Positions 1 through 64,000 of a DNA stretch of 64,000 nucleotides are shown here, in pieces. The notes under the pieces are model-generated. The model ran no database searches, was not told where the DNA came from, and saw nothing but the letters and a program-made list of their open reading frames with translations. The translations under genes and the position numbers were made by a program. Every line of letters starts with the position of its first letter. Positions within the stretch are counted from its first letter, which is position 1. This DNA comes from Gemmatimonadota bacterium (GTDB lineage Bacteria > Gemmatimonadota > Gemmatimonadetes > Gemmatimonadales > GWC2-71-9): positions 8,121 to 72,120 of the forward strand of contig JBGPOE010000002.1 in assembly GCA_041487875.1 (NCBI GenBank), in the 5' to 3' direction.

Positions 1-654
1 TTCTCTCAGGAAGTCGGCCTGTTGATGACGGTCTCCGATCTGTCGGTGATCCAAGTGAAGGTGCAGGTGGACGAGACCGACGTGGTCCGCGTTCACTTGG
101 GCGATTCAGTGGAAGTGTCGATCGACGCCTTCCCCGATACGGTCTTCGCGGGGCGGGTGACGAAGATCTCCGATAGCGCGATCCTCACGGCCGGAGCATC
201 GGTGGCCGGCAGCAACACGCAGGCGGTGGATTACCAGGTGGAAATCACCTTGAACAATCCGCCGTCCGACGTACGCCCGGACCTCTCCGCCACGGCGCGC
301 ATCATCACCGATACGCGCCGGCAAGCCCTGGCGATCCCGATCATTGCGTTGACGGTGCGCGAGAACAGTCCCGTGGCCACCGAAAACCGGCCGCGCCCGG
401 TCGACACAAGCAAGGCCCCCGGGAAGAAGCGCGACACAGAAGGCGTGTTCATCATCACGAACGGCGTCGCGACGTTCCGGCCGGTGAAGGTCGGCATCGC
501 GGGCGACGAGTATTTCGAAGTGCTGGACGGCGTGCGCGAAGGAGAGCAGATCGTCGCGGGCCCCTATCAGGCGATCCGCGACCTGCGTGACGGGACGCAC
601 GTGCGCGAGGCGAAGCAGCGCGCCGATACCACCAAAGTGAAGAAGACCTCCTGA
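1..654 (+). CDS. Efflux-pump periplasmic adaptor subunit (HlyD/MacA family), C-terminal part; the 5' end lies upstream of the window
   Basis: The frame is open from base 1; the listed ORF 22..654 is only the first in-window Met. The sequence is adaptor-like ([39 protein letters not shown]). The stop overlaps the next gene's ATG (TGATG). Confidence 0.7.
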
Positions 655-1385
655 TGAGCCAGCCCCAGGAGTTCCGCACGGGCGACACGCCCCTGCCGGA
701 CATCATCATTCTGACCCACAAGCTGGCGCGCGACTACGACATGGGGTCGGAGATCGTGCACGCGTTGCGTGGGGTGAGTTTCCAGATCCGTCGCAACGAG
801 TACGTGGCGGTGATGGGGCCGTCCGGCTCGGGCAAGTCCACGCTCATGAACCTGATCGGCTGCCTCGATACGCCGAGCGCCGGCGAGTACTGGCTCAACG
901 GACAGAAGGTCAGTGATCTGTCGGACGACGAGCTGGCCCACATTCGGAACAAGGAGATCGGGTTCGTCTTCCAAACCTTCAATCTCCTGCCCCGCGCGAG
1001 CGCGCTCCACAACGTGGAGCTGCCGCTGATCTATGCGGGCGCCTCGGCCAAAGTCCGCCGTGAACGGGCGGCCGAAGCGCTGGCGAGCGTGGGCCTGGGC
1101 GACCGCATGGAACACAAGCCGAACGAGCTGTCGGGCGGACAGCGCCAGCGGGTGGCGATCGCCCGCGCGCTGGTCAACAGGCCGAGCATCCTGCTCGCGG
1201 ATGAGCCCACGGGGAATCTCGACTCGGCGACGAGCAGCGAAATCATGGACGTGTTCGCCACGCTGCACGACCAGGGGCAAACCGTGGTGATGGTGACGCA
1301 CGAAGCCGATATCGCGGCGCACGCCAAGCGGGTCGTGACCCTGCGCGACGGACTCATCGCCACGGATCAAGCCCGAGCGGCCTGA
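654..1385 (+). CDS. ABC transporter ATP-binding protein, MacB/LolD type
   Basis: Walker [10 protein letters not shown], signature [15 protein letters not shown], Walker [13 protein letters not shown] and H-loop VTHE. It lies between the adaptor and the permeases. Confidence 0.92.
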
Positions 1386-1386
1386 G

Positions 1387-2625
1387 ATGCGAATCTTCGA
1401 AGCGATCCGGCTGGCCTTGCAACAAATCCGCGCGCAGAAGCTCAAGAGCGGCTTCTCCCTCATCGGCGTGTTCATCGGCGTCACGTTCTTGATCGGCGCG
1501 TGGTCGATCGTGAACGGCATGAACGTCTACATGACGGACAAGTTCGCGGGAACGCTGGTGGGCGTAAACACCTTCCACCTGAGGCGCGCGCCCAACGTCA
1601 ACTTCAACGTCGACGACTCGGTGTGGCGCTCCTGGCGACGGCGCCCCCGCATCAAGTTCGCGGATGCGAACGCCGTAACAGAGAAGTTGACGGTGCCGGT
1701 GCTGACGGCCTGGTATTCCGAAGACCGCGGGCCGGTCGAATTCAACGGCAAGGTGGCGAAGGACATTACGCTCGAGGGTGCCACCGAGCGGTACTTCGAC
1801 ATCATGAACTTGACCATCGCCATCGGCCGCCCGTTCACGGCCGAGGAGTCGAAAGCGGGCGTGACGGTGGTGGTGCTGGGCTGGGACCTGGCTCAGAAAC
1901 TGTTCCAGGACCTGAACCCCATCGGCCGCAAGGTGCGGATTCACGGCATACCCTATCGCGTGATCGGCGTGGTGGAGCGCCAAGGTAATCTGTTCGGCAT
2001 CTCGCTCGACAAGTTCGTGGTGGCCCCCGCGCTCTCGCCGATCCAGCGCGAGGTGAACCCGCCGGGAGTGGTCGACGCGCTCATTATCAAGGCGAACTCC
2101 GAGCCTGAGATGCGCGAAGCCATGGACCAGACCGAGGCCGTCATGCGCAGCCGGCGGCATCTGCGGCCCCGCCAGGACGACAACTTCGCGATGATGACGT
2201 CGGAGGGCGTGCTGGACTTCTGGAAGAAGCTCAGCCGCATCCTGTACGTCGTGGGACCCGGCCTCGTGGGCGTGGCGCTCGTGGTGGGCGGCATCGTGAT
2301 CATGAACATCATGTTGATGGCGGTGGCCGAGCGGACGCGCGAGATCGGGATTCGCAAGTCGCTCGGCGCCCGCCGCCGCGACATCATGCGCCAGTTCCTG
2401 GCCGAGGCCACCGCACTCGCCACGGTGGGCGCGAGCCTCGGCATCGTAACGGGCGTTGGTTTGTCGTTGCTGCTGAAGGTGGCCACACCGTTGCCAGCCG
2501 CGGTGTCGCCGTTCTCGATCGTGCTCGGGGTGATCGTGGGCGGCGGCGTCGGCATCGTGGCCGGCGTCTATCCCGCGAGCCGGGCGTCGCGGCTCGATCC
2601 CATCACGGCGTTGCGCCAGGAGTGA
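1387..2625 (+). CDS. MacB/FtsX-type ABC permease, type A copy 1
   Basis: 412 aa. N-terminal TM (MRIFEAIRLALQQIRAQKLKSGFSLIGV), a large periplasmic segment, and a C-terminal FtsX bundle with AERTREIGIRKSLGARRRDI. It ends LDPITALRQE. Confidence 0.88.
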   Translation: MRIFEAIRLALQQIRAQKLKSGFSLIGVFIGVTFLIGAWSIVNGMNVYMTDKFAGTLVGVNTFHLRRAPNVNFNVDDSVWRSWRRRPRIKFADANAVTEKLTVPVLTAWYSEDRGPVEFNGKVAKDITLEGATERYFDIMNLTIAIGRPFTAEESKAGVTVVVLGWDLAQKLFQDLNPIGRKVRIHGIPYRVIGVVERQGNLFGISLDKFVVAPALSPIQREVNPPGVVDALIIKANSEPEMREAMDQTEAVMRSRRHLRPRQDDNFAMMTSEGVLDFWKKLSRILYVVGPGLVGVALVVGGIVIMNIMLMAVAERTREIGIRKSLGARRRDIMRQFLAEATALATVGASLGIVTGVGLSLLLKVATPLPAAVSPFSIVLGVIVGGGVGIVAGVYPASRASRLDPITALRQE

Positions 2626-2629
2626 TCGC

Positions 2630-3865
<1,236 letters not shown>

Positions 3866-3871
3866 CACGGC

Positions 3872-5113
3872 ATGTCCTTCATCGAAGCGATCCGCCTCGC
3901 CCTGCAAAGCCTGCGCACGCAGAAGCTCAAGAGCGCGTTCTCCCTGATCGGCGTCATCATCGGCGTGATGTTTCTGATCGCCGTGGTGTCGATCGTCCAG
4001 GGAATGAACCGCTACATGACCGACAAGTTCGCCGGTACGCTGCTCGGCGTGAACACCTTCCGCTTGCGCCAGTTCCCCGACGTCCAGCTGGGCAACGTGA
4101 CCGATTCCACCTGGCGGTCCTGGCTGCACCGGCCGCGGATCTCCTACGAGGACGCCCAGGCGGTGATGCAGGAGCTGTCCGTGCCGGTGACGACGGCATG
4201 GGAGTCTTCGACCCGCGCCACGCTCGAAGGAGGCCGCAAGATCGCCAAAGATGTCGATGTTACGGCGGCGACCGAGCGGTACTTCGAGATCCGGTCGCTC
4301 ACGATCGAGCAGGGGCGGGCGTTCACGCCCCAAGAAGTGCACGCGGGAGTGCCGGTGGTCGTGTTGGGCTACGAGCTTGCGGCCAAGCTGTTCGAGGGTG
4401 AGGATCCGCTCGGACACGAAGTGAAGATCTTCGGCCTGCCCTATCGCGTGATCGGTGTGGTCGAAAAGCAAGGGAATCTGTTCGGCCTCTCGCTCGACAA
4501 GTTCGCCGTCACGCCCGCCACGGCGCCGGTCAAGCGCTACGTCAACCCGCCGCGCATCGTGGACGCGCTCGCCGTGCGGGCGGGTTCGCTCCCGGAGATG
4601 CGGGAAGCGATGGCGCAGGCTGAGGGGATCATGCGCACCCGGCGGCACCTGCGGCCGCGCGATCCCGACAATTTCGCGCTCGAGACCGCGGACGAAGTGC
4701 TCGACTTCTGGGGGAAGATCAGCCGCGTGCTGTTCCTCGCCCTGCCGGGCCTGGTAGCGATCTCGCTGGTGGTGGGCGGCATCGTGATCATGAACATCAT
4801 GCTCATGGCGGTGGCGGAGCGCACGCGGGAGATCGGGCTGCGCAAGTCGTTGGGCGCCCGCCGGCGGGACATTCTCCGCCAGTTCCTGGTCGAGGCGACG
4901 ACGCTGGCCACGGTCGGGGCCGCGATCGGAGTCGCCACGGGCATCGGGCTGGCGGGGTTGGTTGCCGCGTTCACACCGCTGCCGGCGAGCGTCGCCCCGT
5001 GGTCGGTGGCCGTGGGCGTGACGCTCGGGGCGACGGTCGGGATTGTCGCGGGCGTATATCCCGCGAGCCGCGCTGCGCGGCTGGACCCGATCGCGGCGTT
5101 GCGGCAGGAGTGA
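3872..5113 (+). CDS. MacB/FtsX-type ABC permease, type A copy 2
   Basis: 413 aa and collinear with 1387..2625 (MSFIEAIRLALQSLRTQKLKSAFSLIGV ... LDPIAALRQE). Confidence 0.88.
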   Translation: MSFIEAIRLALQSLRTQKLKSAFSLIGVIIGVMFLIAVVSIVQGMNRYMTDKFAGTLLGVNTFRLRQFPDVQLGNVTDSTWRSWLHRPRISYEDAQAVMQELSVPVTTAWESSTRATLEGGRKIAKDVDVTAATERYFEIRSLTIEQGRAFTPQEVHAGVPVVVLGYELAAKLFEGEDPLGHEVKIFGLPYRVIGVVEKQGNLFGLSLDKFAVTPATAPVKRYVNPPRIVDALAVRAGSLPEMREAMAQAEGIMRTRRHLRPRDPDNFALETADEVLDFWGKISRVLFLALPGLVAISLVVGGIVIMNIMLMAVAERTREIGLRKSLGARRRDILRQFLVEATTLATVGAAIGVATGIGLAGLVAAFTPLPASVAPWSVAVGVTLGATVGIVAGVYPASRAARLDPIAALRQE

Positions 5114-5117
5114 GCGC

Positions 5118-6353
5118 GTGACCCCCCTGTTCGAAGGCGTCGGCATCGCGCTGGGCTCGCTCCGGGCCAACAAGGGGCGCGCCGCGCTCACGATCCTGGG
5201 TGTGGCGATCGGCGTGATGGTGGTGATGATCATCGCCTCGATGATCAGCGGCATCAACCGCAGCGTGTCGAACACCTTCGAGCAGATCGCGCCGCGCACT
5301 TTCCTGGTGTGGCGGTTCTTCCAGGCCGGCGTGAACATCTCCGACGGGTCGGACGAGAACAGCCCGTGGCGTCGCAACCCGGCGATCAGCGAAGCGGAGG
5401 CCGATCGCATCGCCCAGCTCCCCAGCGTGCGCTATGTCACGCGCCGCGATGAGAGCTCGGCGCAGGTGGAATTTGGCGACCGCAAGTTGGAGTCGGTGAG
5501 CATCTCCGGCCTGAGCTCGCAGTGGATCGAGGTGAACGGTGGTGACATCTACCCCGGCCGCTCGTTCACGCATATGGAGGATCTGGCCAACAGTCGCGTT
5601 GTCGTGATCAGCCGGAAACTCGAGTCGCAGCTGTTCGAGGGTCGCGACCCGATCGGCCAAACGGTGAAGATCGCCGGCGTGCATTTCGAGGTAATCGGCG
5701 TCTACACGCCGCCCGCTAGCTTGTTCAGCGGCGCCAGCCCGCCGTTCGCCGGGATGCCCCACGGCGCGTTCGTGAAATACATCCCCTTCTTCAAGGGGTG
5801 GATGCGGCTGGCGGTCGCGCCGGACGTCAATATCCCGCAGCAGCAGGCCATCGACGAGGTGACGGCCACGCTGCGCTCGATGCGCAATCTCAAGCCCGCG
5901 CAGGAGAACACGTTCTCAATCGTGACGCAAGACAAGCTGCTGGACAGCTGGCACCAGGTCACCGGCGTGTTCTTTCTGGTCATGATCGCGCTCTCCTCGA
6001 TCGGCTTGATGGTGGGCGGCGTGGGCGTGGTGGCGATCATGATGATCTCGGTCACGGAGCGGACCCGGGAGATCGGCGTGCGCAAGGCGCTGGGCGCCAC
6101 GCGGCGCGAGATCCTGTGGCAGTTCCTGGTCGAGGCGGCGACGCTCACGTTGGTGGGCGGGGCCATCGGCATGCTGGTGGGGGGCCTCGTGGCCTGGCTG
6201 CTCTCGGCGGTTACGCCCATCCCCGCCTACGTCCCCGTGTGGTCCGTGGTGGTGGCACTCGCGGCGTCTGCGCTTACGGGAATTGGGTTCGGACTGTACC
6301 CGGCCAATCGCGCGGCCAAGCTCGATCCGGTGGACGCGCTGCGCTACGAATAA
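5118..6353 (+). CDS. MacB/FtsX-type ABC permease, type B copy 2
   Basis: The GTG at 5118 gives an N-terminus VTPLFEGVGIALGSLRANKGRAALTILGV that matches B copy 1. The listed ORF start at 5043 would overlap the preceding gene. Ends LDPVDALRYE. Confidence 0.85.
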   Translation: MTPLFEGVGIALGSLRANKGRAALTILGVAIGVMVVMIIASMISGINRSVSNTFEQIAPRTFLVWRFFQAGVNISDGSDENSPWRRNPAISEAEADRIAQLPSVRYVTRRDESSAQVEFGDRKLESVSISGLSSQWIEVNGGDIYPGRSFTHMEDLANSRVVVISRKLESQLFEGRDPIGQTVKIAGVHFEVIGVYTPPASLFSGASPPFAGMPHGAFVKYIPFFKGWMRLAVAPDVNIPQQQAIDEVTATLRSMRNLKPAQENTFSIVTQDKLLDSWHQVTGVFFLVMIALSSIGLMVGGVGVVAIMMISVTERTREIGVRKALGATRREILWQFLVEAATLTLVGGAIGMLVGGLVAWLLSAVTPIPAYVPVWSVVVALAASALTGIGFGLYPANRAAKLDPVDALRYE

Positions 6354-6370
6354 CGCTGCGCTACGAATAA
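6337..6370 (+). repeat. Perfect 17-bp tandem duplication (CGCTGCGCTACGAATAA x2) including the stop codon of the permease at 5118..6353
   Basis: Read directly: 6337..6353 is identical to 6354..6370. Confidence 0.9.
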
Positions 6371-6376
6371 CAGCGA

Positions 6377-6449
6377 CGGAATGACGGAATGACGGATGGG
6401 GGATGCGGAGACGCGTGCCGCATCCCGTTTCCGTCTTACCGTCCTTCCG
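6377..6449 (+). repeat. Long imperfect hairpin built from 7-8-nt words (GACGGAAT/GGGGGAT)
   Basis: The arms at 6377..6408 and 6418..6449 are complementary at about 26 of 32 positions with a 9-nt loop, followed by the U-containing CTCCGTTTAGCTTTCG. This is the only long gap inside the permease array. Confidence 0.7.
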
Positions 6450-6472
6450 GCTCCGTTTAGCTTTCGAACGCC

Positions 6473-7720
6473 ATGCAGCTCACCGAAGCGATTGTCCAAG
6501 CCCTACAGGCGGCGTGGAGCCACAAGCTCCGCTCGTTCTTCACGCTGCTCGGGATCATCGTGTCGGTCGCGTTCCTCGTGGCCGTGGTGGCGGTGATCCA
6601 GGGTATGAACGCCTACGTGCGCGAGAAGATCGGTGGCGCCATCGTGGGCGTGAACGCCTTCCAGGTGCGCCGTACGCCGATCGCCATCGGACTCATCGAC
6701 GACGAAGAATGGAAGGCGATCCAGCGGCGGCCGATCATCGCCCCGGAAGACGTGGCGTACGTGGAGCGCGCCATCCCCGAGGCCAGGGCCGTGGCGCTGC
6801 AATCGGGCTGGCCCACGCCGCAGGCGGACATCGTGTGGCGCGACCGCACGGTGGGAGACGCATTCGTGTTCGGCGTGACGGCGCCGTTCCAGGTGGTGCA
6901 GGACTACGAGTTCGCCGCGGGCGAGCCGCTTTCCGACCTGGACGTGCGCGAGCGCCGCCCGGTGGTCGAACTGGGTTTCGACATCGCCGACAAGTTGTTC
7001 GACCACAACTTGGCGCTGGCGGTGGGCCAGAGATTGCGCATCCGGGGCCAGCAGTACACGGTCCGAGGGGTGATCGCCAAGAAGGGCACGGTGCTGGGGC
7101 AATCCTGGGACGGGTTCGTGATGATGCCGCTCACCACGTTCGAGAGCCTGTACGGGCGGCGCCAGACCACGGTGATCTCCGTGAAGATGCCGGACGCCGA
7201 ATCGGTGACGTCGGGGATGCAGCGGGCCGAGGAGGCGATGCGCATCGCGCACCGGCTGCGGCCCGGGGCGCCCGACGATTTCACGGTCGACACGGCGGAC
7301 GCGCTGGTGAGTTTCTGGAAGAGTTTGACGCGCGTGCTATTCGCCGTGGTCCCCATGATGGTCATCATCGGGATCGTGGTCGGCGGCATCGTGATCATGA
7401 ACATCATGCTGATGAGCGTGAATGAGCGCACGCGGGAGATCGGGATCCGCAAGTCGCTGGGCGCCACCCGGCGCGACATCCGGCGTCAGTTCCTGGCCGA
7501 GTCCGGGACGCTGGCGCTGGTGGGCGGGGCGCTCGGCCTCGCGGCGGGCGTCACGCTCGCGTGGCTGGTGGCCGCGATCTCGCCGCTGCCGACGCGGGTG
7601 CCGTGGTGGGTGCCGCCGCTGGCGCTGGGCATCGGAGCCGGCGTGGGCATTCTGTTCGGCGTCTACCCCGCGATGCGAGCGGCGCGGCTCGACCCGATCG
7701 TGGCGCTGCGGGCCGAATGA
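6473..7720 (+). CDS. MacB/FtsX-type ABC permease, type A copy 3 (more divergent)
   Basis: 415 aa. MQLTEAIVQALQAAWSHKLRSFFTLLGI, NERTREIGIRKSLGATRRDI, ends LDPIVALRAE. Confidence 0.85.
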   Translation: MQLTEAIVQALQAAWSHKLRSFFTLLGIIVSVAFLVAVVAVIQGMNAYVREKIGGAIVGVNAFQVRRTPIAIGLIDDEEWKAIQRRPIIAPEDVAYVERAIPEARAVALQSGWPTPQADIVWRDRTVGDAFVFGVTAPFQVVQDYEFAAGEPLSDLDVRERRPVVELGFDIADKLFDHNLALAVGQRLRIRGQQYTVRGVIAKKGTVLGQSWDGFVMMPLTTFESLYGRRQTTVISVKMPDAESVTSGMQRAEEAMRIAHRLRPGAPDDFTVDTADALVSFWKSLTRVLFAVVPMMVIIGIVVGGIVIMNIMLMSVNERTREIGIRKSLGATRRDIRRQFLAESGTLALVGGALGLAAGVTLAWLVAAISPLPTRVPWWVPPLALGIGAGVGILFGVYPAMRAARLDPIVALRAE

Positions 7721-8958
7721 AGCTCCACTCGCTCACCGAAGGGCTGGCCATCGCGATCGAGCAGCTGCGCGCCAACAAGCTGCGCTCGGCGCTGACGATC
7801 CTGGGGGTGGTGATCGGCGTGTCGACGGTGATGGCGATGGCGTCGATCGTGCAGGGCATCCGCGACCAGATCATCAACACGATCGAAGTCGCGGGGCCCA
7901 CCACATTCTACGTGATGCGCTTCTTCTCGCAGACGCCGCTCAATCCCGACGCGCTCCCGAAGGCGGTGCGCATCCGCCCGGTGCTGAAGCCGCGGGAGGC
8001 GGAAGCGCTGGCGCGGCTGCCCGAAATCCGCTACGCCGGCATTTGGGTGCAGCTGTTCCAGAAGATGGAGTACCAGGGCACGCGCACCCAGTTGATGACG
8101 CAGTTCGGCGCCGACGAGCACTACATGGAGATCCAGGGGGGCCAGCTCCTGGAGGGCCGGTTCTTCACGCCGGCGGAGCTGAACGGCGGCGATCCGGTGG
8201 TGGTGCTGGAGCAGAAGCCTGCCGAGCGGTTGTTCGGACGGCTCGACCCGCTCAATCGCTACGTGCGCCTCGCGGGAAAGTCGCTGCGCGTGATCGGACT
8301 GTATCAGAACCCCGACAACATCTTCCAGCCACCGTCGCAGGAAATCGGCGCCATCCTGCCGTTCGAGACGGCGCGGCGGTTTTTCCGCTACGACGAGACC
8401 AACGCGTTGTGGATCGTCGTCAAGCCGCGGGACGGGGTTGCCGTGACCCAGGCGATGGACGCGGTGACGTTGCAGCTCCGGCGCATGCGCAGCCTGCGCC
8501 CCGGCGACCCCAATTCGTTCGACCTGATCAGCCAGGACCAGATCCTCAGCGTGTTCGACAGCTTGACGTCGACCTTCTTCGTCGTGATGCTGGCGCTCTC
8601 GAGCGTGGCGTTGATGGTGGGCGGCATCGGCGTGATGGCGATCATGATGGTGTCGGTCACCGACCGCACCCGCGAAATCGGCGTCCGCAAGGCCATGGGT
8701 GCCACGCGCCGCGAAATCATGTGGCAGTTCCTGGTTGAAGCCGCGACGTTGACGCTGCTGGGCGGCGTGCTCGGCATCGTGCTGGGCCTGACGCTGGGCC
8801 AGGTAGTGAAGACCGTCCTGGGCTACGACGCGCATGTGCCCGTCTGGAGCGCTGCCGCGGCATGCCTCGTCTCCGTGCTGATCGGGCTGGTGTTCGGCGT
8901 GGCCCCGGCCGCACGGGCGGCGAAACTCGATCCGGTGGAGGCTCTCCGTCATGAGTGA
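7717..8958 (+). CDS. MacB/FtsX-type ABC permease, type B copy 3 (more divergent)
   Basis: The ATG at 7717 overlaps the previous stop (ATGA). N-terminus MKLHSLTEGLAIAIEQLRANKLRSALTILGV, motif TDRTREIGVRKAMGATRREI, ends [10 protein letters not shown]. Confidence 0.85.
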   Translation: MKLHSLTEGLAIAIEQLRANKLRSALTILGVVIGVSTVMAMASIVQGIRDQIINTIEVAGPTTFYVMRFFSQTPLNPDALPKAVRIRPVLKPREAEALARLPEIRYAGIWVQLFQKMEYQGTRTQLMTQFGADEHYMEIQGGQLLEGRFFTPAELNGGDPVVVLEQKPAERLFGRLDPLNRYVRLAGKSLRVIGLYQNPDNIFQPPSQEIGAILPFETARRFFRYDETNALWIVVKPRDGVAVTQAMDAVTLQLRRMRSLRPGDPNSFDLISQDQILSVFDSLTSTFFVVMLALSSVALMVGGIGVMAIMMVSVTDRTREIGVRKAMGATRREIMWQFLVEAATLTLLGGVLGIVLGLTLGQVVKTVLGYDAHVPVWSAAAACLVSVLIGLVFGVAPAARAAKLDPVEALRHE

Positions 8959-9673
8959 CGAAGTCGAACTGCTGGCGATCGCCGCGCACCGCGACGACGT
9001 CGAGCTCACGTGCGGCGGCACGCTGGCCAAGGCAGTGCAGCAGGGTCACCGCGTGGGCATCGTCGATCTGACACAAGGCGAGACCGGCACGCGGGGCGAC
9101 GCGGCGACGCGGGCCGCCGAAGCGATGCGGGCCGCCACGGCCCTGGGCGTGCAGGTGCGGCTCAACGCCGGCCTGCCCGACGCGCACCTGCACAACGACG
9201 AAGCGTCGCGCGCGGTGCTGGTCGAGCTGATCCGGCGAACGCGGCCGCGCGCGGTTATCCTGCCCTACGCCGTGGGCCGCCACCCCGACCACCGCACGGC
9301 GGCCGAGTTGGGGCGCGACGCCTGCTATCTGGCGGGCCTCGCCAAGTTCGGCGGCGCGGGTGCGCCGCACCGGCCGTTCAAGATCCTGTACGCGCTGGCC
9401 TATCGCGAAGACCCGGTGAAGCCGTCGTTCGTGGTGGACATCTCGGACAGCTTCGACGCGAAGATGAAAGCGATCCGCTGCTACGCCTCGCAGTTCGACG
9501 GCGCCAAGGCCGCGGGCGAGATCTTCCCCACCGGACAGGACCTGTACGAACTGATTCGCATCCAGTCGGCACACTACGGGTCGCTGATCCGCCGCCCCTA
9601 CGGCGAGCCGTTCTTCACGTACGAGACCGTGGACGTGGACGACGTGTTGCAGCTTGGCGTGCAGTCCCTGTAG
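8951..9673 (+). CDS. bshB1: PIG-L/LmbE-family deacetylase, bacillithiol biosynthesis BshB1-like
   Basis: [37 protein letters not shown] and [23 protein letters not shown] parallel my recollection of B. subtilis BshB1. The start overlaps the last permease by 8 nt. Confidence 0.7.
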
Positions 9674-9690
9674 CCGATACATTGCCTGCC

Positions 9691-10866
9691 ATGAGCAAGC
9701 GCGTGGTGTATCTCGACAACGCGGCCACGACGCCGGTGCGGCCCGAGGTGCTCGAGGCGATGCTGCCCTATCTGGGCGCCGAGGCGTTCGGGAACCCGTC
9801 CTCGGCGCACCGGTTCGGGCGCGCGGCGCGGGCGGGGATCGAGGAAGCGAAGCGCACGATCGCCGACGCGCTGGGCGCCGAGCCGAACCAGGTGATCTTC
9901 ACCTCAGGCGGCACGGAGGCGGACAACCTCGCGGTCATCGGCGCGGCGCTGGCGGCGCGCGAGCGCGGCGGGCCGTTCCGGGTGGCCGTGTCGGCGATCG
10001 AGCACAAGGCGGTTCTCGCCGCGGCGCACGCCGTGAAGCAGCTCGGCGGAGACGAGGTGATCCTGCCGGTCTCGAGTGCGGGCCTGGTGGACGAGGCGGC
10101 GCTCGCCGCCGCGCTCGCGGGCGGGCTCGCGGTGGTGAGCGTGATGTGGGTGAACAACGAAGTGGGCGTCGTGCAGGCCGTGGCGCGTCTGGCCGAGCGA
10201 TGTCGGGCGGCCGACGTCTGTTTCCATTCCGACGCCGTCCAGGCGTTCGGCAAGGTTCCCGTGTCATTCTCCGACGTCCCCTGCACGCTGCTGACCATCT
10301 CCGGCCACAAGATCGGCGCACCCAAGGGCATCGGCGCGCTCATCGTGCGCGACCGCCGTGCGGTGGAAGCGATCATCCACGGCGGCGCGCAACAGTTCGG
10401 GATCCGGCCGGGGACGGAAAACGTGCCCGGGATCATCGCGCTGGGGCGGGCGGTGGCGTTGGCGGCGGCCGAGCAGGCGACGTGCGCCGCGCGGCTCGAG
10501 GCGCTGCGCGAGGACCTGGAGCAGCGGCTGGTCGCCGTGGTACCGGACGCGGTGATCAACGCCTGGCACGCCCCGCGCGCGCCACACGTCACCAACGTGT
10601 CGATTCCCGGCACCGACAGCGAAGCGCTGCTGATGCATCTCGACCTCGCCGGGATCGCGTGCTCGTCGGGCTCGGCATGCAACACGGGCTCGGTGGAGCC
10701 GTCGCACGTGCTGACGGCGATGGGCGTGCCGCGCGAGCTGGGCGTCGCGGCGCTGCGCTTCTCCTTCGGCCGGGACAGCACGGCCGAGGACGTAGACACG
10801 GTGATCGCGGCGCTGCCGAAGATCGTGGCGAAGGTGCGGTCGTTGAGCGCGGTGCTGCACCGATGA
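9691..10866 (+). CDS. Class I cysteine desulfurase (NifS/IscS/YrvO-like)
   Basis: [15 protein letters not shown] at the N-terminus, PLP lysine motif [14 protein letters not shown], and catalytic loop [17 protein letters not shown]. The long upstream in-frame extension from 9010 overlaps bshB1 and is rejected. Confidence 0.88.
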
Positions 10867-11960
10867 GAAGCGAACGCGGAACGCGGAATGGGGAATGCGG
10901 AACAGGTGCCCGCGTGCTGGTGGCGATGTCCGGCGGAGTGGACTCGTCCGTGGCTGCCGCCCTGCTAGTCGAACAGGGCTATGACGTCATCGGCGCGACG
11001 CTGAAGCTGTTCTGCTACGGCGACGACGTGCCGGATCGCCCCTGCTGCTCGCTCGATTCGATCACCGACGCGAAGCTGGTGGCGCACAAGCTGGGCATTC
11101 CCCACTACGTGCTCAATCTGGAAGACCGCTTCGGCCACGACGTGATCGACGACTTCGTGCGGGAATACGCCCGGGGCCGCACGCCGATCCCCTGCGTCCG
11201 CTGCAATGCGTTCACCAAGTTCCGAGACCTCCTGTCCCACGCCGACGCGCTGGACTGCGACTACCTGGCTACGGGCCATTACGTGACGGCGCGGGACGGC
11301 GCGCTCTTCCGCGGGCGCGATCCCCAAAAGGATCAGTCGTATTTCCTCTGGGGCATCAACCGCGCCGTGGTACAGCGGATGCTCGCCCCCGTGGGCGGAC
11401 TCACCAAGCGCGAGACGCGGGCCGTGGCCCGCCAGCTCGGCCTCGTGACCGCCGACAAGGTCGAATCGGTGGAGATCTGCTTCGTCCCCGACGACGACTA
11501 CGTGGCGGTACTCGAACGGCGGCTGCCGGCCGACGCCCCGGCGCTCACACCGGGCCCGCTCGTCACCACGGGTGGCGATGTGGTGGGCGAGCACGCCGGG
11601 TTCGCGCGCTACACCATCGGCCAGCGGCGCGGGTTGCCGGGCGGGTTTGCCGAGCCGATGTACGTGGTCGCGATCCGGCCCGAGACGCGCGAGGTGGTGG
11701 TGGGTCGGGGCGAGGAGTTGTTCGGACACACCGTGTCCCTCGACGAGGTCAACTGGCTCACGGAGCCGCTCGCGGCCGGCGATCCCGTATGGGTGCAGTG
11801 CCGCTACCGCGCCCGCGCCGTGCCCGGCACGGTAGATGCAATCGGCAACGGACGGCTCGCGCTCCGGCTGGCGGAGTCGGTCCGGGCGATCACGCCCGGT
11901 CAGTCGGGCGTCCTGTACGACGACAGCGAGCGCCTGCTCGGAGGCGGCCTCATCGCCTGA
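10863..11960 (+). CDS. mnmA: tRNA 2-thiouridine(34) synthase MnmA
   Basis: PP-loop [18 protein letters not shown] and a typical MnmA body. The ATG at 10863 overlaps the nifS-like stop (ATGA). The alternative GTG at 10914 gives the canonical short N-terminus and would leave the heptamer array 10870..10903 intergenic. Confidence 0.85.
10870..10903 (+). repeat. Tandem heptamer array GCGAAC GCGGAAC GCGGAAT GGGGAAT GCGGAAC
   Basis: Read directly. It lies between the nifS-like stop and the PP-loop region of mnmA. Confidence 0.85.
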
Positions 11961-12033
11961 GTGCCCCAGGTCACATCCCGCCCCGCGCCGGCCAGCTAGC
12001 ATAGGGGTTCCGGACATTCTTTCTGGAGGTGCC

Positions 12034-13158
12034 ATGAGCAGCTTCCGCGTTCTGCGCTATCTGGCCGGAGGCGCGGCGCTCGCCGCGATCGTCGTGGCGT
12101 GCAGCGACTCGACCGGCCCGGGTTCGCTCGCCAATCCGACCCAAACGTCGGCGGCGGTGGCGAGCATAGACAGCTCGTTCGCCACACCCGTGTTCCGGAG
12201 CTTCGCCGCCGTGGGCAGCGCGCTCTCCGCCACAGGCCCCGCGGCCGCCGCGCCCATCGGCGGGCTGCTCTGGGGGACGTTGCCCCACGTCCCGGGCCTC
12301 GCGGGCCGGGCATTCTCGAACGCGGCACGGGCGCGCGCCCTGCAGCGGCTGGCACCGGCGCTCAGCCTGATGGCTTCGCCGTCGGGCATTTTCCCGGATT
12401 CGGTGCGCGGCAAGACGTTCACCTACAACTGCGCGGGCGGCGCCTACATCCGCGATACCCTCTCCGGTGCCGACGCCAATGGCATCCGGATTCTCTTGTA
12501 TGCGGTCGACACGACCGCCACGATCGTCTGCCCGGCCACGGAGGTCGGGTACGTCGATATCATCGACGTCGGCTCGGCGACCGTGCCCGCGGTGCGCTTC
12601 GTCGTGAAGAGCGCGAACGGCACGGTCACCTACGTCGATTATACGGTCAGCGGCCACAGCACCAGCACGTCGTTCACAGCGTCGGTGGCGGGATACGTGA
12701 CGGATGGCTCGCACCGGCTCGATTTCGCGATGACGGTCACCGGCAACCTCACCGGCGTCACGGCGAACGCCACGCTCGACAACAACGCGGCGGATGCGCA
12801 CGTGGCGCTGTATGAGCGGATCACCCAGACCACAGACGGTCTGTCGCTTACGGTCGACTACCGCATCACCCACGGCGGCGAGAGCGTGCGGCTCTCCGGC
12901 AGCCTGACGGTGGATACGCTCGGCAATGTGACGGCGCATTTCACGATCCAGGCGGGCGGCGGCACCTTCGCCACCATCACCGCGACGCCGAGCGACACGG
13001 GCGAAGTGGTGACCTTCACGGGGCCGGGCGGGCGGCAACTCACGGCGGACGAGCTGGCCGCCCTCGGGCGCCTCTTCGAAGCGCCGCAGGACCTGTTCGA
13101 CGAGCTGGGCGACTTGGTGAACCCGGCCGGTAACCTGATCGGTTTCGGCGGCCCGTGA
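12034..13158 (+). CDS. Hypothetical lipoprotein, paralog 1 of 3
   Basis: GGAGG lies upstream of the ATG. Signal peptide with lipobox (AAIVVAC). Shares FPDSVRGKTFTYN, GIRILLYAVD and the C-terminal LTADELAALGRLFEAP with the next two genes. Confidence 0.7.
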   Translation: MSSFRVLRYLAGGAALAAIVVACSDSTGPGSLANPTQTSAAVASIDSSFATPVFRSFAAVGSALSATGPAAAAPIGGLLWGTLPHVPGLAGRAFSNAARARALQRLAPALSLMASPSGIFPDSVRGKTFTYNCAGGAYIRDTLSGADANGIRILLYAVDTTATIVCPATEVGYVDIIDVGSATVPAVRFVVKSANGTVTYVDYTVSGHSTSTSFTASVAGYVTDGSHRLDFAMTVTGNLTGVTANATLDNNAADAHVALYERITQTTDGLSLTVDYRITHGGESVRLSGSLTVDTLGNVTAHFTIQAGGGTFATITATPSDTGEVVTFTGPGGRQLTADELAALGRLFEAPQDLFDELGDLVNPAGNLIGFGGP

Positions 13159-13184
13159 CGGGCTGACCCGGGATGGCAAGCATG

Positions 13185-13230
13185 CGCCCCCGTCGGGCCC
13201 TGGCCCGGCGGGGGCGTTCATGTTATTCGT
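13185..13230 (+). terminator. Intrinsic-terminator-like hairpin after lipoprotein paralog 1
   Basis: CGCCCCCGTCGGGCC / GGCCCGGCGGGGGCG arms with 1 mismatch, followed by TTCATGTTATTCGTT. Confidence 0.55.
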
Positions 13231-13243
13231 TGAGGGTCCGGTC

Positions 13244-14224
13244 ATGCGACATCCGGCCTTCGCAGTCCGCCTGGCGCTCGTTCCGCTCAGCCTTCTGGGC
13301 GCGGGCTGCGCCGACCCCGTCGAGCCCGCGCGTCCGCCGGACCCGGTCCCGACGGTGTCGGCCATGACCGACGCCGACGCCATCCTGCGAGCCTCCCTGC
13401 TGCAAACCTACATAGCGCTCGCGCCCCAGATGGCCGTGGCGCGCGGGTCCGGGACCGTGTTCGGCGACACGCTGTTCGGCAAGACGCTCGAGTGGAGCCC
13501 GGCGGACGCGCGCTACCTCGAGGGCGCGCGGGCGGGGGCGCCGGCCGGCGCGGTGCGGTTCCTCCTGTACCGGCCCGACGCCACCACCAACGCCAATCCC
13601 ACCTACCCGCTGGTGGAAGTGGGCATCACCGACCAGATCGCCACGACGAGCCGCGGGGCTCCCGCCCTGCACACCGTGCTGCGCGACTCGGCGGGCGCAC
13701 TCCCGGCCGGGGATTACGTGGTGGGCGGCAGTTTCGGCACCGAGGCGTACACCGTCACCCTCGACGGGACGATCCGCCAGGCGGTGGCCGGGACGGTGCA
13801 TATGACGCTCGACGTCGCGCCGACGATCACCCAGGCGCTCATCACGGTGGCCGTGCCCCAGCGGGACGTGGCAGTGCGTTCGTTTCACTCGGATGTCGTG
13901 GCCGGGGACACGTTGTTCGGCTCGCTCGACTTCCGGGTCACGCACGGCGGGCACACGGTCAGCATGATCGGGACGTTCGTCCTCACCCACGTCGCCGCTG
14001 CCCGCCCCGACGAGATGCTGGATCTGACATTCCGGGACGGCTCAGTGACCTTCGCCACGATGCGCGGCACGGCCGACGCGCCGCAGATTCTGGACGGTGA
14101 CGGCGCGGCTGTCTCGAGCGGCGCCGCGTTTGCGATCTCCCGCCTGCTCGGCGCTCCGGATCGCTACTTCACGAGCGTTACCCGCATGGCGCAGCCCGAC
14201 TTCGCGCTGTTGCGGGGGTATTGA
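13244..14224 (+). CDS. Hypothetical lipoprotein, paralog 2 of 3
   Basis: MRHPAFAVRLALVPLSLLGAGC lipobox. Shares the GKTLEW and VRFLLYRPD motifs with its neighbours. Confidence 0.65.
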   Translation: MRHPAFAVRLALVPLSLLGAGCADPVEPARPPDPVPTVSAMTDADAILRASLLQTYIALAPQMAVARGSGTVFGDTLFGKTLEWSPADARYLEGARAGAPAGAVRFLLYRPDATTNANPTYPLVEVGITDQIATTSRGAPALHTVLRDSAGALPAGDYVVGGSFGTEAYTVTLDGTIRQAVAGTVHMTLDVAPTITQALITVAVPQRDVAVRSFHSDVVAGDTLFGSLDFRVTHGGHTVSMIGTFVLTHVAAARPDEMLDLTFRDGSVTFATMRGTADAPQILDGDGAAVSSGAAFAISRLLGAPDRYFTSVTRMAQPDFALLRGY

Positions 14225-14235
14225 GTCTGCGACGA

Positions 14236-15183
14236 ATGCCCCGCCGCACCTGGGTGTTGCTCGTCGTAGTCGTGGCGTGCACCGACCTCGGCTCGACCGT
14301 GATTCCTTTCGCCCCCGACGTCATCGCGGCGAACATCAATACCGCCACGGGTCTGATCACGTCTCCCGTGTTCGCGAGCTTCGCCGGGCTCGGGCCGCTG
14401 ATCCGGGTCCCCGGCACGTCGCCCACGGCGCCGTACTTCCCCGACTCCCTGCGGGGCCGCACGTTTACCTGGAATATCGGCACACACGCGTACGCGCTGG
14501 CCACGCAGGATACGACGCCCGCGCGCGGCGTGCGCTTCATTCTGTACGCCGCCGATTCCGTGACCGGGCGCCCGGTGGAGCCCACCGCCCAGATCGGGAC
14601 CGCCGAGTTTCAGGACGGCCCGCCCGATACCACCGCGCTGCACGTGCGCGTGGACGGGGGCGCGCCCGAGACCGTCGTCGCCTACCTGCTCAGCGGCACG
14701 TTTCACGCGGACTCGTTCCAGGCCGTGGCGGGCGGCTGCGTGGACGACAGCAATGCGCGCAATCTGTGCGTCACGGCGAGCGTGCAGCAGCGGCTCGCGG
14801 GCGGCGTTACGATCGTGACCATCTCGGGGACCGCCACGGCGACGGCCGTGTCGTTCGCCTTCGATCTCGTGTTCCACTTCTCGGCCACGGGATTGGTTGA
14901 TACGGTGGACGTGAGCGCCCTGTCCGACATCGAGTCGCAGCAGATTCGCATGTCCGGCACGACACAATTCGGGACCGTCACCAAGGCGGATCTCGCCTTG
15001 AGCGTGAACGACAAGCCGTTCGCCACGGTGCGCGGTACGGGGACGCTGACCGTGCGCCGCTCCAACGGCGAGGCCCTTTCCGCGGAGGAGCAGGCGCTGA
15101 TCGGTGCGATGTTCGCACTGCCGGGCGAGCTGCTCGACCTGTGCCGGGCGCTGGCGCGCCCGGGCCAACAGCTGCTTTCTTGA
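14236..15183 (+). CDS. Hypothetical lipoprotein, paralog 3 of 3
   Basis: MPRRTWVLLVVVVAC lipobox. FPDSLRGRTFTWN, GVRFILYAAD and LSAEEQALIGAMFALP are shared with paralog 1. A TTG at 14221 is an alternative start. Confidence 0.65.
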   Translation: MPRRTWVLLVVVVACTDLGSTVIPFAPDVIAANINTATGLITSPVFASFAGLGPLIRVPGTSPTAPYFPDSLRGRTFTWNIGTHAYALATQDTTPARGVRFILYAADSVTGRPVEPTAQIGTAEFQDGPPDTTALHVRVDGGAPETVVAYLLSGTFHADSFQAVAGGCVDDSNARNLCVTASVQQRLAGGVTIVTISGTATATAVSFAFDLVFHFSATGLVDTVDVSALSDIESQQIRMSGTTQFGTVTKADLALSVNDKPFATVRGTGTLTVRRSNGEALSAEEQALIGAMFALPGELLDLCRALARPGQQLLS

Positions 15184-15200
15184 TCACACGAGGCCGTCTC

Positions 15201-16502
15201 ATGACCAGCAGCCGCCGTCACTTTCTGCGCTCCCTGTTCGCCGCCTCCGCCGCCGTGCCCGCCTTCCGCAACGATACGCTGGACCGCGTGGCGGGGATCG
15301 TCGCGCGGGCCAAGCACACGTCGCCCGGAGACGGCGCGCAGGACGAGGACTTCTGGCAGGAGATCCAACGCGCGTTCGTGATCGATCGCACGCTCATCAA
15401 CTTGAACAACGGCGGTGTGGCGCCGAGCCCGCGCGTGGTGCAGGACGCGCTGCAGCGCTACCTCGAGATCTCGAACCAGGCGCCGTCGATGACGATGTGG
15501 GCCTGGTTGGAGCCGCAGATCGAGTCGGTGCGGCGGCGCCTGGCGGCCAATTTCGGGTGCGACCCCGAAGAGATGGCGATCACCCGCAACGCCAGTGAGG
15601 CGCTGGAAATCGCGCAGCTGGGGATGCCGCTCGAACGCGGCGACGAGGTGCTGACGACGACGCAGGACTACCCCCGCATGATCACGACGTGGAAGCAGCG
15701 GGAGCGGCGCGACGGCATCGTCCTGAAACAGATCACGTTCCCGGTGCCGCCGCCGTCGCCGGACGATCTGGTGCGCCGCTTTGCCGACGCGATCACGCCC
15801 AAGACCAAGGTCATCCACGTCTGTCACATCACGAATCTCACCGGCCAGATCTTCCCGATCCGCCAGATCATGCAGCTGGCGCGGCCGCGGGGGATCGAGG
15901 TGATCGTGGACGGCGCGCACGCCTACGCGCACTTCCCGTTCAAGCGCGACGAGCTGGACTGCGACTACTACGGGACCAGTCTGCACAAGTGGCTGACGGC
16001 GCCGATCGGCACGGGCTTCCTCTACGTCCGCAAAGAGAAGATCGCGAAGATCTGGCCGATGATGGCGGCCCCGCCGGAGATGAACGGCAACATCCGCAAG
16101 TTCGAGGAGATCGGCACGCACCCCGCGGCAAACCACAACGCGATCGCCGAGGCGGTGACGTTTTACGAGATGATCGGTGCGGAGCGGAAGGCCGCGCGCC
16201 TGCGCTATTTGCGCGACCGCTGGGCCAAGCGGATCGAGAAGCTCCCCGGCGTGAAGATTCTCACGCCGTACGACCCGGCGCAGTCGTGCGGGCTCGCGTC
16301 GTTCACGCCCGCCGCGCTCGATGTGGGCAAGGTGGGAGGCTTCCTCTGGGATCGCTACCGCATCATCGTCACGCCGATCGTGCATCCCGAGTTCTCCTGC
16401 GTCCGCGTGACGCCCAATGTCTATACGACAACGGATGAGATCGATCGGTTCGCGGTGGCGATGGAAGGACTGCTCACGAGCGGGTTGCCAGTCACGCAGT
16501 AG
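15201..16502 (+). CDS. Class V aminotransferase-fold PLP enzyme (isopenicillin-N-epimerase/cysteine-desulfurase-like) with a twin-arginine signal
   Basis: N-terminus MTSSRRHFLRSLFAASAAVPAF (Tat motif SRRxFL). PLP lysine context GTSLHKWLTAPIGTGFLY. Confidence 0.8.
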   Translation: MTSSRRHFLRSLFAASAAVPAFRNDTLDRVAGIVARAKHTSPGDGAQDEDFWQEIQRAFVIDRTLINLNNGGVAPSPRVVQDALQRYLEISNQAPSMTMWAWLEPQIESVRRRLAANFGCDPEEMAITRNASEALEIAQLGMPLERGDEVLTTTQDYPRMITTWKQRERRDGIVLKQITFPVPPPSPDDLVRRFADAITPKTKVIHVCHITNLTGQIFPIRQIMQLARPRGIEVIVDGAHAYAHFPFKRDELDCDYYGTSLHKWLTAPIGTGFLYVRKEKIAKIWPMMAAPPEMNGNIRKFEEIGTHPAANHNAIAEAVTFYEMIGAERKAARLRYLRDRWAKRIEKLPGVKILTPYDPAQSCGLASFTPAALDVGKVGGFLWDRYRIIVTPIVHPEFSCVRVTPNVYTTTDEIDRFAVAMEGLLTSGLPVTQ

Positions 16503-16510
16503 GCAGCCGC

Positions 16511-16564
16511 CAGAATAGTTGCCAGACGGCAAGTTGCCAGCGGTTACAAGAGGAGAGTTGCCAG
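16511..16564 (+). repeat. GTTNCCAG-word element, half copy
   Basis: Contains three GTTGCCAG words. By hand count, 44 of 54 positions are identical, ungapped, to 43745..43798. Confidence 0.75.
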
Positions 16565-16792
16565 GTGAGACTGAACCATGTGTTGCTCGCAACGGCGGTG
16601 CTGCTCGTCGGATGTGGCGGGAGCGACGCCAGCAAGCAGCAGAACGCCATCAACCGCGACACGCTGACCGAGCGGCAGCGCGACTCCGTCCTGGGGCAAT
16701 CGCGCATTCCGGGCGCTTCGGGCGTGGCGAAAGCCATGCGCGTGGCGGACTCGACCAGCGCGCAGGTGCAATCGACGGACACGATACACTGA
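16565..16792 (+). CDS. Small lipoprotein (75 aa)
   Basis: The GTG start is preceded by AGGAGA at a 9-nt spacing. Signal and lipobox MRLNHVLLATAVLLVGC. The composition is not the Arg/Ala-rich kind seen in shadow ORFs. Confidence 0.55.
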   Translation: MRLNHVLLATAVLLVGCGGSDASKQQNAINRDTLTERQRDSVLGQSRIPGASGVAKAMRVADSTSAQVQSTDTIH

Positions 16793-17295
16793 GCGCTCGT
16801 CCCCGGGGCCTCTGCGCCGCCCTGGCGGCGCTCCTCGCCGCCTGCGGCCCGGCCGATCCCTGCCACTCTACGGCGTTCCGGCTGCTCGCCCGCACGTCCC
16901 TGCCCTACGCCGGAGACTGGGTGGTGGCGCGCGGCGACACGCTCACACTGCCGCAGATGGGCGACCGCTTTCGGCTGCACGACGTGCGCCTCGACACCAC
17001 CACCACCGCGGCCGGGAAGGGCTGCCGCTTCCGCGGGGCGCTCGTCTTCACGGTCCCGCGGCGCGATACGTTTCCCGTCACCTGGTTCGGGCAGGCCGCG
17101 TCGTTCGCGCAGGCGGGCCGTGTGATCATCATCGGCTGGCCCGTCGATCTCGGACCCTTCTCAGGGATCGAGGCGACCCAGTGGGGCGACTCCCTCGTGG
17201 GCAACCTGCTGTTCGACGCGCGGCTCGGCATTCAGGTCAAGCCGGGGGTCACCGCGCAGTTCGTGGCGGGCCGCCCGCACCCGCGCAGCCGCTAG
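16789..17295 (+). CDS. Hypothetical lipoprotein, probable CTG start overlapping the upstream stop (CTGA)
   Basis: A lipoprotein signal (SARPRGLCAALAALLAAC) begins exactly at the CTG at 16789. No ATG, GTG or TTG lies between it and the Arg-rich upstream extension, which overlaps the previous gene. Confidence 0.45.
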   Translation: MSARPRGLCAALAALLAACGPADPCHSTAFRLLARTSLPYAGDWVVARGDTLTLPQMGDRFRLHDVRLDTTTTAAGKGCRFRGALVFTVPRRDTFPVTWFGQAASFAQAGRVIIIGWPVDLGPFSGIEATQWGDSLVGNLLFDARLGIQVKPGVTAQFVAGRPHPRSR

Positions 17296-17311
17296 CGATT
17301 ATCTTTCGCGC

Positions 17312-17722
17312 ATGACGACGGACGACGGCGTGCGTTCGCGTTGGGGCTTTGTGGGCGGGCTCGCCGGCGGCGTGATCGGCGGCTTCACGTGGGTGGTGGC
17401 GGGCGGCGTGGTGGCGCACGCGCCCGCATTCGTGGCGGGCGGCATCACCGCTGCCGTCCTGGTTTTCGCCGCCGCGCTCGCGGCGTCGGCGCGGCTCCCC
17501 GACCGGCCGCTCGGCGTCCTCGGGGTCACCATCCTCGCGATCGTTCTGTTGGACGGCGTGTTCCTCGCCTTCCTGTTGCCGCGACTCCCCGAGTCCGCGA
17601 CCGGACTCTATTACGGCACGTCGCGGACCGCATTCGCCAGCTTGCGGCCGCTGCTGCTCGCCGCGAGCATCGCCGGCGTGGCCCTGGTCATCGTGGACCT
17701 GTTCCGCCAAGGGAGGGAGTGA
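17312..17722 (+). CDS. Hypothetical integral membrane protein
   Basis: 136 aa with about 4 hydrophobic helices (GGLAGGVIGGFTWVVAGGVVAHAPAFVAGGITAAVLVFAAAL...). No recognised family. Confidence 0.5.
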   Translation: MTTDDGVRSRWGFVGGLAGGVIGGFTWVVAGGVVAHAPAFVAGGITAAVLVFAAALAASARLPDRPLGVLGVTILAIVLLDGVFLAFLLPRLPESATGLYYGTSRTAFASLRPLLLAASIAGVALVIVDLFRQGRE

Positions 17723-17723
17723 G

Positions 17724-18212
17724 ATGCCCCTATCGCGTGCCGAGCGCGAGACGCTGATCGAGCGCTACGCCAAGGGCCCCGCCGTGCTCAAGGCCGCGCT
17801 CCAGAAGATTCCCGCCGCGGCCATGCAGTGGCGCCCCGGCCCCGGGAAGTGGTCCGCGCACGAGATCATCGTGCACTGCGCCGACAGCGAGACCAACTCG
17901 CACGGCCGGATCCGCCAGCTGCTGGCCGACGAGACACCGGTCATTCACGGCTACGACCAGGACCGCTGGGCGCGCGAGCTCGACTACCACACGCTGCCGC
18001 TCGAGCCGGCACTCGCCACCACCACAGCGGTGCGCGCCAATACGGTGCCGATCCTGCGACGCCTCAGCGACGCGCAATGGCGCAAGAGCGGTACGCACAG
18101 CGAGTCGGGCACGTACGCGATGGAGGACTGGATCAGGATCTACGCCGCGCACCTCGAGGGCCACGCGCGCCAACTGGAGCGCAACCTCGCCGCCTGGAAC
18201 GCCCGCTCATGA
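17724..18212 (+). CDS. DinB-family (DinB_2) four-helix-bundle protein
   Basis: WSAHEIIVHCADSE...H...IYAAHLEGHARQLE, a His-triad pattern typical of DinB/YfiT-like proteins. A GGGAGGGAG RBS lies upstream. Confidence 0.7.
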   Translation: MPLSRAERETLIERYAKGPAVLKAALQKIPAAAMQWRPGPGKWSAHEIIVHCADSETNSHGRIRQLLADETPVIHGYDQDRWARELDYHTLPLEPALATTTAVRANTVPILRRLSDAQWRKSGTHSESGTYAMEDWIRIYAAHLEGHARQLERNLAAWNARS

Positions 18213-18604
18213 GAGGGTTCTTCTTCCGCCTGGTGATCACGGCGCTGGGACTGTGGCTCGCCGCGACGATCGTGCCGGGCGTGTCCTTCGAGGGCTGGGG
18301 CGCCCTGGTGGTGGCGGCCCTGCTGCTGGGCATCGTGAACGCCGTGATCCGGCCGATCCTCCTCGTCCTCACGTTCCCGATCACGCTATTGACGCTGGGC
18401 CTGTTCATTCTGGTGGTGAACGGGATCTCGCTGGCGCTCGTGGCCTGGCTGGTGCCGGGCTTCCATGTGACCGGCCTCCTGGCCGCCGTGCTCGCCGCGC
18501 TGGTCCTGGGCGTCACCGGGTGGCTGGCGTCGTCGTTCGTGGGGCGTTCGGGACGGATCGAGCGCTTCCGGACCATCGAAGTGACGGGCCGCCGGATCGA
18601 CTGA
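18209..18604 (+). CDS. Phage-holin-4_2 family (4 TMS) membrane protein
   Basis: MRGFFFRLVITALGLWLAATIVPGVSFEGWGALVVAALLLGIVNAVIRPILLVLTFPITLLTLGLF is the classic pattern for this family. ATGA overlap with the DinB gene. Confidence 0.72.
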   Translation: MRGFFFRLVITALGLWLAATIVPGVSFEGWGALVVAALLLGIVNAVIRPILLVLTFPITLLTLGLFILVVNGISLALVAWLVPGFHVTGLLAAVLAALVLGVTGWLASSFVGRSGRIERFRTIEVTGRRID

Positions 18605-18972
18605 TGGACCGCTTCTTTGCCGCCGCGGGCGCCGTCTCAGCGTTCATCGCGGTCCTGGCCGGGGCGTTCGGCGCGCACGCGCTCAAGAACCGGCTCTCCC
18701 CCGATCTGCTCGCGGTGTTCGAAACGGGCGCCCGCTACCAGATGTACCACGCGCTGGCGCTCTTCGCGGTCGCCTGGGCGCTCGCCCGCTGGCCCACGAC
18801 GCCGACGCGGGCGGCGGGCTGGTTGTTCCTCACGGGCACGGTGTTCTTCTCGGGCAGCCTCTATCTGTTGAGTCTCACCGGCGCGCGCTGGCTCGGCGCG
18901 ATCACGCCCGTGGGCGGCCTGCTGTTCCTCGCCGGTTGGGCGGCGCTCGCGGCAGGCGTGCTGGCGCGCTAG
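18604..18972 (+). CDS. DUF423 (YgdD-like) membrane protein
   Basis: GAFGAHALKNRL...FETGARYQMYHALAL motif. The start overlaps the previous stop. Confidence 0.78.
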   Translation: MDRFFAAAGAVSAFIAVLAGAFGAHALKNRLSPDLLAVFETGARYQMYHALALFAVAWALARWPTTPTRAAGWLFLTGTVFFSGSLYLLSLTGARWLGAITPVGGLLFLAGWAALAAGVLAR

Positions 18973-18978
18973 GCCTGA

Positions 18979-20055
18979 ATGGCCATCGCCACGCCGGCCT
19001 TGCTGCTCCACCTCGACGTGGTGGACGCGAATCTGCGGCATATGGCCGAGCGCGCCCGCGAGTTGGGCATAGCGCTGCGGCCGCACGCCAAGACGCACAA
19101 GTGCGTGGAGCTGGGCCGCCGCCAGTTGGCCCAAGGCGCCCGCGGCCTGACGGTGGCGACGCTGGTGGAAGCCGAGGTATTCGCGCGGGCCGGCGTCGCC
19201 GACATCACGTGGGCGTTCCCGCTCGACCCGTCGCATATCGGCCCCGCCCGGCGCATCGCGGAACACACGACGCTGCGCGTGGTGACGGACGATCTCGCGA
19301 CCGCGCGGGCGCTGGGCGGCAGCGGCCTGCACGTTCTTCTCAAGGTCGATTGCGGCTATCACCGCGCCGGCGTAGACCCTGCATCGCCCTACGCGCTGGC
19401 GGTGGCGCGGGAACTCGGCGCCGAGCGGGGGCTCGTGTTCGACGGCATCCTGAGCCACTCCGGCCACGCCTACCGCACGCGCAACCGGGCGGAGGCGGCG
19501 GCGGTCGCGGAGGAAGAGCGCGCGGTCATGGCCGGCTTCGCCGCGCGCTTGCGCGGCGACGGCATCCCCGTGCGCGAGGTGAGCGTCGGCTCGACGCCCG
19601 CGATGGCGGCGGTGCACGACCTGACGGGCGTGACCGAGGCGCGTCCCGGCAACTACATCTTTTACGACCGGACGATGGTGCTGATCGGCTGCTGCGAGCC
19701 CGCCGACGTGGCGGTGACCGTGCTCGCCACCGTCGTGTCGCACCAGCCCGGCGCGGCGCAGGTGATTGTTGACGCGGGCGCGCTGGAGCTGTCGAAGGAC
19801 CTGGGGCCGACACATCTCGGGCTGCCGGTCAGTTTCGGTGCGGTGCGGGGGCACCCCGGCGTGCTCGTGACGTCGGTGTCGCAGGAGCACGGCATCATCC
19901 GCGGGGCCGCACCGTTCGACGGCAAGTTCCCAGTGGGCGAGCAGATCGAGCTCATTCCCAATCATTCCTGCCTCACCGTCGCGCTCTTCGACGAGTATCA
20001 TGTCATGCAGCACGGCCGCGAGATCGACCGTTGGCGGATCGAGCGCGGCCGCTGA
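18979..20055 (+). CDS. DSD1-family PLP enzyme (D-serine dehydratase / D-threo-3-hydroxyaspartate dehydratase / D-Thr aldolase-like)
   Basis: Alanine-racemase-N fold with the lysine motif RPHAKTHKC. The C-terminal part is like the D-serine dehydratase C domain. Confidence 0.75.
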   Translation: MAIATPALLLHLDVVDANLRHMAERARELGIALRPHAKTHKCVELGRRQLAQGARGLTVATLVEAEVFARAGVADITWAFPLDPSHIGPARRIAEHTTLRVVTDDLATARALGGSGLHVLLKVDCGYHRAGVDPASPYALAVARELGAERGLVFDGILSHSGHAYRTRNRAEAAAVAEEERAVMAGFAARLRGDGIPVREVSVGSTPAMAAVHDLTGVTEARPGNYIFYDRTMVLIGCCEPADVAVTVLATVVSHQPGAAQVIVDAGALELSKDLGPTHLGLPVSFGAVRGHPGVLVTSVSQEHGIIRGAAPFDGKFPVGEQIELIPNHSCLTVALFDEYHVMQHGREIDRWRIERGR

Positions 20056-20064
20056 GGAGGTTTC

Positions 20065-20346
20065 ATGCGCATTCTGCTCAAGAATCTGCTCATCGCGGCG
20101 CTGCCCCTCTTGCTGGGGCTCGCGACGGGCTACCTATTCGCCTATACCCGCGCCTCGTGCGGCAGCATGGTCGGCCCGTTGTTCGCGGCCAAGTGCCACG
20201 GGCGCGTGCTGCAATACCAGATCCAGTTCCAGACGCTGGGTACGGCGCTGGGGTGTGTGGTCGTCGCCCTGATCGGCGTGGCGCGGGAACTCCGCGCCCG
20301 TCGCGCCGTACAATCCCGGGCATCCTCCCAAGGAGAGACCCCATGA
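20065..20346 (+). CDS. Small membrane protein (93 aa, 2 TM)
   Basis: Strong RBS (GAGGAGG) upstream of the ATG. Two hydrophobic helices. The stop overlaps the next gene's start (ATGA). Confidence 0.55.
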   Translation: MRILLKNLLIAALPLLLGLATGYLFAYTRASCGSMVGPLFAAKCHGRVLQYQIQFQTLGTALGCVVVALIGVARELRARRAVQSRASSQGETP

Positions 20347-20771
20347 GAACCACGTTGCTTCTGGCGCTCGCGCCCCTCGCTGCAGGCGTCGTGCGGGCGC
20401 AGGGAACCATGCAGATGCAGGACACCACCAAGCCACGTCCCGCGGCGACCATCACGGTCACCGAAGCGGTGGTGGCGCAGACCGTCGTGGATCGCGCGCC
20501 GCAGGATACCGGCTCGGCGTTCCCGGCGACCGTGGCGCAGCTCGTCTGCTTCACCAAGGTGAGCGGCGGCAGCGCCGGCACCACCGTCCACCACGTGTGG
20601 TTCCACGGCGAGACCCAGGTGGCGGACATCGAGCTGCACGTGGACGGCTCGCCGTGGCGCACGTGGAGCCGCAAGACCATTCCCGCCGAGTGGACCGGAG
20701 CGTGGCACGTCGAGGTGCGCGACGCCGCCGGGAACGTGCTGAAGCGGATCGACTTTACCGTCGGCAGCTGA
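20343..20771 (+). CDS. Secreted DUF2914-like protein
   Basis: Signal peptide MRTTLLLALAPLAAGVVRAQ. The motif VCFTKV...HHVWFHGETQVADIELHVDGSPWRTWSRKTIPAEWTGAWHVEVRDAAGNVL matches my recollection of DUF2914. Confidence 0.6.
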   Translation: MRTTLLLALAPLAAGVVRAQGTMQMQDTTKPRPAATITVTEAVVAQTVVDRAPQDTGSAFPATVAQLVCFTKVSGGSAGTTVHHVWFHGETQVADIELHVDGSPWRTWSRKTIPAEWTGAWHVEVRDAAGNVLKRIDFTVGS

Positions 20772-20773
20772 GA

Positions 20774-20840
20774 GCCGTCAGCGGTCAGCCATCAGCCGTC
20801 AGCAAGCCAGAACGCTGATGGCTGACGGCTGAACGCTGAT
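20774..20840 (+). terminator. Heptamer-array hairpin (GCCGTCA GCGGTCA GCCATCA GCCGTCA, loop, complementary array) followed by a T-rich tract
   Basis: 20778..20803 pairs with 20814..20839 at about 23 of 26 positions. The downstream sequence is TTGCTTATCTTTG. It starts 3 nt after the stop of 20343..20771. Confidence 0.6.
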
Positions 20841-20858
20841 TGCTTATCTTTGAGCCCC

Positions 20859-21221
20859 ATGGAACTGCTCCAACAGGTGGTCGCCAATCTCGCAATGGAC
20901 GAGAGCAAGGCGGAGAAAGGCATCGGCGCCATCCTGACGGCGCTGCGCATGTCCTCCGACAAGGCGACGTTCGAGCACGTGAAGGCCGTGGTGCCCAACG
21001 CCGAGCGCATGATGGGGCACGCCTTGATGAGCGGTGCGCGCACGGCCGAGCTCGTGGCACCGGTCGGGCCGGCCAGCCTGATGGCGGCGCTCGCGGCGGC
21101 GGGCGTCGGCAAGGACGACGTCCCCCGGCTGGGCCGGATCGTGCTCGAATTCCTGCGGCCCAGCGTCGGCAGTCCCGTGATCGACGCCTTCATGGAGAAA
21201 GCCCCGGGTCTGAAAGGCTGA
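20859..21221 (+). CDS. DUF2780-like protein
   Basis: MELLQQVVANLAMDESKAEKGIGAILTAL... and the C-terminal RIVLEFLRPSVG resemble the DUF2780 pattern. A TTG at 20850 is an alternative start. Confidence 0.5.
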   Translation: MELLQQVVANLAMDESKAEKGIGAILTALRMSSDKATFEHVKAVVPNAERMMGHALMSGARTAELVAPVGPASLMAALAAAGVGKDDVPRLGRIVLEFLRPSVGSPVIDAFMEKAPGLKG

Positions 21222-21228
21222 TGGCGGC

Positions 21229-21669
21229 CTGAACACCGTCCTCTCGCCCGCCGCCCCGGCTGACCTCCCGGCCATCTTGGACCTGCTCCAGCGGAGCAAA
21301 TTGCCGCAGGCGGGCGTCGCCGACCATGTCAACGACGCTTTCGTCGCGCGTGAGGGCACCCGCATCATCGGCTGCGCGGCGGTGGAGGTGTACGGCACGG
21401 CCGGCGTGCTGCGCTCGCTGGCCGTGGACATCGCGCATCGCGGGCTCGGGCTCGGGATTGATCTCACGGAAGCGGCCCTGGAGGTCGCGCGCAAACGCGG
21501 CGTGAAGACCCTGTACCTCCTCACGGAGACGGCCGCCGATTTCTTCCCGCGCTTCGGGTTCCAGAAGATCACGCGCGCCGAAGTGGAGCCCGCGGTGAAG
21601 GGCTCAGCCGAGTTCACGGGCGCCTGCCCCGACAGCGCCGTCGTGATGCGCCGGCGGCTCGCGGTGTGA
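21229..21669 (+). CDS. GNAT N-acetyltransferase, ArsN2-like; probable CTG start
   Basis: RSLAVDIAHRGLGLG, LYLLTETAADFFPRFGF and EFTGACPDSAVVMRRRL are typical of ArsN2. The conserved N-terminal PAAPADLPAILDLL lies upstream of the first canonical start (TTG at 21277). The only start-like codon after the in-frame stop at 21211 is the CTG at 21229. Confidence 0.65.
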   Translation: MNTVLSPAAPADLPAILDLLQRSKLPQAGVADHVNDAFVAREGTRIIGCAAVEVYGTAGVLRSLAVDIAHRGLGLGIDLTEAALEVARKRGVKTLYLLTETAADFFPRFGFQKITRAEVEPAVKGSAEFTGACPDSAVVMRRRLAV

Positions 21670-22679
21670 AGCAGCTCGTCATCACGCGGCACGGCGGCCC
21701 CGACGTCCTGCAGGTCCGGGAATCCGCCGAACCCGCACTCACTCCCGGCAGCGTGCGCATCCGAGTCCGCGCCGCGGGTCTCAACTTCTCCGACATTCTG
21801 GCGCGCCAGGGCCTTTACCCGGACGCTCCCAAGCCGCCTTGCACGACGGGATACGAAGTCGCAGGCCTAGTCCAAGACGTGGCTGCGGGCGTCACGGCGC
21901 CGCGTCCCGGCGACCGGGTGGTGGCCCTGACCCGGTTTGGCGGCCAGAGCGAGGTGGTCGTGGTGCCGGCCGGGCGGGTGTTGCCCCTCCCCTCGGGCTG
22001 GAGCTTCGAGGAAGGCGCCGCCTTGCCGGTCGTCTACCTCACGGCGCACCACATGCTGACCCGCGTGGCGGCGGTGCGCTCCGGGGAGAGCGTGCTGGTG
22101 CATGCGGCGGCGGGCGGCGTGGGCCTGGCCGTGGCGGAGCTGGGGCGCATTCTCGCGCTGCGCGTAATCGGGCTCGCTTCGCCCGCGAAGCACGACGTGT
22201 TACGCACCTACGGGGTGGAACCGCTCGACGGCCGCGACCCGCGTTGGCCGGACGCCGTGCGCCGCGTGGCGCCGGGCGGAGTGGACGTGATCCTCGACGC
22301 GGTGGGCGGCGATTACTGGCGGCAGGATTATCGCCTGCTCGCGCCCGGGGGCCGGCTGGTGTGCTTCGGCGCGTCCGCGCTGTCGCAACCGGGCGGTCGC
22401 CACCTCTTCGCCGCGCTGTGGCAGCTGCTGCGCTTTCCCCGCTTCGGACCGCTGGCGTTGATGAACGACAATCGCGCCGTGGCGGGTGTGAACATCGGGC
22501 ACTTGTGGGAGCACGACGCGCTGCTGCACCCGCAGCTCGCGGCCCTGCTGCAGTACGCCGCGGCGGGACGGATCAGGCCGCGGGTGGACCGCGCGTTCCC
22601 TCTGGCGGACGCGGCCGCCGCACATCGCTATATCCAGGAGCGGAAGAACATCGGCAAGGTGGTGCTGGTCAGTACTTGA
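21666..22679 (+). CDS. MDR-family NADPH:quinone oxidoreductase / zinc-type alcohol dehydrogenase-like
   Basis: MKQLVITRHGGPDVLQV, AAGLNFSD and a GxGxxG-like AAGGVGLA. GTGA overlap with the previous gene. Confidence 0.8.
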   Translation: MKQLVITRHGGPDVLQVRESAEPALTPGSVRIRVRAAGLNFSDILARQGLYPDAPKPPCTTGYEVAGLVQDVAAGVTAPRPGDRVVALTRFGGQSEVVVVPAGRVLPLPSGWSFEEGAALPVVYLTAHHMLTRVAAVRSGESVLVHAAAGGVGLAVAELGRILALRVIGLASPAKHDVLRTYGVEPLDGRDPRWPDAVRRVAPGGVDVILDAVGGDYWRQDYRLLAPGGRLVCFGASALSQPGGRHLFAALWQLLRFPRFGPLALMNDNRAVAGVNIGHLWEHDALLHPQLAALLQYAAAGRIRPRVDRAFPLADAAAAHRYIQERKNIGKVVLVST

Positions 22680-23754
22680 GGCCCTTCTTCTCGGCGAACG
22701 CCTTGAGGGCGTTCGCTTCCTCGGGCGACAGCTTCTCCGGGATGTCCACGCGCACTTCCACCAGCTGATCGCCGCGCCGGCCGTTCTTCTCGATGCCCTG
22801 CCCCGCGATGCGGAATTTCTTGCCGGGCTGCGTGCCGGGGGGAATGCGCAACACCACGCGCCGGCCGTCCAGCGTCCGCACCTTGATCTTGGTGCCGAGC
22901 GCCGCCTGCACGACGTTGACGGGTACGACGCACACGACGTCCAGTCCCTCGCGCCGGAAGAACGTATCGGGCTCCACGCGGAACTCGACCTGCAGGTCGC
23001 CCCTGCCCTTGGCGCCCTGGCCCCGGAGCCGCACCTTGCTGCCGTCCTCGGTGCCGGGCGGCACCGTGATCATGAGCTGCTTCTCGACGCGCACTTCGCC
23101 CGAGCCCTGGCACGTGCCGCAGCGCTGCGACGGGATGCGGCCCTTGCCGCGGCACATCGGACAGGGCCGGTTGACGGCGAAGCCCCCCTGACCGAACGAA
23201 ACGGTGCCCCGGCCCTTGCACTCGGGACAGGTGGAGATGGTGGCGCCCGGCGCAGCGCCGCTGCCGCTGCACGTGGGACACACCGCGGCCATCGCCAGCG
23301 TCACGGGTAGCTTGCCGCCGAGTGCCGCCACGCGGAACGGCACCGCGAGCGTGGTCTCCACGGTGTCGTCGGGCTCGTCCCGTCCGGTCCCCTTGCGCCC
23401 GAAGATGGAGGAGAAGAGATCGCCCAGCCCCCCGAACGAGCCGAGGTCGGAGAACTCGAAGTCGGTCGAGAAGTTGTCCGACGCGGCGCCGCCGCCGGGT
23501 CCGCGCGCGGTGCGTCCCGCTCCGGCGTAGGCGCCATAGCGGCGCAGGGTGTCGTACTTCTTGCGCTTGTCGGGATCGCTCAACGCGTCGTGCGCTTCGT
23601 TGATCTCCTTAAAGCGCTCCGCGGCCTGCGGGTTGCCCGGATTGCGGTCGGGGTGATGCACCTTGGCCAGCCGGCGGAACGCCTTCTTGATCTCGTCCGT
23701 CGTGGCCGTCTCGGAGACACCGAGGGTCTGGTAGTAGTCCTTTTGCGGCGCCAT
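22669..23754 (-). CDS. dnaJ: Molecular chaperone DnaJ
   Basis: J-domain DYYQTLGV...HHPDRN, a G-rich region, and four CxxCxGxG zinc-finger repeats. Confidence 0.92.
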   Translation of the reverse strand: MAPQKDYYQTLGVSETATTDEIKKAFRRLAKVHHPDRNPGNPQAAERFKEINEAHDALSDPDKRKKYDTLRRYGAYAGAGRTARGPGGGAASDNFSTDFEFSDLGSFGGLGDLFSSIFGRKGTGRDEPDDTVETTLAVPFRVAALGGKLPVTLAMAAVCPTCSGSGAAPGATISTCPECKGRGTVSFGQGGFAVNRPCPMCRGKGRIPSQRCGTCQGSGEVRVEKQLMITVPPGTEDGSKVRLRGQGAKGRGDLQVEFRVEPDTFFRREGLDVVCVVPVNVVQAALGTKIKVRTLDGRRVVLRIPPGTQPGKKFRIAGQGIEKNGRRGDQLVEVRVDIPEKLSPEEANALKAFAEKKGLKY

Positions 23755-23770
23755 CAGCCGTCAGCCGTCA
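23749..23770. repeat. Heptamer array GCCATCA GCCGTCA GCCGTCA spanning the grpE stop and dnaJ start
   Basis: Read directly. On the minus strand it reads CTGACGGCTGACGGCTGATGGC, encoding the grpE C-terminus LTADG, the TGA stop and the dnaJ ATG. Confidence 0.85.
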
Positions 23771-24359
23771 GAGGTTCGTCGCGCGGACGGTCGTCCGGCG
23801 CCGGCGAGTCGCCACCGTGCCACGCGAGCACGATGACGCGCGCCGGCCGGATCAGCGTCTCGCCCAGCTTGTAGCCCGGCTGCAGCACGGCCGCGACCGT
23901 GTGATCCTGCGCCGCCGACGGCGCGGGCTGCACCGTCACCGCCTCGTGCACGTGAGGATCGAACAGAACGCCCGGCTGATCGAGCCGCGTCACGCCCATC
24001 GCTTCGAGCTGCTTCCAGATCTTGCGCTCGACCATGTCCACGCCGTCGTGGATCGTCTTGGCGTCGGTCTGCGCCGGATCGACGTGGGCGAAGCGCGCCA
24101 GGTCGTCGAGCCCATCCACCAGACGGGCCAGCAGGTCGGCCTGCGCCCGCCTCCAGGCTTCGGTCCGCTCGCGCGCGCTGCGCTTCTTGAAGTTGTCGAA
24201 CTCGGCCGCCAAGCGGAGATACTTGTCCTTCGCGTCGGCGAGCTCGGTCTCGAGCGGCGACGCGGCAGTTTCCGGCACCGCCTCCCCGCCGCTGGGAGGC
24301 TCGGTCGCCGGGTGGGCGCCGGCGGTGTGGCCGTGGTGGCGGTGTTTCTTCTCGGTCAT
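23754..24359 (-). CDS. grpE: Nucleotide exchange factor GrpE
   Basis: KDKYLRLAAEFDNFKKRSARE motif. The stop overlaps the dnaJ ATG by 1 nt. Confidence 0.9.
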   Translation of the reverse strand: MTEKKHRHHGHTAGAHPATEPPSGGEAVPETAASPLETELADAKDKYLRLAAEFDNFKKRSARERTEAWRRAQADLLARLVDGLDDLARFAHVDPAQTDAKTIHDGVDMVERKIWKQLEAMGVTRLDQPGVLFDPHVHEAVTVQPAPSAAQDHTVAAVLQPGYKLGETLIRPARVIVLAWHGGDSPAPDDRPRDEPLTADG

Positions 24360-24422
24360 CGTGGCTCGCTGAAGCTAGCGGATCGCATCGGACGCGTAAA
24401 CTACGGGCCCGCGCGCACGAGG

Positions 24423-25247
24423 TTACAGGCGCGGCACGCGGGCTCGCAGGAACGCGACGACGTCGTCGAGCACACGGTCTTTCTGCGGGTCGTTCAGCAC
24501 CTCGTGGTACATCTCGGGATACCACCGCACCTCGGCTGGCGTCTTGAGCGCCCCCGCGAACGCGCGAGCCAGGTGCGCATCCGCGAGGTGGTCCTCGCCG
24601 CCGAGCAGGAACAGCAGCGGGGCCTCGATGCGCGCGGCGTCGGCGGGGACGGCGCGCTGCGCCCACTGGATCTCGCGCCACGCGCCGGCGGTCATCTGCT
24701 GGTGCACCAGCGGATCGCGCGCGTACGCCTCGTTCACCGCCGGGTCGCGGCTCACGTGATCCGTGACGACGCCTGTGGGCAGCGCGAGCGTGGGCCACAA
24801 GTCCGCGAGCACGCGGCCGGCGGCGCGCTTCCAGGCGGGCGGCTGGAAGGCGAGTCCCAGAAACGGGCTCGCGATGACGGCCGCCGCAAGCGGCTCGAGC
24901 GGTTGCGTCTCGAGGTAGCGCAGCGTCACCAAGCCGCCGAACGAGTGTCCCAGCAACACTTGCGGCGCGGCTGTGCGCTGCCGGATGGCACGGCGGAACG
25001 CCTGCAGGTCACCCAGCAGCTGGCTGAACCGTGACAAGTGGCCCCGCCGCCCGCCGGAGCGGCCGTGGCCACGCTGGTCGAGCACGAACGTGGCGTAGCC
25101 CGCGTCGCGCAGACGCGCGGCCGCGGGGGCCCAGCGGCCCGCGTGGTCGGACCAGCCCGTGAGGAACAGCACGGCCGCGACGGGCGACGCGGGCTCGTAC
25201 CCGTCGTAGACGAGCGACGTCCCGTCAGGCGCCGTGAGCTGCGGCAT
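24423..25247 (-). CDS. Alpha/beta hydrolase (lysophospholipase/monoacylglycerol-lipase-like)
   Basis: The start at MPQLTAPDG overlaps the cinA stop by 1 nt. Motifs DQRGHGRSGG, nucleophile elbow GHSFGG and C-terminal HEVLND. Confidence 0.8.
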   Translation of the reverse strand: MPQLTAPDGTSLVYDGYEPASPVAAVLFLTGWSDHAGRWAPAAARLRDAGYATFVLDQRGHGRSGGRRGHLSRFSQLLGDLQAFRRAIRQRTAAPQVLLGHSFGGLVTLRYLETQPLEPLAAAVIASPFLGLAFQPPAWKRAAGRVLADLWPTLALPTGVVTDHVSRDPAVNEAYARDPLVHQQMTAGAWREIQWAQRAVPADAARIEAPLLFLLGGEDHLADAHLARAFAGALKTPAEVRWYPEMYHEVLNDPQKDRVLDDVVAFLRARVPRL

Positions 25248-26503
25248 CAGCGGCGCTCCAGCTCGCGGCGCAGCAGATCGAGCACCGCCTGCGCACTGCG
25301 CCGGCGGATCTCCTCGCGCTCGCCCGGGAACACGCGCCGCACCGCGCGGGTCTCTCCCTCGACGCTCGCGGCGAGCCACACAGTGCCCACCGGCTTCTCG
25401 GGTGTCCCCCCCGCCGGGCCCGCGATGCCCGTCACGGCGACGCTCGCGGCGACGCCGAAGCGTTGCCGTGCACCCGCGGCCATCGCGCGCACCGCCTCCT
25501 CCGACACCGCGCCCTGCGCCGCGAGCACGTCCGCCGGGACGTCGAGCAGCGCGCGCTTCACATCGTCGTCATACGCCACGACGCCACCCGCGAATACGTC
25601 CGACGCGCCCGGGATCGCCGTAAGCCGCGCCCCGACGAGCCCGCCGGTACACGACTCGGCCACCGCGAGCCGGCGGTGCGACGCGCGCAGCAGGTCCAGC
25701 ACCACCGCGGCGAGATCCGCTCCGTCCGCCCCGTACGCGTGCTCGCCCGCGCGCGCGCGCACCACCCGCTCCGCCGCGGCGAGGCGCGCCGCGGCGTCCG
25801 CGGACGGCAGCGACCAGGCCGTGAACCGCAGATCCACGCCGTCCTCCCCGGGCAGGTACGCGAACGTCAGCGGCGCGATCTCCTCTTCGATGTCGCCCAT
25901 CCGCTCGGCCAGCGCCGACTCGGGGACGCCCGTGGTGCGGATGGTGCGCGACTGCACTACGCGGGGCGGCTCGCCGTCCTTCGCCAGGCGCGCCGTGAAC
26001 CGCGGCAGCACTTCCTCCACCAGCAGCCCGCGCATCTCGCGCGGCACGCCCGGGAGGAGCACCGCCACCCGGCCCTTGGCGTCCTCCAGCCACAAGCCGG
26101 GCGCCGTGCCCCGCGGATTCGCGAGCACGGTGGCCCCCTGCGGCACCTGCGCCTGCGAGCGATTGACCGCGGGCATCGGGCGGCCGAGCCGCCGGAAGCG
26201 GGCCTCGAGCGCGCGCAGCACCGTGTCGTCGAGCAGGAGCGGCCGTTCGAACAGCTCGGCCGCCACGGTCTTGGTCATGTCGTCGCGTGTGGGACCCAAG
26301 CCGCCCGTGGCGATGACGAAGCCCGTGCGGTCCAGCGCCTCCGCCAGCGCGGCGCGAATGGCCGGCGGGCGATCGGGCACCGAGGTGTGGCGCACGACCT
26401 CGCCGCCGGCGGCCGCTACGGCCCGGGCGATGTCCGCCGCATTGGTGTCGAGCGTGTGCCCGAGCACGAGCTCGGTGCCGATGGTGAGGACTTCGAGCTT
26501 CAC
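25247..26503 (-). CDS. cinA: CinA family: competence/damage-inducible protein with a nicotinamide-nucleotide amidohydrolase (PncC) domain
   Basis: GTG start giving VKLEVLTIGTELVLGHTLDTNA, then GGLGPTRDD. The C-terminal domain carries AESCTGGLVGARLTAIPGAS. GTGA overlap with pgsA. Confidence 0.88.
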   Translation of the reverse strand: MKLEVLTIGTELVLGHTLDTNAADIARAVAAAGGEVVRHTSVPDRPPAIRAALAEALDRTGFVIATGGLGPTRDDMTKTVAAELFERPLLLDDTVLRALEARFRRLGRPMPAVNRSQAQVPQGATVLANPRGTAPGLWLEDAKGRVAVLLPGVPREMRGLLVEEVLPRFTARLAKDGEPPRVVQSRTIRTTGVPESALAERMGDIEEEIAPLTFAYLPGEDGVDLRFTAWSLPSADAAARLAAAERVVRARAGEHAYGADGADLAAVVLDLLRASHRRLAVAESCTGGLVGARLTAIPGASDVFAGGVVAYDDDVKRALLDVPADVLAAQGAVSEEAVRAMAAGARQRFGVAASVAVTGIAGPAGGTPEKPVGTVWLAASVEGETRAVRRVFPGEREEIRRRSAQAVLDLLRRELERR

Positions 26504-27141
26504 CCGCCGCTCTTCAGCAGCGCGCGATAGCGGTACAGATAGACGCCCAGGGAGTAGAGCGTGAGCAGCACGGCGGCCGCCAGCGTCAGGGCCACCACCC
26601 CCCCATGGAACTGGTCCCAGAAGTTGCGGAACCAGCCCGCCCAGCGGTGGGCGGCGAGCGCGTCCTTCCAGGCGAACCACGCGATGGTGGCGCCGATGAA
26701 CGCGTTCTGCATCACCGCCTTGAGTTTCCCCGCCCCGGCGGCGGGAATCACGACGCCCTTGCGTTTGGCGAAGAAGCGGAACGCCGTGATCAGCACCTCG
26801 CGCCCCACCAGGATCAGCAGCGCCCATACGGGGATGCTGCCCCACCACGGAATGCGGTAGTCCACGAGAATCGTGGGGTGCCGCGTGATCCAGAAGATGG
26901 GGATGAGCATCGCGAACAACATCAACTTGTCGGCGATCGGGTCCAGCAGCTGGCCCAGCTCGCTCACCTCGTTGCGCCGGCGGGCGAGCCAGCCGTCCAC
27001 CACGTCGCTGAAGGCAGCGATGAGGAAGATGAAGAAGGCGATGACCTTGGGCCAATACCCCGAAATGAACGGCAGCAGAGCGATCACCGGCGTGAGACCG
27101 ATGCGGGCCAGCGTGAGGATGTTGGGCAGGGTCCAGCGCAT
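26500..27141 (-). CDS. pgsA: CDP-diacylglycerol--glycerol-3-phosphate 3-phosphatidyltransferase
   Basis: MRWTLPNILTLARI and the CDP-alcohol motif DVVDGWLARRRNEVSELGQLLDPIADK. Confidence 0.88.
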   Translation of the reverse strand: MRWTLPNILTLARIGLTPVIALLPFISGYWPKVIAFFIFLIAAFSDVVDGWLARRRNEVSELGQLLDPIADKLMLFAMLIPIFWITRHPTILVDYRIPWWGSIPVWALLILVGREVLITAFRFFAKRKGVVIPAAGAGKLKAVMQNAFIGATIAWFAWKDALAAHRWAGWFRNFWDQFHGGVVALTLAAAVLLTLYSLGVYLYRYRALLKSGG

Positions 27142-27152
27142 GAGACGCCCGA

Positions 27153-27827
27153 TCAACTCAACGTTTTGAGCACCAGCTTGCTGCATACCTTGAGCGTGTC
27201 GAACACACCGTCGCCCCGCACCGCCACCGCCTCGAGGTACGGCGCGCGCCCCACCCATTGGCCGCCCACGTTCTCCACCAGGTTCTCACCAGGGTGCGTG
27301 GGGTCGGGGGTCACCTTCTGCTGGGGGCCGTCGTCGATCGGCCACCCGGGATTGAGCGCGGCCTGGAGGTCTTTGATCGGCGCGGCGTTGGGCAGGTCAC
27401 GCTTGTTGTACTGGATCACGAACGGGATCTTGGTCAGATCGTACCCGTACTCCGCCATGTTGTCGTACAGGTTCTGCATCGACTCGACGTTCGCTTCCAT
27501 GCGCTCAAGCTGGCTGTCGGCGACGAACACGATGCCGTCCACGCCCTTCAAGATCAGCTTGCGGCTGGCGTTGTAGTACACCTGGCCCGGCACCGTGTAG
27601 AGGTGGAAGCGAGTCTTGAAACCGCGGATGGTGCCCAGATCCACCGGCAGGAAGTCGAAGAACAGCGTGCGCTCGGTCTCGGTGGCGAGCGAGATCATTT
27701 TGCCGCGGGTCTGGGGCGAGACTTTGGCGTAGACGTGCTCCAGGTTCGTGGTCTTGCCGCCCAGACCGGGACCGTAGTACACGAGCTTGCAGTTGATCTC
27801 GCGGGACGCGTAGTTGATCATCGACAT
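27153..27827 (-). CDS. mglA: Ras-like small GTPase MglA (with an extra segment near the C-terminus)
   Basis: [71 protein letters not shown] and GVFDTLK closely follow my recollection of Myxococcus MglA. Confidence 0.88.
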
Positions 27828-27839
27828 GGACGCGTCCCC

Positions 27840-28328
27840 TTAGCCGAAGAGCTTGTCAATTTCGTCTTCCGCCCCTTCGAGCAGCCCCTTTTGCTGCGCC
27901 GAGCCGCCCGTCCCCACGCGGTTGAACATCTCCTCGAACACCTTGTTGAGACTCTCCACCACGCTGCGCGCCTTGAGCTTCACCAGGCCGAGGGTGGCGC
28001 GCTGATCGAACAGCACCACCAGGATGACGCGCTTCGCCACGTCGGCGAGATACATCGATTCCTTCTCGCCCTGGTGCACGAGCGAGGCGAACTCCGGCTC
28101 GCCGATCATCTTGGCGAGCTGGTCGTTGGCGCTGAAATCGGCGGCGGTGAGTGAGGCGAAGGCGGTGGGATCGAAGTGCGGTGTCTCGCCGACCGTGGCG
28201 ACGAGCTGTCCCGTGCGATCCACGAGCAGCGCGCAGCGCGCGTTCGACTCGCGCAGATACGCCTGGAGATGCGTCTGAATCTGCTTGAAGTCGTTTTCGC
28301 TGAACGACCAGCTGGCCGCACCCGTCAT
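27840..28328 (-). CDS. mglB: Roadblock/LC7-domain protein MglB (MglA GAP)
   Basis: Lies directly upstream of mglA on the same strand. Roadblock-like core (ARCALLVDRTGQLVATVGE...ILVVLFDQRATLGLVK). Confidence 0.8.
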   Translation of the reverse strand: MTGAASWSFSENDFKQIQTHLQAYLRESNARCALLVDRTGQLVATVGETPHFDPTAFASLTAADFSANDQLAKMIGEPEFASLVHQGEKESMYLADVAKRVILVVLFDQRATLGLVKLKARSVVESLNKVFEEMFNRVGTGGSAQQKGLLEGAEDEIDKLFG

Positions 28329-28341
28329 CCGGCTCCCTCGG

Positions 28342-28944
28342 TCACTCCGATTCCGACATCTCGCGGCGCGCGAGCAGCGACTGCGCGATGGTCACACCGT
28401 CCGCGTATTCGAGATCCCCGCCCACCGGCAGCCCGCGCGCGATGCGCGTCACCCGGACTCCCGCGGGCTTGAGCACTTGCTGCAGATACGTCGCGGTGAC
28501 CTCGCCCTCCATCGACGGGTTGGTCGCAACGATCACTTCGCCAACCCCGGCGCCGTTGGTCACGCGCGCGAGCAGCTGCTCGATGCGCAGGGCCTCCGGG
28601 CCGATCCCCTCGAGCGGCGACAGCCGGCCGCCCAAGACGTGGTAGCGGCCACGGTACCCGCCCGCGCGCTCGATGGCGCCGACATCCCCCGCCTCCTCCA
28701 CGACGCACAACATGGTCGCGTCGCGCCGCGGATCGCGGCAGATCGCGCACGGGTCCTCGTCGGAGAGGTTGCCGCACACGCCGCATGCCTCCACCTGCGT
28801 GCGCACCCGGCGGATCGCCTCGGCCAGCCGCTCGACCACGTCGGGCGGCTGCTTCAGCAAATGAAACGTCAGCCGCTGCGCCGTCTTGCGTCCGATCCCG
28901 GGGAGCCGTGCCAGCTCCGTCACGAGATCCTCGATGGCCGACAC
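28342..28944 (-). CDS. recR: Recombination protein RecR
   Basis: LPGIGRKTAQRLTFHLL helix-hairpin-helix, a C4 zinc finger (CGVCGNLSDEDPCAIC), and Toprim. Confidence 0.92.
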   Translation of the reverse strand: MSAIEDLVTELARLPGIGRKTAQRLTFHLLKQPPDVVERLAEAIRRVRTQVEACGVCGNLSDEDPCAICRDPRRDATMLCVVEEAGDVGAIERAGGYRGRYHVLGGRLSPLEGIGPEALRIEQLLARVTNGAGVGEVIVATNPSMEGEVTATYLQQVLKPAGVRVTRIARGLPVGGDLEYADGVTIAQSLLARREMSESE

Positions 28945-28950
28945 GACGAA

Positions 28951-29268
28951 CTACAGTGGCAGCTGGAACGGAAACGGCAAGCCGGAGGCGACCTTCTTCA
29001 CTTCCGCCTGGTACAGCTCGGCGGCCCGCTTCTGCGCCTCGGTGACCGCCGCTACGACGAGGTCCTCGAGCAGCTCGACGTCCCCCGGAACGACGACCTG
29101 GGGATCGATCTTGATCGAGCGGATCATCCCGCGCCCGTCGGCCGTCGCCTGCACCATCCCGCCGCCCGCCGCGACCGTCACCGTCTGTTGCGCGAGTTGG
29201 GACTGAATCTCCGAGAGCCGCCCCTGCATCTGCTGCCCCAGCTGGAGCAGGCTGGATAAATCCGCCAT
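28951..29268 (-). CDS. ybaB: YbaB/EbfC nucleoid-associated protein
   Basis: MADLSSLLQLGQQMQGRLSEIQSQLAQQTVTVAAGGGMVQATADGRG. The upstream in-frame extension is rejected. Confidence 0.85.
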   Translation of the reverse strand: MADLSSLLQLGQQMQGRLSEIQSQLAQQTVTVAAGGGMVQATADGRGMIRSIKIDPQVVVPGDVELLEDLVVAAVTEAQKRAAELYQAEVKKVASGLPFPFQLPL

Positions 29269-29305
29269 GTGTCGAAAGTTACCCGCGCCTAGAGGGCCCC
29301 GCAAG

Positions 29306-30964
29306 CTACTCCAGCAGCTCGAGATCGAGCGCGTCGGCCGCGGCATTCAACGTCGGATCCTTCTGCCGCAGCGACTTGAGCCGCTCCGCGTTGGCGCTCT
29401 GCTCGGTGAGCCGCTCGCCGCGCGCCGCCGCCGTGCCGCCGCTCCCCGCCGCCCGCTCCCCGCCGACCGCCACCCGCACGCGCAGCGGCTCCGTGACGTA
29501 GCGCCCCATGACCTGCGCCAGCGCATCGCGCTTGCGGTCGACGCCTTCGGCGTGATGCGCGTCGGTGAGCGAGAGCGTCACGACGCCGCCCGCCACGGCC
29601 GACACGACCGCCTCGGCCACGAGACTCGCGATCATCGGGTTCTCGGCGCGCACATCGGCGACGATGCGGGGCCACAGCGCGCGGAGGCGGTCGAGCGAAG
29701 CGGGACCGCGCTCCGTGGGGACAGGGGACGGGGGAATGGGGACAGGCGCTGCCGCGGATGGAGCGACGTCACGCAATTGCGGCGGCGCAGGCGGCGCCGC
29801 AGCCGGACCCTTCCCCTGTCCCCTGTCCCCTTTCCCCAACGCCGTGAGCACTTCCGCCAGCTCGACCGTCCGATCCATCATCGCCCAACGCAGCAGCAAC
29901 AGCTCGACCGCGAGGCGCGTATTGCCGCCGCGGCGGATCTGCACCTCCATTTCCCCCAGCACCGCGAGCAGCCGGACGACGTCGGGCGGCGGCAGCCGGC
30001 CGGCAGCGCCCCGTACCACCTGCGCCAACCCCTCCGTGAGCCCCTCGGGCTGGCCGCCCAGCCCCGCGATCAACAGCGCGCGCAGGGTCTCCCCCGCCCC
30101 ATCCACGAACTCGCCGAGGTCCGCGCCCGCCTCGAGCAGGCGCTCGACCAGGGGAAATACGCCGGCGGCATCGCGCTCGGCCACGAGGCGCAGCATCTCA
30201 CCGTACAGCTCGTCGGGAATGAGACCGAGGACCGCGCGCACCCGGGCGGCGGTGATCGGACCTTCGCCGAAGGACAGCACCTGATCCAACACCGACAGGG
30301 CGTCGCGCATGCCGCCGTCCGCGCTCTTGGCGATGAGGTGCAGCGCGTCGTCCGCGGCGGCGATGCCCTCCGCGCGCACCACGGCCTGGAGCCGCTCCGC
30401 GATGGCGTGCGGCCCGATGCGGCGGAAATCGAACCGCTGCAGCCGCGACAACACGGGCGCCGCGGTCTGGGCGATCTTGTGCGGCTCGGTGGTCGCGAAC
30501 ACGAAGACGACTTTGGGCGGCGGCTCCTCCAGGATCTTGAGCAGCGCGTTCCACGCCTCCCGCGTGAGCATATGCGCCTCGTCCACGATGTAGACCTTGT
30601 GGTGGCCTTCGGTGCTCGCCGCGTACATCGCGCGCTCGCGCAGATCGCGCGCGTCGTCCACACCGCGGTTGGACGCGGCGTCGAGCTCCACCACGTCGAG
30701 CCCCGCCGATCCATTCCACGTGCGCAGGCAGGCGTCGCACTCGCCGCATGGCTCGCCCGCCACGGCGCCTTTGCGCTCGCAGTTCAAGGCCATCGCGAGG
30801 ATGCGCGCCGCCGTCGTCTTGCCGACGCCCCGGGGGCCCGCGAACAAATAGCCGTGCGCGGCACGCCCCTGCGCCACGGCGCCCCGTAACGCCGCGGCCA
30901 CATGGTCCTGAGCGATCAAGTCGGCGAAGCGTTTGGGGCGGTACTTACGGGCGAGGGCGATCAT
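29306..30964 (-). CDS. dnaX: DNA polymerase III subunit gamma/tau
   Basis: MIALARKYRPKRFADLIAQ, Walker A GPRGVGKTT, zinc module CGECDAC and the SRC region. It contains a low-complexity insert encoded by 29718..29837. Confidence 0.92.
   Translation of the reverse strand: MIALARKYRPKRFADLIAQDHVAAALRGAVAQGRAAHGYLFAGPRGVGKTTAARILAMALNCERKGAVAGEPCGECDACLRTWNGSAGLDVVELDAASNRGVDDARDLRERAMYAASTEGHHKVYIVDEAHMLTREAWNALLKILEEPPPKVVFVFATTEPHKIAQTAAPVLSRLQRFDFRRIGPHAIAERLQAVVRAEGIAAADDALHLIAKSADGGMRDALSVLDQVLSFGEGPITAARVRAVLGLIPDELYGEMLRLVAERDAAGVFPLVERLLEAGADLGEFVDGAGETLRALLIAGLGGQPEGLTEGLAQVVRGAAGRLPPPDVVRLLAVLGEMEVQIRRGGNTRLAVELLLLRWAMMDRTVELAEVLTALGKGDRGQGKGPAAAPPAPPQLRDVAPSAAAPVPIPPSPVPTERGPASLDRLRALWPRIVADVRAENPMIASLVAEAVVSAVAGGVVTLSLTDAHHAEGVDRKRDALAQVMGRYVTEPLRVRVAVGGERAAGSGGTAAARGERLTEQSANAERLKSLRQKDPTLNAAADALDLELLE
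29718..29837. repeat. Intragenic inverted pair of heptamer arrays inside dnaX
   Basis: GGGGACA GGGGACG GGGGAAT GGGGACA at 29718..29747 and the C-rich complement at 29808..29837 agree at about 24 of 30 positions. The total length is 120 nt. Confidence 0.8.
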
Positions 30965-30984
30965 GAGCGGAATCTAACGTAAAA

Positions 30985-31083
30985 TGCCCCAGGCACCCCG
31001 TAACGAGTCCCGACATCGCTTAGCGCTGCTCCCTGCGGGGGCCTGACGCGATTCGCGCGCGGAAAACCTACGGACCTGGGGCA
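30985..31083 (-). ncRNA. ffs: Signal recognition particle RNA (small bacterial 4.5S type)
   Basis: The minus-strand RNA starts UGCCCCAGG and ends CCUGGGGCA, a 9-bp closing helix. It contains GUCAGGCCCCCGCAGGGAGCAGC, which resembles the conserved domain IV GUCAGGUCCGGAAGGAAGCAGC. It lies immediately upstream of dnaX, a classic position. Confidence 0.7.
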
Positions 31084-31091
31084 CGCGAAAG

Positions 31092-32135
31092 CTAGCGCGA
31101 AGACACACACGGCACTACCCCGGGCACGGCCTCGGAGAGCACCGCCGCCGTGAGGGTACGCTTGAGTCCCGCCGCGGACACGGCGAGGACGGTGGTGCCG
31201 CCGCCCCGCGGCTCGAGCTCCACGGTTGCGGCGCCCGCGGCGGGCGTCACGACGCCGATCTTTAGGACGCGTTCGTCCGTCGATACGACCGCCACGGTGT
31301 CCACAGCCAGCGGCGTGTCGAACGAATCGAGCACGCGCACGCCCAGCGCGACGCGCGCGCCGGCCGAAAGCACGAGCAATCCCACGAGCGTCTGGCCGCC
31401 GCAGGACAGCGCGAGGCGCGCCGGCGCGCCCGTGGCCGGCAGGATCGTGACCGGCAGTGCGACGGACCCGAGCGACGCCGTGACCACAGCCGGGAGCGGC
31501 TGCGCGCCGAACGTGACGCCGATCGCGGTGCGGCCCAGGGCGTCGGTCACGGTGCTGGCGGCGTCGAGGGTCGCGTTGGTGGCTGTGAGCGTCACGGGCA
31601 CGGCGGCGAGTGGGGTACCGCTCGAGTCTCGTGCCGTGAACACGAGCGCCGCCGCCAGTCGTTGTCCGGCCGTCCCGCGCATGCTGGTCGCCTCCCACGC
31701 CGAGTGGGCCGCATCGGCCCGGCTCGCGCGCGGCGGGGCCACGAGCGCGGCGGCGGGCGCCGCGGCGGCTGGGGCCGCGCCCGGGGGAGCGGGTCGCGGG
31801 CCGACGCGGGGAGCGGGCGCTCGTGCCGGCACGGTGTCGCGGCGTGGCGGCGGGGCCGCCGCTCGCGGTTGGGCCCGGCGCACGCATCCGTCGATCTCCC
31901 GGAAGACAGCGGGGCTCGCGCCCAGCGCCGTGAAATCCGCGCGGTCGCGGCCCGTGGGCGTGAATGTGAGACAGTTGCGCTTGATCAAACCCGCGATCTC
32001 TGCGGACCCGAGCGCGGAGCCCGAAAGGAGGCGGACCAGATCGCTCTTGCGCAGGGGCTGCAGCTGTTGCGCGCGCACGGGCCCGGCCACCAGCGCGAGC
32101 GCGAGCGCCGCCGCCGCTCTCACGGACGCGCGCAT
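31092..32135 (-). CDS. Secreted hypothetical protein with a Cys-containing N-domain, a Pro/Ala linker and an Ig-like C-terminal region
   Basis: Signal peptide MRASVRAAAALALALVAGPVRAQ. The C-terminal beta-rich repeats (VTLTATNATLDAASTVTD..., LGVRVLDSFDTPLAVDTVAVVSTDERVL) look Big_2-like. Confidence 0.6.
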   Translation of the reverse strand: MRASVRAAAALALALVAGPVRAQQLQPLRKSDLVRLLSGSALGSAEIAGLIKRNCLTFTPTGRDRADFTALGASPAVFREIDGCVRRAQPRAAAPPPRRDTVPARAPAPRVGPRPAPPGAAPAAAAPAAALVAPPRASRADAAHSAWEATSMRGTAGQRLAAALVFTARDSSGTPLAAVPVTLTATNATLDAASTVTDALGRTAIGVTFGAQPLPAVVTASLGSVALPVTILPATGAPARLALSCGGQTLVGLLVLSAGARVALGVRVLDSFDTPLAVDTVAVVSTDERVLKIGVVTPAAGAATVELEPRGGGTTVLAVSAAGLKRTLTAAVLSEAVPGVVPCVSSR

Positions 32136-33598
32136 CGCGAGCGATCGAAATGCCGCTCGACTGAGTCCACCGCGGCGTACACCGCCTGGTCGCGCCCGGC
32201 GTGCACGGCGTCGAGCGGGCCCGTCAGCGCCTTGCGTCGCAGGTTGTAGGTGGTCCAACCGTTTTCCACCGCCACCACCCCGCGCGCCAGGTCGGTGCAC
32301 GTCATCTGACGGTTGTCGAACAGGCGTGCGCGATCGTTGTAACTGCGCACGGTGCCGGTCATCGTGTCCGACACGCGCTCGAATCCATGGAGGGCGGAAT
32401 CGCCGACCGCCGTAGCCGGCGGCACAGTCGCCGCATGGCCGGCGGCGCCGGGACGAAGTCTCAGGTAGTAGTATGCTCCGCCGGCTCCCAGGCCCAGCAC
32501 CAACAGCACTCCCCAGATCCAGCCGCGGCCCGATCCCCCGCGCCGCTGCGCCTCGCTGAGCGATGCCCGGACCACGGGGCGCGACGTGCGCCGCCGCGGG
32601 TCCGACGTGCGCGGCGCGGGCGGCGGAGCGGATGGGCGTGCGGGCGTGGTCGTCCGGCGAGCAGGAGGCGGCGCGGGCGGGCCCGAGGCACGCGGCGCGC
32701 GCGGCGCGGGCACATCCGGCATCGGCGCGCCGAGCTCCATCAGCGGCAACCCTGCCGTTTCGGGGGGCCCCGCGCGGGCCACAGGCGGCGACATCGTGGC
32801 CGCCGGTCGGGGCGCCGGTGGCGGTGGCGGAGGTGGAGCGGCCGTCACCTCGAGCGTCGATCGTTCCGCGGGGGCCGATCCTCGCACCTGCGACGCGCGG
32901 GGCGCCGGCACCGCGGCGCTCGCCCCGCGCGTGGCCGCTCGGTCCGCCGTGCGGAAATTACGCCACGGCATGTGCGAGACTTTGCCGCCCGGCGCCGCCG
33001 TTTCGCGCTCGTCGATCAGCTCGTAAAAGGGCAGCGCCACGAGGGCGGTCGGCTCATTGCGGGGCGAGCGAAACAGCGCGGCGGCGGGCTGATCCGCGGT
33101 GCCGCCCAATACCAGCGCCACGTGCCACGCTTTGCCGAAAAACGTCACATGGGTCTCGAGGTCGCCCGCCGCCAGTGACAGGCCGAGCGGCGGGTGGCTG
33201 TGATACCAGCCGATCACCGCCCCGTTGGTTTTGGCAAGCTCCTTCTGGACGCGCTCCATCACGCGGCTCACGACCACGGTGGTCTTGTCGCCGTAGATCG
33301 GCTGGGTAAGACGGATGGTCGAGTCGACGACGACAAAGCGGGCGTGCGTAGCGGCGTCCTCGCACAAATCACCGGTGAGGAATCCGAGCAAGCCGCTTTC
33401 GGGCGACGCCCGGAAGTGCTCGTTGATCGCGCGCAGCGTCGACTGTCCGAAAAAGACGGGGAACTGCACCGGCGCCGCGACCGTCCCGCCTTGCGGCAGC
33501 CACAGGACCGCGCGCTCGGTCGGGATCGGCGCCTGACGCACCGGCCTTCCGGACGGGGGCGGCGGGGGCGGCGGCGGTGTCGCTCGCGGTGTGGTCAC
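32120..33598 (-). CDS. Membrane-anchored MPN+/JAMM-domain protein (Rpn11/CSN5-like motif)
   Basis: The GTG start overlaps the ltaE stop (GTGA). Motifs ESGLLGFLTGDLCED and AVIGWYHSHPPLGLSLAAGD (33161..33202). Pro-rich linkers, one TM (GWIWGVLLVLGLGAGGAYYYL), then a roughly 110-aa extracytoplasmic domain. Confidence 0.7.
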   Translation of the reverse strand: MTTPRATPPPPPPPPSGRPVRQAPIPTERAVLWLPQGGTVAAPVQFPVFFGQSTLRAINEHFRASPESGLLGFLTGDLCEDAATHARFVVVDSTIRLTQPIYGDKTTVVVSRVMERVQKELAKTNGAVIGWYHSHPPLGLSLAAGDLETHVTFFGKAWHVALVLGGTADQPAAALFRSPRNEPTALVALPFYELIDERETAAPGGKVSHMPWRNFRTADRAATRGASAAVPAPRASQVRGSAPAERSTLEVTAAPPPPPPPAPRPAATMSPPVARAGPPETAGLPLMELGAPMPDVPAPRAPRASGPPAPPPARRTTTPARPSAPPPAPRTSDPRRRTSRPVVRASLSEAQRRGGSGRGWIWGVLLVLGLGAGGAYYYLRLRPGAAGHAATVPPATAVGDSALHGFERVSDTMTGTVRSYNDRARLFDNRQMTCTDLARGVVAVENGWTTYNLRRKALTGPLDAVHAGRDQAVYAAVDSVERHFDRSRCARP

Positions 33599-34623
33599 GA
33601 GAGCGTCGTGGCGATAAGTGCCGCCGCGCGGTCGATGTCGTCGCGCGTCACGTCGAGGTGCGTCACCGCGCGCAGCCGCTTCGGGCCGAACGGCACCAGC
33701 AGCACGCCCGCCGCCGCGAGCCGGGGAATGACCGTCTCGGCCGTGTCGCCGGGGCGCACGAGGTCGATCATCACGATGTTGGTCTCGGGCGCGAGCGGCC
33801 GCACGGCGGGACAGCCCGCGAGCCGCTCGGCGAGCAGCTTGGCGTTGCTGTGATCTTGCGTGATGCGCGGCAGGTGATGCTCCAGCGCGTACAGCCCCGC
33901 CGCGGCGAGAATCCCCGACTGCCGCATCCCGCCCCCCAACCGTTTGCGGACTTCCCAGGCGCGCTCGCGCTGCGCTCGCGGAAATGCGAGACACGAGCCC
34001 ACCGGGCAGCCCAGTCCCTTCGAGAGACTGACCATGACGCTCGCCACGCCTTGCGTGAGCCGCGCCGGCGGCACGCCCAGCGCTGCCGCCGCATTCCACA
34101 GACGCGCCCCGTCCAGGTGCACCGGCAGGCCGGCGCCGCGCGCCACCGCGACGTTGGCCGCCAGCACGTCGGGGGGCATGACTTTTCCGCCCGCCGCGTT
34201 GTGCGTGTTCTCGAGCGCCACGGCCGACGCGCGCGGCACGTGCGGCGACGCCGGCCGCAGCGCCGCGCGCAGCAGCTCCGCCGTGAGCAGGCCGTCCGGA
34301 GTCGTCACCGGCCGGATCTGCACGCCGGCGAGGGCGGCGACGCCCGCGATTTCGTAATGCACGAGATGGGCGTTCGCCTCGATCAACAGCTCGGTCCCGG
34401 GGCGCGTGGCGAGGGCGATGCCCGTCTGGTTCGCCTGCGTGCCGGAGGGAAAGAACAACGCCTCCTCCATCCCCAGGAGGTCGGCCACGCGCTGCTCCAG
34501 CCGCCGCGTCGTGGGGTCGCCGTCCAGCACGTCGTCGCCGACTTCGGCCTCGGCCATGGCGCGCCGCATCGCCGCCGACGGCCGCGTGACCGTGTCGGAG
34601 CGCAGATCGATCGGCGCGCTCAT
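33595..34623 (-). CDS. ltaE: Low-specificity L-threonine aldolase
   Basis: IDLRSDTVTRPSAAMRRAM, GDDVLDGDPT, FFPSGTQANQ. Confidence 0.88.
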   Translation of the reverse strand: MSAPIDLRSDTVTRPSAAMRRAMAEAEVGDDVLDGDPTTRRLEQRVADLLGMEEALFFPSGTQANQTGIALATRPGTELLIEANAHLVHYEIAGVAALAGVQIRPVTTPDGLLTAELLRAALRPASPHVPRASAVALENTHNAAGGKVMPPDVLAANVAVARGAGLPVHLDGARLWNAAAALGVPPARLTQGVASVMVSLSKGLGCPVGSCLAFPRAQRERAWEVRKRLGGGMRQSGILAAAGLYALEHHLPRITQDHSNAKLLAERLAGCPAVRPLAPETNIVMIDLVRPGDTAETVIPRLAAAGVLLVPFGPKRLRAVTHLDVTRDDIDRAAALIATTLS

Positions 34624-35507
34624 CCCAGCCCCACGCGCTGCGAGCGCCGCAACCGGATGAGCTCCACCACCTCAGCGACCTCGCAGCTCAGCAGGAACGC
34701 GTAGGCCATGCCGTAGATCCAGATGAAAAAGAGAAACAGCGCCACCAGATTCGCATCCGAGGCCACGCGGTTGAGCGTCACGAAGCGGGTGAGGTAAAGT
34801 GCGTACAACCGCTTCCCCACCTCGAAGGCCACCGCGGAGAACACCGCGGATACCACCGCCGTGCGCCACGCCAGGCGGCGGCTCGGCAGGATCTCGAAGA
34901 TGAGGAAGAAGAGCGCAGTGCTGAACGCAAACGTGATCAACTCGATGCTGAACCGGTACAGCCATGCCAGCACGAACCCGCCGCCCAGCGCCGCGTCCGA
35001 CTGGGCCCTGATCGCCGGGAGCGCGGCGTTGGCCACCAGCAACAACGCCGTCACGAACACCATCGCGAGGTCGGTGAGCTTGGCGATGGGCCACGAGCGG
35101 ATCTCGTCGGAGTCGAACACCTCGTTCAGGGCGACGCGCAGCCCGCCGAAGAAGCGCGACGAAAACCACAGGAACAGCGGCACGCCGAACACGGTGAGCC
35201 GCCCGCGCGCCTTCACAAGCGCGGTGACGATACCCTCGACCCGTTTGAACATCTCGGGGCTATCGGTGCCCCCGAGCGGCAGGAACCGCGCCAGCAGCTC
35301 GTGCACGGCGATTTGGTTGGTGGTGATCTGGTGCTGCACCAGGTAGCCGACCGCGGCGAGCACGAGCACGATAAACGGCAGGGCCGTGAGGATGAGATCG
35401 AATGAGAGGGCGCTCGCGAGGAAGGGGATGTTGTCTTCGAAGGCGGCCTCGAGGGTGCGGCGGATCACGCCGAACGGCGACCGATGCCACCCCCCCTCGC
35501 GTCTCAC
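34620..35507 (-). CDS. YihY/BrkB family membrane protein
   Basis: IPFLASALSFDLILTALPFIVLVLAAVGY and about 6 TM helices. GTGA and ATGA overlaps with both neighbours. Confidence 0.8.
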   Translation of the reverse strand: MRREGGWHRSPFGVIRRTLEAAFEDNIPFLASALSFDLILTALPFIVLVLAAVGYLVQHQITTNQIAVHELLARFLPLGGTDSPEMFKRVEGIVTALVKARGRLTVFGVPLFLWFSSRFFGGLRVALNEVFDSDEIRSWPIAKLTDLAMVFVTALLLVANAALPAIRAQSDAALGGGFVLAWLYRFSIELITFAFSTALFFLIFEILPSRRLAWRTAVVSAVFSAVAFEVGKRLYALYLTRFVTLNRVASDANLVALFLFFIWIYGMAYAFLLSCEVAEVVELIRLRRSQRVGLG

Positions 35508-35842
35508 GCGAGCGTCTCGTCCTCCTCGTCGGCGACTTCAGCGCCCCCGGTGATGTGCCCCGCGCCGCGCCGCCGGCGGCGCGCGGCCTCGAGCCGCCGC
35601 CGCACTTCCTCGGCCGCCGTCCGCCGCGCCGCCTGGCCGGCGCCTTGCGCGGTCGCCACCAGATCGCCCGCTTCGCCGGCTGCCTCCGCCACCAGCCGCC
35701 GCAGTCCCTGCAGCTTCCCCGACAACTTGCGCCGCGACGCGCCACCCTCTTCCGGCGCGAACAGCACGCCCAGGACGGCGCCAACCGCGAGCCCCAACAG
35801 AAACGCGCCGGCCGCGCCGCCCCCGCCTTCACGTTCGCTCAT
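35504..35842 (-). CDS. YtxH-domain protein
   Basis: GAFLLGLAVGAVLGVLFAPEEGGASRRKL followed by a charged helical tail. The ATG overlaps the upstream stop (ATGA). Confidence 0.7.
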   Translation of the reverse strand: MSEREGGGGAAGAFLLGLAVGAVLGVLFAPEEGGASRRKLSGKLQGLRRLVAEAAGEAGDLVATAQGAGQAARRTAAEEVRRRLEAARRRRRGAGHITGGAEVADEEDETLA

Positions 35843-37215
35843 TCGCCCGCCTCCGCGTCGTCCGGCGCCGCCACGGCGACCGGCCGCGGGGCCGCATGCG
35901 ACGCCAGTGGCGGCCGCACGAAGGTGCCCGTGACTTGCCGCGTGTTCCGCACCCGCAGCTGCTCGAACAGGAAGGAAAACGTCTGCTCCAGTGTCGCCCC
36001 GATCTGCGCCCGCACTTCGGCCGGCAAATCCCACAGCCTCCGCTTGAACGGTCCGATCGCCTTCTTGCGGCTCTTGTAGAGGAACTGCTCCTCGGTGTCG
36101 CCCTTCTTCCACTCGTCCTTGCACTCGGCCTTCACCCACTCAGCGATGTCCCGTTTGACGCCGGCCGGCAGCGCGGGATGATCGAGCACGATGGTCTGGA
36201 AGTTGGTCGCCAGATGGATCTCGATCGCCTCGCACTTGGGGAAGTTGCCAAAGGCGTCGTTGGGCAGCGTCGAGGCCCCGTGCTGCACGGCGCCGCCCAG
36301 GCCGTACTTGGTGCGCGCTTCGTGCGACAGCGCCTTCAGGGCGTCGAGGTCGAGCTGGACCTTGGCGATGGTGCCGTCCGGCAGGACCACGCCGCCGTGG
36401 CTCGTGCCCGTCTGCACCGAAATCTTGGAGATGCCCACCGCGCCGCCCAGCCGCTTGAGCGTGCGGTTGTACCCGTCCATGAATGCCTGCAGCTCGTGCA
36501 CGTCGGAGTTCTTGCCACCCACCTCCCCGATTTCCGCCCCCACCGAGACGGTCACGCCGGCCGGCTCGCGGCCGCGGATGTAGGTGGTGAGTTCGGCCGC
36601 GCGCTCGTAGTTGACGCGCTGCTGCTCGTCGAGGCTGGGCTTGGAGAGATCGACCACGGTGGACGTATCCACGTCGATGTTGTAAAACCCCGCCGCGATC
36701 TCCTCGTCGATCAGCGCCCGGATCGCCGCGAGCTCCCCGTCGGGATCGGCCGCGTATTTCTTGGCGTTCACCTGCACGTGGTCGCCCTGAATGAAGAGCG
36801 GCCCCGTAAAGCCCTCGCGCAGCGCCGCCGCCGTCATCACGGCGACGTATTCCGCGGGGCGCTGGTCGGTGTAGGCGATTTCGCTGCGGGCGATCTCGCA
36901 GATGACGGCGCCCGCCTCCAGCCGCTTGGCCGCCCGGAAAATGGCGCGACCCGTATCGTAGGACAGCACCCGCACGTTCATCGCGGGCGTGGTGAACACT
37001 GGCGCCTCGCCCCTGCCGCGCGCCATGTACAGCTCGTGAATCGACGCCGGACGCACCCCCGCGTGCTGGCCGATCTCCCAGATCAGCCAGCGGCCTACTT
37101 CGCGCGCGTCCTGGTCGCCGAACACCGCTTGGCGGACCAAGTCGTCCATGGCGGCACTGGCGCGCACGGCCGGCTCACGAAACCGCTTCAATATCTCTTG
37201 GACGTTCTGGGCCAT
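35839..37215 (-). CDS. Class II ketose-bisphosphate aldolase (long fructose/tagatose-bisphosphate aldolase form)
   Basis: FIQGDHVQV, VSVGAEIGEVGGKN and GGAVQHGASTLP correspond to class II aldolase metal and phosphate motifs. Confidence 0.65.
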   Translation of the reverse strand: MAQNVQEILKRFREPAVRASAAMDDLVRQAVFGDQDAREVGRWLIWEIGQHAGVRPASIHELYMARGRGEAPVFTTPAMNVRVLSYDTGRAIFRAAKRLEAGAVICEIARSEIAYTDQRPAEYVAVMTAAALREGFTGPLFIQGDHVQVNAKKYAADPDGELAAIRALIDEEIAAGFYNIDVDTSTVVDLSKPSLDEQQRVNYERAAELTTYIRGREPAGVTVSVGAEIGEVGGKNSDVHELQAFMDGYNRTLKRLGGAVGISKISVQTGTSHGGVVLPDGTIAKVQLDLDALKALSHEARTKYGLGGAVQHGASTLPNDAFGNFPKCEAIEIHLATNFQTIVLDHPALPAGVKRDIAEWVKAECKDEWKKGDTEEQFLYKSRKKAIGPFKRRLWDLPAEVRAQIGATLEQTFSFLFEQLRVRNTRQVTGTFVRPPLASHAAPRPVAVAAPDDAEAGE

Positions 37216-37242
37216 GAGCGCAACCCTCCCCCGGGCAAGAAT

Positions 37243-38025
37243 TTAGACCGCGTCCACGTCGATAACCAGTCCGTCGTGCGCGGGCGCGATGCCTGGAGGC
37301 AAACTCGCCGCTAACTCGGCGTGCGGCGTCGCATGCGTGAGGTGCGTCAGCCACGTCTGGCGCGCGCCGATGGCGCGCGCGGTTTCCACCGCTTCGTCGA
37401 TGGACAGATGCAACGGGTGCGGGTGGCGCAGCAACGCGTTGAGCACCAGCACGCGCACACCGGCCAACGCCGCTCGGGCCTCGGCCGGCACAACCTTCAC
37501 GTCGGTGAGATAGGCGAGCGGCCCGATCCGGTATCCGAACACCCACTGCTCGCCGTGCGGCAACAAGAGCGGGAGGACGGGAAAGCCCGCGACGTCCGTC
37601 TCGCGCCCCGGCTCCAGGGGACGCGCCACCAACTCGGGTTTTGACGTGCCGGGCTGGGCCTGGACGGCTGCGTCGAAAATGTAGCGAAAGCGGGCCACCA
37701 GCTCCGCCAACGTGGCCGCTGACCCGTACGCGGGGAGCGGCGCGCCCTGCTTCACGGAGAGCGCGCGCAAATCGTCGATGCCGTGGACGTGGTCGGCGTG
37801 GGGATGGGTGTAGAGCACGGCGTCGAGGCGAGACACGCCGGCCGCCACCAGCTGCAGCCGCAGCTCCGGCGGCGTGTCGATCAAGATCCGGCGCTCACCC
37901 GACTCGAACAACGCCGCCGTGCGCGTGCGACGATCGCGCGGATCGGTGGACGTGCACGTGCGACAGGAACACCCGACCTGGGGAACGCCGAACGACGTCC
38001 CCGTGCCGAGGAGGGTCAGCCGCAC
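37243..38025 (-). CDS. MBL-fold metallo-hydrolase (PhnP/GPMA-like)
   Basis: MRLTLLGTGTSFGVPQVGCSCRTC and HPHADHVHGIDDLR. Confidence 0.8.
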   Translation of the reverse strand: MRLTLLGTGTSFGVPQVGCSCRTCTSTDPRDRRTRTAALFESGERRILIDTPPELRLQLVAAGVSRLDAVLYTHPHADHVHGIDDLRALSVKQGAPLPAYGSAATLAELVARFRYIFDAAVQAQPGTSKPELVARPLEPGRETDVAGFPVLPLLLPHGEQWVFGYRIGPLAYLTDVKVVPAEARAALAGVRVLVLNALLRHPHPLHLSIDEAVETARAIGARQTWLTHLTHATPHAELAASLPPGIAPAHDGLVIDVDAV

Positions 38026-38026
38026 G

Positions 38027-39430
38027 TCACACTTCCTCGACCTTGATCAGGTTGGTGCTGCCCGACACCTCCCACGGCACGCCGGCGGTCATCACGATGT
38101 GGTCGCCCGGCTTGGCGTAGCCGCGCTTCAAAATGAGGTCGCGCACCACCGTGAGCATCGCATCGTACCCCGGGACGCGATCCACCAACACCGGCACCAC
38201 GCCCCACACCAGCGCCAGCTGGCGGTAGGACGCGACCTCTGTCGTCACCGCGAGGATGGGCACCGGCGGCCGCTGCGCCGCCACCTTGCGGGAAGTGAAG
38301 CCGCCCTTGGTCAGCGTGACGATGAGCGGCGTCTTGAGCATCCGGGCGACGGCGCTCGTGCCGATGGCGATAGAGTCTTCGACCGGAACCGCCGCTTCGC
38401 CGCGCGGCGCCAGGCGCCGGTCGTCCTTACCGAGGGCGTGCCGCTCCATCTCGCGGCAGATCCGGTCCATGGCCCGCACCGCCTCGAGCGGGTAGTCGCC
38501 GGTGGCGGTCTCGGCCGAGAGCATCACGGCGTCAGTGCCGTCGAGAATCGCGTTGGCCACGTCCGAGGCCTCCGCTCGCGTGGGCCGCGGGTTGTGCACC
38601 ATCGACTCCAGCATCTGCGTCGCCGTGATCACCGGTTTGCCGTGCTGGTTCGCTTCGTGGATCAGCCGCTTTTGGACGATGGGAACTTCCTCGAACGGCA
38701 GCTCCACACCCAGATCGCCGCGAGCGACCATCACCGCGTCGCACGCGCCCAAGATGCGCGCTAGCTCGTCCAGCGCCGCGGCCTTCTCGATCTTGGCCAC
38801 GAGCTTCATCTGCGGCGGCACGAGCTGGCGCAGCTGGGCCAGGTCTTCCGCCTTGCGCACAAACGAGAGCGCCAGATAGTCCGCTCCGACCGCCACCGCA
38901 TCCTTCACGTCCTCGCGGTCTTTGTCGGTGAGCGCCGGCGCGCTCACTTGCAGCCCGGGCAGGTTCATCCCCTTGTGGGAGGTGAGCGTTCCCCCGTCCA
39001 CCACGCGCCCTTCCACGCGCGGCGGCGCCACGCGGGTCACTTCGACCGACAGCAGGCCGTCGTTGAGAAGGATCTTGGCCCCCACACGCACGTCTTCGGC
39101 GAGGTCTTCATAGGTGGTGGGGAGCTCGTCGCCCCGGGCCACCGCTTCCGGCGCGAACACCACCGCGGCTCCCGGCACGAGCTCGCGCGGCTCGGCTAGC
39201 TGCCCCACGCGGATGCGCGGGCCCTGCAGGTCCACCAGGATCGCGACCGGCAGCCCCTGCGCTTCAGCGGCGCGCCGCACCAGCTTGATCCATGTGCCGC
39301 GGATCTCAGGCGTGCCATGGGATGCGTTGATGCGGACGACGTTGACGCCGGCCTCGAGCAGGGCCGCGATCTTTGCCTCAGTGCCCGTAGCCGGGCCGAG
39401 GGTCGCCACGATCTTGGTGCGGCGGATCAC
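38027..39430 (-). CDS. pyk: Pyruvate kinase
   Basis: RRTKIVATLGPAT, VVRINASHG, MVARGDLGVE. Confidence 0.93.
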   Translation of the reverse strand: MIRRTKIVATLGPATGTEAKIAALLEAGVNVVRINASHGTPEIRGTWIKLVRRAAEAQGLPVAILVDLQGPRIRVGQLAEPRELVPGAAVVFAPEAVARGDELPTTYEDLAEDVRVGAKILLNDGLLSVEVTRVAPPRVEGRVVDGGTLTSHKGMNLPGLQVSAPALTDKDREDVKDAVAVGADYLALSFVRKAEDLAQLRQLVPPQMKLVAKIEKAAALDELARILGACDAVMVARGDLGVELPFEEVPIVQKRLIHEANQHGKPVITATQMLESMVHNPRPTRAEASDVANAILDGTDAVMLSAETATGDYPLEAVRAMDRICREMERHALGKDDRRLAPRGEAAVPVEDSIAIGTSAVARMLKTPLIVTLTKGGFTSRKVAAQRPPVPILAVTTEVASYRQLALVWGVVPVLVDRVPGYDAMLTVVRDLILKRGYAKPGDHIVMTAGVPWEVSGSTNLIKVEEV

Positions 39431-39538
39431 GCGTTCGAAACCTCGAGTGGGGGTGAGGTCGGGCCGCTAAATAAGCAGCGGGCGCGAGCCGGCGCACCAG
39501 TCCCGCCTCGCACGACCTCGCCAGGAGCGGTTATCAAC

Positions 39539-39566
39539 ATTCTAGCCGAGGATGGCTTTGTGGAAA
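39539..39566 (-). promoter_or_regulatory. Candidate sigma70-type promoter for pyk
   Basis: On the minus strand TTTCCA-N16-TAGAAT lies in the least GC-rich part of the 319-bp gap upstream of pyk. Confidence 0.3.
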
Positions 39567-39749
39567 AACCGGTGGCGCTAGGTAGTGACAGTTGTCCCGC
39601 GCTGGCGGCGGAACCACCGGCCGATGGGAGCGGCGTAAGTGACGTTTGCGTGCGCCGGTACGAGCACGAGATCAAGCGACCTCTGCGCGGTCCCGGCACT
39701 CCGCCGTTTCCCATCCCTCGATGCATAAAGTTGTCCACAGCCGTATAGC

Positions 39750-40211
39750 TCACGGGACGACAGCGATCTGCCGCCCTTCCAGGCGCCGCTTGAGCTCCTC
39801 CAGGAGGGCGACCGTACGAGTGACGGAAGTTGCCGGCAGCCCCTCGATGGTCCGCGCGGCGAGGCGGCGCTCCAGCTGGCCCGCCTTGAGCAACGCCTCG
39901 AGGCCGCGCCGGGTGAGCGTGACCCGGACGCCGCGGTCGTCGTCGGAGTCGGGCGTGGTCTCGACCAGGCCCTTCGATTCGAGCCGCTGGATGAATGTGG
40001 TGGCGGCGGCGCGCGACACCCCCAGGTGACGCGCCACCTCGCTGGGGCGGGCACCGTCGGCCCCACCTTGATCCACGGCCACCAGGGCGCTCTGGGCGCG
40101 GTGCCCGAGCCCGTAGGAGCGAAAGGCGCGGTCTCCGGCGCGCTGCAGGGCGGCGGCGGCGGCCGCGACGGCGTCGGTCAACTGCAGGGCGAGCTCGGAA
40201 CGGTCGGTCAT
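39750..40211 (-). CDS. MarR-family transcriptional regulator
   Basis: Winged-helix core (ARPSEVARHLGVSRAAATTFIQRLESKGLVETTPDSDDDRGVRVTLTRRG). It is divergent from the ABC operon. Confidence 0.85.
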   Translation of the reverse strand: MTDRSELALQLTDAVAAAAAALQRAGDRAFRSYGLGHRAQSALVAVDQGGADGARPSEVARHLGVSRAAATTFIQRLESKGLVETTPDSDDDRGVRVTLTRRGLEALLKAGQLERRLAARTIEGLPATSVTRTVALLEELKRRLEGRQIAVVP

Positions 40212-40218
40212 GGGTGTT

Positions 40219-40241
40219 TGTTAATATATTGACCATTAACA
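40219..40241. promoter_or_regulatory. Candidate MarR operator: inverted repeat TGTTAAT-N9-ATTAACA
   Basis: Perfect 7-bp arms in the only AT-rich stretch of the 84-bp divergent region between marR and the ABC ATPase. Confidence 0.45.
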
Positions 40242-40295
40242 TACTAACATATCAGCGATCCCCGCAAGGCCCCGGTTTTCCCTACATTCTCTCGC

Positions 40296-41021
40296 ATGAT
40301 CGAGGTCAAGGATCTCACCAAGCTGTATGGCACGCTGACCGCCGTGTCCGAGCTCTCCTTTGGCGTGGCCGCGGGCGAGGTGCTGGGGTTGGTGGGGCCC
40401 AACGGCGCGGGCAAGACCACCACCCTGCGCAGCATCGCCGGCATCATCCGGCCGACCCGGGGGCAGATCGTGATCGGCGGCCACGACCTGCAGCGGCAAC
40501 CGGTCGCCGCCAAGGCCCTGCTCGCCTTCATGCCGGACGAGCCCCGCCTGTTCGACTATCTCACCGTGGAAGAGCACCTCCGTTTCGTCGGCCGGCTGTA
40601 CGGCGTGGCCGACGTGGACACCCGGGCCCCTGCCCTACTGCAGGAACTGGAGCTCGTCGACAAGGCCAAGACGCTCCCCGGGGAGCTGTCGCGGGGCATG
40701 AAGCAGAAGCTGACGATCGCGTGCGGCCTACTGCACGAGCCCAAGGCGCTGTTGTTCGACGAGCCGCTCACGGGGCTCGATCCGGTGGGGATCCGCCGCA
40801 TGAAGCAGACGATCGTCGAGCGGGCCCGCCGCGGCGCGGCCGTGCTGCTGTCCTCGCACCTGCTGCATCTGGTGGAGGAGATCTGCACCCGGGTGCTCAT
40901 CATCCAGCGCGGCCGTAAAGTCGCGCACGGCAGCATCGCCGAGATCCTGGCCGGCCGGCCCGACCTGCAAGGGCGGAGCCTCGAGGAGGTGTTCCTCGCG
41001 CTGACGGGCGCCGAGACGTGA
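40296..41021 (+). CDS. ABC transporter ATP-binding protein (ABC-2/DrrA-like)
   Basis: Walker A GPNGAGKTT, signature LSRGMKQKL, Walker B LLFDEPLTGLD. Confidence 0.9.
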   Translation: MIEVKDLTKLYGTLTAVSELSFGVAAGEVLGLVGPNGAGKTTTLRSIAGIIRPTRGQIVIGGHDLQRQPVAAKALLAFMPDEPRLFDYLTVEEHLRFVGRLYGVADVDTRAPALLQELELVDKAKTLPGELSRGMKQKLTIACGLLHEPKALLFDEPLTGLDPVGIRRMKQTIVERARRGAAVLLSSHLLHLVEEICTRVLIIQRGRKVAHGSIAEILAGRPDLQGRSLEEVFLALTGAET

Positions 41022-42751
41022 TCACGGCTGCGCTGTACCTGTCGCGCCGCTCGCTGGTGAACGCCACGTGGCGGCGGTTGCGGCGCCTGCGCGAGCCCAA
41101 GTATCTCGTCGGGTTCGTGGTTGGCCTGCTCTACTTCTGGTGGTTTCTCTACCGGCCGCGCGGCACGCGCCCCGCGCCGGCCTTCGCGGCCGCCCTGGTC
41201 GACCAGCTGGTGCCGCTCGGCGCCCTGGCGCTCGCGGTGCTGCTGCTCGTCGGGTGGATCGCCGGGTCGTCCGAGACGCCGTTCAGCTTCAGTCTGGCGG
41301 AGACGCAGTTCCTGTTCACGGCCCCGCTGACGCGCCGGCAGGTGATCGCGTTCAAGGTGCTGCGCTCGCAGACAAGTCTCTTGCTCTCGGCGATCCTCTC
41401 CGTGCTGTTGTTCTCGGGCTTCCATTTCACTGCCTCGCGGCTGATGCGGATGGGCGGGCTGTGGCTGGTCTACGCCACGCTGCAGCTCAACTTCGCGGCG
41501 GCGGCGTTCGCCCGGGCCAACCTCACCGACCACGGGCTCACCGGGTGGCGGCGGCGTGCCGGCCTGGTGCTGGGGGCGGCGGTGGTAGTGGGGCTCGGGT
41601 GGTGGGGGGTGCGGCAGGCGCTGCCGGGGATCGCCGCCGCGTTCAGCGACGACCCGGCGCAGGGTGCGGCGGCGCTCGGTGGCGCCCTGCGCGGCGGGGT
41701 GCTGGGTGTGCTGCTGTGGCCGCTGCGGGCGCTGCTCGGCCCGCTGTTCGCGGCGACGCCCGCTGCGTTCGTCGCGGCGCTTCCGGCAGCTCTGCTGGTG
41801 CTGGCGGCGCACTACGTATGGGTGGTGAGCTCAGCCCTGTCGTTCGAGGAAGTGGCGGCCGAGGCGGCGGAGAAAACCGCGCGGCGCATCGACGCGATGC
41901 GCCGCGGCCGCGGGCTCGAGACGCCTCTGCCCTCCCGGGTGCGGCGCCCCGCCCTGCTCCGCCTCGCGCCCACTGGACCGCCGGCCCGCGCCATCCTCTG
42001 GAAGAACCTCACCGGACTGGCACGCACCAACCGGCCCCGCACCCTCGTCTTCCTCGCGATCTTCGCGGTGGCGGTGGCCGGGAGCCTCGGCTCGCGCGCG
42101 TTCACGCCGCTCGACTGGCTCGCCACCTTCGCACTGATCTTCGGCGGTTACGCGATGGTGTTCGGCCCGTTCATCGTGCGCTTCGATCTGCGGCGCGACC
42201 TCGAACTGGTGGACGTGCTGAAGTCGGCGCCGGTGCGCGGCCGCGACGTGGTGGCGGGCGAGATTCTCTCTCCGGTCGTTGCGGTCACCGCATTCGTCTG
42301 GGCGTTCGCCCTGATCGCCTACGCCGCCACCCTGCCCCGCGTCACCGGCCTGCCCCCACTGGGCCCGCGCACCGCCATCTTGGTCGCGGCCCTCGCCGCG
42401 GTGCCGGCGTTCTGCGGCCTCCTCGTCACCTATCAGAACGCGGTGGTGCTGTTGTTCCCCGCCTGGGCGGCGATCGGCCCCGATCGCGCGACCGGCGTCG
42501 AGGCCCTGGGCCAGCGCATTCTCGTGATGGTAGGCGGCTGGTTGGCGCTGCTCGTGGGACTGCTGCCGGGCGCGGTCGTGGCCGCGGTGGTGGCGGGCCT
42601 GCTACAGGTGGCGGGGGTGCCGCTCGTGTGGGGCGTCGCGGCCGGTGTGGTGGGCGGCGTCGTCACGGTGGGATGCGCGATCGCGTTCGCCGTGACGTGG
42701 TTGGGCCGCGTGTTCGACCGCCTCGATCCCGCGGCGGCCGGCCTCTCCTAG
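41018..42751 (+). CDS. Polytopic membrane protein, putative ABC exporter permease component
   Basis: GTGA-coupled to the ATPase. 577 aa with many TM helices. The N-terminus (ALYLSRRSLVNATWRRLRRLREPKYLVGFVVGLLYFWWFL) resembles the 'putative ABC exporter' family. Confidence 0.65.
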   Translation: MITAALYLSRRSLVNATWRRLRRLREPKYLVGFVVGLLYFWWFLYRPRGTRPAPAFAAALVDQLVPLGALALAVLLLVGWIAGSSETPFSFSLAETQFLFTAPLTRRQVIAFKVLRSQTSLLLSAILSVLLFSGFHFTASRLMRMGGLWLVYATLQLNFAAAAFARANLTDHGLTGWRRRAGLVLGAAVVVGLGWWGVRQALPGIAAAFSDDPAQGAAALGGALRGGVLGVLLWPLRALLGPLFAATPAAFVAALPAALLVLAAHYVWVVSSALSFEEVAAEAAEKTARRIDAMRRGRGLETPLPSRVRRPALLRLAPTGPPARAILWKNLTGLARTNRPRTLVFLAIFAVAVAGSLGSRAFTPLDWLATFALIFGGYAMVFGPFIVRFDLRRDLELVDVLKSAPVRGRDVVAGEILSPVVAVTAFVWAFALIAYAATLPRVTGLPPLGPRTAILVAALAAVPAFCGLLVTYQNAVVLLFPAWAAIGPDRATGVEALGQRILVMVGGWLALLVGLLPGAVVAAVVAGLLQVAGVPLVWGVAAGVVGGVVTVGCAIAFAVTWLGRVFDRLDPAAAGLS

Positions 42752-43113
42752 CAGGTCTCCGACCAGTCCACCGCGGAGTCCTTGCCGCAGCCGACGCACC
42801 GCAGCTCGGCCGGTTTGCCCGCGAAGTCCTGCCGCTCGTGGCAATGCGGGCACACCGCGTACGTGGTGGTGATTTCCTTGTCGCGCCCGCCCCCCAACGT
42901 GGGGCGCAAGACGCCGGTGCGGACCACGATGCTCCAGCGGGTGGGCGGGTCGGTGCGGACACGGATTTCCTGGCGCGACAGGCGCAGCCGGCGCTGGTGG
43001 ACCTCGAGCAGCACGTGGCCGTCCGCGGTCTCTTCGAGGATCGGATACCACGCGCCGCGTCGCATGACGTCCGCCACGCTGTCGATGCAGCGGGCCCAAC
43101 CGAGCTTCCCCAT
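42748..43113 (-). CDS. Hypothetical zinc-ribbon protein, paralog 1
   Basis: 121 aa. RRGAWYPI...RWSIV core plus a C-terminal CPHC...CVGC. It is a paralog of 43882..44292. Confidence 0.6.
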   Translation of the reverse strand: MGKLGWARCIDSVADVMRRGAWYPILEETADGHVLLEVHQRRLRLSRQEIRVRTDPPTRWSIVVRTGVLRPTLGGGRDKEITTTYAVCPHCHERQDFAGKPAELRCVGCGKDSAVDWSETC

Positions 43114-43143
43114 AGGCGGGGACCATCATACTACATTTCGCCG

Positions 43144-43719
43144 ATGCGCGTAATCGGCCCGATCCTGCGCCTGCAAGTTCAGCGCTCCACCCTCAAGACC
43201 GGCGAGAAGCCCAACCGCACCTACGACCCGCGCCCGCTCCTGGCGGTGCCGGCGCTCGCCGTGCACCCCGATGGCGCCTGCGGCGCGATGGATGGTGGCT
43301 GGGTGGTGGACGTGCACCATCGCGCGCATCCCGAGACCAAGAACGAAGACGGCCTGCACGGGCTGTCGGTGGGCTTCACGTCGCATTATGCCGCGATGCA
43401 ACAGCGCTTCGGCCCGCACGTGACCATGGGTGTCGCGGGCGAGAACATCATCGTCGACACCGATCGTCACGTCACCTGGGACGACGTGGCGCTGGGCTGC
43501 ACCGTGCTGGACGCGGCGGGGCAGGAGGTGGTGCGCTTGCGGGTGCTGCAGCCCGCGCATCCGTGCCGGCCGTTCACGGGCTGGGCCCTGGGCGAGCGCG
43601 TCGAAGCGCAGGTGCTCAAGGAGCATCTGCAATTCCTGGACGACGGAATGCGCGGGTACTATGCGGTGGCGGAGGGGACAGGCGTGCTGCGGGCTGGGAT
43701 GATCCTAGCCGCCATATAG
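43144..43719 (+). CDS. MOSC-domain-like protein
   Basis: 191 aa. GENIIVD and the conserved Cys context QPAHPCRPF resemble MOSC beta-barrel proteins. The long upstream in-frame extension from 41068 is rejected. Confidence 0.5.
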   Translation: MRVIGPILRLQVQRSTLKTGEKPNRTYDPRPLLAVPALAVHPDGACGAMDGGWVVDVHHRAHPETKNEDGLHGLSVGFTSHYAAMQQRFGPHVTMGVAGENIIVDTDRHVTWDDVALGCTVLDAAGQEVVRLRVLQPAHPCRPFTGWALGERVEAQVLKEHLQFLDDGMRGYYAVAEGTGVLRAGMILAAI

Positions 43720-43747
43720 CCGTCAGCGGTCAGCCGTCAGCCGTCAG
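43719..43747 (+). repeat. Heptamer array GCCGTCA GCGGTCA GCCGTCA GCCGTCA
   Basis: 27 of 28 nt are identical to 20774..20801. It overlaps the TAG stop of the MOSC gene. Confidence 0.85.
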
Positions 43748-43749
43748 AA

Positions 43750-43865
43750 CAGTTCCCAGACGCCAAGTTACCAGTGGTTCCAAGTGAAAAGTGGCCAGCT
43801 GCTCTCGAAAGCAGACTGGCCACTGCGTTACTTACGACCACTGGTAACTTGGCGTCTGGGAACTG
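43750..43865. repeat. 116-nt rod-like palindromic element: perfect 29-bp outer inverted repeat enclosing a 13-bp inner hairpin
   Basis: 43750..43778 is the exact reverse complement of 43837..43865. The inner pairing joins 43790..43802 with 43811..43824. It lies between convergent genes. Confidence 0.85.
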
Positions 43866-43881
43866 ACCTGTCCGCTGTCAG

Positions 43882-44292
43882 CTAATTGACTTCATCCCAA
43901 GCCAACCCAGCAACAGCATGACACCGATCGCACGCGAGCTCCGTGAGCCCTGCGTCGAACGCCTGGCGATGGCGGCACGTGGGGCACACGCCGTAGGTCA
44001 AGGGGAACAGCCGGCCCACACGCTGGATCTCGCGCGGCTCGCAGCGCACGATGCTCCACCGCTCCGGTGGATGGTAGCGGATCTCGAGCAGCCGGCGGTC
44101 CACCGGTACGTTGTGGCGGTTGACGTCCAACACGACGATGTTGGTCGATGAGATGCGCACGACGGGGTACCACGCGCCGCGGCGCAGCGTGTGCGCGCCC
44201 GACGGGCCGACGCGGGCCCAGCCGCGCGCCTGCAGTCGGGTGGGGGTGATGGGACGGGATTCCATAGGTATCCTATCTAACTCCCTTTCCAT
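43882..44292 (-). CDS. Hypothetical zinc-ribbon protein, paralog 2
   Basis: RRGAWYPV...RWSIV core plus CPTC...CDRC. An internal Met at 44265 is an alternative start. Confidence 0.6.
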   Translation of the reverse strand: MERELDRIPMESRPITPTRLQARGWARVGPSGAHTLRRGAWYPVVRISSTNIVVLDVNRHNVPVDRRLLEIRYHPPERWSIVRCEPREIQRVGRLFPLTYGVCPTCRHRQAFDAGLTELACDRCHAVAGLAWDEVN

Positions 44293-44393
44293 TCTCCCGG
44301 CGTGAGCGCGGTCACAGCGGCGGCGGTCAGCGTGTGGTGCGGCCCGGCCGCAATATAAGAAGCAGGCCGTCCCGCACGCTACGTCTCAACGAC

Positions 44394-44951
44394 TCACTGG
44401 GGCCCGAGCTGCGGCTCCAGATGTTTGCGGTAGCAATCGGGGCAGATGCCGTGACTGAACTCGGCGCGTGAGCGCTTCTCGATGTACCCCTCCAGCGACG
44501 ACCACTCGTCCCGATCGTTGCGGATGCGCTTGCAGTAGCTGCAAATCGGCAGCAGTCCCTCGAGCGCGTGCAGCTCTTCGCGCAGACCGAGGATGCGCTC
44601 GGCCACCGTGAGCCGCGCGCGCAACTCTTCGGGGTCGACGGGCTTCGTGATGAAGTCGTCCACGCCCGCCTCCATGGCGGCGAGGAAGTTCTCCCGCCCG
44701 CCCGTGGCGGTGAGCAGGATGAAGTACGTGTAGCGATCACCCCGCCGCGCCCGCAGGCGGCGGCAGAACTCGAGACCGTCGAGCTGCGGCATGGCCCAAT
44801 CCGACACCACGACGCGCGGCTGCGCAATCTGCCACGCCCCCCACGCCTCCATCCCGTCGTCGGTCGCGGTGACGTCGTGCCCCTGCGCTCGCAGCAGCGC
44901 CGCGAGCTTGGCGCGGGAGACGGGGTCGTCTTCAGCGATGAGGATCTTCAT
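44394..44951 (-). CDS. Response regulator: receiver domain plus a C-terminal Cys4 tail
   Basis: MKILIAEDD...SDWAMPQLDG...ITKP receiver domain. The tail is PICSYCKRIRNDRDEWSSLEGYIEKRSRAEFSHGICPDC. Confidence 0.85.
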   Translation of the reverse strand: MKILIAEDDPVSRAKLAALLRAQGHDVTATDDGMEAWGAWQIAQPRVVVSDWAMPQLDGLEFCRRLRARRGDRYTYFILLTATGGRENFLAAMEAGVDDFITKPVDPEELRARLTVAERILGLREELHALEGLLPICSYCKRIRNDRDEWSSLEGYIEKRSRAEFSHGICPDCYRKHLEPQLGPQ

Positions 44952-45003
44952 GCTCCAACACTCGCCCGTCCCCGCCCCGCGTCAAGCCGGGGGTCCAAAC
45001 GGC

Positions 45004-45034
45004 GACGCCGGCCCACGGCAGGCGGGCCGGCGTC
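45004..45034 (-). terminator. Stem-loop downstream of nrdJ
   Basis: Perfect 11-bp inverted repeat GACGCCGGCCC-N9-GGGCCGGCGTC, 28 nt past the nrdJ stop. There is only a weak U-tract. Confidence 0.45.
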
Positions 45035-45061
45035 ACGTTGCCGCGGGCCACGTGGGTCAGC

Positions 45062-47533
45062 TCAGCCGCACTCGCTGAAGCCGCACACGTGGCACTTGGC
45101 GCAGCCTTCCACGAACGCGAGCTGCGAGCCGCAATCCGGGCAAGCGCCGATGAAGTCCTGCGCCTCACCGCCCGAGCGCAGCACTGCCTCGCCCGAGGAG
45201 CCGGCCACGATTTCGCGGGAGGGCACCGCCGGTGCCGGCGTGCCGAGCAGGTCTTGCTGGATGCCCTGCTTCTCCTGCAGCCATTTCTCGATCGCGATGC
45301 CGATGGCATCGGGGACCGACATCACTTTGTTCGGTCCCAGGCCCACCACGCGGTCCGACGAGATGCCGCGCAGCTGGCGATGGATCTCCTTCAAGGGAAT
45401 GCCGGAGCGCAGGGCCAGCGAGATCAGCCGGCCGATCGCCTCGACGTCCGCCATGAGGGCGCCGCCCGCCTTGCCAAGCGAGATGAACACCTCGAACGGC
45501 TGGTTCTTGTCGTCCTCGGTGATGTTCACATACATCGTGCCGAGCGGCGTCTCGACGCGCCGCGTGGCGCCGCGGAGCAGATCGGGCCGCGAGCGCTTGG
45601 CGCGCCGCTGCAGATTCTCGGCCTCCACCTCGTGCAACTGGCGCCGCGTGCGCTCCAACTCGGCCTCGAGCTCGGCGATGCGCCCGAGTGCCTCGGACAG
45701 GCCGGCCTGGGTCGCGGGAGCCGCCGCCGCTGCCTGCCCCGACTGCGCTTGTACCTTCTTGGCGGTAGAGCCGGTGGAGAGCACCTGGCCCTCGCGCGCC
45801 CCGTCCCGATACACCGTGACGCCCTTGCAGTCGAGCTGGAAGGCGAGCCGATAGATCTGCTCGACGTCGTCCTCGCTCGCCTCGTGGGGGAAGTTGCAGG
45901 TCTTGGAGATCGCCGAATCGGTGAACTCCTGGAAGGCGGCCTGCATCCGGATGTGCCACTCCGGCGTGACATCGTGGGCCGTGACGAACACGCGCTGCCA
46001 CTTGGCCGGGACCTCATCGAAGTGGATGTGGCCCGATGCGGCGATGCGCTGCACCAGGGCGTCGCTGTACCACCCTTCCTGCCGGGCGATGGCCACGAAC
46101 GCCTCATTCACGTCGGGCATCAGCACGCCCGCCTGGTTGCGCATGAACGCGACGGCGAATAGCGGCTCGATCCCCGAGCTGCAACCCGAGATGATGGAGA
46201 TCGTGCCCGTGGGCGCCACGGTCGTGAGATTGCAGTTGCGCAACCGGCGCAGCGGCCGGATGCGCTGTCCCTGGGGGTCGCGCGCGCACGTCTTGTCCGG
46301 GCCCCAGATCGAGCGCTCCCACTCGGCGAAGACGCCGCGTTGCTGGGCGAGCTTCTCCGATGCGACCTTGGACTCCTCGTCCACGAACGCCATCAGCTTG
46401 CGCCCCAGCGCCACGCCCTCTTCCGAGTTGTAGGGCACGCCGAGCTGCACCAGCAGATCCGCCCAGCCCATGATCCCGAGGCCGATGCGGCGAATCCGCT
46501 TGGCCAGGTCGTCGATCTCCGGCAGCGGATACTTGTTGGCGTCGATGACGTTATCGAGAAAGTGCGTGCACAGGTGCACCACCGTGCGCAGCCGGTCCCA
46601 GTCGACGTCGCCGTCCTTGACGAACAACCCGACGTTGATCGAGCCGAGGTTGCACACGTCGTACGGGAGGAGCGGCTGCTCGCCGCACGGGTTGGTCGCC
46701 TCGTAGCTGCCCAGGGCGGGCACCGGGTTGTAGTGGTTCGCCCGGTCGATGAAGAACACCCCCGGCTCGCCCGTCTTCCAGGCGCCGTGCACGATCTTGC
46801 GGAACACCTCGCGCGCATCGAGCCGGCCCACGACCTTGCCGGTGCGGGGGTGGATCAGATCGTAGCTCGCCCCCTGCTCCAGGGCGTGCATGAACGCGTC
46901 GGTCACGGCGACGGAAATGTTGAAGTTCGTCACCTGGGTGAGGTCGTCCTTGCAGGTGATGAACTCCAGGATGTCGGGGTGGTCCACGCGCAGGATGCCC
47001 ATGTTGGCGCCGCGGCGCGTGCCGCCCTGCTTGACGACGTCGGTCGAGGCGTCATACAGCTTCATGAACGAGACCGGGCCCGACGCCACGCCCATGGTGG
47101 AGCGGACGACGTCGTTTTGCGGCCGCAGGCGCGAGAACGCGAACCCGGTGCCGCCGCCCGACTGGTGCACCAGAGCCATGGCGCGCAGCGTGTCGTAGAT
47201 GCCGCTCTTGCCGTTGGAGAGCGCGTCGTCCACCGGGAGCACGAAGCAGGCCGACAGCTGGCCCAGCGGCCGGCCGGCGTTCATGAGGGTGGGCGAGTTG
47301 GGCATCCAGGCCCGCGTGGCCATCAGATCGAAGAACGTCTCCGCCAAGGTCTCGACCGCTCTGTCGGACGCCCCATAGGTCTTGTCCGGGGCGGCGATCG
47401 TGCGGGCCACCCGCCAAAAGAGGTCCTCGGGAGCCTCGACGGGCTTGCCGTCGTCGCCCTTCACGAGGTAGCGGCGCTCGAGCACGGTGAGCGCGTTGGC
47501 GCTCAGGTCGAGTTTCTTGGCGAAAGCGGTCAT
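45062..47533 (-). CDS. nrdJ: Adenosylcobalamin-dependent ribonucleoside-diphosphate reductase (class II)
   Basis: 823 aa. LSANALTVLERRYL, NPCGEQPLLPYDVCNLGS, and a C-terminal Cys-rich tail (CPDCGSQLAFVEGCAKCHVCGFSEC). Confidence 0.92.
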   Translation of the reverse strand: MTAFAKKLDLSANALTVLERRYLVKGDDGKPVEAPEDLFWRVARTIAAPDKTYGASDRAVETLAETFFDLMATRAWMPNSPTLMNAGRPLGQLSACFVLPVDDALSNGKSGIYDTLRAMALVHQSGGGTGFAFSRLRPQNDVVRSTMGVASGPVSFMKLYDASTDVVKQGGTRRGANMGILRVDHPDILEFITCKDDLTQVTNFNISVAVTDAFMHALEQGASYDLIHPRTGKVVGRLDAREVFRKIVHGAWKTGEPGVFFIDRANHYNPVPALGSYEATNPCGEQPLLPYDVCNLGSINVGLFVKDGDVDWDRLRTVVHLCTHFLDNVIDANKYPLPEIDDLAKRIRRIGLGIMGWADLLVQLGVPYNSEEGVALGRKLMAFVDEESKVASEKLAQQRGVFAEWERSIWGPDKTCARDPQGQRIRPLRRLRNCNLTTVAPTGTISIISGCSSGIEPLFAVAFMRNQAGVLMPDVNEAFVAIARQEGWYSDALVQRIAASGHIHFDEVPAKWQRVFVTAHDVTPEWHIRMQAAFQEFTDSAISKTCNFPHEASEDDVEQIYRLAFQLDCKGVTVYRDGAREGQVLSTGSTAKKVQAQSGQAAAAAPATQAGLSEALGRIAELEAELERTRRQLHEVEAENLQRRAKRSRPDLLRGATRRVETPLGTMYVNITEDDKNQPFEVFISLGKAGGALMADVEAIGRLISLALRSGIPLKEIHRQLRGISSDRVVGLGPNKVMSVPDAIGIAIEKWLQEKQGIQQDLLGTPAPAVPSREIVAGSSGEAVLRSGGEAQDFIGACPDCGSQLAFVEGCAKCHVCGFSECG

Positions 47534-47717
47534 CCTAGCTCGTCCCTCACGGTGAGAGCGGTTCGCAGTGACTCAGTGCTTGAGATGACTGACTGAAGTA
47601 GTCCCAGCTACCCGCAGAACAGCATTCAAAGCGCGGAAGGTCAAGGTAGAAACTTGCGGGCGGCCGGGCAAGACGCAGGCGAAACCCGCGCTGGCGCGAG
47701 CTTCCCCGCAATTCACA

Positions 47718-48251
47718 TCACAAAGTTGGCCGCGCCAGCGGAAACCGTCCCGCGCGGTGCCGCTCGGCTTCCTTCACATAGTGCTCCCAGGTGCTCCGAA
47801 TCCGCGCCGCGAGCGCCGGGTCCACCGCCCGGGCCACCCGGCCCGGTATCCCCATCACCAGCGACCCCGGCGGCACGCGCATCCCCTCCGGTACCACCGC
47901 CCCCGCCGCTACGACGCTTCCGGTCCCGATACGGACCCCATTCAACAGGACACTGCCCATCCCGATCAGGCAGTCGTCCTCGATGGTGCAGCCATGGATG
48001 ATCGCCCGGTGCCCGATGCCCACCCGGGCACCGATCAGGGCGGGCTTGCCCTCATCCACATGCACAATCGTGCCGTCCTGCAGGTTCGTCGCCTCGCCCA
48101 CGACGATCGCGGCCATGTCGCCCCGCAGCACGGCCTGGTACCACACGCTGGCGCGCGGCCCGAGCGTGACGTCGCCCAGGACGGCGGCCGTGGGGGCGAT
48201 GAACGCCGTGGGATCGATGTTGATTACTGTCTCGTCGGCTGGAACGGCCAC
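47718..48251 (-). CDS. Gamma-carbonic-anhydrase-like hexapeptide-repeat protein (YrdA/PaaY family)
   Basis: GTG start giving VAVPADETVINIDPTAFIAPTAAVLGDVTLG. SVWYQAVLRGD and HGCTIEDDCLIGMGS follow. It overlaps the upstream kinase gene by 28 nt. Confidence 0.8.
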   Translation of the reverse strand: MAVPADETVINIDPTAFIAPTAAVLGDVTLGPRASVWYQAVLRGDMAAIVVGEATNLQDGTIVHVDEGKPALIGARVGIGHRAIIHGCTIEDDCLIGMGSVLLNGVRIGTGSVVAAGAVVPEGMRVPPGSLVMGIPGRVARAVDPALAARIRSTWEHYVKEAERHRAGRFPLARPTL

Positions 48252-50074
48252 TGCACCCAGGCGTCGACGGCGTCGCCGTTCTTCTGGGCGGGATTCCAGC
48301 GGATGAGCTTCGCCAAGTCCAGCGCCTGTTGATTGAACGTCTCGACGTTGGACCCCGAGAACACGCGCGCTTCCATCGTCTCGCCGTCCTTGGAGACGTG
48401 CACCAGGAGAATGGCCTGGCGCGGGAAGATCGGCGCGTCGGACGGCACGGGGATGAACGTCGGCGTGAGCGGCACCGGGCGGGCATCCCAGCACATGCTG
48501 TTCTGGTTGTAGGCCGGTCCGTACTGGCCGCAGGGATCGCTGCCGCGCGGCGAATCGTCCGCCTCCTCCATCGCCACGCGCACCGTGGTGGGCAGACCCG
48601 CGACAATGGTGACCGGCCGCTCGAACGTGGCGTAGCCGGGCGCGGTGACGGTGAGTTTGTAGCTGCCGGGCTGCAGCTCGGGCTGCGCGCTGTGCGCCGG
48701 CTGGCCGTTCAAGCTGACGCGGGCCCCCTGCGGCAAGCCCTGGAGGACGAGCTTGCCGGGGGTGCCGGGCGGGAACGTCGGGTGCGTGGCGGTGTCGCGG
48801 GCGGCCGAATCGGCCGCGGTGCTGTCGCCGCCCGCGAGCAGCGCCGAATCGCGCGCCAGCTGCGAGGCGGAATCGGACGCTGGCTTGGCGCCCGACGCCC
48901 CCGCGAACACCCAGCCTTTCTTCATGGCGAAGTAGCCGCCGCCTCCTAAGATCAACGCGACCAGCGCGAGCCACGTGATCACCGCGCCGACCACCGAGTG
49001 CTTGGGGCCCGCCGGGCCGCCGGTGGTGACGCGCGGCAGCGGCGTGGTCGGCGCGGCCGACACGCGCGGGACGCCCGAGAGCGACGGCAGGGCACGGGTC
49101 GCGGCGGTCGAGATCGACATCTGCAGCGGCGTGAACGCCCCGCCCTCCACCGCCGTGACCATCTCGTCCGCCGTTTGGAAGCGATCGTCGGGCGACTTGG
49201 CCATCATCTTGCGCACGACCTGGAACAGCTCGCGCTTGTCGGGCGTGTCGAGCGCCGGCGCGGGCAGGTCCTCCATGATGTGCTTGTAGCCGATGGAGAA
49301 CGAGTCCTCGCCGTCGAACGGCACGCCGCCGGTGAGACATTGGTACGCCACGACGCCCAGCGAATAGAGGTCGCTGCGGCCGTCGAGCGACTGGGCGCGA
49401 GCCTGCTCCGGGCTCATGTAGTGGGGCGTGCCGATGGACATGCCCGTGCCCGTGAGCTTGCCGCCTGAGGCGGCCTTGGCGATGCCGAAGTCGGTGACGA
49501 CGGCCTGGCCGTGCTCGTCGAACATGATGTTGTCGGGCTTGATGTCGCGATGGACGATGCCGCTCTTGTGCGCGTAGCCCAAGGCGCGGCCCACTTGGGA
49601 CAGCACGACGCGGATCTCCCCCGGCGGCAGCGCGCCCCGTCCGGCGAGAATCGCGGACAGCGGTTTGCCGCGCAGGAACTTCATGACGAAGTAAATCACG
49701 CGGCCCGACTTGCCGACGCGGTAGATCGGGATGATGCCCGGGTGCTCGAGCTTGGCCGACGTGCGCGCCTCGCGCTGGAACCGCTCGACGAATTCCTTGT
49801 CGAAGGCGAGCGAGAACGGCAGGACCTTGATCGCGACATCGCGCTCCAGCTGCCGCTCGCGCGCCTTGAACACGATCGCCATGCCGCCGCGGCCCAGCTC
49901 GTCGAGGATGTCGTACTCCTCTTTGAGCTGCTCGCGCACCATGTCGATTTCCGTCATCTCCGGGTTCTGGTCCCGGACGGTGCTGATCGGCGTGGTGGCC
50001 GTCAGGTCCAGGCCGCAGGACCGGCAGAATTTGGCGGGATCGGGGTTCTGGGTGCCGCAGCGGGAGCAGTACAT
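48224..50074 (-). CDS. Ser/Thr protein kinase with an N-terminal zinc ribbon, one TM, and extracytoplasmic PEGA-like and TonB_C-like domains
   Basis: CSRCGTQNPDPAKFCRSCG; kinase motifs GRGGMAIVFKA, HRDIKPDN, DFG; TM ITWLALVALILGGGGYF; YKLTVTAPGYATFERPVTI; C-terminal LLVHVSKDGETMEARVFSGSNVETFNQQALDLAKLIRWNPAQKNG. Confidence 0.88.
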   Translation of the reverse strand: MYCSRCGTQNPDPAKFCRSCGLDLTATTPISTVRDQNPEMTEIDMVREQLKEEYDILDELGRGGMAIVFKARERQLERDVAIKVLPFSLAFDKEFVERFQREARTSAKLEHPGIIPIYRVGKSGRVIYFVMKFLRGKPLSAILAGRGALPPGEIRVVLSQVGRALGYAHKSGIVHRDIKPDNIMFDEHGQAVVTDFGIAKAASGGKLTGTGMSIGTPHYMSPEQARAQSLDGRSDLYSLGVVAYQCLTGGVPFDGEDSFSIGYKHIMEDLPAPALDTPDKRELFQVVRKMMAKSPDDRFQTADEMVTAVEGGAFTPLQMSISTAATRALPSLSGVPRVSAAPTTPLPRVTTGGPAGPKHSVVGAVITWLALVALILGGGGYFAMKKGWVFAGASGAKPASDSASQLARDSALLAGGDSTAADSAARDTATHPTFPPGTPGKLVLQGLPQGARVSLNGQPAHSAQPELQPGSYKLTVTAPGYATFERPVTIVAGLPTTVRVAMEEADDSPRGSDPCGQYGPAYNQNSMCWDARPVPLTPTFIPVPSDAPIFPRQAILLVHVSKDGETMEARVFSGSNVETFNQQALDLAKLIRWNPAQKNGDAVDAWVQWPFQPTRQ

Positions 50075-50132
50075 TCCGGCGTCCGGGAGGGACGCGGAAA
50101 CTTACGGGTCGCAGGCGAGCAGTGTCAACCGA

Positions 50133-52367
50133 CTAGCGCGCCGTGATTTGGAAGCGTTGGGTGCGCGTGATGACGCGCGACCCCGCCGTGACCGTGACGC
50201 TGAGGAGATACCGCCCGCGCGGCGTGTCGCGCAGGTCGATGCCGCGGTGCACGCGGGTGATCGGACCGTCCGCGGGCGCGTCGAACTCGAGCATCACGGG
50301 CGCGCGCCGGCCGCCGAACAGTCCCGTGATCGCCCCGAAGAACGAGCGCCCGCCTTCTCTTTCGAGCCGCACCACCGTGTGCATCGCTGCGCCGCGCTCC
50401 ATGCCGTACACCTCGTAGTACAGCTCCGCGGCGCTGCCCTGGGGGAAGCGCCCCAGCGGGTTGAGCAGCACAGTATCGCCCGCGGCGCTCCAGAAGAGGC
50501 CCGCACCCCGGCGGCCGAGCACCAGATCGCTCGCGGCCACCACGGAGCCGTCCAGCTGCTCGACCGTGACCGAGTCGCCCAGGACCACGTCGCCGCCCGC
50601 GCTGTCGGGGGTGTTTACGAGCAGGCGATAGCGGTAATCGCCGGGCGGCACCGGGACGGCGAGCTGGCCCGTGAGATACGCGTCGCCGCCCAGCGGCTCG
50701 CGAGCGTGGAACAGGCGCGCCGTATCGACCCGCGCGACCAAGCGGTCGGCCGTATCGGAGACGAGCAGCCGGAAATGCAGCGGGTACACCACGCCGTCCC
50801 CGACCACCGCGCGGCCGGCGAGGCGGTCCGCGGGCACCGCGAACACGACGTGCAGCGCCTGGCCCGTGCCGGTGCCGTCGCCCACCACGAAGTCGCGCGT
50901 GACGAGGCCCAGCGAGGCGTCGAAGCGTTGGCGATAGCTGTCGGTGGTGGTGCCGATCGCGATACTGCGCTGACCCGCCCGCCGCTCCTCGGCGAGCGCC
51001 GTGCCCTGCGCCGCCGTGCCGTGGCTGATGCGCATGTACAAGGGCCCGAACAGCTCCCGCGAGGAGTACAGGTCGGACACCGAAGCGAACGTGCCGCTGG
51101 GCGCCACCACACCGCCCGCGAAACCGAACACGTCGACGAGACTCTCCACCAGCTTGTAATCCTGATTGTGCTCACGCGCCACGAAGTGGAACACCAGGTC
51201 GCCCTCGGGCCGCAGGTACAACCAGCTCTCGTTGGGCTCGACCCCCGGCTTCTCGTAAAACGCCCGCCGATCGGGCTCGCCGTGTCGCAGATAGATGACG
51301 CCGCGGTCGTCGAACTCGCGCTGCGCGGTGCGGTAGACGTCGGTGATGTCGTAGTGGCGGTGACGGCTCGGCAAACGGAAATGCTCGCGCACGTAGAACC
51401 AGCGGCGATAGTGCTCGGCCAGCCGCTCACCCGCGTCGCGCGCGTCGGCCGCGTCGCGGCGATCCCAGAACGGCTCCAGCCAGGCGACGCGCCCCGCGCC
51501 GCCCGCGAGCGTGTCGAAGGTGGCGAGATCCGCGGGGGTCGCCAGCCAGCTCACGTCGTCGCGGTACGCGGCCCGCGCTTCGCCGCTCTGCGCCGCGCGC
51601 GCACCCGCGTAGTACCAGCGCGCGCCGTCGGTCGAGCGCCCCGCCTTGTAAGCGGTGCGCGCGAGCTCGAGGTAGCCCACGCCGGAGTCGCCCCCCAACG
51701 CGAGGTATGCCTGAAATCCGACGAGCGCGGAGTCGGCGTCGCCCACCTCCCGCTCCACCCGGCCGCGCATCATCTGCAGCGCGGGCCGGGCCCCCGCGGG
51801 CGATGTGGCGGCCTGACGCACCGCTGCGAGCGCCACGTCGAGCCGCGGGCCGATCCGCTGCGACAGCGCGGTGGTGGCGAGATCGACCGTCGCCTGCGCG
51901 AACGACGGATCGGCCATGGCCGCGCGCGCGAACGCGTTCGCCGCCTTCGACAGATAATCCTTGTGCAGCCACTGCTGCAGATTTTCGACCACGGGGCTCG
52001 GATTCTCCCCCACGGCGAGCTGGGCCGTGCCGAGACCGTACCAGGGATACGGCCAGCCGGGCTGGAGCTCGCTCGCCCACTCGAACTCCCCGGACGCGTC
52101 ATCGAAATGCGACTTGGCATTGCCGACCTCACCCAGGCGGTACGCGATGAACCCGAGCCGCAGGTGCAGCAGCGCGTTGTCGCGATCCACCTTGGCGAGC
52201 GTGATGGTCGCCTGCTCGAGCCGTCGCAGAGCGAACGAGTCGGTGACGCCGCCGAGCGAGTCGCGCAGCTGCTCGATCGCCGCGCGCTCGGCCGGCGCCT
52301 GGGCGGTCAGGCGGGCTGGCGGGCTCGCGGCCAGCAAGACCAAGAAGATCACGGTGGCGGTGCGCAT
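50133..52367 (-). CDS. Secreted TPR plus GWxTD-domain protein
   Basis: Signal peptide MRTATVIFLVLLAASPPARLTAQ. N-terminal TPR-like helices. The GWxTD-family core is FWDRRD...HYRRWFYVREHF...DDRGVIYLRHGEPD...PNESWLY. Confidence 0.65.
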   Translation of the reverse strand: MRTATVIFLVLLAASPPARLTAQAPAERAAIEQLRDSLGGVTDSFALRRLEQATITLAKVDRDNALLHLRLGFIAYRLGEVGNAKSHFDDASGEFEWASELQPGWPYPWYGLGTAQLAVGENPSPVVENLQQWLHKDYLSKAANAFARAAMADPSFAQATVDLATTALSQRIGPRLDVALAAVRQAATSPAGARPALQMMRGRVEREVGDADSALVGFQAYLALGGDSGVGYLELARTAYKAGRSTDGARWYYAGARAAQSGEARAAYRDDVSWLATPADLATFDTLAGGAGRVAWLEPFWDRRDAADARDAGERLAEHYRRWFYVREHFRLPSRHRHYDITDVYRTAQREFDDRGVIYLRHGEPDRRAFYEKPGVEPNESWLYLRPEGDLVFHFVAREHNQDYKLVESLVDVFGFAGGVVAPSGTFASVSDLYSSRELFGPLYMRISHGTAAQGTALAEERRAGQRSIAIGTTTDSYRQRFDASLGLVTRDFVVGDGTGTGQALHVVFAVPADRLAGRAVVGDGVVYPLHFRLLVSDTADRLVARVDTARLFHAREPLGGDAYLTGQLAVPVPPGDYRYRLLVNTPDSAGGDVVLGDSVTVEQLDGSVVAASDLVLGRRGAGLFWSAAGDTVLLNPLGRFPQGSAAELYYEVYGMERGAAMHTVVRLEREGGRSFFGAITGLFGGRRAPVMLEFDAPADGPITRVHRGIDLRDTPRGRYLLSVTVTAGSRVITRTQRFQITAR

Positions 52368-52404
52368 CGCTATTCCATTATACCCGGCCGCCCGCGAGCG
52401 TTCG

Positions 52405-55197
52405 TCAGAAATCCGAGGAGAACCCGAGATACACCTGCAGGCGGCGCGGTCCACCACTCGGCAACGGCGCGAGCGGTTCGGCCACGCCCAGCCGCAGGCG
52501 CAGCGGCAGATCGTAGCTGATCGTCACGTCGCTCACGAGCTCCGCCCCGGCCGACGCGATGTGCGCGAGGCGCGGTCGCGCGCCCGGATCCCAGGCGTCC
52601 CCCGCGTCGCCGAACAGCGAGAGCGAGAACTTGTCCGCACCCAACGGCAAGTGACCCACGCCCTTCCCCACGAGCGCAAGCGGCAGGCGGTACTCGACGC
52701 TCGCGGTGGCGGCGCGCCGGCCACGCAAGGCGCCAGCCCCATACCCGCGCACCGGGAAGGCCCGCGCCGTCCCGACGCTCCGCCCGAAGCCCACGTCGAG
52801 CGCGCCCGACGACACGCCGCCCACGCCGAGCAGCGTCGGCAATGGGCCCGCGGTGGCCCCGGCAGCGAGGCGCAGCGCGAGCACCGAGTGCGCGAACCCA
52901 CCCAGGCCCGGCGCCGGCAGGTACAGACCCAGCCGCCCGCGCGCCTCGTTGGACCACTCGCCTGAACCCTGGCGCTCGCGGCGCCGCACCAGCGCCACCA
53001 GGGAGAAGCCGTTCTGAGCCGATATCGACAGCGGCCCGGCGAACGCGCGCGCCAGCCCGAGGCTCACCGAGCCCCCCACGAGATCGCGATCGGCGCAGCC
53101 GACGCACACGGCGACCAGCGGCGTGTCGGGCTCCGCCACGAAGCGCCGGCCTTCGAATTCCCCCGCCACGCGCAGGCTCACGGCGGTACGCCAGCGCTGC
53201 CGCACGAACGTGGCGCCCACCGCCGCGTCCTGAGTGCGCTCCGACACGCTGGCGACGGCATTCGACCCGATGAACGACCAGTCGCTCGAGGCCGACACGT
53301 CGAGCGTGGGATTCCCCAGGCGTTGATCGATCAGCGTGAAGGCGCCGGCAGCGCGTCGCGTGCCGGGCGCCACCAACGCCTCGAGGACGTAATAGTTGCG
53401 CGCGAGCGCGTCGGAGCCCGCCGTGACGGCGCCCACGAACGTCCCGGCGCCGCTCGTGCTGAGCAACGCCGGCACCCAGAAGTGCGGCCGCAGGGACGGC
53501 CAGGCGCTGTACCCCGTCTCGCGCGCCGGGACGGCGGGCGCCGTGTCGAACGGCGCGGGTGTGGTGCCGGGCTCCGCGGCGGCAGCGAGCGGCGTCGCGC
53601 GGCGCAGCTGCCAGCCGCGCGCGCCGAGCGTGGCGTACAGGATCGTGCCGTCCACGAGCGACGCGGGATGCCGCGCGCCCGCCGGGTCGGCGGTGAGGCG
53701 CACGGCGCCCGAGTCGGTCCAGCGGTATACCTGCGCGAGGCCCGTCGGGTCGGCGACGAAGAGCAGCGCGCCGTCCGCCGTCCACGCCGGATCGGTCACG
53801 ACTCCTGCCCGCTCGAACAGCACGACGCTCGAATCAGGCGCGTGCGCCGGCCAACGCACCAGCGCCCAGTGGCCAGCGGCGTGACGCGAGGCGGCCACCC
53901 AGCGCCCGTCCGGCGACGGCACGATCGCGCCCCAGGTCGTGCCCGGTGGATCGGGCACGCCGGGAAGCGTGGGGCGGTTGTCGCCGGCCCCGATGGCGAC
54001 GGCGGACACTACGCCAGCGGCCGCGTGCGGCTCGGTGAGGCGCGCGTCGTGCGTGGTGCGGCGCCACGCGCCGTCGGGCGTCCAGCGGTAGAGATCCGAG
54101 CGGGCGCGCCAGCGCGACGTGAAGTCGAGCTGCGACACGACGAGCGTGTCGCCCAGCCAATCGGCGCTGGCGAGCGCATTGACGAGGTGGCGCCGCAGCG
54201 GCCGCCCCGTGGCGCCGTCCGCGACCACGAGCGCACGCGGGCCCTTGCCGTCATCCTGCACGAAGGCCACGCGCCGGCCGTCGGGCGACGCCTGTGGATT
54301 GGGCATGGTCCACAAGCCGTCCGCCAGCAGCGCGCCGCGCGGCCCGTCGGGCGGCGGCGCGGCATCGCGCGTGGCGCGGCGCCAGTCGGCGCTCAGGTCC
54401 GCGGTGGCGTCGGCATGACGCAGCTGGCGTCCCACGCGATACGGAATGGTCTGCGCGGCGGTGGCCTCGACGAACCGCGGGATCACCGAGTCGCCGCGCG
54501 CGCGCGCCACGTAGGCAAAGAACCGGCTGCCGTAGGCGTACGGCATCTCGCCGTCGGGCCAGCGCGTGAACAGCAGCGCGTCCCACGGGCGGCGCGACGT
54601 GCCGCCCCCGCGCTCGGCGCCGAGCAGCGCGGTATGATAGCTGCCGGTGACACGCCCGCCCGCGGTGAGGCGCGATTCGTAATAGACCGCGAGTCCCTCG
54701 ATCACCCAGCTCGGCTGATACGCGTTGGGGAACAATCCCGGCGCCCGGCCGAACACCCGCTGCAGCCCGCCCCAGAAGCTCGCGCTCCGGTCCAAATGGA
54801 AGACGTGGGTGAGCTCGTGCGTGATCACCAGACGCAGCCAGTCGTCGTAATGCTGGAGGGCGGGATCGAGGGCGGGGGGCGCCAGCAGCACGACGATGCG
54901 GTTGGACGGGAAGACGCTGGTGAAGCCGTTGGCCGCATCGACGTCGTCGGACAGGGTGAGGTCGATGGTGCCGCGGGGAGCGTGCAGCTCGCGCGCCAGC
55001 AGCCCGTAGGCGCGCTCGGCTTCGCGGGCGGCGTCCCCCGCCACCGCGCGGAGCGCCGGCCGGAAATGGAGGCGGAAGTGTGCGGTGTGCAGCGTGCGCC
55101 AGGGACCCGCAGGGTCCTGGGCGCGGAGCGGCCGGGGGAGCGACGCGACGAGCGCCAGCACCCCGAGCGCGGACGTGATGAGCGTCACCCGTCGCAT
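52405..55197 (-). CDS. Outer-membrane fusion protein: MA-clan zinc metallopeptidase, PD40/TolB-like beta-propeller and C-terminal beta-barrel
   Basis: Signal peptide MRRVTLITSALGVLALVASLPRPLRAQ. HELTH at 54805..54819 with a downstream WVIEGLAVYYE. Repeated SPDGRxVA-type blades. The C-terminal region has alternating hydrophobics and ends LGFSSDF (terminal Phe). Confidence 0.7.
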   Translation of the reverse strand: MRRVTLITSALGVLALVASLPRPLRAQDPAGPWRTLHTAHFRLHFRPALRAVAGDAAREAERAYGLLARELHAPRGTIDLTLSDDVDAANGFTSVFPSNRIVVLLAPPALDPALQHYDDWLRLVITHELTHVFHLDRSASFWGGLQRVFGRAPGLFPNAYQPSWVIEGLAVYYESRLTAGGRVTGSYHTALLGAERGGGTSRRPWDALLFTRWPDGEMPYAYGSRFFAYVARARGDSVIPRFVEATAAQTIPYRVGRQLRHADATADLSADWRRATRDAAPPPDGPRGALLADGLWTMPNPQASPDGRRVAFVQDDGKGPRALVVADGATGRPLRRHLVNALASADWLGDTLVVSQLDFTSRWRARSDLYRWTPDGAWRRTTHDARLTEPHAAAGVVSAVAIGAGDNRPTLPGVPDPPGTTWGAIVPSPDGRWVAASRHAAGHWALVRWPAHAPDSSVVLFERAGVVTDPAWTADGALLFVADPTGLAQVYRWTDSGAVRLTADPAGARHPASLVDGTILYATLGARGWQLRRATPLAAAAEPGTTPAPFDTAPAVPARETGYSAWPSLRPHFWVPALLSTSGAGTFVGAVTAGSDALARNYYVLEALVAPGTRRAAGAFTLIDQRLGNPTLDVSASSDWSFIGSNAVASVSERTQDAAVGATFVRQRWRTAVSLRVAGEFEGRRFVAEPDTPLVAVCVGCADRDLVGGSVSLGLARAFAGPLSISAQNGFSLVALVRRRERQGSGEWSNEARGRLGLYLPAPGLGGFAHSVLALRLAAGATAGPLPTLLGVGGVSSGALDVGFGRSVGTARAFPVRGYGAGALRGRRAATASVEYRLPLALVGKGVGHLPLGADKFSLSLFGDAGDAWDPGARPRLAHIASAGAELVSDVTISYDLPLRLRLGVAEPLAPLPSGGPRRLQVYLGFSSDF

Positions 55198-55289
55198 AGG
55201 CGCGCAAGCTACTGTCTCCCCTTTCGACCCGTCAATTTCACCAATAGATTGGCGTACCTTTACTTGGGCTTCGTGAGGTTCCCCCATTC

Positions 55290-56357
55290 ATGACGACCTG
55301 CCAGTACTGCGGCCGCGCCAATGAACCCGGCGCGCAGTTCTGCATGGATTGTGGCAAGCCGCTCAGCAAGGAAGCGGCAGCCATGAAGAAGGCCGCCGCA
55401 CCGCGCGCGTCGGCCGGCCCGGGCGCGGCCGTGCCCGGCACCCAAGTCCTCTCAGCCCCCGCCGCCGCGCCGACGGACGCCCCCGGGACCGCGCCCTGTC
55501 CGTTTTGCAACGAGCCGGTCAACGGCAACCTGCCCTACTGTCCGCACTGCGGGCGGCGCCTGTCGGCGCCGGGCTCGGGGCCGGCCTGCGCGCGCTGCGG
55601 CTCGCCGGTGACTCCCGGGACCAAGTTCTGCGCCACCTGCGGAGCCACCCTGGGCGACATCGCCGCCCCCGCGCTGCAGCGGCCCTCATCGCAGCCCGCG
55701 CCGCGCACCGATTTTTCGTTCGTGCTGGTCCAGCTCGACGACGCCGGCCAGCCGCGCCAGCGTTTCGAGCGCAAGAGCACCGACACGACCATCGGCCGGC
55801 TCGACGGCGACATCCGCTTCCCCGAAGACCCGTTCCTCTCGCCGCTGCACACCCGCCTGTCGTGGGAAGATCAGCAGCTGGTGGTGCGCGACCTCGGCAG
55901 CCGCAACGGCACCTGGGTCTTCCTCGATGCACCCTACCGGCTGATGGACGGCGACCTGCTGCTCGTCGGCTCGCAGGTGCTGCGGTTCCGCCGGCTCGGC
56001 TATCCCGGGCCGCACGCACCCGAGGCGGACGCCACCAAGCGCATGGGCAGTCTGATCCCGAGCGCCGACATCGCGAGCCTCACGCAGCTGCGCTCCGACG
56101 GCAGCGCGCGCGACGTGATCCATCTCTCGCCCGGCCGCGACGTGCTGATCGGGCGCGAACAGGGGGACTGGCTCTTTCCCTATGATCCCTCGATGAGCGG
56201 CCGGCACGCGCTGATCCGTTCCGAGGACGCCGACTTCGTGGTGCTCGACGCCGGCAGCCGCAACGGCGTCGCCCTCGCCGCGCGGGGCGCGATGCCGCTC
56301 AAGCACCAGTCCAAGCTGCTGGTCGGCGACAAACTCATGCGCCTCGAGCTGCCGTGA
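55290..56357 (+). CDS. Triple zinc-ribbon plus double FHA-domain protein
   Basis: CQYCGRANEPGAQFCMDCG, CPFCNEPVNGNLPYCPHCG and CARCGSPVTPGTKFCATCG. Two FHA cores (TIGRLDGDIRF...SPLHTRL...DLGSRNGT and LIGREQGDWLF...SGRHALI...DAGSRNG). Confidence 0.85.
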   Translation: MTTCQYCGRANEPGAQFCMDCGKPLSKEAAAMKKAAAPRASAGPGAAVPGTQVLSAPAAAPTDAPGTAPCPFCNEPVNGNLPYCPHCGRRLSAPGSGPACARCGSPVTPGTKFCATCGATLGDIAAPALQRPSSQPAPRTDFSFVLVQLDDAGQPRQRFERKSTDTTIGRLDGDIRFPEDPFLSPLHTRLSWEDQQLVVRDLGSRNGTWVFLDAPYRLMDGDLLLVGSQVLRFRRLGYPGPHAPEADATKRMGSLIPSADIASLTQLRSDGSARDVIHLSPGRDVLIGREQGDWLFPYDPSMSGRHALIRSEDADFVVLDAGSRNGVALAARGAMPLKHQSKLLVGDKLMRLELP

Positions 56358-57952
56358 AGCTCTGCCCCGTCTGCTCCACGGAATTTCCGTACGACGTGAA
56401 GTTCTGTCCCAACGACGGCGCTACCCTGCGCTCGGCGTCCCCGATGTCCGATCTCGTGGGCCAGGTGGTGGCCGACCGCTACCACGTCGTGAAGAAGCTG
56501 GGCGAAGGCGGCATGGGGCAGGTCTACCTCGCCGAGCACGTGAAGATGGGGCGGCGCAGCGCCATCAAGGTGATGAACCCGTCGATGGTGCACGACCCCG
56601 ACGCGGTGGCGCGGTTCAACCGCGAGGCATCCAACGCGAGCCGCATCACCCACCCCAACGTCTGCGCCATTTACGATTTCGGCGAAACGCCCGAGGGGCT
56701 GATCTACCTCGCGATGGAATACATCGAGGGCGAGCCGCTGACCGACCTGCTGCACCGCGAGGGGGCGCTCAAGGTGCCGCGCGCCGTGCACATCTTCCGC
56801 CAGGTGGCCGACGCCCTGCAGGCGGCGCACGATCTTGGCATCGTGCACCGCGACCTGAAGCCCGACAACATCATGCTCACCAAGACGCGCGGCGGCGCCG
56901 ACATGGTGAAGGTGGTGGACTTCGGCATTGCCAAGGCCGTAGGGGGCGACGAGTCCGGCCAGAAGGTGACCAAAACCGGCCTCGTGGTGGGGACGCCGGA
57001 GTTCATGAGTCCGGAGCAGCTCTCGGGCGACAAGCTGGACGGCCGCAGCGACTTGTACTCGCTGGCACTGGTGTTCTACAAGATGCTGACGGGGCAGCTG
57101 CCGTTCGAGGCCGACACGGTCCAGGAAACGATGATCAAGCGCCTCACCGACGAGCCCGCCAAGCTCGCCGCGCTGCGGCCGGATCTGCCGTTCCCGCCCG
57201 GCCTGCAGGAGGTGCTCGACAACGCGCTGGCCCGCACGCCGGTGGACCGCTACCAGACGGTCTCGAAGTTCTCGCAGGACGTGGCGAGCGTCACCGGCGT
57301 GAGCACGGCGACCACGGCGGTGCCCGCGACCCGATCGGACGTCACGAGCGACAAGACGCAGCTGCTCGATGCGTCGGCCACGAAAGCGATCCCTGCGAAG
57401 CGGGCCGGCGCCAAGGCGGCGCCCGCCACGCGCGGCGCGGCGTCCGAGAAGAAGCGCTCGCTCGTGCCGATGGTGGGCGGCGTGGTGGCGGTGCTGGCAC
57501 TGGGCGGCGGCGCATGGGCCGTGTTCGGCCACAAGACGCCACCGGCCAACGGCGCGCAGCGCCCGGCCGACACGACCAAACAGGTCACCACAGTGCCCCA
57601 CGACACGAGCAAGACGCAGCACGCGTCGAAACCGCCGAACAACACGACCAATCCCGGTACCTCCGCGACGGCGACGCAACATCGCGTGGACCCGGCGAAG
57701 GCGGCGGACGCGCTCGACGCGCTGACCGATCTGGTCGACCGCGATCCAGCGGCTGCGCGTGACTCAGCCACCGTCTTGTACGAGGCGGCGTCAGTGGCCA
57801 AGACCGACAAGGCCATGGCGGCGTTCGTGATCGCGAACGCGTTCTGGAAGCTCGGCAATCGTCCGCAGGGCTGCACGTGGATTCGGCGCGCCCAAACCCT
57901 CGATCCCGCGACGCCGACGTTCACCACCGTCGCCACGTCGCAGTGCCAATAG
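56354..57952 (+). CDS. Ser/Thr protein kinase with an N-terminal zinc ribbon, one TM and a small helical extracytoplasmic domain
   Basis: GTGA-coupled to the upstream gene. CPVCSTEFPYDVKFCPNDG; GEGGMGQVYLAEH, HRDLKPDN, DFG; TM LVPMVGGVVAVLALGGGAWAVFG. Confidence 0.88.
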   Translation: MKLCPVCSTEFPYDVKFCPNDGATLRSASPMSDLVGQVVADRYHVVKKLGEGGMGQVYLAEHVKMGRRSAIKVMNPSMVHDPDAVARFNREASNASRITHPNVCAIYDFGETPEGLIYLAMEYIEGEPLTDLLHREGALKVPRAVHIFRQVADALQAAHDLGIVHRDLKPDNIMLTKTRGGADMVKVVDFGIAKAVGGDESGQKVTKTGLVVGTPEFMSPEQLSGDKLDGRSDLYSLALVFYKMLTGQLPFEADTVQETMIKRLTDEPAKLAALRPDLPFPPGLQEVLDNALARTPVDRYQTVSKFSQDVASVTGVSTATTAVPATRSDVTSDKTQLLDASATKAIPAKRAGAKAAPATRGAASEKKRSLVPMVGGVVAVLALGGGAWAVFGHKTPPANGAQRPADTTKQVTTVPHDTSKTQHASKPPNNTTNPGTSATATQHRVDPAKAADALDALTDLVDRDPAAARDSATVLYEAASVAKTDKAMAAFVIANAFWKLGNRPQGCTWIRRAQTLDPATPTFTTVATSQCQ

Positions 57953-57954
57953 CC

Positions 57955-58983
57955 ATGTTCGGACGCTCCTCCAACCCCAAGCCCATCCGGGTCCGCGTCT
58001 TCGGCAAGACGGATCTCGGCAAGACGCGCGACCACAACGAGGACTGCTTCCTCGTGGCCGACCTGACGCGCGGCGACGCGTCGCTCCAGCCGACCGTGCG
58101 CGAGCACGAGGTGGGCGAGCGTGGCACCCTGCTGGTCGTGGCGGATGGCATGGGCGGCGCGGCGGCGGGCGAAGTCGCGAGCGACATGGCGACCAAGACG
58201 ATCTACGAGCAATTGATGAAGAGCTGGGGCGCGGAAACGGAGCTCACGGCGCAGCGCTTCGCCGCGCGCCTCAAGGAAGCCGTGGAGACCGCCAACGGCC
58301 ACATCCACGCGTACGCCAAGGCGCACCCCGAAGTCCGCGGCATGGGGACTACCACGACCGCCGTGGGCGTGCTGGCCGATCACCTCTATCTCACGCAGGT
58401 GGGCGACAGCCGCGCGTATCTGGTGCGCGACGGCGTCGCCGTGCAGCTCACCAAGGACCAGTCGCTGATGCAGCGGCTGGTCGAGGCGGGCGAGCTGACC
58501 GAAGAAGAGGCGGCGCAGAGTGAGCGCCGCAACATCATCCTCCAGGCCTTGGGCCCCGATCCCAAAGTGAAGGTCGATCTCACCTTCCAAGATCTGCGCC
58601 GCGGTGACGTGCTGGTGCTCTGCTCCGACGGGCTGTCGGGCCTCGTGAAGAAGGAAGAGATCGCTGGCGTCGCCGGCAAGGAACCGGACCTGGCCGTGGC
58701 CTGCGAGAAGCTGATCGCCCTCGCCAACGACCGCGGCGGCCCGGATAACATCACGGTCGTGATTGCGCGGTTCGAGGGCGACGGCCTGCCCGCCGACACG
58801 CCCGACCCGGCCGGCCACCAGGTCTATCCCTTGATCGACACCGAGACGAGCACGGAGCCCGTGCCGGTCTACAAGGGCAGCAAGGCGCCGGTGCCGGCGC
58901 GGCGCGCGCGCGCCCGCTGGCTCACGGTGCTGCTGCTCGCGGGCGCGGGGGCGGTGGCCCTCTATCTCGCGCTCGTCCGGTGA
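57955..58983 (+). CDS. PP2C-family Ser/Thr phosphatase with a C-terminal TM anchor
   Basis: KTDLGKTRDHNEDCF, VADGMGG, DRGGPDNITVV. The C-terminal helix is WLTVLLLAGAGAVALYLAL. Confidence 0.88.
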   Translation: MFGRSSNPKPIRVRVFGKTDLGKTRDHNEDCFLVADLTRGDASLQPTVREHEVGERGTLLVVADGMGGAAAGEVASDMATKTIYEQLMKSWGAETELTAQRFAARLKEAVETANGHIHAYAKAHPEVRGMGTTTTAVGVLADHLYLTQVGDSRAYLVRDGVAVQLTKDQSLMQRLVEAGELTEEEAAQSERRNIILQALGPDPKVKVDLTFQDLRRGDVLVLCSDGLSGLVKKEEIAGVAGKEPDLAVACEKLIALANDRGGPDNITVVIARFEGDGLPADTPDPAGHQVYPLIDTETSTEPVPVYKGSKAPVPARRARARWLTVLLLAGAGAVALYLALVR

Positions 58984-60371
58984 AGGCGCAGTTCAAGTTC
59001 CTCTCGGGCGCACGCGCCGGTGAAGTCGAAGCCTTCGGCAAGGCGTACATCGGCGTCGGACGGCACCCACTCTCCGACGTCCGCTTCGACGCCGAGCGCG
59101 ATCTCGACGTCTCGTCGCGGCACGCGTCAATCACGCGCGGGGCCGGGGGGTTCGTGCTCAAGGACTTGGGCAGCAAGAACGGCACGTTCGTCAACGGCAA
59201 GCGGGTCGCGGCCGACGTCCTGCTGCGGGACGGCGACATCATCGCCTTCGGCGACAAGGGCCCGGCACTCGAGTTTCACGTAGTCGACGCGGGCGAGGCG
59301 GCGCCTTCCGAGGCCGGCGCCGCCGATCTCGCCCGGCGCTCCTCGGCGCCGCGAGAATCGTTCGCCGCGAGCGCCGCCCCCGCCCCCGCTCCCGTCGCCC
59401 CGCCCCGTCGCTCCAGCACCGCCGTCCGGTTCGCGCAGGAAGTCGCCCACCTCCGCCGCACCACGAAGCTGCTGTTCGGCGCCTTGGTGCTGGCGTTCGC
59501 GCTGTTCGGATTCCTGCAATGGAAGGGCGGACGCGACCGCGCGCACGACCGCGCGCAGTTCCAGAACCAGCTGCAATCGCTCAACGACGCGTTGACGCAG
59601 TCGCGGCAGGAGGTTTCGCGGCTGGATCGCGAGCTCGTCGCGGCGAGCCGCGTGGGGGACGATTCGACCCTGACGCGCCTTCGCGCCGAGCTCGACGCCG
59701 CCGAGCACCGCTATCGCAGCATCGTCGGGGCGGCGGCGGTGGATTATCGCGGCATCAGCCAGAAGAATCAGGACGCCGTGGCGCTGGTGCTGGTGGATTT
59801 CGGTGCCAGCGAGGTATTCAGCGGCACCGCGTTCGCGGTGGACTCGCAGGGGACCTTGGTCACCAACAAGCACGTCCTGGTGGGCGAAGAGGCCGACCGC
59901 ACGCCGCAGCGCATCGCGGTGAAATTCTCTGGCTCCAAGCAGTGGTTCCCAGGCCGCATGGTGGGCGTCTCCAGCAAGTGGGACCTGGGCGTCGTCAAGG
60001 TCGACATCAAGGGGGGCGTGCCGCGCGTCGCCGGGATCGCCCGGGAGGCTCACGCCGTGCAGCGCGGTGATCCCGTCGCCATCATCGGCTTCCCGCTCGG
60101 CGTCGACTTACCGATGGAAGGCGGCCAGGGGGTGAACGCCGTCGCCGATCCCACCCTCACCGCGGGTACGGTGAGCAAAGTGCTCGACAGTCTCGTGCAG
60201 GTGGACGGATACGGCGCGCCCGGCTCTTCGGGCAGCCCGATTTTCGACCGCGACGGCCGCGTCGTGGCGGTCTTGTACGGCGGCAACCGGGAGTCCGGCG
60301 GCAAGATCATCTTCTCGATTCCGGCCTACTTCGTGGTGGATTACCTCAAGTCGCTCAATCTGCTGAAATAG
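58980..60371 (+). CDS. FHA domain, TM, coiled coil and trypsin-like (S1) serine protease fusion
   Basis: GTGA-coupled to the upstream gene. FHA core (GVGRHPLSDVRF...SSRHASI...DLGSKNGTFVNG). TM LLFGALVLAFALFGFL. Protease triad contexts TNKHV, WDLGVVKV and GAPGSSGSPIF. Confidence 0.82.
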   Translation: MKAQFKFLSGARAGEVEAFGKAYIGVGRHPLSDVRFDAERDLDVSSRHASITRGAGGFVLKDLGSKNGTFVNGKRVAADVLLRDGDIIAFGDKGPALEFHVVDAGEAAPSEAGAADLARRSSAPRESFAASAAPAPAPVAPPRRSSTAVRFAQEVAHLRRTTKLLFGALVLAFALFGFLQWKGGRDRAHDRAQFQNQLQSLNDALTQSRQEVSRLDRELVAASRVGDDSTLTRLRAELDAAEHRYRSIVGAAAVDYRGISQKNQDAVALVLVDFGASEVFSGTAFAVDSQGTLVTNKHVLVGEEADRTPQRIAVKFSGSKQWFPGRMVGVSSKWDLGVVKVDIKGGVPRVAGIAREAHAVQRGDPVAIIGFPLGVDLPMEGGQGVNAVADPTLTAGTVSKVLDSLVQVDGYGAPGSSGSPIFDRDGRVVAVLYGGNRESGGKIIFSIPAYFVVDYLKSLNLLK

Positions 60372-61770
60372 CGCGCGCCGCCGCGCGCTGCATGACTCCG
60401 TCTCCTCCCCACGCACACAACACCGGTACGCGCCCCGGGATCTGTGCCGCGAGCCGCGGATGGCCGAACAGCACCACCAGCGCCGCACCGGGCAACCGCC
60501 GCCGCAGCGCGGCGCGTGAACGGGCGCTCAAGTCGGCGTGGCCTTTCCAGGAGAGGGGATTGGCGAAGACGGCGATGATGCGTGTGCCGTTCTCTGTTAT
60601 CCGTCGCCCGCGACTGTGCAGCTCCCCGGCAAATACGTCGCGCGGGCCGACGGTGTAGGGTCCGCCTGCGTCGTCGTCCACCACCGCGACGCGCAGCGCG
60701 GCGCCGAGTTTCGGTTGCTCGCCGCGCACCCACCGTAGCGTCCGTTGCGCCAGCTGATCGGCGAAGAGGGCGTTGGCGGCCAAGTCGACGTCCCTGTCCC
60801 CTGTCCCCCTTCCCCATTCCCCGATTGTCCGCTCGTAACGCGCCAAAGCCTCGTCCGCCCTGGCGGATGAGATCTCCTTCCCGACGGCCGCGTCGAGCGC
60901 AGCGATCACGGCGGCGAAATCTTCGGGATAGAGCAACCCGTCGCAGCCCGCGGCCACCGCCGCGACCGTGGCCGGCGCCTCCGCTTGCGCGGCGGTGGCG
61001 CCACCCATGATCAGTGCGTCCGTCACCACGAACCCGGAGAAGTTGAGCGGGTCGCGCAGGTATCCGAGAATTGTTGGTGAGAACGCCGCGGCCCGGCCGC
61101 TCGAGTCCCAGCCGGGATAGGCGACGTAGGCGGCCATCACGCTGCCCACGCCCGCGCCGATCGCGGATTCGAACGGCCCCAAATCCGTGGCGGCGAGCGC
61201 GGCGAACGGCGTGGCGACGCGCGGCACGGTGGCGTGGGAGTCCTGGATGGTGCGACCGTGCCCCGGATAGTGCTTGGCACAGGCGAGCACGCCGTGCTCC
61301 TGGCAGCCGCGGATCCACACGGCCGCCTGCTCCCCCACCCGCTGTGGGTCCGCGCCGAACGACCGCGTCTGGATGATGGGATTCTCGGGCTCCACGTCGA
61401 GGTCGCATACCGGCGCGAACGCCCAGTTGAGTCCGACGGAGAGCGCTTCGCCCGCCGTGATGAGCGCCGCGGCGTGCGTGGCGTCGAGGTCGTCCAAGGC
61501 ACCGAGGGCCGCGGGTGGCGGCAGCTCGGTGAGTCCGCGGACCTGCTGGCCGGCGCCGCGCTCCAGGTCCGCGCCGATCAGCAAGGGCCGGCCCGCCTGC
61601 GCCCGCAGGTCGGCGGTGAGTGCCGCCACGGCGTGGCGCGTCCCGCCGAACGCAATGAATCCACCGGCGCCCGCCGCGAGCGCGCGGTCGATCTTCTGCC
61701 GCTCGTGCGCAAACGATCCCCGGCGCCACCGCAGCGCTGGGAAGACGAGCCGTGCCAGCGACGTGGTCAC
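60355..61770 (-). CDS. nagZ: Glycoside hydrolase family 3 beta-N-acetylhexosaminidase (NagZ-like) with a C-terminal extension
   Basis: IGADLERGAGQQ, AKHYPGHGRT, FSGFVVTDAL. At 471 aa it is longer than typical NagZ. Confidence 0.8.
   Translation of the reverse strand: MTTSLARLVFPALRWRRGSFAHERQKIDRALAAGAGGFIAFGGTRHAVAALTADLRAQAGRPLLIGADLERGAGQQVRGLTELPPPAALGALDDLDATHAAALITAGEALSVGLNWAFAPVCDLDVEPENPIIQTRSFGADPQRVGEQAAVWIRGCQEHGVLACAKHYPGHGRTIQDSHATVPRVATPFAALAATDLGPFESAIGAGVGSVMAAYVAYPGWDSSGRAAAFSPTILGYLRDPLNFSGFVVTDALIMGGATAAQAEAPATVAAVAAGCDGLLYPEDFAAVIAALDAAVGKEISSARADEALARYERTIGEWGRGTGDRDVDLAANALFADQLAQRTLRWVRGEQPKLGAALRVAVVDDDAGGPYTVGPRDVFAGELHSRGRRITENGTRIIAVFANPLSWKGHADLSARSRAALRRRLPGAALVVLFGHPRLAAQIPGRVPVLCAWGGDGVMQRAAARAISAD
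60791..60825. repeat. Heptamer array inside nagZ (minus-strand reading GGGGAAT GGGGAAG GGGGACA GGGGACA)
   Basis: Read directly. It encodes GEWGRGTGDRD in the NagZ C-terminal extension. Confidence 0.8.
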
Positions 61771-62885
61771 AGCGGCGTGATGCGGCCCAGCACCCGTGGC
61801 CCCCGCGCGCCCGTGGCCGCGGGGAGATTGCCGGGCGAGCCTGCGAGCGTGAGAAGCCCGAGAAACGCGAACGCGACCGCCTCTTTGGCGTCGCCGTCGA
61901 AAAACAGCTGATCGAAGGAGAGCACGGGCCGCGGTCGTACGCGGGCGGCAAGTGCCGTGACGAGCACCGGATTACGCGCGCCGCCGCCCGAGATCACGAG
62001 CTCGGCGTCCGCGGGCGCGGCGGTGAACTGCTCGATCGCCCGGGCGACGGATTCGACCGTGAGCGCCGTGGCCGTCGCCACGGCGTCGTTTGCGGACCCG
62101 CCGCCGGCGCGCACCTGCGCCAGCAGCCGCTCCGCGTACTCAAGGCCGAAGCGCTCCCGACCCGTGCTCTTGGGCGGGCGAGCCGCGAAGTACGGGTCCG
62201 CGAGCAGGACGTCGAGCACCCGTGTCACGGGCCGGCCACGCCGCGCGCGCTCGCCGTCGGTGTCGTACGACGCATCCGGGTCGATCGCCCGCGTCACGGC
62301 GTCGATGATGGCGACACCCGGGCCGGTGTCGAACGCCAGCGCCCCGGCGGTCTCGCCGCGCCGCGGCACCCAGGTCACGTTCGCCATGCCGCCCAGGTTC
62401 AAGAGCAGGCGGCCGCGCTCGGGATGGCCGAACAGCATCACGTCGGCGAGCGGCACGAGCGGCGCGCCCTGCCCGCCCGCCGCCACGTCACGCGCACGGA
62501 AGTCGCTGATCACCCGCACGCCCACCCGTTCGGCAATCACCGCGGGGTCGCCCAGCTGGAGCGTGGCCTTTCCCGGCTCATGCCAGATCGTCTGGCCGTG
62601 CGACGCCACGAACGCGACGGCCGGCGGCGCCGTCTTCGCCTTGGCCAGGAGCTGCAGCACCGCGCCCGCGAAGCGCTCGCCTAAGGCCACGTGCAACAGC
62701 GCCAGATCTTTGGCACCGCCGCGCGCGATCGCCTCGATGATCTGGCCGCGCTCGGCCGCGGCGTAGGGTTCCTGATGGAAGGCGACGAGCCGGGCGGTGG
62801 GGCCCTCACTCAACCGCACCAGCGCCGCCGACACGCCGTCCAGCGACGTGCCGGACATCACGCCGACGGCGAGCGTCTCCGTCAC
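61767..62885 (-). CDS. anmK: Anhydro-N-acetylmuramic acid kinase
   Basis: The GTG start overlaps the murQ stop (GTGA). VGVMSGTSLDGVSAAL, NLGGMANVT, and GGGARNPVL near the C-terminus. Confidence 0.88.
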   Translation of the reverse strand: MTETLAVGVMSGTSLDGVSAALVRLSEGPTARLVAFHQEPYAAAERGQIIEAIARGGAKDLALLHVALGERFAGAVLQLLAKAKTAPPAVAFVASHGQTIWHEPGKATLQLGDPAVIAERVGVRVISDFRARDVAAGGQGAPLVPLADVMLFGHPERGRLLLNLGGMANVTWVPRRGETAGALAFDTGPGVAIIDAVTRAIDPDASYDTDGERARRGRPVTRVLDVLLADPYFAARPPKSTGRERFGLEYAERLLAQVRAGGGSANDAVATATALTVESVARAIEQFTAAPADAELVISGGGARNPVLVTALAARVRPRPVLSFDQLFFDGDAKEAVAFAFLGLLTLAGSPGNLPAATGARGPRVLGRITPL

Positions 62886-63808
62886 CGCTGCACGGGAGGC
62901 GGATCGCCCACGGCGCGGCGCACGAATCCGCCCGCGGCGTCGAGCAGGCGGCGCGCCTCGACACGATCCACGCCGCGGCGCGCCATCACGATGGCGAGTT
63001 TCACCGACCCCGCGGCGGACTCGATCGCGCGGCGGGCGGTGGCGCGATCCACGGCGCAGCACTCCATAACGATGCGCTCGCCGCGGTCCTTCAGTTTGTC
63101 GCTCACCGCCAGGAGGTCTACCATCAGGTTGCCGTAACAGCGGCCCAGACGGATCATCGCGCCGGTGGTGAGTGTGTTGAGGACGAGCTTGGTGGCGGTG
63201 CCCGCCTTCATACGGGTCGAGCCGGTGAGGACTTCGGGGCCCACGAGCGGCACGATCAGGACGTCGCACGTGTCGGCCAGGATCTTGGGCGGCGGGGAGC
63301 AGGACACGAGCCCCGTGGCGGCGCCGAGCGTTTGCGCGCGCCCCAGCGCCGCCCGTACGAACGGCGTGGTGCCGCTCGCGGCAATTCCGATCACGACGTC
63401 TTTCGCCGTGACGCGCTGGGCGTCCATCGCCGCGGCGCCCGCGTTGACATCGTCCTCGGCGCCCTCGGCGCTCTTTACCATGGCCGCATAGCCGCCGGCG
63501 ACGACGCCCACCACCAGCTCCGGCGGCGTGCCGAAGGTAGGCGGGCACTCCGCCGCGTCCAGCACGCCCAGCCGCCCCGACGTGCCGGCGCCCACGTAGA
63601 TCAGCCGCCCGCCACCCTGCAGCCGTGCGACGATGAGATCCACGGCCCGCGCCAAGTCTTCGCGGACGCCGTGCACTACGTCGGGCACGGTTCGATCCTC
63701 GGCGTTGATCGCGTCCACGATCTCGAGGCTCGACGCGACGTCGATGCGCTCGGTGCGCGGATTGCGTTGCTCGGTGAGGCGCGGATCGTGAAAGTCGGGG
63801 GTGCGCAT
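62882..63808 (-). CDS. murQ: N-acetylmuramic acid 6-phosphate etherase
   Basis: LTEQRNPRTERID, GAGTSGRLG, SIS-domain body. Confidence 0.9.
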   Translation of the reverse strand: MRTPDFHDPRLTEQRNPRTERIDVASSLEIVDAINAEDRTVPDVVHGVREDLARAVDLIVARLQGGGRLIYVGAGTSGRLGVLDAAECPPTFGTPPELVVGVVAGGYAAMVKSAEGAEDDVNAGAAAMDAQRVTAKDVVIGIAASGTTPFVRAALGRAQTLGAATGLVSCSPPPKILADTCDVLIVPLVGPEVLTGSTRMKAGTATKLVLNTLTTGAMIRLGRCYGNLMVDLLAVSDKLKDRGERIVMECCAVDRATARRAIESAAGSVKLAIVMARRGVDRVEARRLLDAAGGFVRRAVGDPPPVQR

Positions 63809-63829
63809 GTGGGGCCTGAGAAACTAGGC

Positions 63830-63851
63830 GTTGACCGCACTGCGGGTCAAC
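63830..63851. promoter_or_regulatory. Inverted repeat GTTGACC-N8-GGTCAAC in the murQ/lipoprotein divergent region
   Basis: Each arm reads TTGACC (-35-like) toward one of the two divergent genes. On the plus strand TTGACC-N18-CACAAT ends 5 nt before the ATG at 63866. Confidence 0.35.
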
Positions 63852-63865
63852 GTGCACAATTGGGG

Positions 63866-64000
63866 ATGCGCACACTCCTGCCCTTCGCCCTCGTGCTCGC
63901 CGCGGCCTGCGGCGGCGCCGCCACCACCCCCGAGACCGCGCCGCGCCCGGGCGGCGCCGGCGCCGCCCGTGGTGCCGTGGTCACGGGGCGGCCCGTCCTG
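63866..64000 (+). CDS. Lipoprotein, N-terminal fragment (runs off the window)
   Basis: MRTLLPFALVLAAACGG gives a signal peptide plus lipobox. The frame is open to the window end. Confidence 0.5.
   Translation, partial: MRTLLPFALVLAAACGGAATTPETAPRPGGAGAARGAVVTGRPVL

Follow-up and report, generated by a model that had tools for sequence, protein, structure and literature searches.

A probable mosaic of phospho-threonine signalling, envelope and backbone genes at a Gemmatimonadales locus

Gene organization

The window is a stretch of 64,000 nucleotides from a soil Gemmatimonadales bacterium (contig JBGPOE010000002.1). Eight genes were located in it by an ORF check; they form two strings that diverge from a region of 92 bp (55198-55289).

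47718-48251, minus strand: gamma-CA-like protein; hexapeptide repeats; backbone gene
48224-50074, minus strand: STPK1; zinc ribbon, Pkinase domain, TM helix, PEGA and TonB_C-like ectodomain
50133-52367, minus strand: GWxTD-domain secreted protein (TIGR04514); variable member of the envelope cassette
52405-55197, minus strand: PepBarrel; signal peptide, gluzincin-like HExxH...E domain, TolB-like beta-propeller, Omp85-type 16-strand barrel
55233-55266, plus strand: motif upstream of ZnFHA2, CAATTTCACCAATAGATTGGCGTACCTTTACTTG; candidate promoter or operator
55290-56357, plus strand: ZnFHA2; soluble, zinc ribbons and two FHA domains; operon gene 1
56354-57952, plus strand: STPK2; Hanks-type receptor Ser/Thr kinase with N-terminal zinc ribbon
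57955-58983, plus strand: PP2C; phosphatase with C-terminal TM anchor
58980-60371, plus strand: FHAprot; cytoplasmic FHA domain, one TM helix, helical linker, periplasmic HtrA-like S1 protease domain without PDZ

Domains were assigned with Pfam and NCBIfam, and TM helices with a hydropathy scan. ORFs, domain matches and the reading of the junctions agree with the preliminary description of the eight genes. Both the ZnFHA2/STPK2 junction (56354-56357) and the PP2C/FHAprot junction (58980-58983) are GTGA overlaps of 4 nt and 2 nt separate STPK2 from PP2C (57953-57954), while the start of the gamma-CA-like gene overlaps STPK1 by 28 nt (48224-48251). The start of the GWxTD gene was corrected to the ATG at 52367, 37 nt past the stop of the barrel gene. 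GC3 in these frames is 0.84-0.93, and GC content is even along the window.

The four-gene operon

The locus was compared with about 170 related loci, many of them from similar soils, so that the counts given below are not phylogenetically independent. The string ZnFHA2-STPK2-PP2C-FHAprot behaves as a genuine, tight operon. It is whole in 34 of the 35 assessable metagenome loci anchored on FHAprot, and in nearly all of the 61 genome loci anchored on the barrel gene. All of its catalytic and phospho-threonine (pThr)-binding motifs are intact.

ZnFHA2 contains two FHA stretches (Pfam, 70.7 bits), both with the pThr-binding residues GR...SxxH...NG, as well as two stretches each of Zn_Ribbon_1 and DZR; the hydropathy scan revealed no TM helix. 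STPK2 (Pkinase, 174 bits) displays the motifs HRDLKPDN, DFG and SPE, followed by a TM helix (residues 369-392) that leads to about 140 residues of extracytoplasmic tail. Its score with the NCBIfam model of PASTA kinases (PknB_PASTA) is 335, below the cutoff of 450. PP2C passes the Stp1/IreP model (236.6 bits, cutoff 230) and ends with a TM helix (residues 320-342).

FHAprot combines an FHA domain (67.9 bits) with a Trypsin_2 domain (76.2 bits) on either side of a single TM helix (residues 161-182), and no PDZ domain was found with Pfam. In profile searches, the FHA domain matches GarA/Rv1827 and the protease domain matches HtrA1 structures (E = 4e-17); the His (TNKHV) and Ser (GSSGSP) motifs of the latter are kept in the alignment. 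The placement of an FHA domain in the cytoplasm and a protease domain in the periplasm, joined by a single TM helix, suggests a coupling across the membrane. This part of the trans-envelope signalling originally proposed for the region stands, whereas its attribution to a single eight-gene system does not (see below). An FHA-FHA-trypsin architecture was listed for Bacteroides thetaiotaomicron NP_811686.1 in a survey that gives the architecture only (PMC2605481), and no functional study of it was found in a literature search. FHA-trypsin fusions had thus far been catalogued. The FHA-TM-protease, an unusual protein that spans the membrane, is the component of the region most worth testing.

A palindrome, CCAATAGATTGG, lies at 55241-55252 within the motif upstream of ZnFHA2. 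Of 22 aligned regions upstream of ZnFHA2, 21 contain the motif core, AATAGATTGG, and the motif persists irrespective of the left neighbour, be it the barrel gene, the amidase, the GWxTD gene or an ABC permease. A scan for the sigma-70 consensus gave no match. The motif may be the promoter or an operator of the operon.

The 3' end of the operon is a synteny breakpoint. Mur genes come next in only 26 of 54 loci, with unrelated genes otherwise, so the proposed link to the cell wall through nagZ-anmK-murQ is weak. The AmiC-like amidase described below is a better hint of such a link. The left boundary also breaks, with MacB-type permeases found there in L134. In two sister-clade loci (L090 and L172), the orthologous operon diverges from an amidase-PepBarrel pair; their ribonucleotide reductase is about 66% identical to that of the window and the outer flanks differ. 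The operon is a long-time resident of its present site.

Envelope cassette and backbone

The residues H127, E128, H131 and E167 of PepBarrel (HExxH...E) are invariant in relatives down to about 30% identity, and the protein is assigned to a peptidase type because of this invariance. The window protein itself matches no Pfam peptidase model above threshold; its relatives match Omp85, Tricorn_N and Peptidase_MA_2. The propeller resembles TolB (profile E = 1e-35). The AlphaFold (AF2) model, with a pLDDT of 61.7, has a C-terminal barrel that Foldseek matches to BamA/TamA with a probability of 1.0. PepBarrel belongs to the published, uncharacterised WD40-Omp85 class, a subfamily of the Omp85/TpsB superfamily described from sequence and structure prediction with no experimental function reported (Heinz & Lithgow 2014, PMC4104836).

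In 54 of 80 relatives, ZnFHA2 and the barrel gene are separated by an AmiC-like (Amidase_3) gene, which is absent from the window. In L084, L087 and L089, the end of this amidase gene overlaps the start of PepBarrel by 4 nt. The GWxTD gene occurs in 31 of 61 loci. Its product has an N-terminal signal-like segment, MRTATVIFLVLLAASPPARLTAQ, and passes TIGR04514 (32.4 bits, cutoff 28); of the initial GWxTD/TPR label, the TPR half is weakly supported (E = 3e-5 to PrsT). Amidase, PepBarrel and GWxTD genes form a variable cassette, from which any of the three can be missing.

STPK1 consists of a zinc ribbon, a kinase domain (Pkinase, 167 bits), one TM helix (residues 357-384), and PEGA (28.1 bits) and TonB_C (35.5 bits) domains. 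Like STPK2 it scores below the PknB_PASTA cutoff, and PASTA domains occur in neither kinase. STPK1 is present in all 61 loci of the clade of the window and absent from the sister clade. The gamma-CA-like protein contains hexapeptide repeats (Hexapep, 56.6 bits) and reaches 153 bits with the gamma-CA model, below the cutoff of 250. Its gene adjoins that of the class II ribonucleotide reductase (RNR) even without STPK1 (L084, L090, L171), and belongs with it to an old backbone. RNR is kept in place as well as any gene here; synteny alone therefore says little about function at this depth.

Conservation and loss of modules

Synteny of the genes extends over about 100 Gemmatimonadales loci, so that the initial proposal is not refuted by a lack of synteny in related genomes. 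A single eight-gene system is contradicted by the separate loss of modules, together with the presence of GWxTD in half of the loci, the restriction of STPK1 to one clade and the equal synteny of RNR. PepBarrel is missing at 7 of 24 FHAprot-anchored loci, an absence at the locus on metagenome contigs, as the gene could lie elsewhere in the genome. These loci, from the closest relatives of the window (L100, L112, L114, L137, L168, L102, L107) keep GWxTD-STPK1-gamma-CA-RNR and the operon, and their RNR is 87-90% identical to that of the window. Conversely, L084, L171, L087 and L089 have PepBarrel and lack all kinase and FHA genes. In the first three of these, PP2C alone is left beside the amidase-PepBarrel pair, as an orthologue 54, 57 and 46% identical, respectively, to that of the window. 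No operon gene is left beside that pair in L089 and L085. Gemmatimonas is among the sister lineages that have the barrel gene and no kinase or FHA gene, PP2C being the only remnant. Neighbor-joining trees of RNR and PepBarrel concur on the clades. More distant PepBarrel homologues (L081, L086, L088) have no gene context in common with the window.

Relation to known systems

One operon unites a membrane receptor Ser/Thr kinase with a PP2C phosphatase and FHA readers in the actinobacterial fhaA-fhaB-pstP-rodA-pbpA-pknA-pknB cluster, in the firmicute Stk1/Stp1 (PrkC/PrpC) modules, and in the T6SS PpkA/PppA/Fha modules. The PP2C of the window passes the Stp1/IreP model, and the FHA domains of the operon have their nearest sequence matches in mycobacterial FhaA (TB39.8) and GarA. 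However, PASTA domains, rodA/pbpA and T6SS genes are absent from the cluster, and scores with the FhaB/FipA (57 against 125) and TagH (32 against 120) models are, like those with PknB_PASTA, under the cutoffs. The cluster also differs in its tail-anchored PP2C and in having one FHA domain joined by a TM helix to a protease in the periplasm. This protease most resembles HtrA1/DegP-like structures (the match at 4e-17 cited above) and, like the HtrA/DegP/DegS S1C proteases, is predicted to be periplasmic. FHAprot scores far under the cutoffs of these families (53 against 470), has no PDZ domain, and carries a cytoplasmic FHA domain and a single TM anchor in place of a signal peptide or DegS-type anchor.

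PepBarrel shares with WD40-Omp85 proteins a C-terminal 16-strand Omp85 barrel that follows a TolB-like propeller instead of POTRA domains. The Gemmatimonadota proteins add the N-terminal invariant HExxH...E domain, a peptidase domain being unmentioned in PMC4104836, and their gene is often translationally coupled to that of an AmiC-like amidase. The N-terminal zinc ribbon of ZnFHA2 matches that of ArnA from Sulfolobus acidocaldarius (PDB 5a8i, E = 3e-5), a soluble phospho-signalling adaptor in which a zinc ribbon also precedes an FHA domain. Unlike archaeal ArnA, bacterial ZnFHA2 combines two FHA domains with several zinc ribbons, and is encoded in a kinase/PP2C/protease operon where no ArnB-like vWA partner was seen. 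Finally, GltG and GltJ of the Myxococcus Agl-Glt gliding machine have a comparable layout, in which a single TM helix joins a cytoplasmic FHA domain or zinc ribbon to a periplasmic part. In STPK1, a zinc ribbon and a TonB_C-like ectodomain are likewise joined by a TM helix, and the FHA region of FHAprot weakly matches the GltG model (37.7 bits, far below the cutoff of 650). STPK1 has in addition a kinase domain and FHAprot a protease domain, and other gliding genes were not found. The likeness is architectural only.

Discussion

With a probability of roughly 0.6, the region consists of separable modules that form a mosaic within an anciently collinear block, which extends from murQ-anmK-nagZ to the class II RNR. 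The operon would constitute a reversible phospho-threonine switch. Upon an extracytoplasmic cue, the receptor kinase would autophosphorylate or phosphorylate partners on threonine, and the membrane-anchored PP2C would reset this phosphorylation. Three FHA domains would read phospho-threonine, two on the soluble zinc-ribbon scaffold and one on the cytoplasmic tail of FHAprot. As a TM helix connects this last reader with the protease, cytoplasmic phosphorylation could recruit, cluster or position the periplasmic, PDZ-less HtrA-like enzyme. This mechanism, read solely from domain topology, would amount to an inside-out control of envelope proteolysis. A second module, divergent from the operon, would be the envelope cassette of amidase, WD40-Omp85 protein and GWxTD protein, from which the AmiC-like amidase was presumably lost in the window. 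STPK1 would be a third module, gained in the clade of the window and translationally coupled to the backbone gamma-CA-like gene.

It is possible, though rather improbable, that the operon corresponds, in Gemmatimonadales, to the PknB/PstP/FhaA circuits of actinobacteria and firmicutes, acting in peptidoglycan homeostasis with wall hydrolysis and recycling as its output, through the AmiC-like amidase, PepBarrel as its outer-membrane partner, and murQ-anmK-nagZ. The amidase gene is directly between ZnFHA2 and PepBarrel in most loci, with the 4-nt overlap in three of them; PP2C remains beside it even after loss of the kinases; and murQ-anmK-(nagZ) flank the block in both clades. The Stp1/IreP family, whose model PP2C passes, is tied to cell-wall signalling in Firmicutes. 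However, the window has no amidase, mur genes are adjacent in only about half of the loci and replaced by gal genes in L172, and the kinases lack PASTA domains and are below the PknB_PASTA cutoff. Among the annotated genes of the cluster and its immediate surroundings, none was identified as of the rodA, pbpA, mviN or cwlM type, and the adjacency could be mere collinearity of the block, as for RNR.

We consider it unlikely that the region is one trans-envelope system in which phospho-threonine signalling by both kinases controls the trypsin-like protease and the outer-membrane metallopeptidase, with the TonB_C-like ectodomain of STPK1 reaching the barrel. In TonB and in Myxococcus GltG/GltJ, TonB_C-like domains dock onto barrels of the outer membrane. 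Synteny of the block holds across the clade of the window, where STPK1 immediately follows PepBarrel or GWxTD in all 61 loci, and ZnFHA2 and STPK1 still flank PepBarrel at 39-43% PepBarrel identity (L082, L083). The operon is divergent from amidase-PepBarrel in the sister-clade loci L090 and L172 as well, and the cassette, all products of which are extracytoplasmic, is flanked by two receptor kinases. Nevertheless, the seven loci without PepBarrel retain GWxTD together with both kinases and every FHA gene, and four others have PepBarrel and the amidase without a kinase or FHA gene. The presence of GWxTD in only half of the loci, the sister clade without STPK1, the equally syntenic RNR and the unrelated neighbours of distant PepBarrel homologues also speak against it.

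An anti-phage or conflict system built of kinase, FHA and protease parts is very improbable. Both kinases match the PADLOC kinase models PD-T4-6 and mad6 (E = 1e-66 to 1e-95) and the protease weakly matches RT-Protease_XI, but these matches span only generic Hanks kinase or trypsin domains. No further PADLOC component was matched and the NCBIfam MAD6 score is far under its cutoff. The chromosomal position, beside housekeeping genes, is stable across deep divergence, GC content is uniform, and the topology of single-pass kinases with extracytoplasmic tails looks like that of envelope sensors.

Within the mosaic, the operon and the amidase/barrel pair are long-time neighbours, each surviving without the other, and if they are linked functionally, the link is no more than facultative. 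Their divergent adjacency has lasted even in L172, where both flanks have changed, and this could reflect a functional tie rather than inertia.

Gene content and domain assignments of the cluster

The eight open reading frames lie at the coordinates claimed in the preliminary description, with GC3 values of 0.84–0.93 in the frames assigned to them, in a window of about 70% G+C; the start of the GWxTD gene was corrected to 52367. The domain calls were upheld by Pfam and NCBIfam. The junctions were recovered from the sequence, that is, the GTGA overlaps, the 2-nt gap, the 28-nt overlap of the STPK1 and gamma-CA-like genes, and the 92-bp divergent region. The flanking genes are those described, with a class II ribonucleotide reductase (RNR) and a response regulator on the left, and nagZ, anmK, and murQ on the right. 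The main features are:

48224–50074, minus strand: STPK1, zinc ribbon, Hanks kinase domain (167.4 bits), PEGA and TonB_C
52405–55197, minus strand: barrel protein, HExxH...E domain, TolB-like propeller and Omp85-type barrel
55290–56357, plus strand: ZnFHA2, zinc ribbons and two FHA domains
56354–57952, plus strand: STPK2, kinase domain (174.3 bits)
57955–58983, plus strand: PP2C, Stp1/IreP model (236.6 bits versus a cutoff of 230)
58980–60371, plus strand: FHAprot, FHA and Trypsin_2 domains, without PDZ

Both kinases are of the Hanks type, as they exceed the Pfam PF00069 cutoff of 31.7; the catalytic motifs HRDIKPDN/HRDLKPDN, DFG, and SPE are found in their translations. The phosphatase belongs by a narrow margin to the Stp1/IreP family (NCBIfam NF033484), its residues 18–271 covering positions 1–231 of the 232 of the profile. 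FHA domains (Pfam PF00498, cutoff 20.7) were detected as two stretches in ZnFHA2 (70.7 bits) and one in FHAprot (67.9 bits), and the phospho-threonine-binding residues GR...SxxH...NG are present in all three. The motifs of the kinase, phosphatase, FHA, and protease domains are all intact. A hydropathy scan found a single transmembrane helix each in STPK1, STPK2, and FHAprot, and a C-terminal transmembrane anchor of PP2C that is additional to the Stp1/IreP domain; in the barrel protein it detected a hydrophobic segment at the N-terminus. The GWxTD protein, which has a signal-like N-terminus as read from its sequence, passes the TIGR04514 model marginally (32.4 bits versus a cutoff of 28, residues 300–414); no mention of this family was found in the literature search. 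The gamma-CA-like protein scores below the gamma-CA equivalog cutoff (NF050158, 152.9 versus 250 bits) and is a left-handed beta-helix hexapeptide-repeat protein of the gamma-CA/PaaY/CaiE group.

Just past the RNR gene, a 136-aa open reading frame with a weak zinc-ribbon match (43882–44292, minus strand) and the stand-alone response-regulator receiver gene (44394–44951, minus strand) are found. At the other end, FHAprot and the convergent nagZ overlap by 17 nt at their 3′ ends (60355–60371), which leaves no space for a terminator. No RNA family was detected by Rfam in the eight-gene region, the sole match in the window being a bacterial small SRP RNA (30983–31082, minus strand; RF00169, 41.6 bits versus a gathering score of 40).

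Conservation of the signalling operon and of the envelope genes

Synteny was examined around the barrel gene by scanning one genome per species. This yielded 80 loci with barrel proteins 47–63% identical to that of the window, nearly all labelled as Gemmatimonadales or Gemmatimonadota metagenome-assembled genomes, with one Chloroflexi and one 'uncultured bacterium'; gene content was read by tblastn with all window proteins. STPK1, the gamma-CA-like gene, and RNR are downstream of the barrel gene in all 61 assessable loci, and the GWxTD gene is present in 31 of these 61; many of the loci come from similar soils and are not independent samples. Upstream, ZnFHA2-STPK2-PP2C-FHAprot is almost always found, a few loci being without STPK2 or FHAprot. 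Past FHAprot, unrelated genes replace nagZ-anmK-murQ in about one-third of the loci.

In 54 of the 80 loci, a gene encoding an AmiC-like amidase of about 630 residues with a C-terminal Amidase_3 (N-acetylmuramoyl-L-alanine amidase) domain separates ZnFHA2 from the barrel gene and shares the strand of the latter (for example at 7977–9863, plus strand, in locus L003). No copy of this gene is present anywhere in the 64 kb of the window. Its end often overlaps the start of the barrel gene by 4 nt (L084, L087, L089), which points to a role of this pair in peptidoglycan or outer-membrane remodelling.

The reciprocal test was anchored on FHAprot, with 80 loci from a metagenome scan. Of the 35 assessable loci, 34 have the operon complete, and ZnFHA2-STPK2-PP2C-FHAprot is therefore a unit. 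The mur genes come next after FHAprot in 26 of 54 loci. Of 24 loci, 17 have the barrel gene on the left of ZnFHA2 and seven lack it there, absence here meaning at the locus, on metagenome contigs. The GWxTD gene is directly divergent from ZnFHA2 in L100, L114, L137, L168, and the shorter L112; only an internally deleted amidase fragment is kept in L102 and L107; and MacB-type ABC permeases stand to the left of ZnFHA2 in L134. The RNR of the barrel-less loci is 87–90% identical to that of the window, which places these loci among its closest relatives.

The preliminary description had presented the eight genes as one system, a 'supercluster'. The operon as a unit and the synteny in related genomes speak for it, and these parts of the claim stand. 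The single system does not, since the barrel gene occurs without the signalling genes and vice versa, so that the two are separable both ways. Moreover, the position of RNR is conserved as strictly as that of any other gene in the block. Synteny at this depth thus reflects a collinear block and is by itself no proof of function; within such a block, RNR included, it should not be taken as evidence for a single system. Comparison of gene presence and absence between sister clades resolves the cluster into modules that are independent of each other.

The operon itself is occasionally incomplete. STPK2 is missing while ZnFHA2 and PP2C are kept in L004, L074, L024, L046, L111, L113, and L148, of which L046, L111, L113, and L148 also keep FHAprot. 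The persistence of FHA genes without STPK2 suggests that a different kinase can take its place as partner of the FHA proteins at these loci, STPK1 being one candidate. In the alignment, the stretch with the catalytic His and Asp is missing from the FHAprot orthologue of L013 (3551–4741, minus strand), as an internal gap; a degraded protease is one possible cause, an assembly or frame error another.

History of the locus in deeper relatives

Deeper relatives were sought by a search with a profile of distant barrel-protein members, by picking long contigs and examining their gene tables; three 50%-cluster representatives sat on short contigs and were partly informative. With a barrel protein 43% identical to that of the window, L082 has STPK1 downstream and the amidase gene; at 39% identity, L083 has STPK1 downstream and ZnFHA2. 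In a sister clade (RNR about 66–69% identical), all four operon genes have orthologues in L090 and L172, where the operon is divergent from the amidase-barrel pair; STPK1 and the GWxTD gene are absent from both loci. Both outer flanks of L172 are changed: gal genes occupy one of them, and three dockerin-like genes the other. The latter are tandem genes for proteins of about 1000 residues with Dockerin_1/Flg_new_2 matches (13008–22117, minus strand) that lie between the barrel gene and RNR, in place of the gamma-CA-like gene.

In L084 (Gemmatimonadaceae), L171 (Gemmatimonas sp.), and L087, PP2C (46–57% identical to that of the window) is all that is left of the operon at this place, with the mur genes on one side of it and the amidase-barrel pair on the other. 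No signalling gene is found at the operon position in L089 and L085. The loci of still more distant barrel homologues (L081, L086, L088) have no context in common with the window. The same clades are recovered in neighbour-joining trees of RNR and of the barrel protein. The simplest reading is that an operon divergent from the amidase-barrel pair is ancestral to both clades, that it was later cut down to PP2C or lost several times, and that STPK1 is specific to the clade of the window. The envelope cassette (amidase, barrel protein, and GWxTD) is a long-standing neighbour of the operon and its plausible, though facultative, partner.

The barrel protein is a WD40-Omp85 protein with a putative metallopeptidase domain

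The product of 52405–55197 consists of 930 residues. Close homologues number more than 1000, each of them from Gemmatimonadota, and an exhaustive search of 50%-identity representatives gives 4631 relatives, the full-length architecture being retained down to about 30% identity. Relatives carry Pfam Omp85 (PF01103) and Tricorn_N matches. The family profile matches TolB propellers with E = 1e-35 and BamA weakly; the window protein itself has a weak BamA match by sequence (E = 1e-4). The AlphaFold (AF2) model has a pLDDT of 61.7 overall and below 50 over residues 137–266. As the model is poor in the peptidase domain, the fold search is informative for the propeller and the barrel only; the C-terminal barrel resembles BamA/TamA (Foldseek probability 1.0, E = 4e-7). 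The protein has the features of the WD40-Omp85 subfamily defined by Heinz and Lithgow (2014, PMC4104836), namely a 16-strand Omp85 barrel after a WD40/TolB-like propeller and no POTRA domain.

A peptidase domain is not mentioned in that paper (PMC4104836). In the Gemmatimonadota proteins, residues H127, E128, H131, and E167 of the HExxH...E motif are invariant in close as well as very diverse alignments, down to about 25–30% identity. HExxH followed by a zinc-liganding Glu is the pattern of the gluzincin/Peptidase_MA metallopeptidases. The best model match of the putative peptidase domain in the window protein is YgjP-like and sub-threshold (E = 0.012); distant relatives reach 25–30 bits with Peptidase_MA_2, under the cutoff of 32.4. 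The barrel protein thus belongs to the published class and has an additional, conserved, putative metallopeptidase domain. The literature search returned nothing specific on Omp85-peptidase fusions in Gemmatimonadetes. A first genomic context is hereby provided for the WD40-Omp85 class, beside an AmiC-like amidase in Gemmatimonadota and often translationally coupled to it.

FHAprot as a possible inside-out effector

Kinase/PP2C/FHA circuits are well established. To our knowledge, their outputs are mostly not known in diderm soil phyla. The operon would work like the Hanks-kinase/PP2C/FHA switches of Actinobacteria, Firmicutes, and type VI secretion systems, yet it matches none of the named pathways. 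With the PASTA kinase model PknB/Stk1 (NF033483), STPK1 and STPK2 score 320 and 335 bits versus a cutoff of 450, the kinase domain alone being aligned, and no PASTA repeat was found by Pfam in either kinase. The actinobacterial cluster (fhaA-fhaB-pstP-rodA-pbpA-pknA-pknB) differs in that the FhaB/FipA model reaches 57 versus 125 bits, and neither rodA nor pbpA is present in or beside the cluster. For the PpkA/PppA/Fha-TagH pathway of type VI secretion, TIGR03354 gives 32.4 versus 120 bits, and there are no type VI genes among the annotated neighbours. A defence system was also considered and rejected, since the PADLOC matches are confined to generic kinase and trypsin domains.

The protease domain of FHAprot is closest to HtrA1 and DegP structures (PDB HtrA1, E = 4e-17), but the HtrA models score 44–53 bits versus cutoffs of 416–470, and Pfam detects no PDZ domain in FHAprot, whereas proteases of the HtrA/DegP/DegS family carry at least one. 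GarA and FhaA are the nearest matches of the FHA domains, and the archaeal FHA adaptor ArnA has a zinc ribbon similar to that of ZnFHA2. A profile search for the FHA-TM-protease gave 2083 matches, and the 120 matches listed are all Gemmatimonadales orthologues with 55–82% identity. The one example found outside Gemmatimonadota is an FHA-FHA-trypsin architecture in Bacteroides (B. thetaiotaomicron NP_811686.1), listed in a 2008 survey as an architecture only (PMC2605481); FHA is named only in passing in an eLife paper on conflict systems. The literature search found no functional study of the FHA-FHA-trypsin architecture, and nothing specific on FHA/trypsin/PP2C operons.

In the topology predicted by the hydropathy scan, all three FHA domains are cytoplasmic, as are the PP2C and kinase domains; the kinase ectodomains and the protease domain lie outside the cytoplasm. 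A single membrane helix thereby connects a phospho-threonine reader with a periplasmic protease, which offers a concrete route for cytoplasmic phosphorylation to act on the envelope. In the mechanism proposed, STPK2 and PP2C would set the phospho-threonine state at the membrane and the FHA domains would read it; binding by the cytoplasmic FHA domain of FHAprot would recruit or cluster the periplasmic protease, resulting in inside-out control of envelope proteolysis, while ZnFHA2 would be a soluble scaffold or a competitor. That FHAprot is such an effector, its FHA domain docking onto phospho-threonine of the operon kinase or of ZnFHA2 to gate or position the protease, with the ancestral divergent neighbours, where these are present (the AmiC-like amidase and the putative WD40-Omp85 metallopeptidase), as possible targets or co-workers, is a tentative proposal with a probability of about 0.3. 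If true, cytoplasmic Ser/Thr phosphorylation would directly control envelope proteolysis, with partners in cell-wall and outer-membrane remodelling.

Candidate control regions

A scan of 47400–60600 for sigma-70 consensus promoters and intrinsic terminators returned no promoter and one terminator-like site, within a gene; shuffled sequence gives more. From 22 loci, the 160 nt that precede ZnFHA2 were aligned. A conserved block, CAATTTGCCnAATAGATTGGCnnnCCnTAAyTTA, was found about 45 nt ahead of the ZnFHA2 start codon in 21 of them, the distant L090 being the only one without it. In the window it lies at 55233–55266 and contains the palindrome CCAATAGATTGG at 55241–55252. Its retention does not depend on the gene to the left, which can be the barrel gene, the amidase, the GWxTD gene, or an ABC permease; the block may be a promoter or operator of the operon. 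It coincides with no sigma-70 hit, and presumably bears a loose resemblance to the Bacteroidetes-type TTTG/TAnnTTTG promoter layout. On the leftward side, the 37-nt gap between the barrel-gene stop and the GWxTD start (52368–52404, GGGTATAATGG) includes, on the coding strand, an exact TATAAT hexamer, and could be an internal promoter for GWxTD-STPK1.

Follow-up and report, generated by a model that had tools for sequence, protein, structure and literature searches.

A predicted POTRA-less Omp85 protein with a TolB-like propeller and a putative zinc peptidase domain in a Gemmatimonadota bacterium

The window analysed here is a 64,000-nucleotide stretch of DNA from a Gemmatimonadota bacterium (GCA_041487875.1). 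The gene under study occupies positions 52405..55197 on the minus strand, including its stop codon (52405-52407), and all other features described below lie on the same strand. The open frame covers 52405..55287 (960 aa in the ORF list), and the ATG at 55197 is the start used in the gene calls of three assemblies and in the homologues, giving a precursor of 930 aa. An identical (100%) 930-aa product is encoded in three independent assemblies, an NCBI MAG (GCA_041498915.1), JGI 3300052991 and Logan SRR29604901. Databases currently label it 'hypothetical protein', 'LpqB family beta-propeller' or 'Tol biopolymer transport system component'. The initial annotation had described a single chain combining a metallopeptidase, a propeller and an outer-membrane barrel, and all three assignments hold: a gluzincin-fold domain (residues 27-285), a TolB-like propeller (286-535) and an Omp85 barrel (559-930), modelled by AF2 over the full chain with a pLDDT of 86.5 and a pTM of 0.86.

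The first 26 residues (55120..55197) are MRRVTLITSALGVLALVASLPRPLRA, followed by QDP. We read this segment as the signal peptide that had been placed at the start of the protein, with a putative cleavage site after residue 26. AF2 gave a low-confidence N-terminal helix at residues 2-18, and the mature N terminus, Q-x-DPSG-x-WRT, is kept across the family alignments. Residues 27-285 (54343..55119) then make up a metallopeptidase-like domain with the predicted gluzincin fold of the MA clan. When the AF2 model of these residues (pLDDT 78.9) was searched with Foldseek, the matches listed included M1 aminopeptidases (3cia at E 9e-5, 2xpz, 6a8z, IRAP and ERAP1), LTA4 hydrolase, M9 collagenases (4ar8 and 4ar1) and the AM0627 metallopeptidase. 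The top match had an E value of 9e-5 and a TM score of ~0.56, and the top 50 ranged from E 9e-5 to 1e-2 with TMq 0.38-0.56; a single one of these 50, a TFIID chain, was not a gluzincin. The domain was covered by no PDB sequence match. Among N-terminal domains from across the family (n = 22), weak Pfam matches were obtained to BSP for 13 (best 1e-6) and to DUF1570 for 15, with further weak matches to M61, YgjP-like and Peptidase_MA_2; Pfam Peptidase_M1 was not matched at all by these domains or by the window protein. DUF1570 has no annotated function, and the other weakly matched families are mostly metallopeptidases of the HExxH or zincin type.

The zinc-binding and catalytic motif of the domain would be HELTH at residues 127-131 (54805..54819), an HExxH sequence formed around H127, E128 and H131. 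WVIEGLAVYYE, with E167 and E174, follows at residues 164-174 (54676..54708) on a helix that spans residues 163-177 in the AF2 model. Both motifs lie where the initial annotation had located them, the second about 30 residues beyond the first. Conservation was scored over 118 full-length representatives with 28-59% identity to the target, or 119 sequences with the target included. H127, E128, H131 and E167 were found in 119/119 sequences, as was E174, with G168 in 118 and W164 in 117; the three HELTH residues were also invariant in alignments A1 and A4. Since the motifs are kept in representatives this divergent, their match is not due to chance. E167 would be the third zinc ligand according to the gluzincin pattern, and the invariance of H127, E128, H131 and E167 suggests that the site is probably that of an active zinc peptidase. 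The gluzincin-like HExxH peptidase first proposed is thus borne out by the fold matches, the weak zincin-type profiles and the invariant HExxH...E site.

The likeness to gluzincins (M1/LTA4 hydrolase, M9, Peptidase_MA_2, BSP) extends to the order of the elements, an HExxH helix and then a Glu helix with 'xEGxA', as well as to the catalytic-domain fold at TM ~0.5-0.56, and the EGLA of the window protein resembles the NEGFA of M1. However, the spacing from His to Glu is 35 residues, compared with 18 for M1 enzymes. The exopeptidase motif GxMEN was not identified; the strand preceding the HExxH helix has DAANG (87-91) instead. Membership of family M1 was rejected on these two grounds together with the missing Peptidase_M1 match. 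Because of the spacing, the lack of GxMEN and the lack of any family-level peptidase HMM above threshold, the domain is, judged by its sequence, a divergent family of its own, neither M1 nor M9.

The peptidase-like domain is followed by a TolB-like PD40 beta-propeller at residues 286-535 (53593..54342). DSSP assigned ~22 strands to these 250 residues of the AF2 model, which is consistent with about six blades, a count taken from the strand list. PD40 motifs stand at residues 304-312 (SPDGRRVAF), 372-378 (WTPDGAW), 428-437 (SPDGRWVAAS) and 472-481 (WTADGALLFV), in agreement with an earlier claim of at least four PD40-type blades, and both profile and fold point to TolB. The family profile matched TolB structures in the PDB at E 3e-6 over residues 419-555, and Foldseek matched TolB 1c5k, 2w8b and 2hqs at E ~3e-6 (best 2.6e-6, ~240 aligned columns) along with acylaminoacyl peptidase 2hu8. 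Relatives show the propeller-type Pfam matches Tricorn_N, Tricorn_2nd, DPPIV_N and Peptidase_S9_N. A TolB orthologue was ruled out, since the NCBIfam TolB equivalog model demands 343 bits and the protein reaches 21.3. A Pro/Ala-rich linker of 23 residues comes next (536-558; 53524..53592), without regular secondary structure at residues 541-558 in the AF2 model. Pfam and NCBIfam scans of the window protein and its relatives gave no POTRA domain; judged by the POTRA feature of Omp85/TpsB proteins, only this unstructured linker stands ahead of the barrel.

Modelling supports a 16-stranded Omp85-type outer-membrane beta-barrel with VRGY and FGDAG motifs for the last 372 residues (559-930; 52408..53523). 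The initial annotation had noted beta-strand periodicity over roughly 350 C-terminal residues and had proposed AlphaFold for a strand count; DSSP on the AF2 model yields 16 long strands, spread over residues 570-929. The top Foldseek matches were Deinococcus radiodurans BamA 8xnb (E 4.6e-7, TMt 0.64), TamA 8us1/8us3 and Sam50, with E. coli BamA also among them, and the NCBIfam Deinococcus BamA model matched residues 770-887 at E 1e-4. VRGY (816-819; 52741..52752), which we take to be the Omp85 loop-6 motif with the meaning that it has in BamA and FhaC, lies at the position of that motif in a long loop between strands 11 and 12 (residues 784-827 in the AF2 model); R817 is present in 119/119 and G818 in 118/119 sequences. 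FGDAG (862-866; 52600..52614), in strand 13 (852-869), matches the Omp85 (F/G)xDxG motif, which pairs with loop 6. In alignment A1, F862 and G866 never vary and D864 hardly does, and 98/119 sequences of the wider set retain G866. E835 and P839 are found in all 119 sequences and R837 in 118. The C-terminal strand reads YLGFSSDF (923-930; 52408..52431) and closes on the terminal aromatic residue flagged earlier, a beta-signal-like Phe (F930 in 109/119 and Y923 in 103/119). The sole cysteines of the protein, C698 and C701 in a CVGC sequence (53095..53106), are located in predicted extracellular loop 4 beside a short helix. All of 70 close Gemmatimonadales sequences have both, the wider family lacks them, and they are probably joined in a disulfide.

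Domain-profile searches had been suggested as a check on all three domains. Relatives matched Peptidase_MA_2 at E 4e-6 and PD40 at up to 84 bits, and the full-length relatives P0497, P0484 and P0453 passed the Pfam Omp85 (PF01103) cutoff of 24 with 34.9-38.3 bits over model positions 8-296 of 325. Many further relatives carry a precomputed PF01103 match, and the NCBI name for relatives is 'BamA/TamA family outer membrane protein'. The window protein stayed below the Pfam gathering score for every peptidase family and scored 17.7 bits for PD40 (cutoff 20.9) and 15.1 bits for PF01103.

More than 1000 homologues were scored, and the best 120 are nearly all full-length, covering 95-100%. The family comprises 1840 sequence clusters at E<1e-30 and 9110 at E<1e-3, with relatives in at least 548 species genomes, and nearly all of the best 80 kept span the full length. 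Members occur in Gemmatimonadota, Desulfobacterota, Nitrospirota, Acidobacteria and Schekmanbacteria; the homologue of Desulfurivibrio alkaliphilus aligns end to end with the window protein at E 2e-56.

We compared domain order, Pfam set and structure matches with Tables S2 and S3 of the study in which the 'WD40-like' Omp85 subfamily was defined (Heinz and Lithgow, 2014, Front Microbiol 5:370; PMC4104836). The three parts come in the same order, the Pfam set of the window family matches (PF01103, PF07676, PF10647, PF00930), and Foldseek families are shared, including 4ar1 and 3qnf. By domain order, Pfam set and structure matches, the window protein is a member of the POTRA-less 'WD40-like / peptidase' Omp85 subfamily, the architecture of which was already catalogued in 2014. 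For the WD40-like cluster, Table S3 gives Phyre2 matches to BamA/TamA for the barrel and to TolB (2w8b, 2ivz) for the propeller, and its 'best aminopeptidase hit' entries are the M1/M9 peptidases 1z5h, 4kxd, 4fgm, 4ar1 and 3qnf. The main text of that paper treats the propeller only, the peptidase domain being recorded solely in the supplementary table, and proposes, as a conservative default, that the subfamily assembles OMPs, likening it to a BamA-BamB fusion. Later papers label the subfamily uncharacterised, and one speaks of 'WD40 and peptidase domains' (PMC11358297). The 2014 set holds no Gemmatimonadota entries ('gemmatimon' gave 0 matches in the supplements). The initial description of the architecture as unusual was therefore overstated, given a subfamily defined years ago with thousands of homologous clusters in several phyla.

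Downstream of the target lies a co-oriented gene for a 744-aa protein with TPR and GWxTD domains (50133..52367; TIGR04514 32.5 bits, cutoff 28). The gap is 37 nt, so that its ATG begins 38 nt after the target stop, as the initial annotation had reported. This neighbour is no conserved partner: it stands between the target and the kinase gene at 32 of 83 loci and is a variable insert. The kinase gene (48224..50074) is a conserved co-oriented downstream gene encoding a Zn-ribbon, a Ser/Thr kinase, PEGA and TonB_C (Pfam Pkinase 5e-49, TonB_C 1.4e-8, PEGA 1.9e-6); it was found at 78/83 loci, in most of them directly downstream of the target or of the GWxTD gene. In most Gemmatimonadota, a gene for a lipoprotein N-acetylmuramoyl-L-alanine amidase is directly upstream, with MurQ, AnmK and NagZ genes nearby. 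A tblastn search with the amidase ORF of one locus (L006; Pfam Amidase_3 109 bits) placed this gene directly upstream at 59 of 80 Gemmatimonadota (GTDB) loci. It also adjoins orthologues of the target that are only ~30% identical (L084, L091), and in Gemmatimonadota the two genes usually lie together, apparently in one operon. In the window, the same search recovered at 55177..55284 a remnant of the 5' region preceding the Amidase_3 gene in most relatives, matching only residues 8-43 of the L006 ORF (58% identity, E 1.7e-6); the Amidase_3 gene itself is deleted. MurQ and AnmK genes flank the target in the window and at three other loci (L088, L092, L093), and a GH3 (NagZ-like) gene is present in the window and at L084. 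Linkage to amidase and peptidoglycan-recycling genes was observed in Gemmatimonadota alone and is absent from a Schekmanbacteria locus and from one further distant locus (L086, L090); it might reflect inherited synteny.

Taken together, the most likely reading is a POTRA-less WD40-like/peptidase Omp85 protein acting as an outer-membrane-anchored, periplasm-facing zinc oligopeptidase in cell-envelope maintenance. The barrel would be joined through the Pro/Ala linker to the roughly six-bladed propeller and then to the N-terminal gluzincin-fold head, the putative active zinc peptidase. The two soluble domains would be tethered beneath the outer membrane, and by analogy they probably stay in the periplasm, as do POTRA domains and the patatin domain of PlpD, a patatin-like Omp85 protein of Pseudomonas aeruginosa whose enzyme domain proved to lie in the periplasm alone (PMC11116518). 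The propeller probably works like those of TolB-like, tricorn-like and S9-type proteins, either as a binding platform or as a filter by size, so that only extended or short peptides reach the active site. Because the gene sits among cell-wall turnover genes, we tentatively place the peptidase in envelope maintenance at the interface of outer membrane and peptidoglycan, where it might degrade peptides from wall remodelling or division; this specific role is possible, at less than even odds. Less likely still is a single-chain envelope machine in which the barrel does more than anchor and couples outer-membrane events, such as septal constriction, stalled beta-barrels or peptide passage, to a periplasmic zinc peptidase that cooperates with the operon-linked AmiC-type amidase and possibly with the TonB_C kinase. 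Such a machine would keep the splitting or turnover of peptidoglycan in step with the outer membrane and would provide a Tol-Pal/NlpD-like or BamA+BepA-like function on a new scaffold in phyla without the proteobacterial parts.

BepA, an HExxH protease, works at BAM, and quality control of OMPs would unite BamA-like recognition with BepA-like proteolysis in one chain: the barrel would recognise incoming or stalled beta-barrels and the propeller-gated, tethered peptidase would degrade those failing to fold. The Omp85 hallmarks are kept (VRGY, FGDAG, 16 strands), the best fold matches are insertases, and the catalytic residues are invariant; OMP assembly is also the published default, with its likeness to a BamA-BamB fusion (PMC4104836). 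The window protein nonetheless lacks POTRA domains to take in substrates, the barrel motifs are structural and occur in PlpD-type non-insertase enzymes as well, and no OMP-biogenesis genes (BamD, SurA, Skp) were seen in the neighbourhoods examined, so we regard this role as unlikely.

Secreted peptidases are found in many Gemmatimonadota and other soil bacteria, and in a type V-like scheme the barrel would export its own peptidase and propeller to the cell surface, yielding an extracellular protease that serves nutrition or interaction. PlpD was first explained in this way, and Heinz and Lithgow raised the scheme for enzyme-Omp85 fusions (PMC4104836), but the PlpD enzyme domain is periplasmic (PMC11116518). 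Moreover, the window protein has neither a POTRA domain nor a TpsA-like partner, the propeller and peptidase, ~510 tightly folded residues, directly precede strand 1, which starts at the periplasmic face, and the genes around it serve the envelope from the periplasm or the cytoplasm, all of which makes export quite improbable. A slim chance also attaches to a non-catalytic scaffold made of binding modules only, for instance a Tol-Pal-like tether linking outer membrane and peptidoglycan or an amidase regulator, with no proteolysis in either case. The propeller of TolB is non-enzymatic, the degenerate metallopeptidases NlpD and EnvC serve as amidase activators, and the gene adjoins an amidase gene; however, degenerate peptidases lose their catalytic residues, whereas the general base E128, both His and E167 are kept here throughout the alignment. 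Finally, an assembly or frameshift artefact joining two or three separate genes, which the initial annotation had named, for two ORFs, as one finding that would overturn it and which the high GC content (~73%, where long spurious ORFs are common) might invite, found no support and is refuted by the same ORF in three independent assemblies, by hundreds of orthologues that align end to end down to 27% identity, including one from the cultured D. alkaliphilus genome, and by the whole-chain pTM, leaving it a negligible chance.

The main yield for this genome is a correct annotation of the window protein. Inserting or translocating outer-membrane proteins is what Omp85 machines are best known for, and in the enzyme-bearing, POTRA-less subfamilies the scaffold is reused for other jobs. 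Among these subfamilies PlpD alone has been the subject of experiments, which overturned the model accepted until then. The present subfamily is large and has a strictly conserved predicted zinc site, and the upstream amidase gene with its MurQ, AnmK and NagZ surroundings offers a testable lead on its function.

With PlpD the window protein shares an enzyme domain fused N-terminally to an Omp85 barrel that is reused as an enzyme anchor; PlpD, however, is a lipase with one POTRA domain that forms a homodimer, whereas the window protein has a putative zinc peptidase plus a propeller and no POTRA. The 16-stranded barrel, VRGY, (F/G)xDxG and the C-terminal aromatic residue are common to BamA, TamA, Sam50 and the window protein, but unlike these the latter is without POTRA domains and only weakly similar in sequence, and the likeness implies no insertase function. 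The PD40 propeller resembles that of TolB by profile and by fold, although TolB is soluble and periplasmic and has an N-terminal alpha/beta domain of its own. A propeller beside a peptidase domain is also found in tricorn protease and in the S9 enzymes prolyl oligopeptidase, DPP IV and acylaminoacyl peptidase; those are soluble serine peptidases, whereas the window protein is predicted to carry a zinc gluzincin domain N-terminal to its propeller and to be anchored in the membrane.

The initial annotation had allowed that the 930-residue protein encoded at window positions 52405..55197 (−) might be an artefact, two ORFs joined by a fusion or frameshift. The minus-strand ORF at 52405..55287 runs for 960 codons without a stop in the ORF list, in a region of about 72–74% G+C from a Gemmatimonadales bacterium, and the 930-aa call from the ATG at 55197 recurs as an identical protein in the NCBI MAG GCA_041498915.1, a JGI metagenome and a Logan assembly. 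More than 1000 homologues came up in a word-indexed search, and the top 120 are 55–83% identical and nearly all full-length; homologue coverage of the 930-aa length is 95–100%. Among 1.84 billion cluster representatives, searched exhaustively with an HMM, 9110 clusters reached E < 1e-3 and 1840 reached E < 1e-30, with profile positions ~5–929 spanned by most of the top 150. In a one-genome-per-species scan a relative was present in at least 548 species, and nearly all of the best 80 of these are labelled Gemmatimonadota. Searches from distant members named relatives in Longimicrobiales, Desulfurivibrio, Nitrospirota, 'Deltaproteobacteria', Pelobacteraceae, Desulfuromonadaceae, Acidobacteria and Candidatus Schekmanbacteria, and a protein of the cultured Desulfurivibrio alkaliphilus aligned with the target from end to end (27% identity, 981 columns, E 2e-56). 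Because the call is identical in three assemblies and full-length homologues extend across clusters and species to D. alkaliphilus, a fusion or frameshift artefact is ruled out, and the gene is real. A promoter and terminator scan of 47900–55400, which is uninformative at 72% GC, found no element.

Pfam and NCBIfam scans of the window protein yielded matches that were all below threshold (PD40 17.7, Omp85 15.1 and YgjP-like 13.9 bits in Pfam; TolB and Deinococcus BamA, each at E 1e-4, in NCBIfam). Direct family-level HMM assignment therefore failed, and the domains were assigned instead through profiles, structure prediction and relatives. Although the window protein itself stays under threshold, its relatives match Omp85, Peptidase_MA_2 and PD40, and the reading of the initial annotation as a peptidase, a TolB-like propeller and an Omp85-like barrel was correct. 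An alignment of 70 close relatives was made alongside a structure prediction (mean pLDDT 86.5, pTM 0.86), and the predicted structure comprises an alpha/beta domain (residues 30–280), about 22 beta-strands (289–534), an unstructured Pro/Ala linker (536–558) and, between residues 570 and 929, 16 long strands, which puts the predicted barrel at 16 strands. The sequence landmarks on which that reading drew were all recovered where it had put them: HELTH at 54805..54819 (residues 127–131), WVIEGLAVYYE at residues 164–174, the PD40-like strands, four in number, and YLGFSSDF at the C-terminus. The N-terminus (MRRVTLITSALGVLALVASLPRPLRA/QDP) reads as a signal peptide.

Sequence searches of the PDB did not place the peptidase head: a single-sequence search gave no match, the full-length profile returned propellers alone with no match for the peptidase domain, and the sole match of the N-terminal profile was a chance 10-bit astacin. 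A separate AF2 model of residues 27–285 (pLDDT 78.9, pTM 0.83) was matched by Foldseek almost entirely to gluzincins, a TFIID chain being the sole exception among the matches listed. These include the cold-active M1 aminopeptidase 3cia (E 9.3e-5, TM 0.56), LTA4 hydrolase, a D. radiodurans M1 peptidase, IRAP and ERAP1, as well as the M9 collagenases ColT, ColG and ColH, and AM0627. When 22 diverse N-terminal domains were compared with Pfam, the matches were weak and mostly to HExxH/zincin-type metallopeptidase families, namely DUF1570 (no annotated function) in 15 of the 22, BSP in 13 (best 1e-6), M61 in 8, YgjP-like in 7 and Peptidase_MA_2 in 4; in some relatives Peptidase_MA_2 was reached at E 4e-6. 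We also aligned a wider set of 119 sequences, built with 118 diverged full-length representatives that are 28–59% identical to the target, and H127, E128, H131, E167, E174, R182, Y220 and G223 are kept in all 119. In M1 enzymes the 'NEGFA' motif holds the third zinc ligand, and the 'W-x-x-E-G-L-A' context of E167 resembles it. Yet 35 residues separate His from Glu in the target, as against 18 in M1, and the GxMEN motif is absent, which excludes membership of the M1 aminopeptidases. Because of these two differences the head is, judged by its motifs, a divergent gluzincin without a family of its own. Retention of the general-base Glu at such divergence argues that the head is an active enzyme.

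For the propeller, TolB crystal structures were matched by the family profile at E 3e-6 and TolB by fold at E 2.6e-6 over ~240 columns (Foldseek). Relatives score up to 84 bits for PD40 and also match Tricorn_N, Tricorn_2nd, DPPIV_N and Peptidase_S9_N, and the ~22 predicted strands fit a six-bladed propeller. For the barrel, the best PDB match in Foldseek was D. radiodurans BamA (8xnb, E 4.6e-7, TM 0.64 on the target), with TamA, Sam50 and E. coli BamA also matched. The loop-6 VRGY/F and (F/G)xDxG motifs are hallmarks of Omp85 proteins, established for BamA and FhaC. We take V816-R817-G818-Y819, placed by the model in a long loop (784–827) between strands 11 and 12, and F862-G-D-A-G866, on predicted strand 13, to correspond to these two motifs respectively. 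Across the wider set R817, E835 and P839 are present in 119/119 sequences, G818 and R837 in 118/119 and the C-terminal Phe in 109/119. Three full-length relatives (P0497, P0484 and P0453) exceed the Pfam Omp85 gathering score at 34.9–38.3 bits over almost the whole model, and several relatives carry the NCBI label 'BamA/TamA family outer membrane protein'. No POTRA domain was found in the target. Its sole cysteines, C698 and C701, form a CVGC pair (residues 698–701, window 53095–53106, −) in predicted extracellular loop 4; they are invariant among close Gemmatimonadales sequences and absent from the wider family, and may form a lineage-specific loop disulfide.

Gene context was surveyed with six window proteins by tblastn against 83 related loci. 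The co-oriented GWxTD gene (50133..52367, −), pointed out by the initial annotation, does lie downstream across a 37-nt gap and scores 32.5 bits for TIGR04514 against a cutoff of 28. It occurs in only 32 of the 83 loci, in each case separating the target gene from the kinase gene, and is therefore a variable insert; its candidacy as a functional partner is weakened accordingly, and the neighbour is incidental. No paper in the literature searched mentions 'GWxTD'. Within the gap (52368–52404, −), GGGTATAATGG ends ~12 nt before the GWxTD/TPR ATG and is a possible −10 box of that gene's own. The co-oriented kinase gene (48224..50074, −) is present in 78/83 loci, mostly as the target's downstream neighbour. 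Its product has an N-terminal zinc ribbon, a Ser/Thr kinase, a predicted membrane segment, PEGA and a C-terminal TonB_C, and next to an outer-membrane barrel gene such a TonB_C-bearing kinase could be an envelope-spanning sensor. Further downstream, ribonucleotide reductase recurs across the phylum.

Upstream, a divergent signalling cluster (55290–60371, +) with overlapping start and stop codons encodes a protein that carries a double zinc ribbon and two FHA domains (55290–56357, +), a Ser/Thr kinase (56354–57952, +), a PP2C phosphatase (57877–58983, +) and a trypsin-like protease with FHA (about 58980–60371, +). The cluster is conserved alongside the target in most Gemmatimonadales loci. In most loci ~2 kb separates the two, filled by a co-oriented ~650-aa gene that ends in an Amidase_3 domain (109 bits) and abuts the target start; our reference for this lipoprotein gene is L006:3977-5947. 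Of 80 species-representative loci, 59 have it immediately before the target, and it is found also in L084 and L091, whose target orthologues are just ~30% identical to the window protein. The gene is missing from the window. A 36-residue remnant at 55177..55284 (−), directly before the target and forming an upstream in-frame extension of its ORF, is homologous to the start of the amidase ORF (about its first 40 codons), and the same remnant is found in five other loci (L022, L027, L047, L061 and L070). This pattern suggests a clean lineage-specific deletion that retained the 5′ region. At window ~60355–63808, by gene calls on the related locus L001, follow a GH3 NagZ-like gene, AnmK, a MurQ-like SIS etherase and then gamma-glutamyltranspeptidase. 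The MurQ-like, AnmK and GH3 (NagZ-like) genes recur upstream of the target across the phylum, MurQ and AnmK also in the distant Gemmatimonadota loci L088, L092 and L093. Two conserved genes lie between AnmK and the target orthologue in L084, L088, L091 and L092, one of ~550–590 aa on the same strand and one of ~220–290 aa on the opposite strand; neither has a Pfam match. The amidase is absent from both non-Gemmatimonadota loci examined (L086 and L090), so its linkage may be inherited synteny, not functional coupling, and the peptidoglycan hypothesis stays tentative.

The analysis demonstrates the architecture and the conservation of its active-site and barrel motifs, the structures being predictions. 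In Omp85 proteins the N-terminal domains come before strand 1, on the periplasmic side. For this reason, and because the enzyme domain of PlpD, a patatin-like Omp85 of Pseudomonas aeruginosa, was shown experimentally to be periplasmic, against an earlier secretion model (PMC11116518), the most likely place for the peptidase and propeller would be the periplasm, suspended beneath the outer membrane. There the head would most likely act as a zinc peptidase, and the propeller would probably restrict or present its substrates, as propellers do in tricorn and S9-type peptidases. Given the envelope and peptidoglycan-turnover neighbourhood, the most likely substrates would be peptides derived from the wall, or proteins located at the interface of outer membrane and peptidoglycan. 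In a rival reading the target would serve OMP quality control by uniting a BamA-like receptor with a BepA-like protease; the Foldseek matches of the barrel accord with it, and the gene neighbourhood speaks for wall-derived substrates. Self-export of the head and propeller for surface display would use the same barrel, and the PlpD precedent argues for the periplasmic placement. A further rival is a non-catalytic scaffold, against which speaks a catalytic Glu that is invariant in 119/119 sequences.

The initial annotation called this architecture unusual, which is overstated because it belongs to a recorded, widespread and uncharacterised Omp85 subfamily. Heinz and Lithgow recognised ten subfamilies within the Omp85/TpsB superfamily, among them 'WD40-Omp85', which their text presents as a barrel joined to a TolB-like propeller (Heinz and Lithgow, 2014, PMC4104836). 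Their Table S3 has a 'best aminopeptidase hit' column that lists 1z5h, 4kxd, 4fgm, 4ar1 and 3qnf for the WD40 cluster at 98.7–99.4% Phyre2 confidence, next to BamA/TamA and TolB matches at 99.7–100%, and Table S2 gives its Pfam set as PF01103, PF07676, PF10647 and PF00930. A 2024 summary credits the subfamily with 'divergent WD40 and peptidase domains' (PMC11358297), and subfamilies of this group are said to 'have not been well characterized' (Hanson et al., 2024, PMC11116518). With these records the tri-domain architecture was already in the literature; new here are the strictness with which the whole family keeps its catalytic and barrel motifs and, in Gemmatimonadota, the amidase and peptidoglycan-recycling context. 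Since the 2014 set holds no Gemmatimonadota entry, assignment of the target to WD40-Omp85 is based on its predicted architecture and on the structural and HMM matches that the two have in common: our searches returned the same structural families as those of 2014, 4ar1 and 3qnf included, and the same four Pfam families.

Follow-up and report, generated by a model that had tools for sequence, protein, structure and literature searches.

Four-gene operon

The window, by which we mean the whole stretch of 64,000 nucleotides that was analysed, includes an operon of four genes in the order zinc-ribbon/FHA-FHA protein, kinase, PP2C and FHA-protease. The FHA-protease, which is our subject, is last in the operon.

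55290..56357, + strand: gene 1, soluble zinc-ribbon/FHA-FHA protein, 355 aa (Pfam FHA twice, E=1.4e-19; DZR; Zn_Ribbon_1)
56354..57952, + strand: gene 2, Hanks-type Ser/Thr kinase, 532 aa (Pkinase, E=4.3e-51)
57955..58983, + strand: gene 3, PP2C-type Ser/Thr phosphatase, 342 aa (NCBIfam Stp1/IreP PP2C, 236 bits against a cut-off of 230)
58980..60371, + strand: gene 4, FHA-linker-TM-stalk-S1 protease, 463 aa (GTG start, stop codon 60369-60371)

The gene 1 protein has two zinc ribbons, two FHA domains and no transmembrane (TM) helix, and we consider it a candidate cytoplasmic adaptor or substrate. The kinase consists of an N-terminal zinc ribbon, the kinase domain, one TM helix (373-391) and a C-terminal ectodomain of about 140 aa that is detectable in 108 loci. 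PP2C starts at 57955, as in the NCBI call, and is tail-anchored by a C-terminal TM helix (323-341). In each of these two partners, the catalytic domain is on the cytoplasmic side of the one TM helix that anchors it. A pair of cysteines in the ectodomain of the kinase was considered as a marker of periplasmic location and dropped, as it was conserved in 58 of the 108 loci and absent in the clade linked to type VI secretion (T6SS) that is described below.

The GTG start of the FHA-protease overlaps the TGA stop of PP2C (cc-GTGA-ag, 58980-58983), just as the original prediction had read this junction. There is another GTGA overlap between gene 1 and the kinase at 56354-56357, and the kinase and PP2C genes are separated by 2 nt (57953-4). 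Judged by these junctions, the four-gene operon is translationally coupled. The terminator scan gave no + strand terminator inside the operon, only one terminator-like site on the minus strand, and no sigma-70-like promoter was found by scanning, which is expected for the phylum and the GC content.

We are confident that the FHA-protease ORF is a real gene and no accident of the high GC content because it has at least 1547 homologs, the gene calls for the 58980-60371 region are identical in the NCBI assembly GCA_041498915.1, and all of the aligned homologs share the N-terminus MKAQFKFLSG. PP2C is directly upstream of the FHA-protease gene in 135 of 138 loci. The kinase was present in 101/106 loci, and in the other five it was just past our distance cut-off. 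The zinc-ribbon/FHA-FHA gene was upstream in all of the non-T6SS loci that had enough flank (91/91). Since co-inheritance with the kinase and PP2C is nearly obligatory, we regard it as strong support for a phospho-dependent link.

Domain architecture of the FHA-protease

We confirmed an FHA-TM-protease architecture at 58980-60371. The domain order that had been proposed from the letters (FHA, Ala/Pro-rich linker, one TM helix, stalk, S1 protease) was borne out by Pfam, hydrophobicity and the AF2 model.

58980..59285, + strand: predicted cytoplasmic FHA domain, residues 1-102 (Pfam FHA, AF2 beta-sandwich)
59061-59063, 59112-59114, 59121-59123 and 59178-59180, + strand: phosphothreonine-contact residues R28, S45, H48 and N67
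59286..59459, + strand: Ala/Pro-rich disordered linker, residues 103-160 (AF2 pLDDT<50 for 109-153)
59409-59432, + strand: conserved juxtamembrane motif RSSTAVRF at the linker end, residues 144-151
Residues 159-163, + strand: conserved juxtamembrane motif RRTTK at the linker end
59460..59522, + strand: single TM helix, residues 161-181 (LLFGALVLAFALFGFL, Kyte-Doolittle 1.97)
59523..59777, + strand: predicted periplasmic helical stalk, residues 182-266 (three AF2 helices with heptad character)
59778..60371, + strand: predicted periplasmic HtrA-like S1 protease domain, residues 267-463 (Trypsin_2)
59871-59873, 59982-59984 and 60228-60230, + strand: catalytic H298, D335 and S417

FHA domain. Pfam FHA (PF00498) matches residues 26-91 with 67.9 bits against a gathering score of 20.7 (E=1.1e-18). 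The GR, SxxH and NG motifs, which are the conserved phosphothreonine-contact motifs of FHA domains (PMC1262709), are all present as G27-R28, S45-x-x-H48 and N67-G68. Residues G27, R28, S45, H48, N67, G68 and T69 are invariant in 31 close homologs, and the same contact residues are kept in 137-139 of 139 distant representatives, down to 33% identity. By these residues the phosphothreonine pocket is intact and conserved, and we predict that the domain is a phosphothreonine reader. Pfam Yop-YscD_cpl (PF16697) also matches this region (40.1 bits against a gathering score of 33.2), and this match coincides with the stronger FHA match, both models having the same fold. The AF2 confidence is low in parts of the FHA domain and in the first part of the stalk.

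Linker. T147, in the first of the juxtamembrane motifs, is a candidate phospho-acceptor. The motif R-x-S-T-x-x-R-[IV]-A was found in 77 of 150 representatives, 70 of which have the Arg at +3. Its 6-residue core, [ST]-T-x-x-R-[IVL], was found in 4/6 of the divergent type-A copies that we checked and in none of the eight T6SS-clade copies that we checked. Two points against T147 are this absence from the T6SS clade and the Arg at +3, which is not a typical residue for FHA domains to prefer at +3.

Membrane topology. There is only one hydrophobic segment in the 463 aa, at residues 161-179/181, so the claim of a single TM helix holds. An equivalent segment scoring at least 1.6 on the Kyte-Doolittle scale is present in 135 of 140 family members. 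If it does cross the membrane, the two domains, FHA and protease, must be on opposite sides. The window protein is ambiguous by itself, with four K/R in 15 positions on either side of the helix. Across the family, the net charge of the N-terminal flank is +3.0 versus +1.0 for the C-terminal flank, and the N-terminal flank is the more positive in 115 of 140 members (Wilcoxon p=4e-19). Based on these flank charges, and on the logic of the system, we favour an N-in/C-out topology with the FHA domain inside and the protease outside, which agrees with the original prediction and speaks against a cytoplasmic protease.

Stalk. AF2 gives three helices (150-225, 228-253 and 256-266), with about 85 helical residues within 182-266. 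The first of these runs unbroken from the juxtamembrane region through the TM helix and into the stalk, and in this model it is a plausible transmission element. The heptad pattern reaches significance in two stretches, 182-225 (p=0.0015) and 228-253 (p=0.009), with a break at 226-227. The coiled coil of about 70 residues that had been proposed is therefore right as to the helices and the heptads within these two stretches and wrong as to their continuity; the heptad analysis does not support a single continuous 70-residue coiled coil. Across the family, the spacing from the TM helix to the protease ranges from 6 to 189 residues.

Protease domain. Pfam Trypsin_2 matches residues 282-431 (E=5.8e-21), far above the gathering score. 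The triad motifs had been picked out correctly in the original prediction (TNKHV, WDLGVVKV and GSSGSP): H298 is in TNKHV, D335 is in KWDLGVV, and the nucleophile S417 is the second Ser of GSSGSP. The triad is invariant in the 31 close homologs. In the 139 distant representatives we found the His in 139/139, the Asp in 133/139 (plus five with Glu) and the Ser in 139/139, so the triad is conserved among orthologs and, by its residues, the domain is catalytically intact. The best PDB sequence match of the protease was to M. tuberculosis HtrA1 (E=2e-13), and Foldseek returned the protease domains of DegP, DegS and HtrA1 with E of about 2e-14 and a TM value of about 0.8 normalised to the target. 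Pfam gave no PDZ match in the FHA-protease, and in the AF2 model five residues follow the final helix of the protease, residue 463 being the C-terminus. With no PDZ domain, the usual allosteric sensor of HtrA proteases is missing and the FHA domain is the only other folded domain.

Family and genomic context

The FHA-protease family comprises about 300 clusters at 50% identity. The named NCBI matches, from which we took its taxonomic range, are all Gemmatimonadota, and the family is phylum-wide in Gemmatimonadota. When we searched plasmid (72,556) and phage (50,697) records, there was no match covering at least 80% of the FHA-protease.

The copy in the window adjoins cell-wall recycling genes, although these are in the opposite orientation and are found in only about half of the loci. 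There is also a monophyletic sister clade in which the kinase-(PP2C)-FHA-protease genes form the last part of type VI secretion clusters, directly after tssK-tssL-tssM. The proteins of this clade are 37–38% identical to the FHA-protease of the window. The T6SS-linked kinase is 50–57% and the PP2C 52% identical to those of the window operon, compared with 36–41% for the window's other kinase, and they are the closest relatives of the operon's kinase and PP2C. From these relationships, the kinase-(PP2C)-FHA-protease cassette moves as one block between two genomic settings. A tblastn search of the 64-kb window with TssK, TssL, TssM and the small ORF from L082-L084 found none of them. The copy in the window therefore does not belong to a T6SS.

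The four-gene operon, the phylum-wide family and the sister clade inside T6SS clusters all go beyond what had been read from the DNA originally.

Proposed mechanism and alternatives

We propose that the FHA-protease would be a bitopic inner-membrane protein, with a cytoplasmic FHA domain and a periplasmic HtrA-like protease on a helical stalk, and that it would be the output of a self-contained four-gene phosphosignalling operon. The membrane Ser/Thr kinase, which has its own predicted periplasmic ectodomain, would phosphorylate a cytoplasmic threonine. This threonine could be T147 of the linker or a site on either the zinc-ribbon/FHA-FHA adaptor or the kinase. The tail-anchored PP2C would remove the mark. 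Docking of the FHA domain on the phosphothreonine would either recruit and cluster the protein or re-orient the TM-stalk helix, and the PDZ-less protease domains might then assemble into an active oligomer at a defined site in the envelope and cleave periplasmic substrates. The trimer is the active form of HtrA proteases.

We give an even chance to this mechanism in full, in which a phosphothreonine made by the kinase recruits or activates a periplasmic protease through FHA docking. The phospho-dependence, the direction of signalling, the oligomerisation and the substrates are parts that we infer. It is mechanistically demanding to pass a conformational signal along one TM helix, and the effect may be no more than localisation. 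The original prediction of an inside-out regulated proteolysis device is partly supported. Based on synteny, the target process in the clade of the window is probably related to the cell envelope or peptidoglycan, and in the sister clade it would be type VI secretion. The T6SS threonine phosphorylation pathway is a precedent for control of an envelope machine by a Ser/Thr kinase, PP2C and FHA domain (PMC13584744, PMC3953482).

It could instead be that the FHA domain only positions the protein, which the original prediction also allowed, and that it tethers a constitutively active housekeeping protease near the kinase or the T6SS membrane complex without any allosteric phospho-regulation. We consider this somewhat unlikely. 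Many bacterial FHA proteins, such as TagH/Fha, are recruiters and not switches (PMC13584744). A single TM helix is a poor allosteric conduit, and the range of stalk lengths across the family argues against a rigid transmission rod. On the other hand, a role beyond passive tethering is hinted at by the continuous helix and by the conservation of the juxtamembrane motif, and some other control is to be expected of a protease that has no PDZ domain. HtrA-type proteases are usually off and are switched on by an accessory domain, as in DegS and DegP. Signalling from the outside in is a further reading, and we think it quite improbable. Here the protease domain would bind or cleave misfolded envelope proteins or peptides, which would change the availability of the FHA domain and so modulate the kinase and PP2C, for example by shielding a phosphothreonine from PP2C. 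The architecture is symmetric as to direction, the second, soluble FHA protein in the pathway could be the true output, and HtrA proteases are classical envelope-stress sensors. However, the kinase already has a conserved ectodomain that can serve as the sensor, and the strict conservation of the triad indicates that catalysis matters and not binding alone. The last place in the operon is also typical of an effector, although this is a weak argument.

We see very little likelihood that the protease is cytoplasmic, with the hydrophobic segment buried or peripheral, or with an N-out orientation, and with both domains acting on cytoplasmic phosphoproteins. The balanced flank charges of the window protein would allow it, but the hydrophobic segment is at least 19 residues long in 135/140 family members and the positive-inside bias is family-wide. 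In addition, the FHA domain needs a phosphothreonine made by the kinase, whose catalytic domain precedes its TM helix, and the closest structural relatives of the protease are extracytoplasmic HtrA proteases. Least credible to us, and hardly to be expected at all, is a mobile anti-phage or conflict system in which the kinase senses infection and the protease is the effector. PADLOC matched the kinase to PD-T4-6 (E=1.5e-95) and the protease to RT-Protease_XI (E=8e-13), but these matches are generic kinase and trypsin similarity, and PADLOC recognised no multi-gene system. Throughout the phylum the locus keeps its synteny beside housekeeping genes and is vertically conserved, and the protease is predicted to face the periplasm. 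With these generic matches, and with no full-length match in the plasmid and phage records, we rejected the reading as a defence system.

Significance

To our knowledge, the outputs of bacterial Ser/Thr kinases are cytoplasmic (enzymes, transcription factors, and division or secretion scaffolds), and the regulated periplasmic proteases that we know of, such as DegS, DegP and MarP, respond to periplasmic cues. If our reading is true, the FHA-protease links the reading of a cytoplasmic phosphothreonine to periplasmic proteolysis, and envelope proteolysis is controlled from the inside out. This suggests an unstudied route by which kinase signalling may control envelope proteolysis, in an abundant and poorly studied soil phylum. 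R28, S45, T147 and S417 are direct handles for mutagenesis. The T6SS sister clade offers an assayable phenotype (Hcp secretion, killing) and would be a new type of T6SS accessory gene.

Comparison with known systems

Our literature search found no characterisation of an FHA-TM-protease fusion. The only published mention that we found of FHA fused to a trypsin-like domain is NP_811686.1 from Bacteroides thetaiotaomicron, an FHA-FHA-Trypsin protein that a 2008 survey includes among singleton architectures (PMC2605481). This uncharacterised protein differs in having two FHA domains and comes from a different phylum.

The layout of a cytoplasmic FHA or FHA-like domain, a single TM helix and a periplasmic part is shared with YscD/EscD of type III secretion, GltG of Myxococcus gliding, and FhaB/FipA. 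GltG and FipA gave weak NCBIfam matches to the FHA-protease. The periplasmic parts of all of these proteins are structural and not enzymatic. As far as we know, the FHA domain of YscD has no phosphothreonine pocket, whereas the pocket is fully conserved in the FHA-protease. The protein does match the YscD profile, but we rejected a YscD/EscD ring protein because the periplasmic part is a protease and the neighbours are kinase, PP2C and cell-wall genes.

DegS of E. coli, a signalling protease and not an enzyme of bulk degradation, resembles the FHA-protease in having a single N-terminal TM anchor followed by a periplasmic protease of the HtrA fold, and the Foldseek matches to DegS-deltaPDZ structures have TM values of about 0.8. 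DegS is activated in the periplasm when its PDZ domain binds the C-termini of outer-membrane proteins, whereas the FHA-protease has no PDZ domain and adds a cytoplasmic FHA domain of about 100 aa and a helical stalk of about 85 aa. The NCBIfam DegS models scored 19–20 bits against cut-offs above 400, and the best HtrA-type score was 53.3 bits against a cut-off of 470 (NF047968). We did not assign the protein to HtrA/DegS (MEROPS S1C); it has the triad and the chymotrypsin fold, but no PDZ domain and scores that are far under the cut-offs. MarP (Rv3671c) of M. tuberculosis is likewise a chymotrypsin-fold protease that lacks a PDZ domain, and it is anchored to the outer side of the cytoplasmic membrane. 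In acid stress it switches on RipA, a peptidoglycan hydrolase, and is a precedent for an S1 protease that controls cell-wall enzymes. However, MarP differs in its four TM helices and in lacking an FHA domain, and with one TM helix and 39.8 bits against a cut-off of 250 (NF033740) the FHA-protease is not a member of the MarP family.

In T6SS clusters, the TagE/PpkA kinase, the TagG/PppA PP2C and TagH/Fha1 are the same three activities encoded together, and FHA binding to phosphothreonine licenses assembly of the envelope machine (PMC13584744, PMC3953482). Unlike the FHA-protease, TagH/Fha is soluble and cytoplasmic and has no protease. We rejected identity with TagH/Fha1, as the TIGR03354 score was 32.4 bits against 120.25 and the window copy is outside a T6SS cluster. 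Proteases do not feature in a 2026 review of T6SS accessory genes; it does describe TagX of Acinetobacter, an inner-membrane-anchored periplasmic peptidoglycan L,D-endopeptidase that is found in T6SS clusters, is needed for T6SS and is thought to remodel the envelope locally (PMC13584744). With its inner-membrane anchor and periplasmic peptidase, TagX is a functional analogy to the T6SS-linked sister clade, although it is a non-homologous metallopeptidase of the VanY family that lacks an FHA domain and is not known to be connected with phosphorylation.

We also make a tentative proposal, which we think possible and somewhat doubtful, that the family is an unrecognised output class of Hanks-type kinases, in which a bitopic protein would read a phosphothreonine written in the cytoplasm and carry out proteolysis across the membrane. 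In the T6SS clade it would replace TagH/Fha and have a TagX-like role, with the phospho-reader merged with a periplasmic peptidase that might license either assembly of the secretion apparatus or its passage. In the clade of the window, the same cassette would be redeployed for turnover of the cell envelope or peptidoglycan.

The FHA-protease gene and its operon

The ORF 58980-60371 (+ strand) encodes the 463-aa FHA-protease from a GTG start that has three bases in common with the TGA stop of the PP2C gene (ccGTGAag). Pfam assigns residues 26-91 to an FHA domain (E=1.1e-18) and residues 282-431 to Trypsin_2 (E=5.8e-21), and the sole membrane-spanning candidate in a hydropathy scan is residues 161-181, so the gene is as the original prediction had described it in its position, its GTGA overlap, its two domains and its one TM. 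The source genome is about 70% GC, with plentiful long spurious ORFs in all frames. Despite this, the ORF is a genuine gene: the call is identical in NCBI assembly GCA_041498915.1, there are at least 1547 homologs, and all of the aligned homologs share the MKAQFKFLSG N-terminal start.

The gene is the last of a four-gene operon, which is listed here with its neighbours in the window.

48224-50074, -: second Ser/Thr kinase, 616 aa, with zinc ribbon, Pkinase, a weak PEGA match and TonB_C
50133-52457, -: 774-aa GWxTD-domain protein, function unassigned (TIGR04514 at 32 bits, cut-off 28)
52405-55287, -: 960-aa protein with a signal-peptide-like N-terminus and a sub-threshold PD40 repeat match
55290-56357, +: ZnR-FHA gene, a soluble protein with two zinc ribbons and two FHA domains
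56354-57952, +: Hanks kinase: zinc ribbon at the N-terminus, a single TM, ectodomain of ~140 aa
57955-58983, +: Stp1-type PP2C, TM at the C-terminus
58980-60371, +: FHA-protease, last gene of the operon
60355-61770, -: NagZ-like GH3, convergent downstream (161 bits, under the 207 cut-off)
61767-62885, -: AnmK, convergent downstream (429 bits against 387)
62882-63808, -: MurQ, convergent downstream (382 bits against 168)

The first and last of the three operon junctions are GTGA overlaps and the middle one is a gap of 2 nt; there are no terminator-like sites on the + strand within the block. A mechanical ORF call starts the PP2C gene at GTG 57877 (368 aa, a 76-nt overlap with the kinase gene); the NCBI call and homolog alignments back ATG 57955 (342 aa), 2 nt past the kinase stop. 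Both large genes between the two window kinases are conserved, and the C-terminus of the 960-aa protein (…GFSSDF) resembles an outer-membrane beta-barrel signature. The synteny of the second kinase upstream of the operon is kept in many Gemmatimonadales loci. Convergent to the operon, the GH3, AnmK and MurQ genes (60355-63808) form a peptidoglycan-recycling trio; the 3' ends of the GH3 and FHA-protease genes overlap by 17 nt (60355-60371).

Structure and topology

We modeled the protein with AlphaFold2 from a 31-homolog input (mean pLDDT 74.9). The model has five parts: an FHA beta-sandwich (residues 1-102), an Ala/Pro-rich disordered linker (109-153, pLDDT<50), a single long helix spanning the TM segment (150-225), two more stalk helices (228-253 and 256-266), and a confident protease fold (267-458). 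A coiled coil of about 70 residues had been proposed after the membrane. Heptad periodicity is indeed significant in 182-225 (p=0.0015) and 228-253 (p=0.009), but the stalk has about 85 helical residues and no one heptad register spans its G-D-D break. Two juxtamembrane motifs, RSSTAVRF (residues 144-151, 59409-59432) and RRTTK (159-163, 59454-59468), are near-invariant among close homologs; the first of them could serve as a phospho-acceptor or have a structural role next to the membrane.

With one TM, the FHA and protease domains must lie on opposite sides of the membrane. For the orientation we applied the positive-inside rule to 140 family members, taking 15 residues on each side of the TM. 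Net charge was +3.0 before the TM and +1.0 after it; 115 members had the more positive flank on the N side and 10 on the C side (Wilcoxon p=4e-19). In the partner kinase the catalytic domain precedes the sole TM, and the PP2C is tail-anchored, so the phosphothreonine chemistry is cytoplasmic; this positions the FHA domain on the cytoplasmic face and the protease on the outer one. This agrees with the periplasmic protease and cytoplasmic FHA domain that had been read from the sequence, and the placement that would have refuted it, a protease in the cytoplasm, was not the outcome.

The functional residues are conserved, as the original prediction needed for the triad. Catalytic H298, D335 and S417 and the FHA phosphothreonine contacts (G27-R28, S45-x-x-H48, N67-G68-T69) are invariant across 31 homologs with 62-90% identity. 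HMMER, run exhaustively over 1.84 billion cluster representatives, gave 303 clusters at E<=1e-30, and we counted residues in the best 150 of these, 139 of which were full-length (33-62% identity). Among the 139, His was present in 139, Asp in 133 (with Glu in 5 more) and Ser in 139; R28 was kept in 137, S45 in 138, H48 in 139 and N67 in 138. Nearly all have one hydrophobic segment between the two domains. In the FHA-protease, a single TM helix separates a phosphothreonine reader from a protease, and both look competent.

The nearest protease domain by sequence is that of M. tuberculosis HtrA1 (E=2e-13), and the fold matches the catalytic domains of DegP, DegQ, DegS-deltaPDZ and human HtrA1 (Foldseek E ~2e-14, TM ~0.8 target-normalised). 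Pfam finds no PDZ and the chain ends five residues past the last protease helix, while scores fall far under the curated HtrA, DegP, DegS and MarP cut-offs. It is an HtrA-like catalytic domain and not a canonical HtrA family member; we rejected HtrA membership on the missing PDZ and the sub-threshold scores. TagH, MarP and YscD-type membership were also rejected, since the protein failed those tests.

Distribution and co-inheritance

A scan of species-representative genomes found the gene in 148 species, the best 80 of which are all Gemmatimonadota MAGs. When the most divergent members were made into a profile, its named matches were again only in Gemmatimonadota (Gemmatimonadales, Gemmatimonas sp., Longimicrobiaceae). 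No match covering >=80% of the protein was found in 72,556 plasmid or 50,697 phage records. MAG SMAG_U4508 has two window-type copies, ~59-61% identical to the window protein, on separate contigs with unlike downstream neighbours (L008 and L070; DASYRJ010000033.1 and DASYRJ010000132.1), which could be true paralogy or a strain mixture in the bin.

Context was counted in 166 loci with flanking DNA. The PP2C gene is directly upstream in 135 of the 138 loci with a visible flank, 101 of 106 have the kinase within the cassette (the other five kinases lie just past the distance cut-off), and the zinc-ribbon/FHA gene is present in 91 of the 91 non-T6SS loci with enough flank. A membrane kinase and a membrane phosphatase are transcribed and inherited together with the FHA-protease.

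The surroundings are enriched for cell-wall genes. AnmK/MurQ lie within 3 kb of the FHA-protease gene in 61/110 loci. An Amidase_3 gene (N-acetylmuramoyl-L-alanine amidase-like, ~660 aa) is divergent just upstream of the ZnR-FHA gene in 19 of the 26 loci with enough flank (L086:4258-6243, L087:4125-6013 and ~19 metagenome loci such as L097, L100 and L105); it is absent from the window. Amidase_3 near FHA and kinase genes recalls the PknB-CwlM-FhaA link in mycobacteria. Because these neighbours are on the opposite strand and only partly conserved, we regard the link to the cell wall as a lead, short of a finding.

A sister clade in T6SS clusters

Eight copies lie in type VI secretion clusters (L082:1-9422, L083:1-10080, L084:31-10107, L088:923-11944, also L089-L092). 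An NJ tree of 166 sequences groups them as monophyletic, and their identity to the window protein is 37-38%. They come from the most divergent lineages, among them one Longimicrobiaceae and one Gemmatimonas MAG as well as a complete genome of 5.8 Mb. The gene order is tssK-tssL-tssM, a small lipoprotein-like ORF, the kinase, in some the PP2C, and the FHA-protease last, with a convergent CsgG-like gene downstream in 6/8 loci. The window has no TssK/L/M homologs and its copy belongs to the non-T6SS clade.

The T6SS-linked kinase (50-57% identity) and PP2C (52%) are the closest relatives of those in the window operon; the same kinase is 36-41% identical to the second window kinase. This makes the kinase-(PP2C)-FHA-protease cassette one unit found in two contexts.

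The small ORF between tssM and the kinase (L082:5498-6031, L083:5031-5549, L084:5680-6246) encodes 172-188 aa without a Pfam match and with ~50% identity between genomes. Its N-termini are lipobox-like (…TPAC, …VVSSC, …SLPAC), and a TssJ-like lipoprotein particular to these clusters is a possibility.

In well-studied T6SSs these three activities, kinase, PP2C and FHA reader, make up the threonine phosphorylation pathway of TagE/PpkA, TagG/PppA and the soluble Fha (TagH/Fha) (PMC13584744, PMC3953482). TagX, which is unrelated, is an inner-membrane-anchored periplasmic endopeptidase that remodels peptidoglycan for T6SS, and the 2026 review names no protease among the accessory factors, nor an FHA-protease fusion (PMC13584744).

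Possible mechanism

The kinase would write a cytoplasmic phosphothreonine and the PP2C would erase it; the FHA domain would dock on the mark, and docking would recruit, cluster or re-orient the FHA-protease so that its protease domains, which lack a PDZ, gain activity at one particular place. We give such phospho-dependent recruitment or activation about an even chance. The FHA domain might instead serve purely to position the protease, with no regulated proteolysis, which we consider unlikely. HtrA-type proteases normally need an allosteric switch, and the FHA domain is the only other folded domain; the predicted helix is also unbroken from the juxtamembrane region through the TM into the stalk. 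Both points favor regulation over tethering, as does the conserved motif to which the juxtamembrane RSSTAVRF generalises, R-x-S-T-x-x-R-[IV]-A (with T147 in the window protein; 77/150 representatives). T147 is a candidate cis phospho-site that recalls the self-binding phospho-switch of GarA/OdhI. However, the motif carries Arg at +3 and does not occur in the T6SS clade, and stalk length ranges from 6 to 189 residues across the family, all of which weigh against real regulation.

An outside-in sensor, with the signal running the other way, is improbable to us, and we see only a very slight chance of either a defence-system component or, given the topology, a cytoplasmic protease. The original prediction of inside-out regulated proteolysis is partly supported: every element of it that can be computed holds, and phospho-regulation is the part that we infer.

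Comparison with known systems

Membrane-anchored S1 proteases and STK/PP2C/FHA triads are already known, and family members carry generic database labels such as 'S1-C subfamily serine protease' and 'FHA protein/V8-like endopeptidase'. One FHA-FHA-Trypsin protein of Bacteroides thetaiotaomicron was listed without further study in a 2008 survey (PMC2605481). In the literature searched we found no characterisation of the fusion, its operon or the T6SS association, so the FHA-protease is uncharacterised rather than unseen. Its architecture is clean, ancient within the phylum and tightly kinase-coupled, and it makes directly testable predictions; the T6SS sister clade is an unexpected addition to the family. 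Conceptually, the FHA-protease extends known modules and does not bring in a new principle. Cytoplasmic FHA, TM and periplasmic domain is a known topology class, seen in YscD, GltG and FipA, and the protein resembles TagH/Fha plus a TagX-like periplasmic peptidase arm. It would work most like DegS, with a cytoplasmic FHA sensor in place of the periplasmic PDZ sensor.
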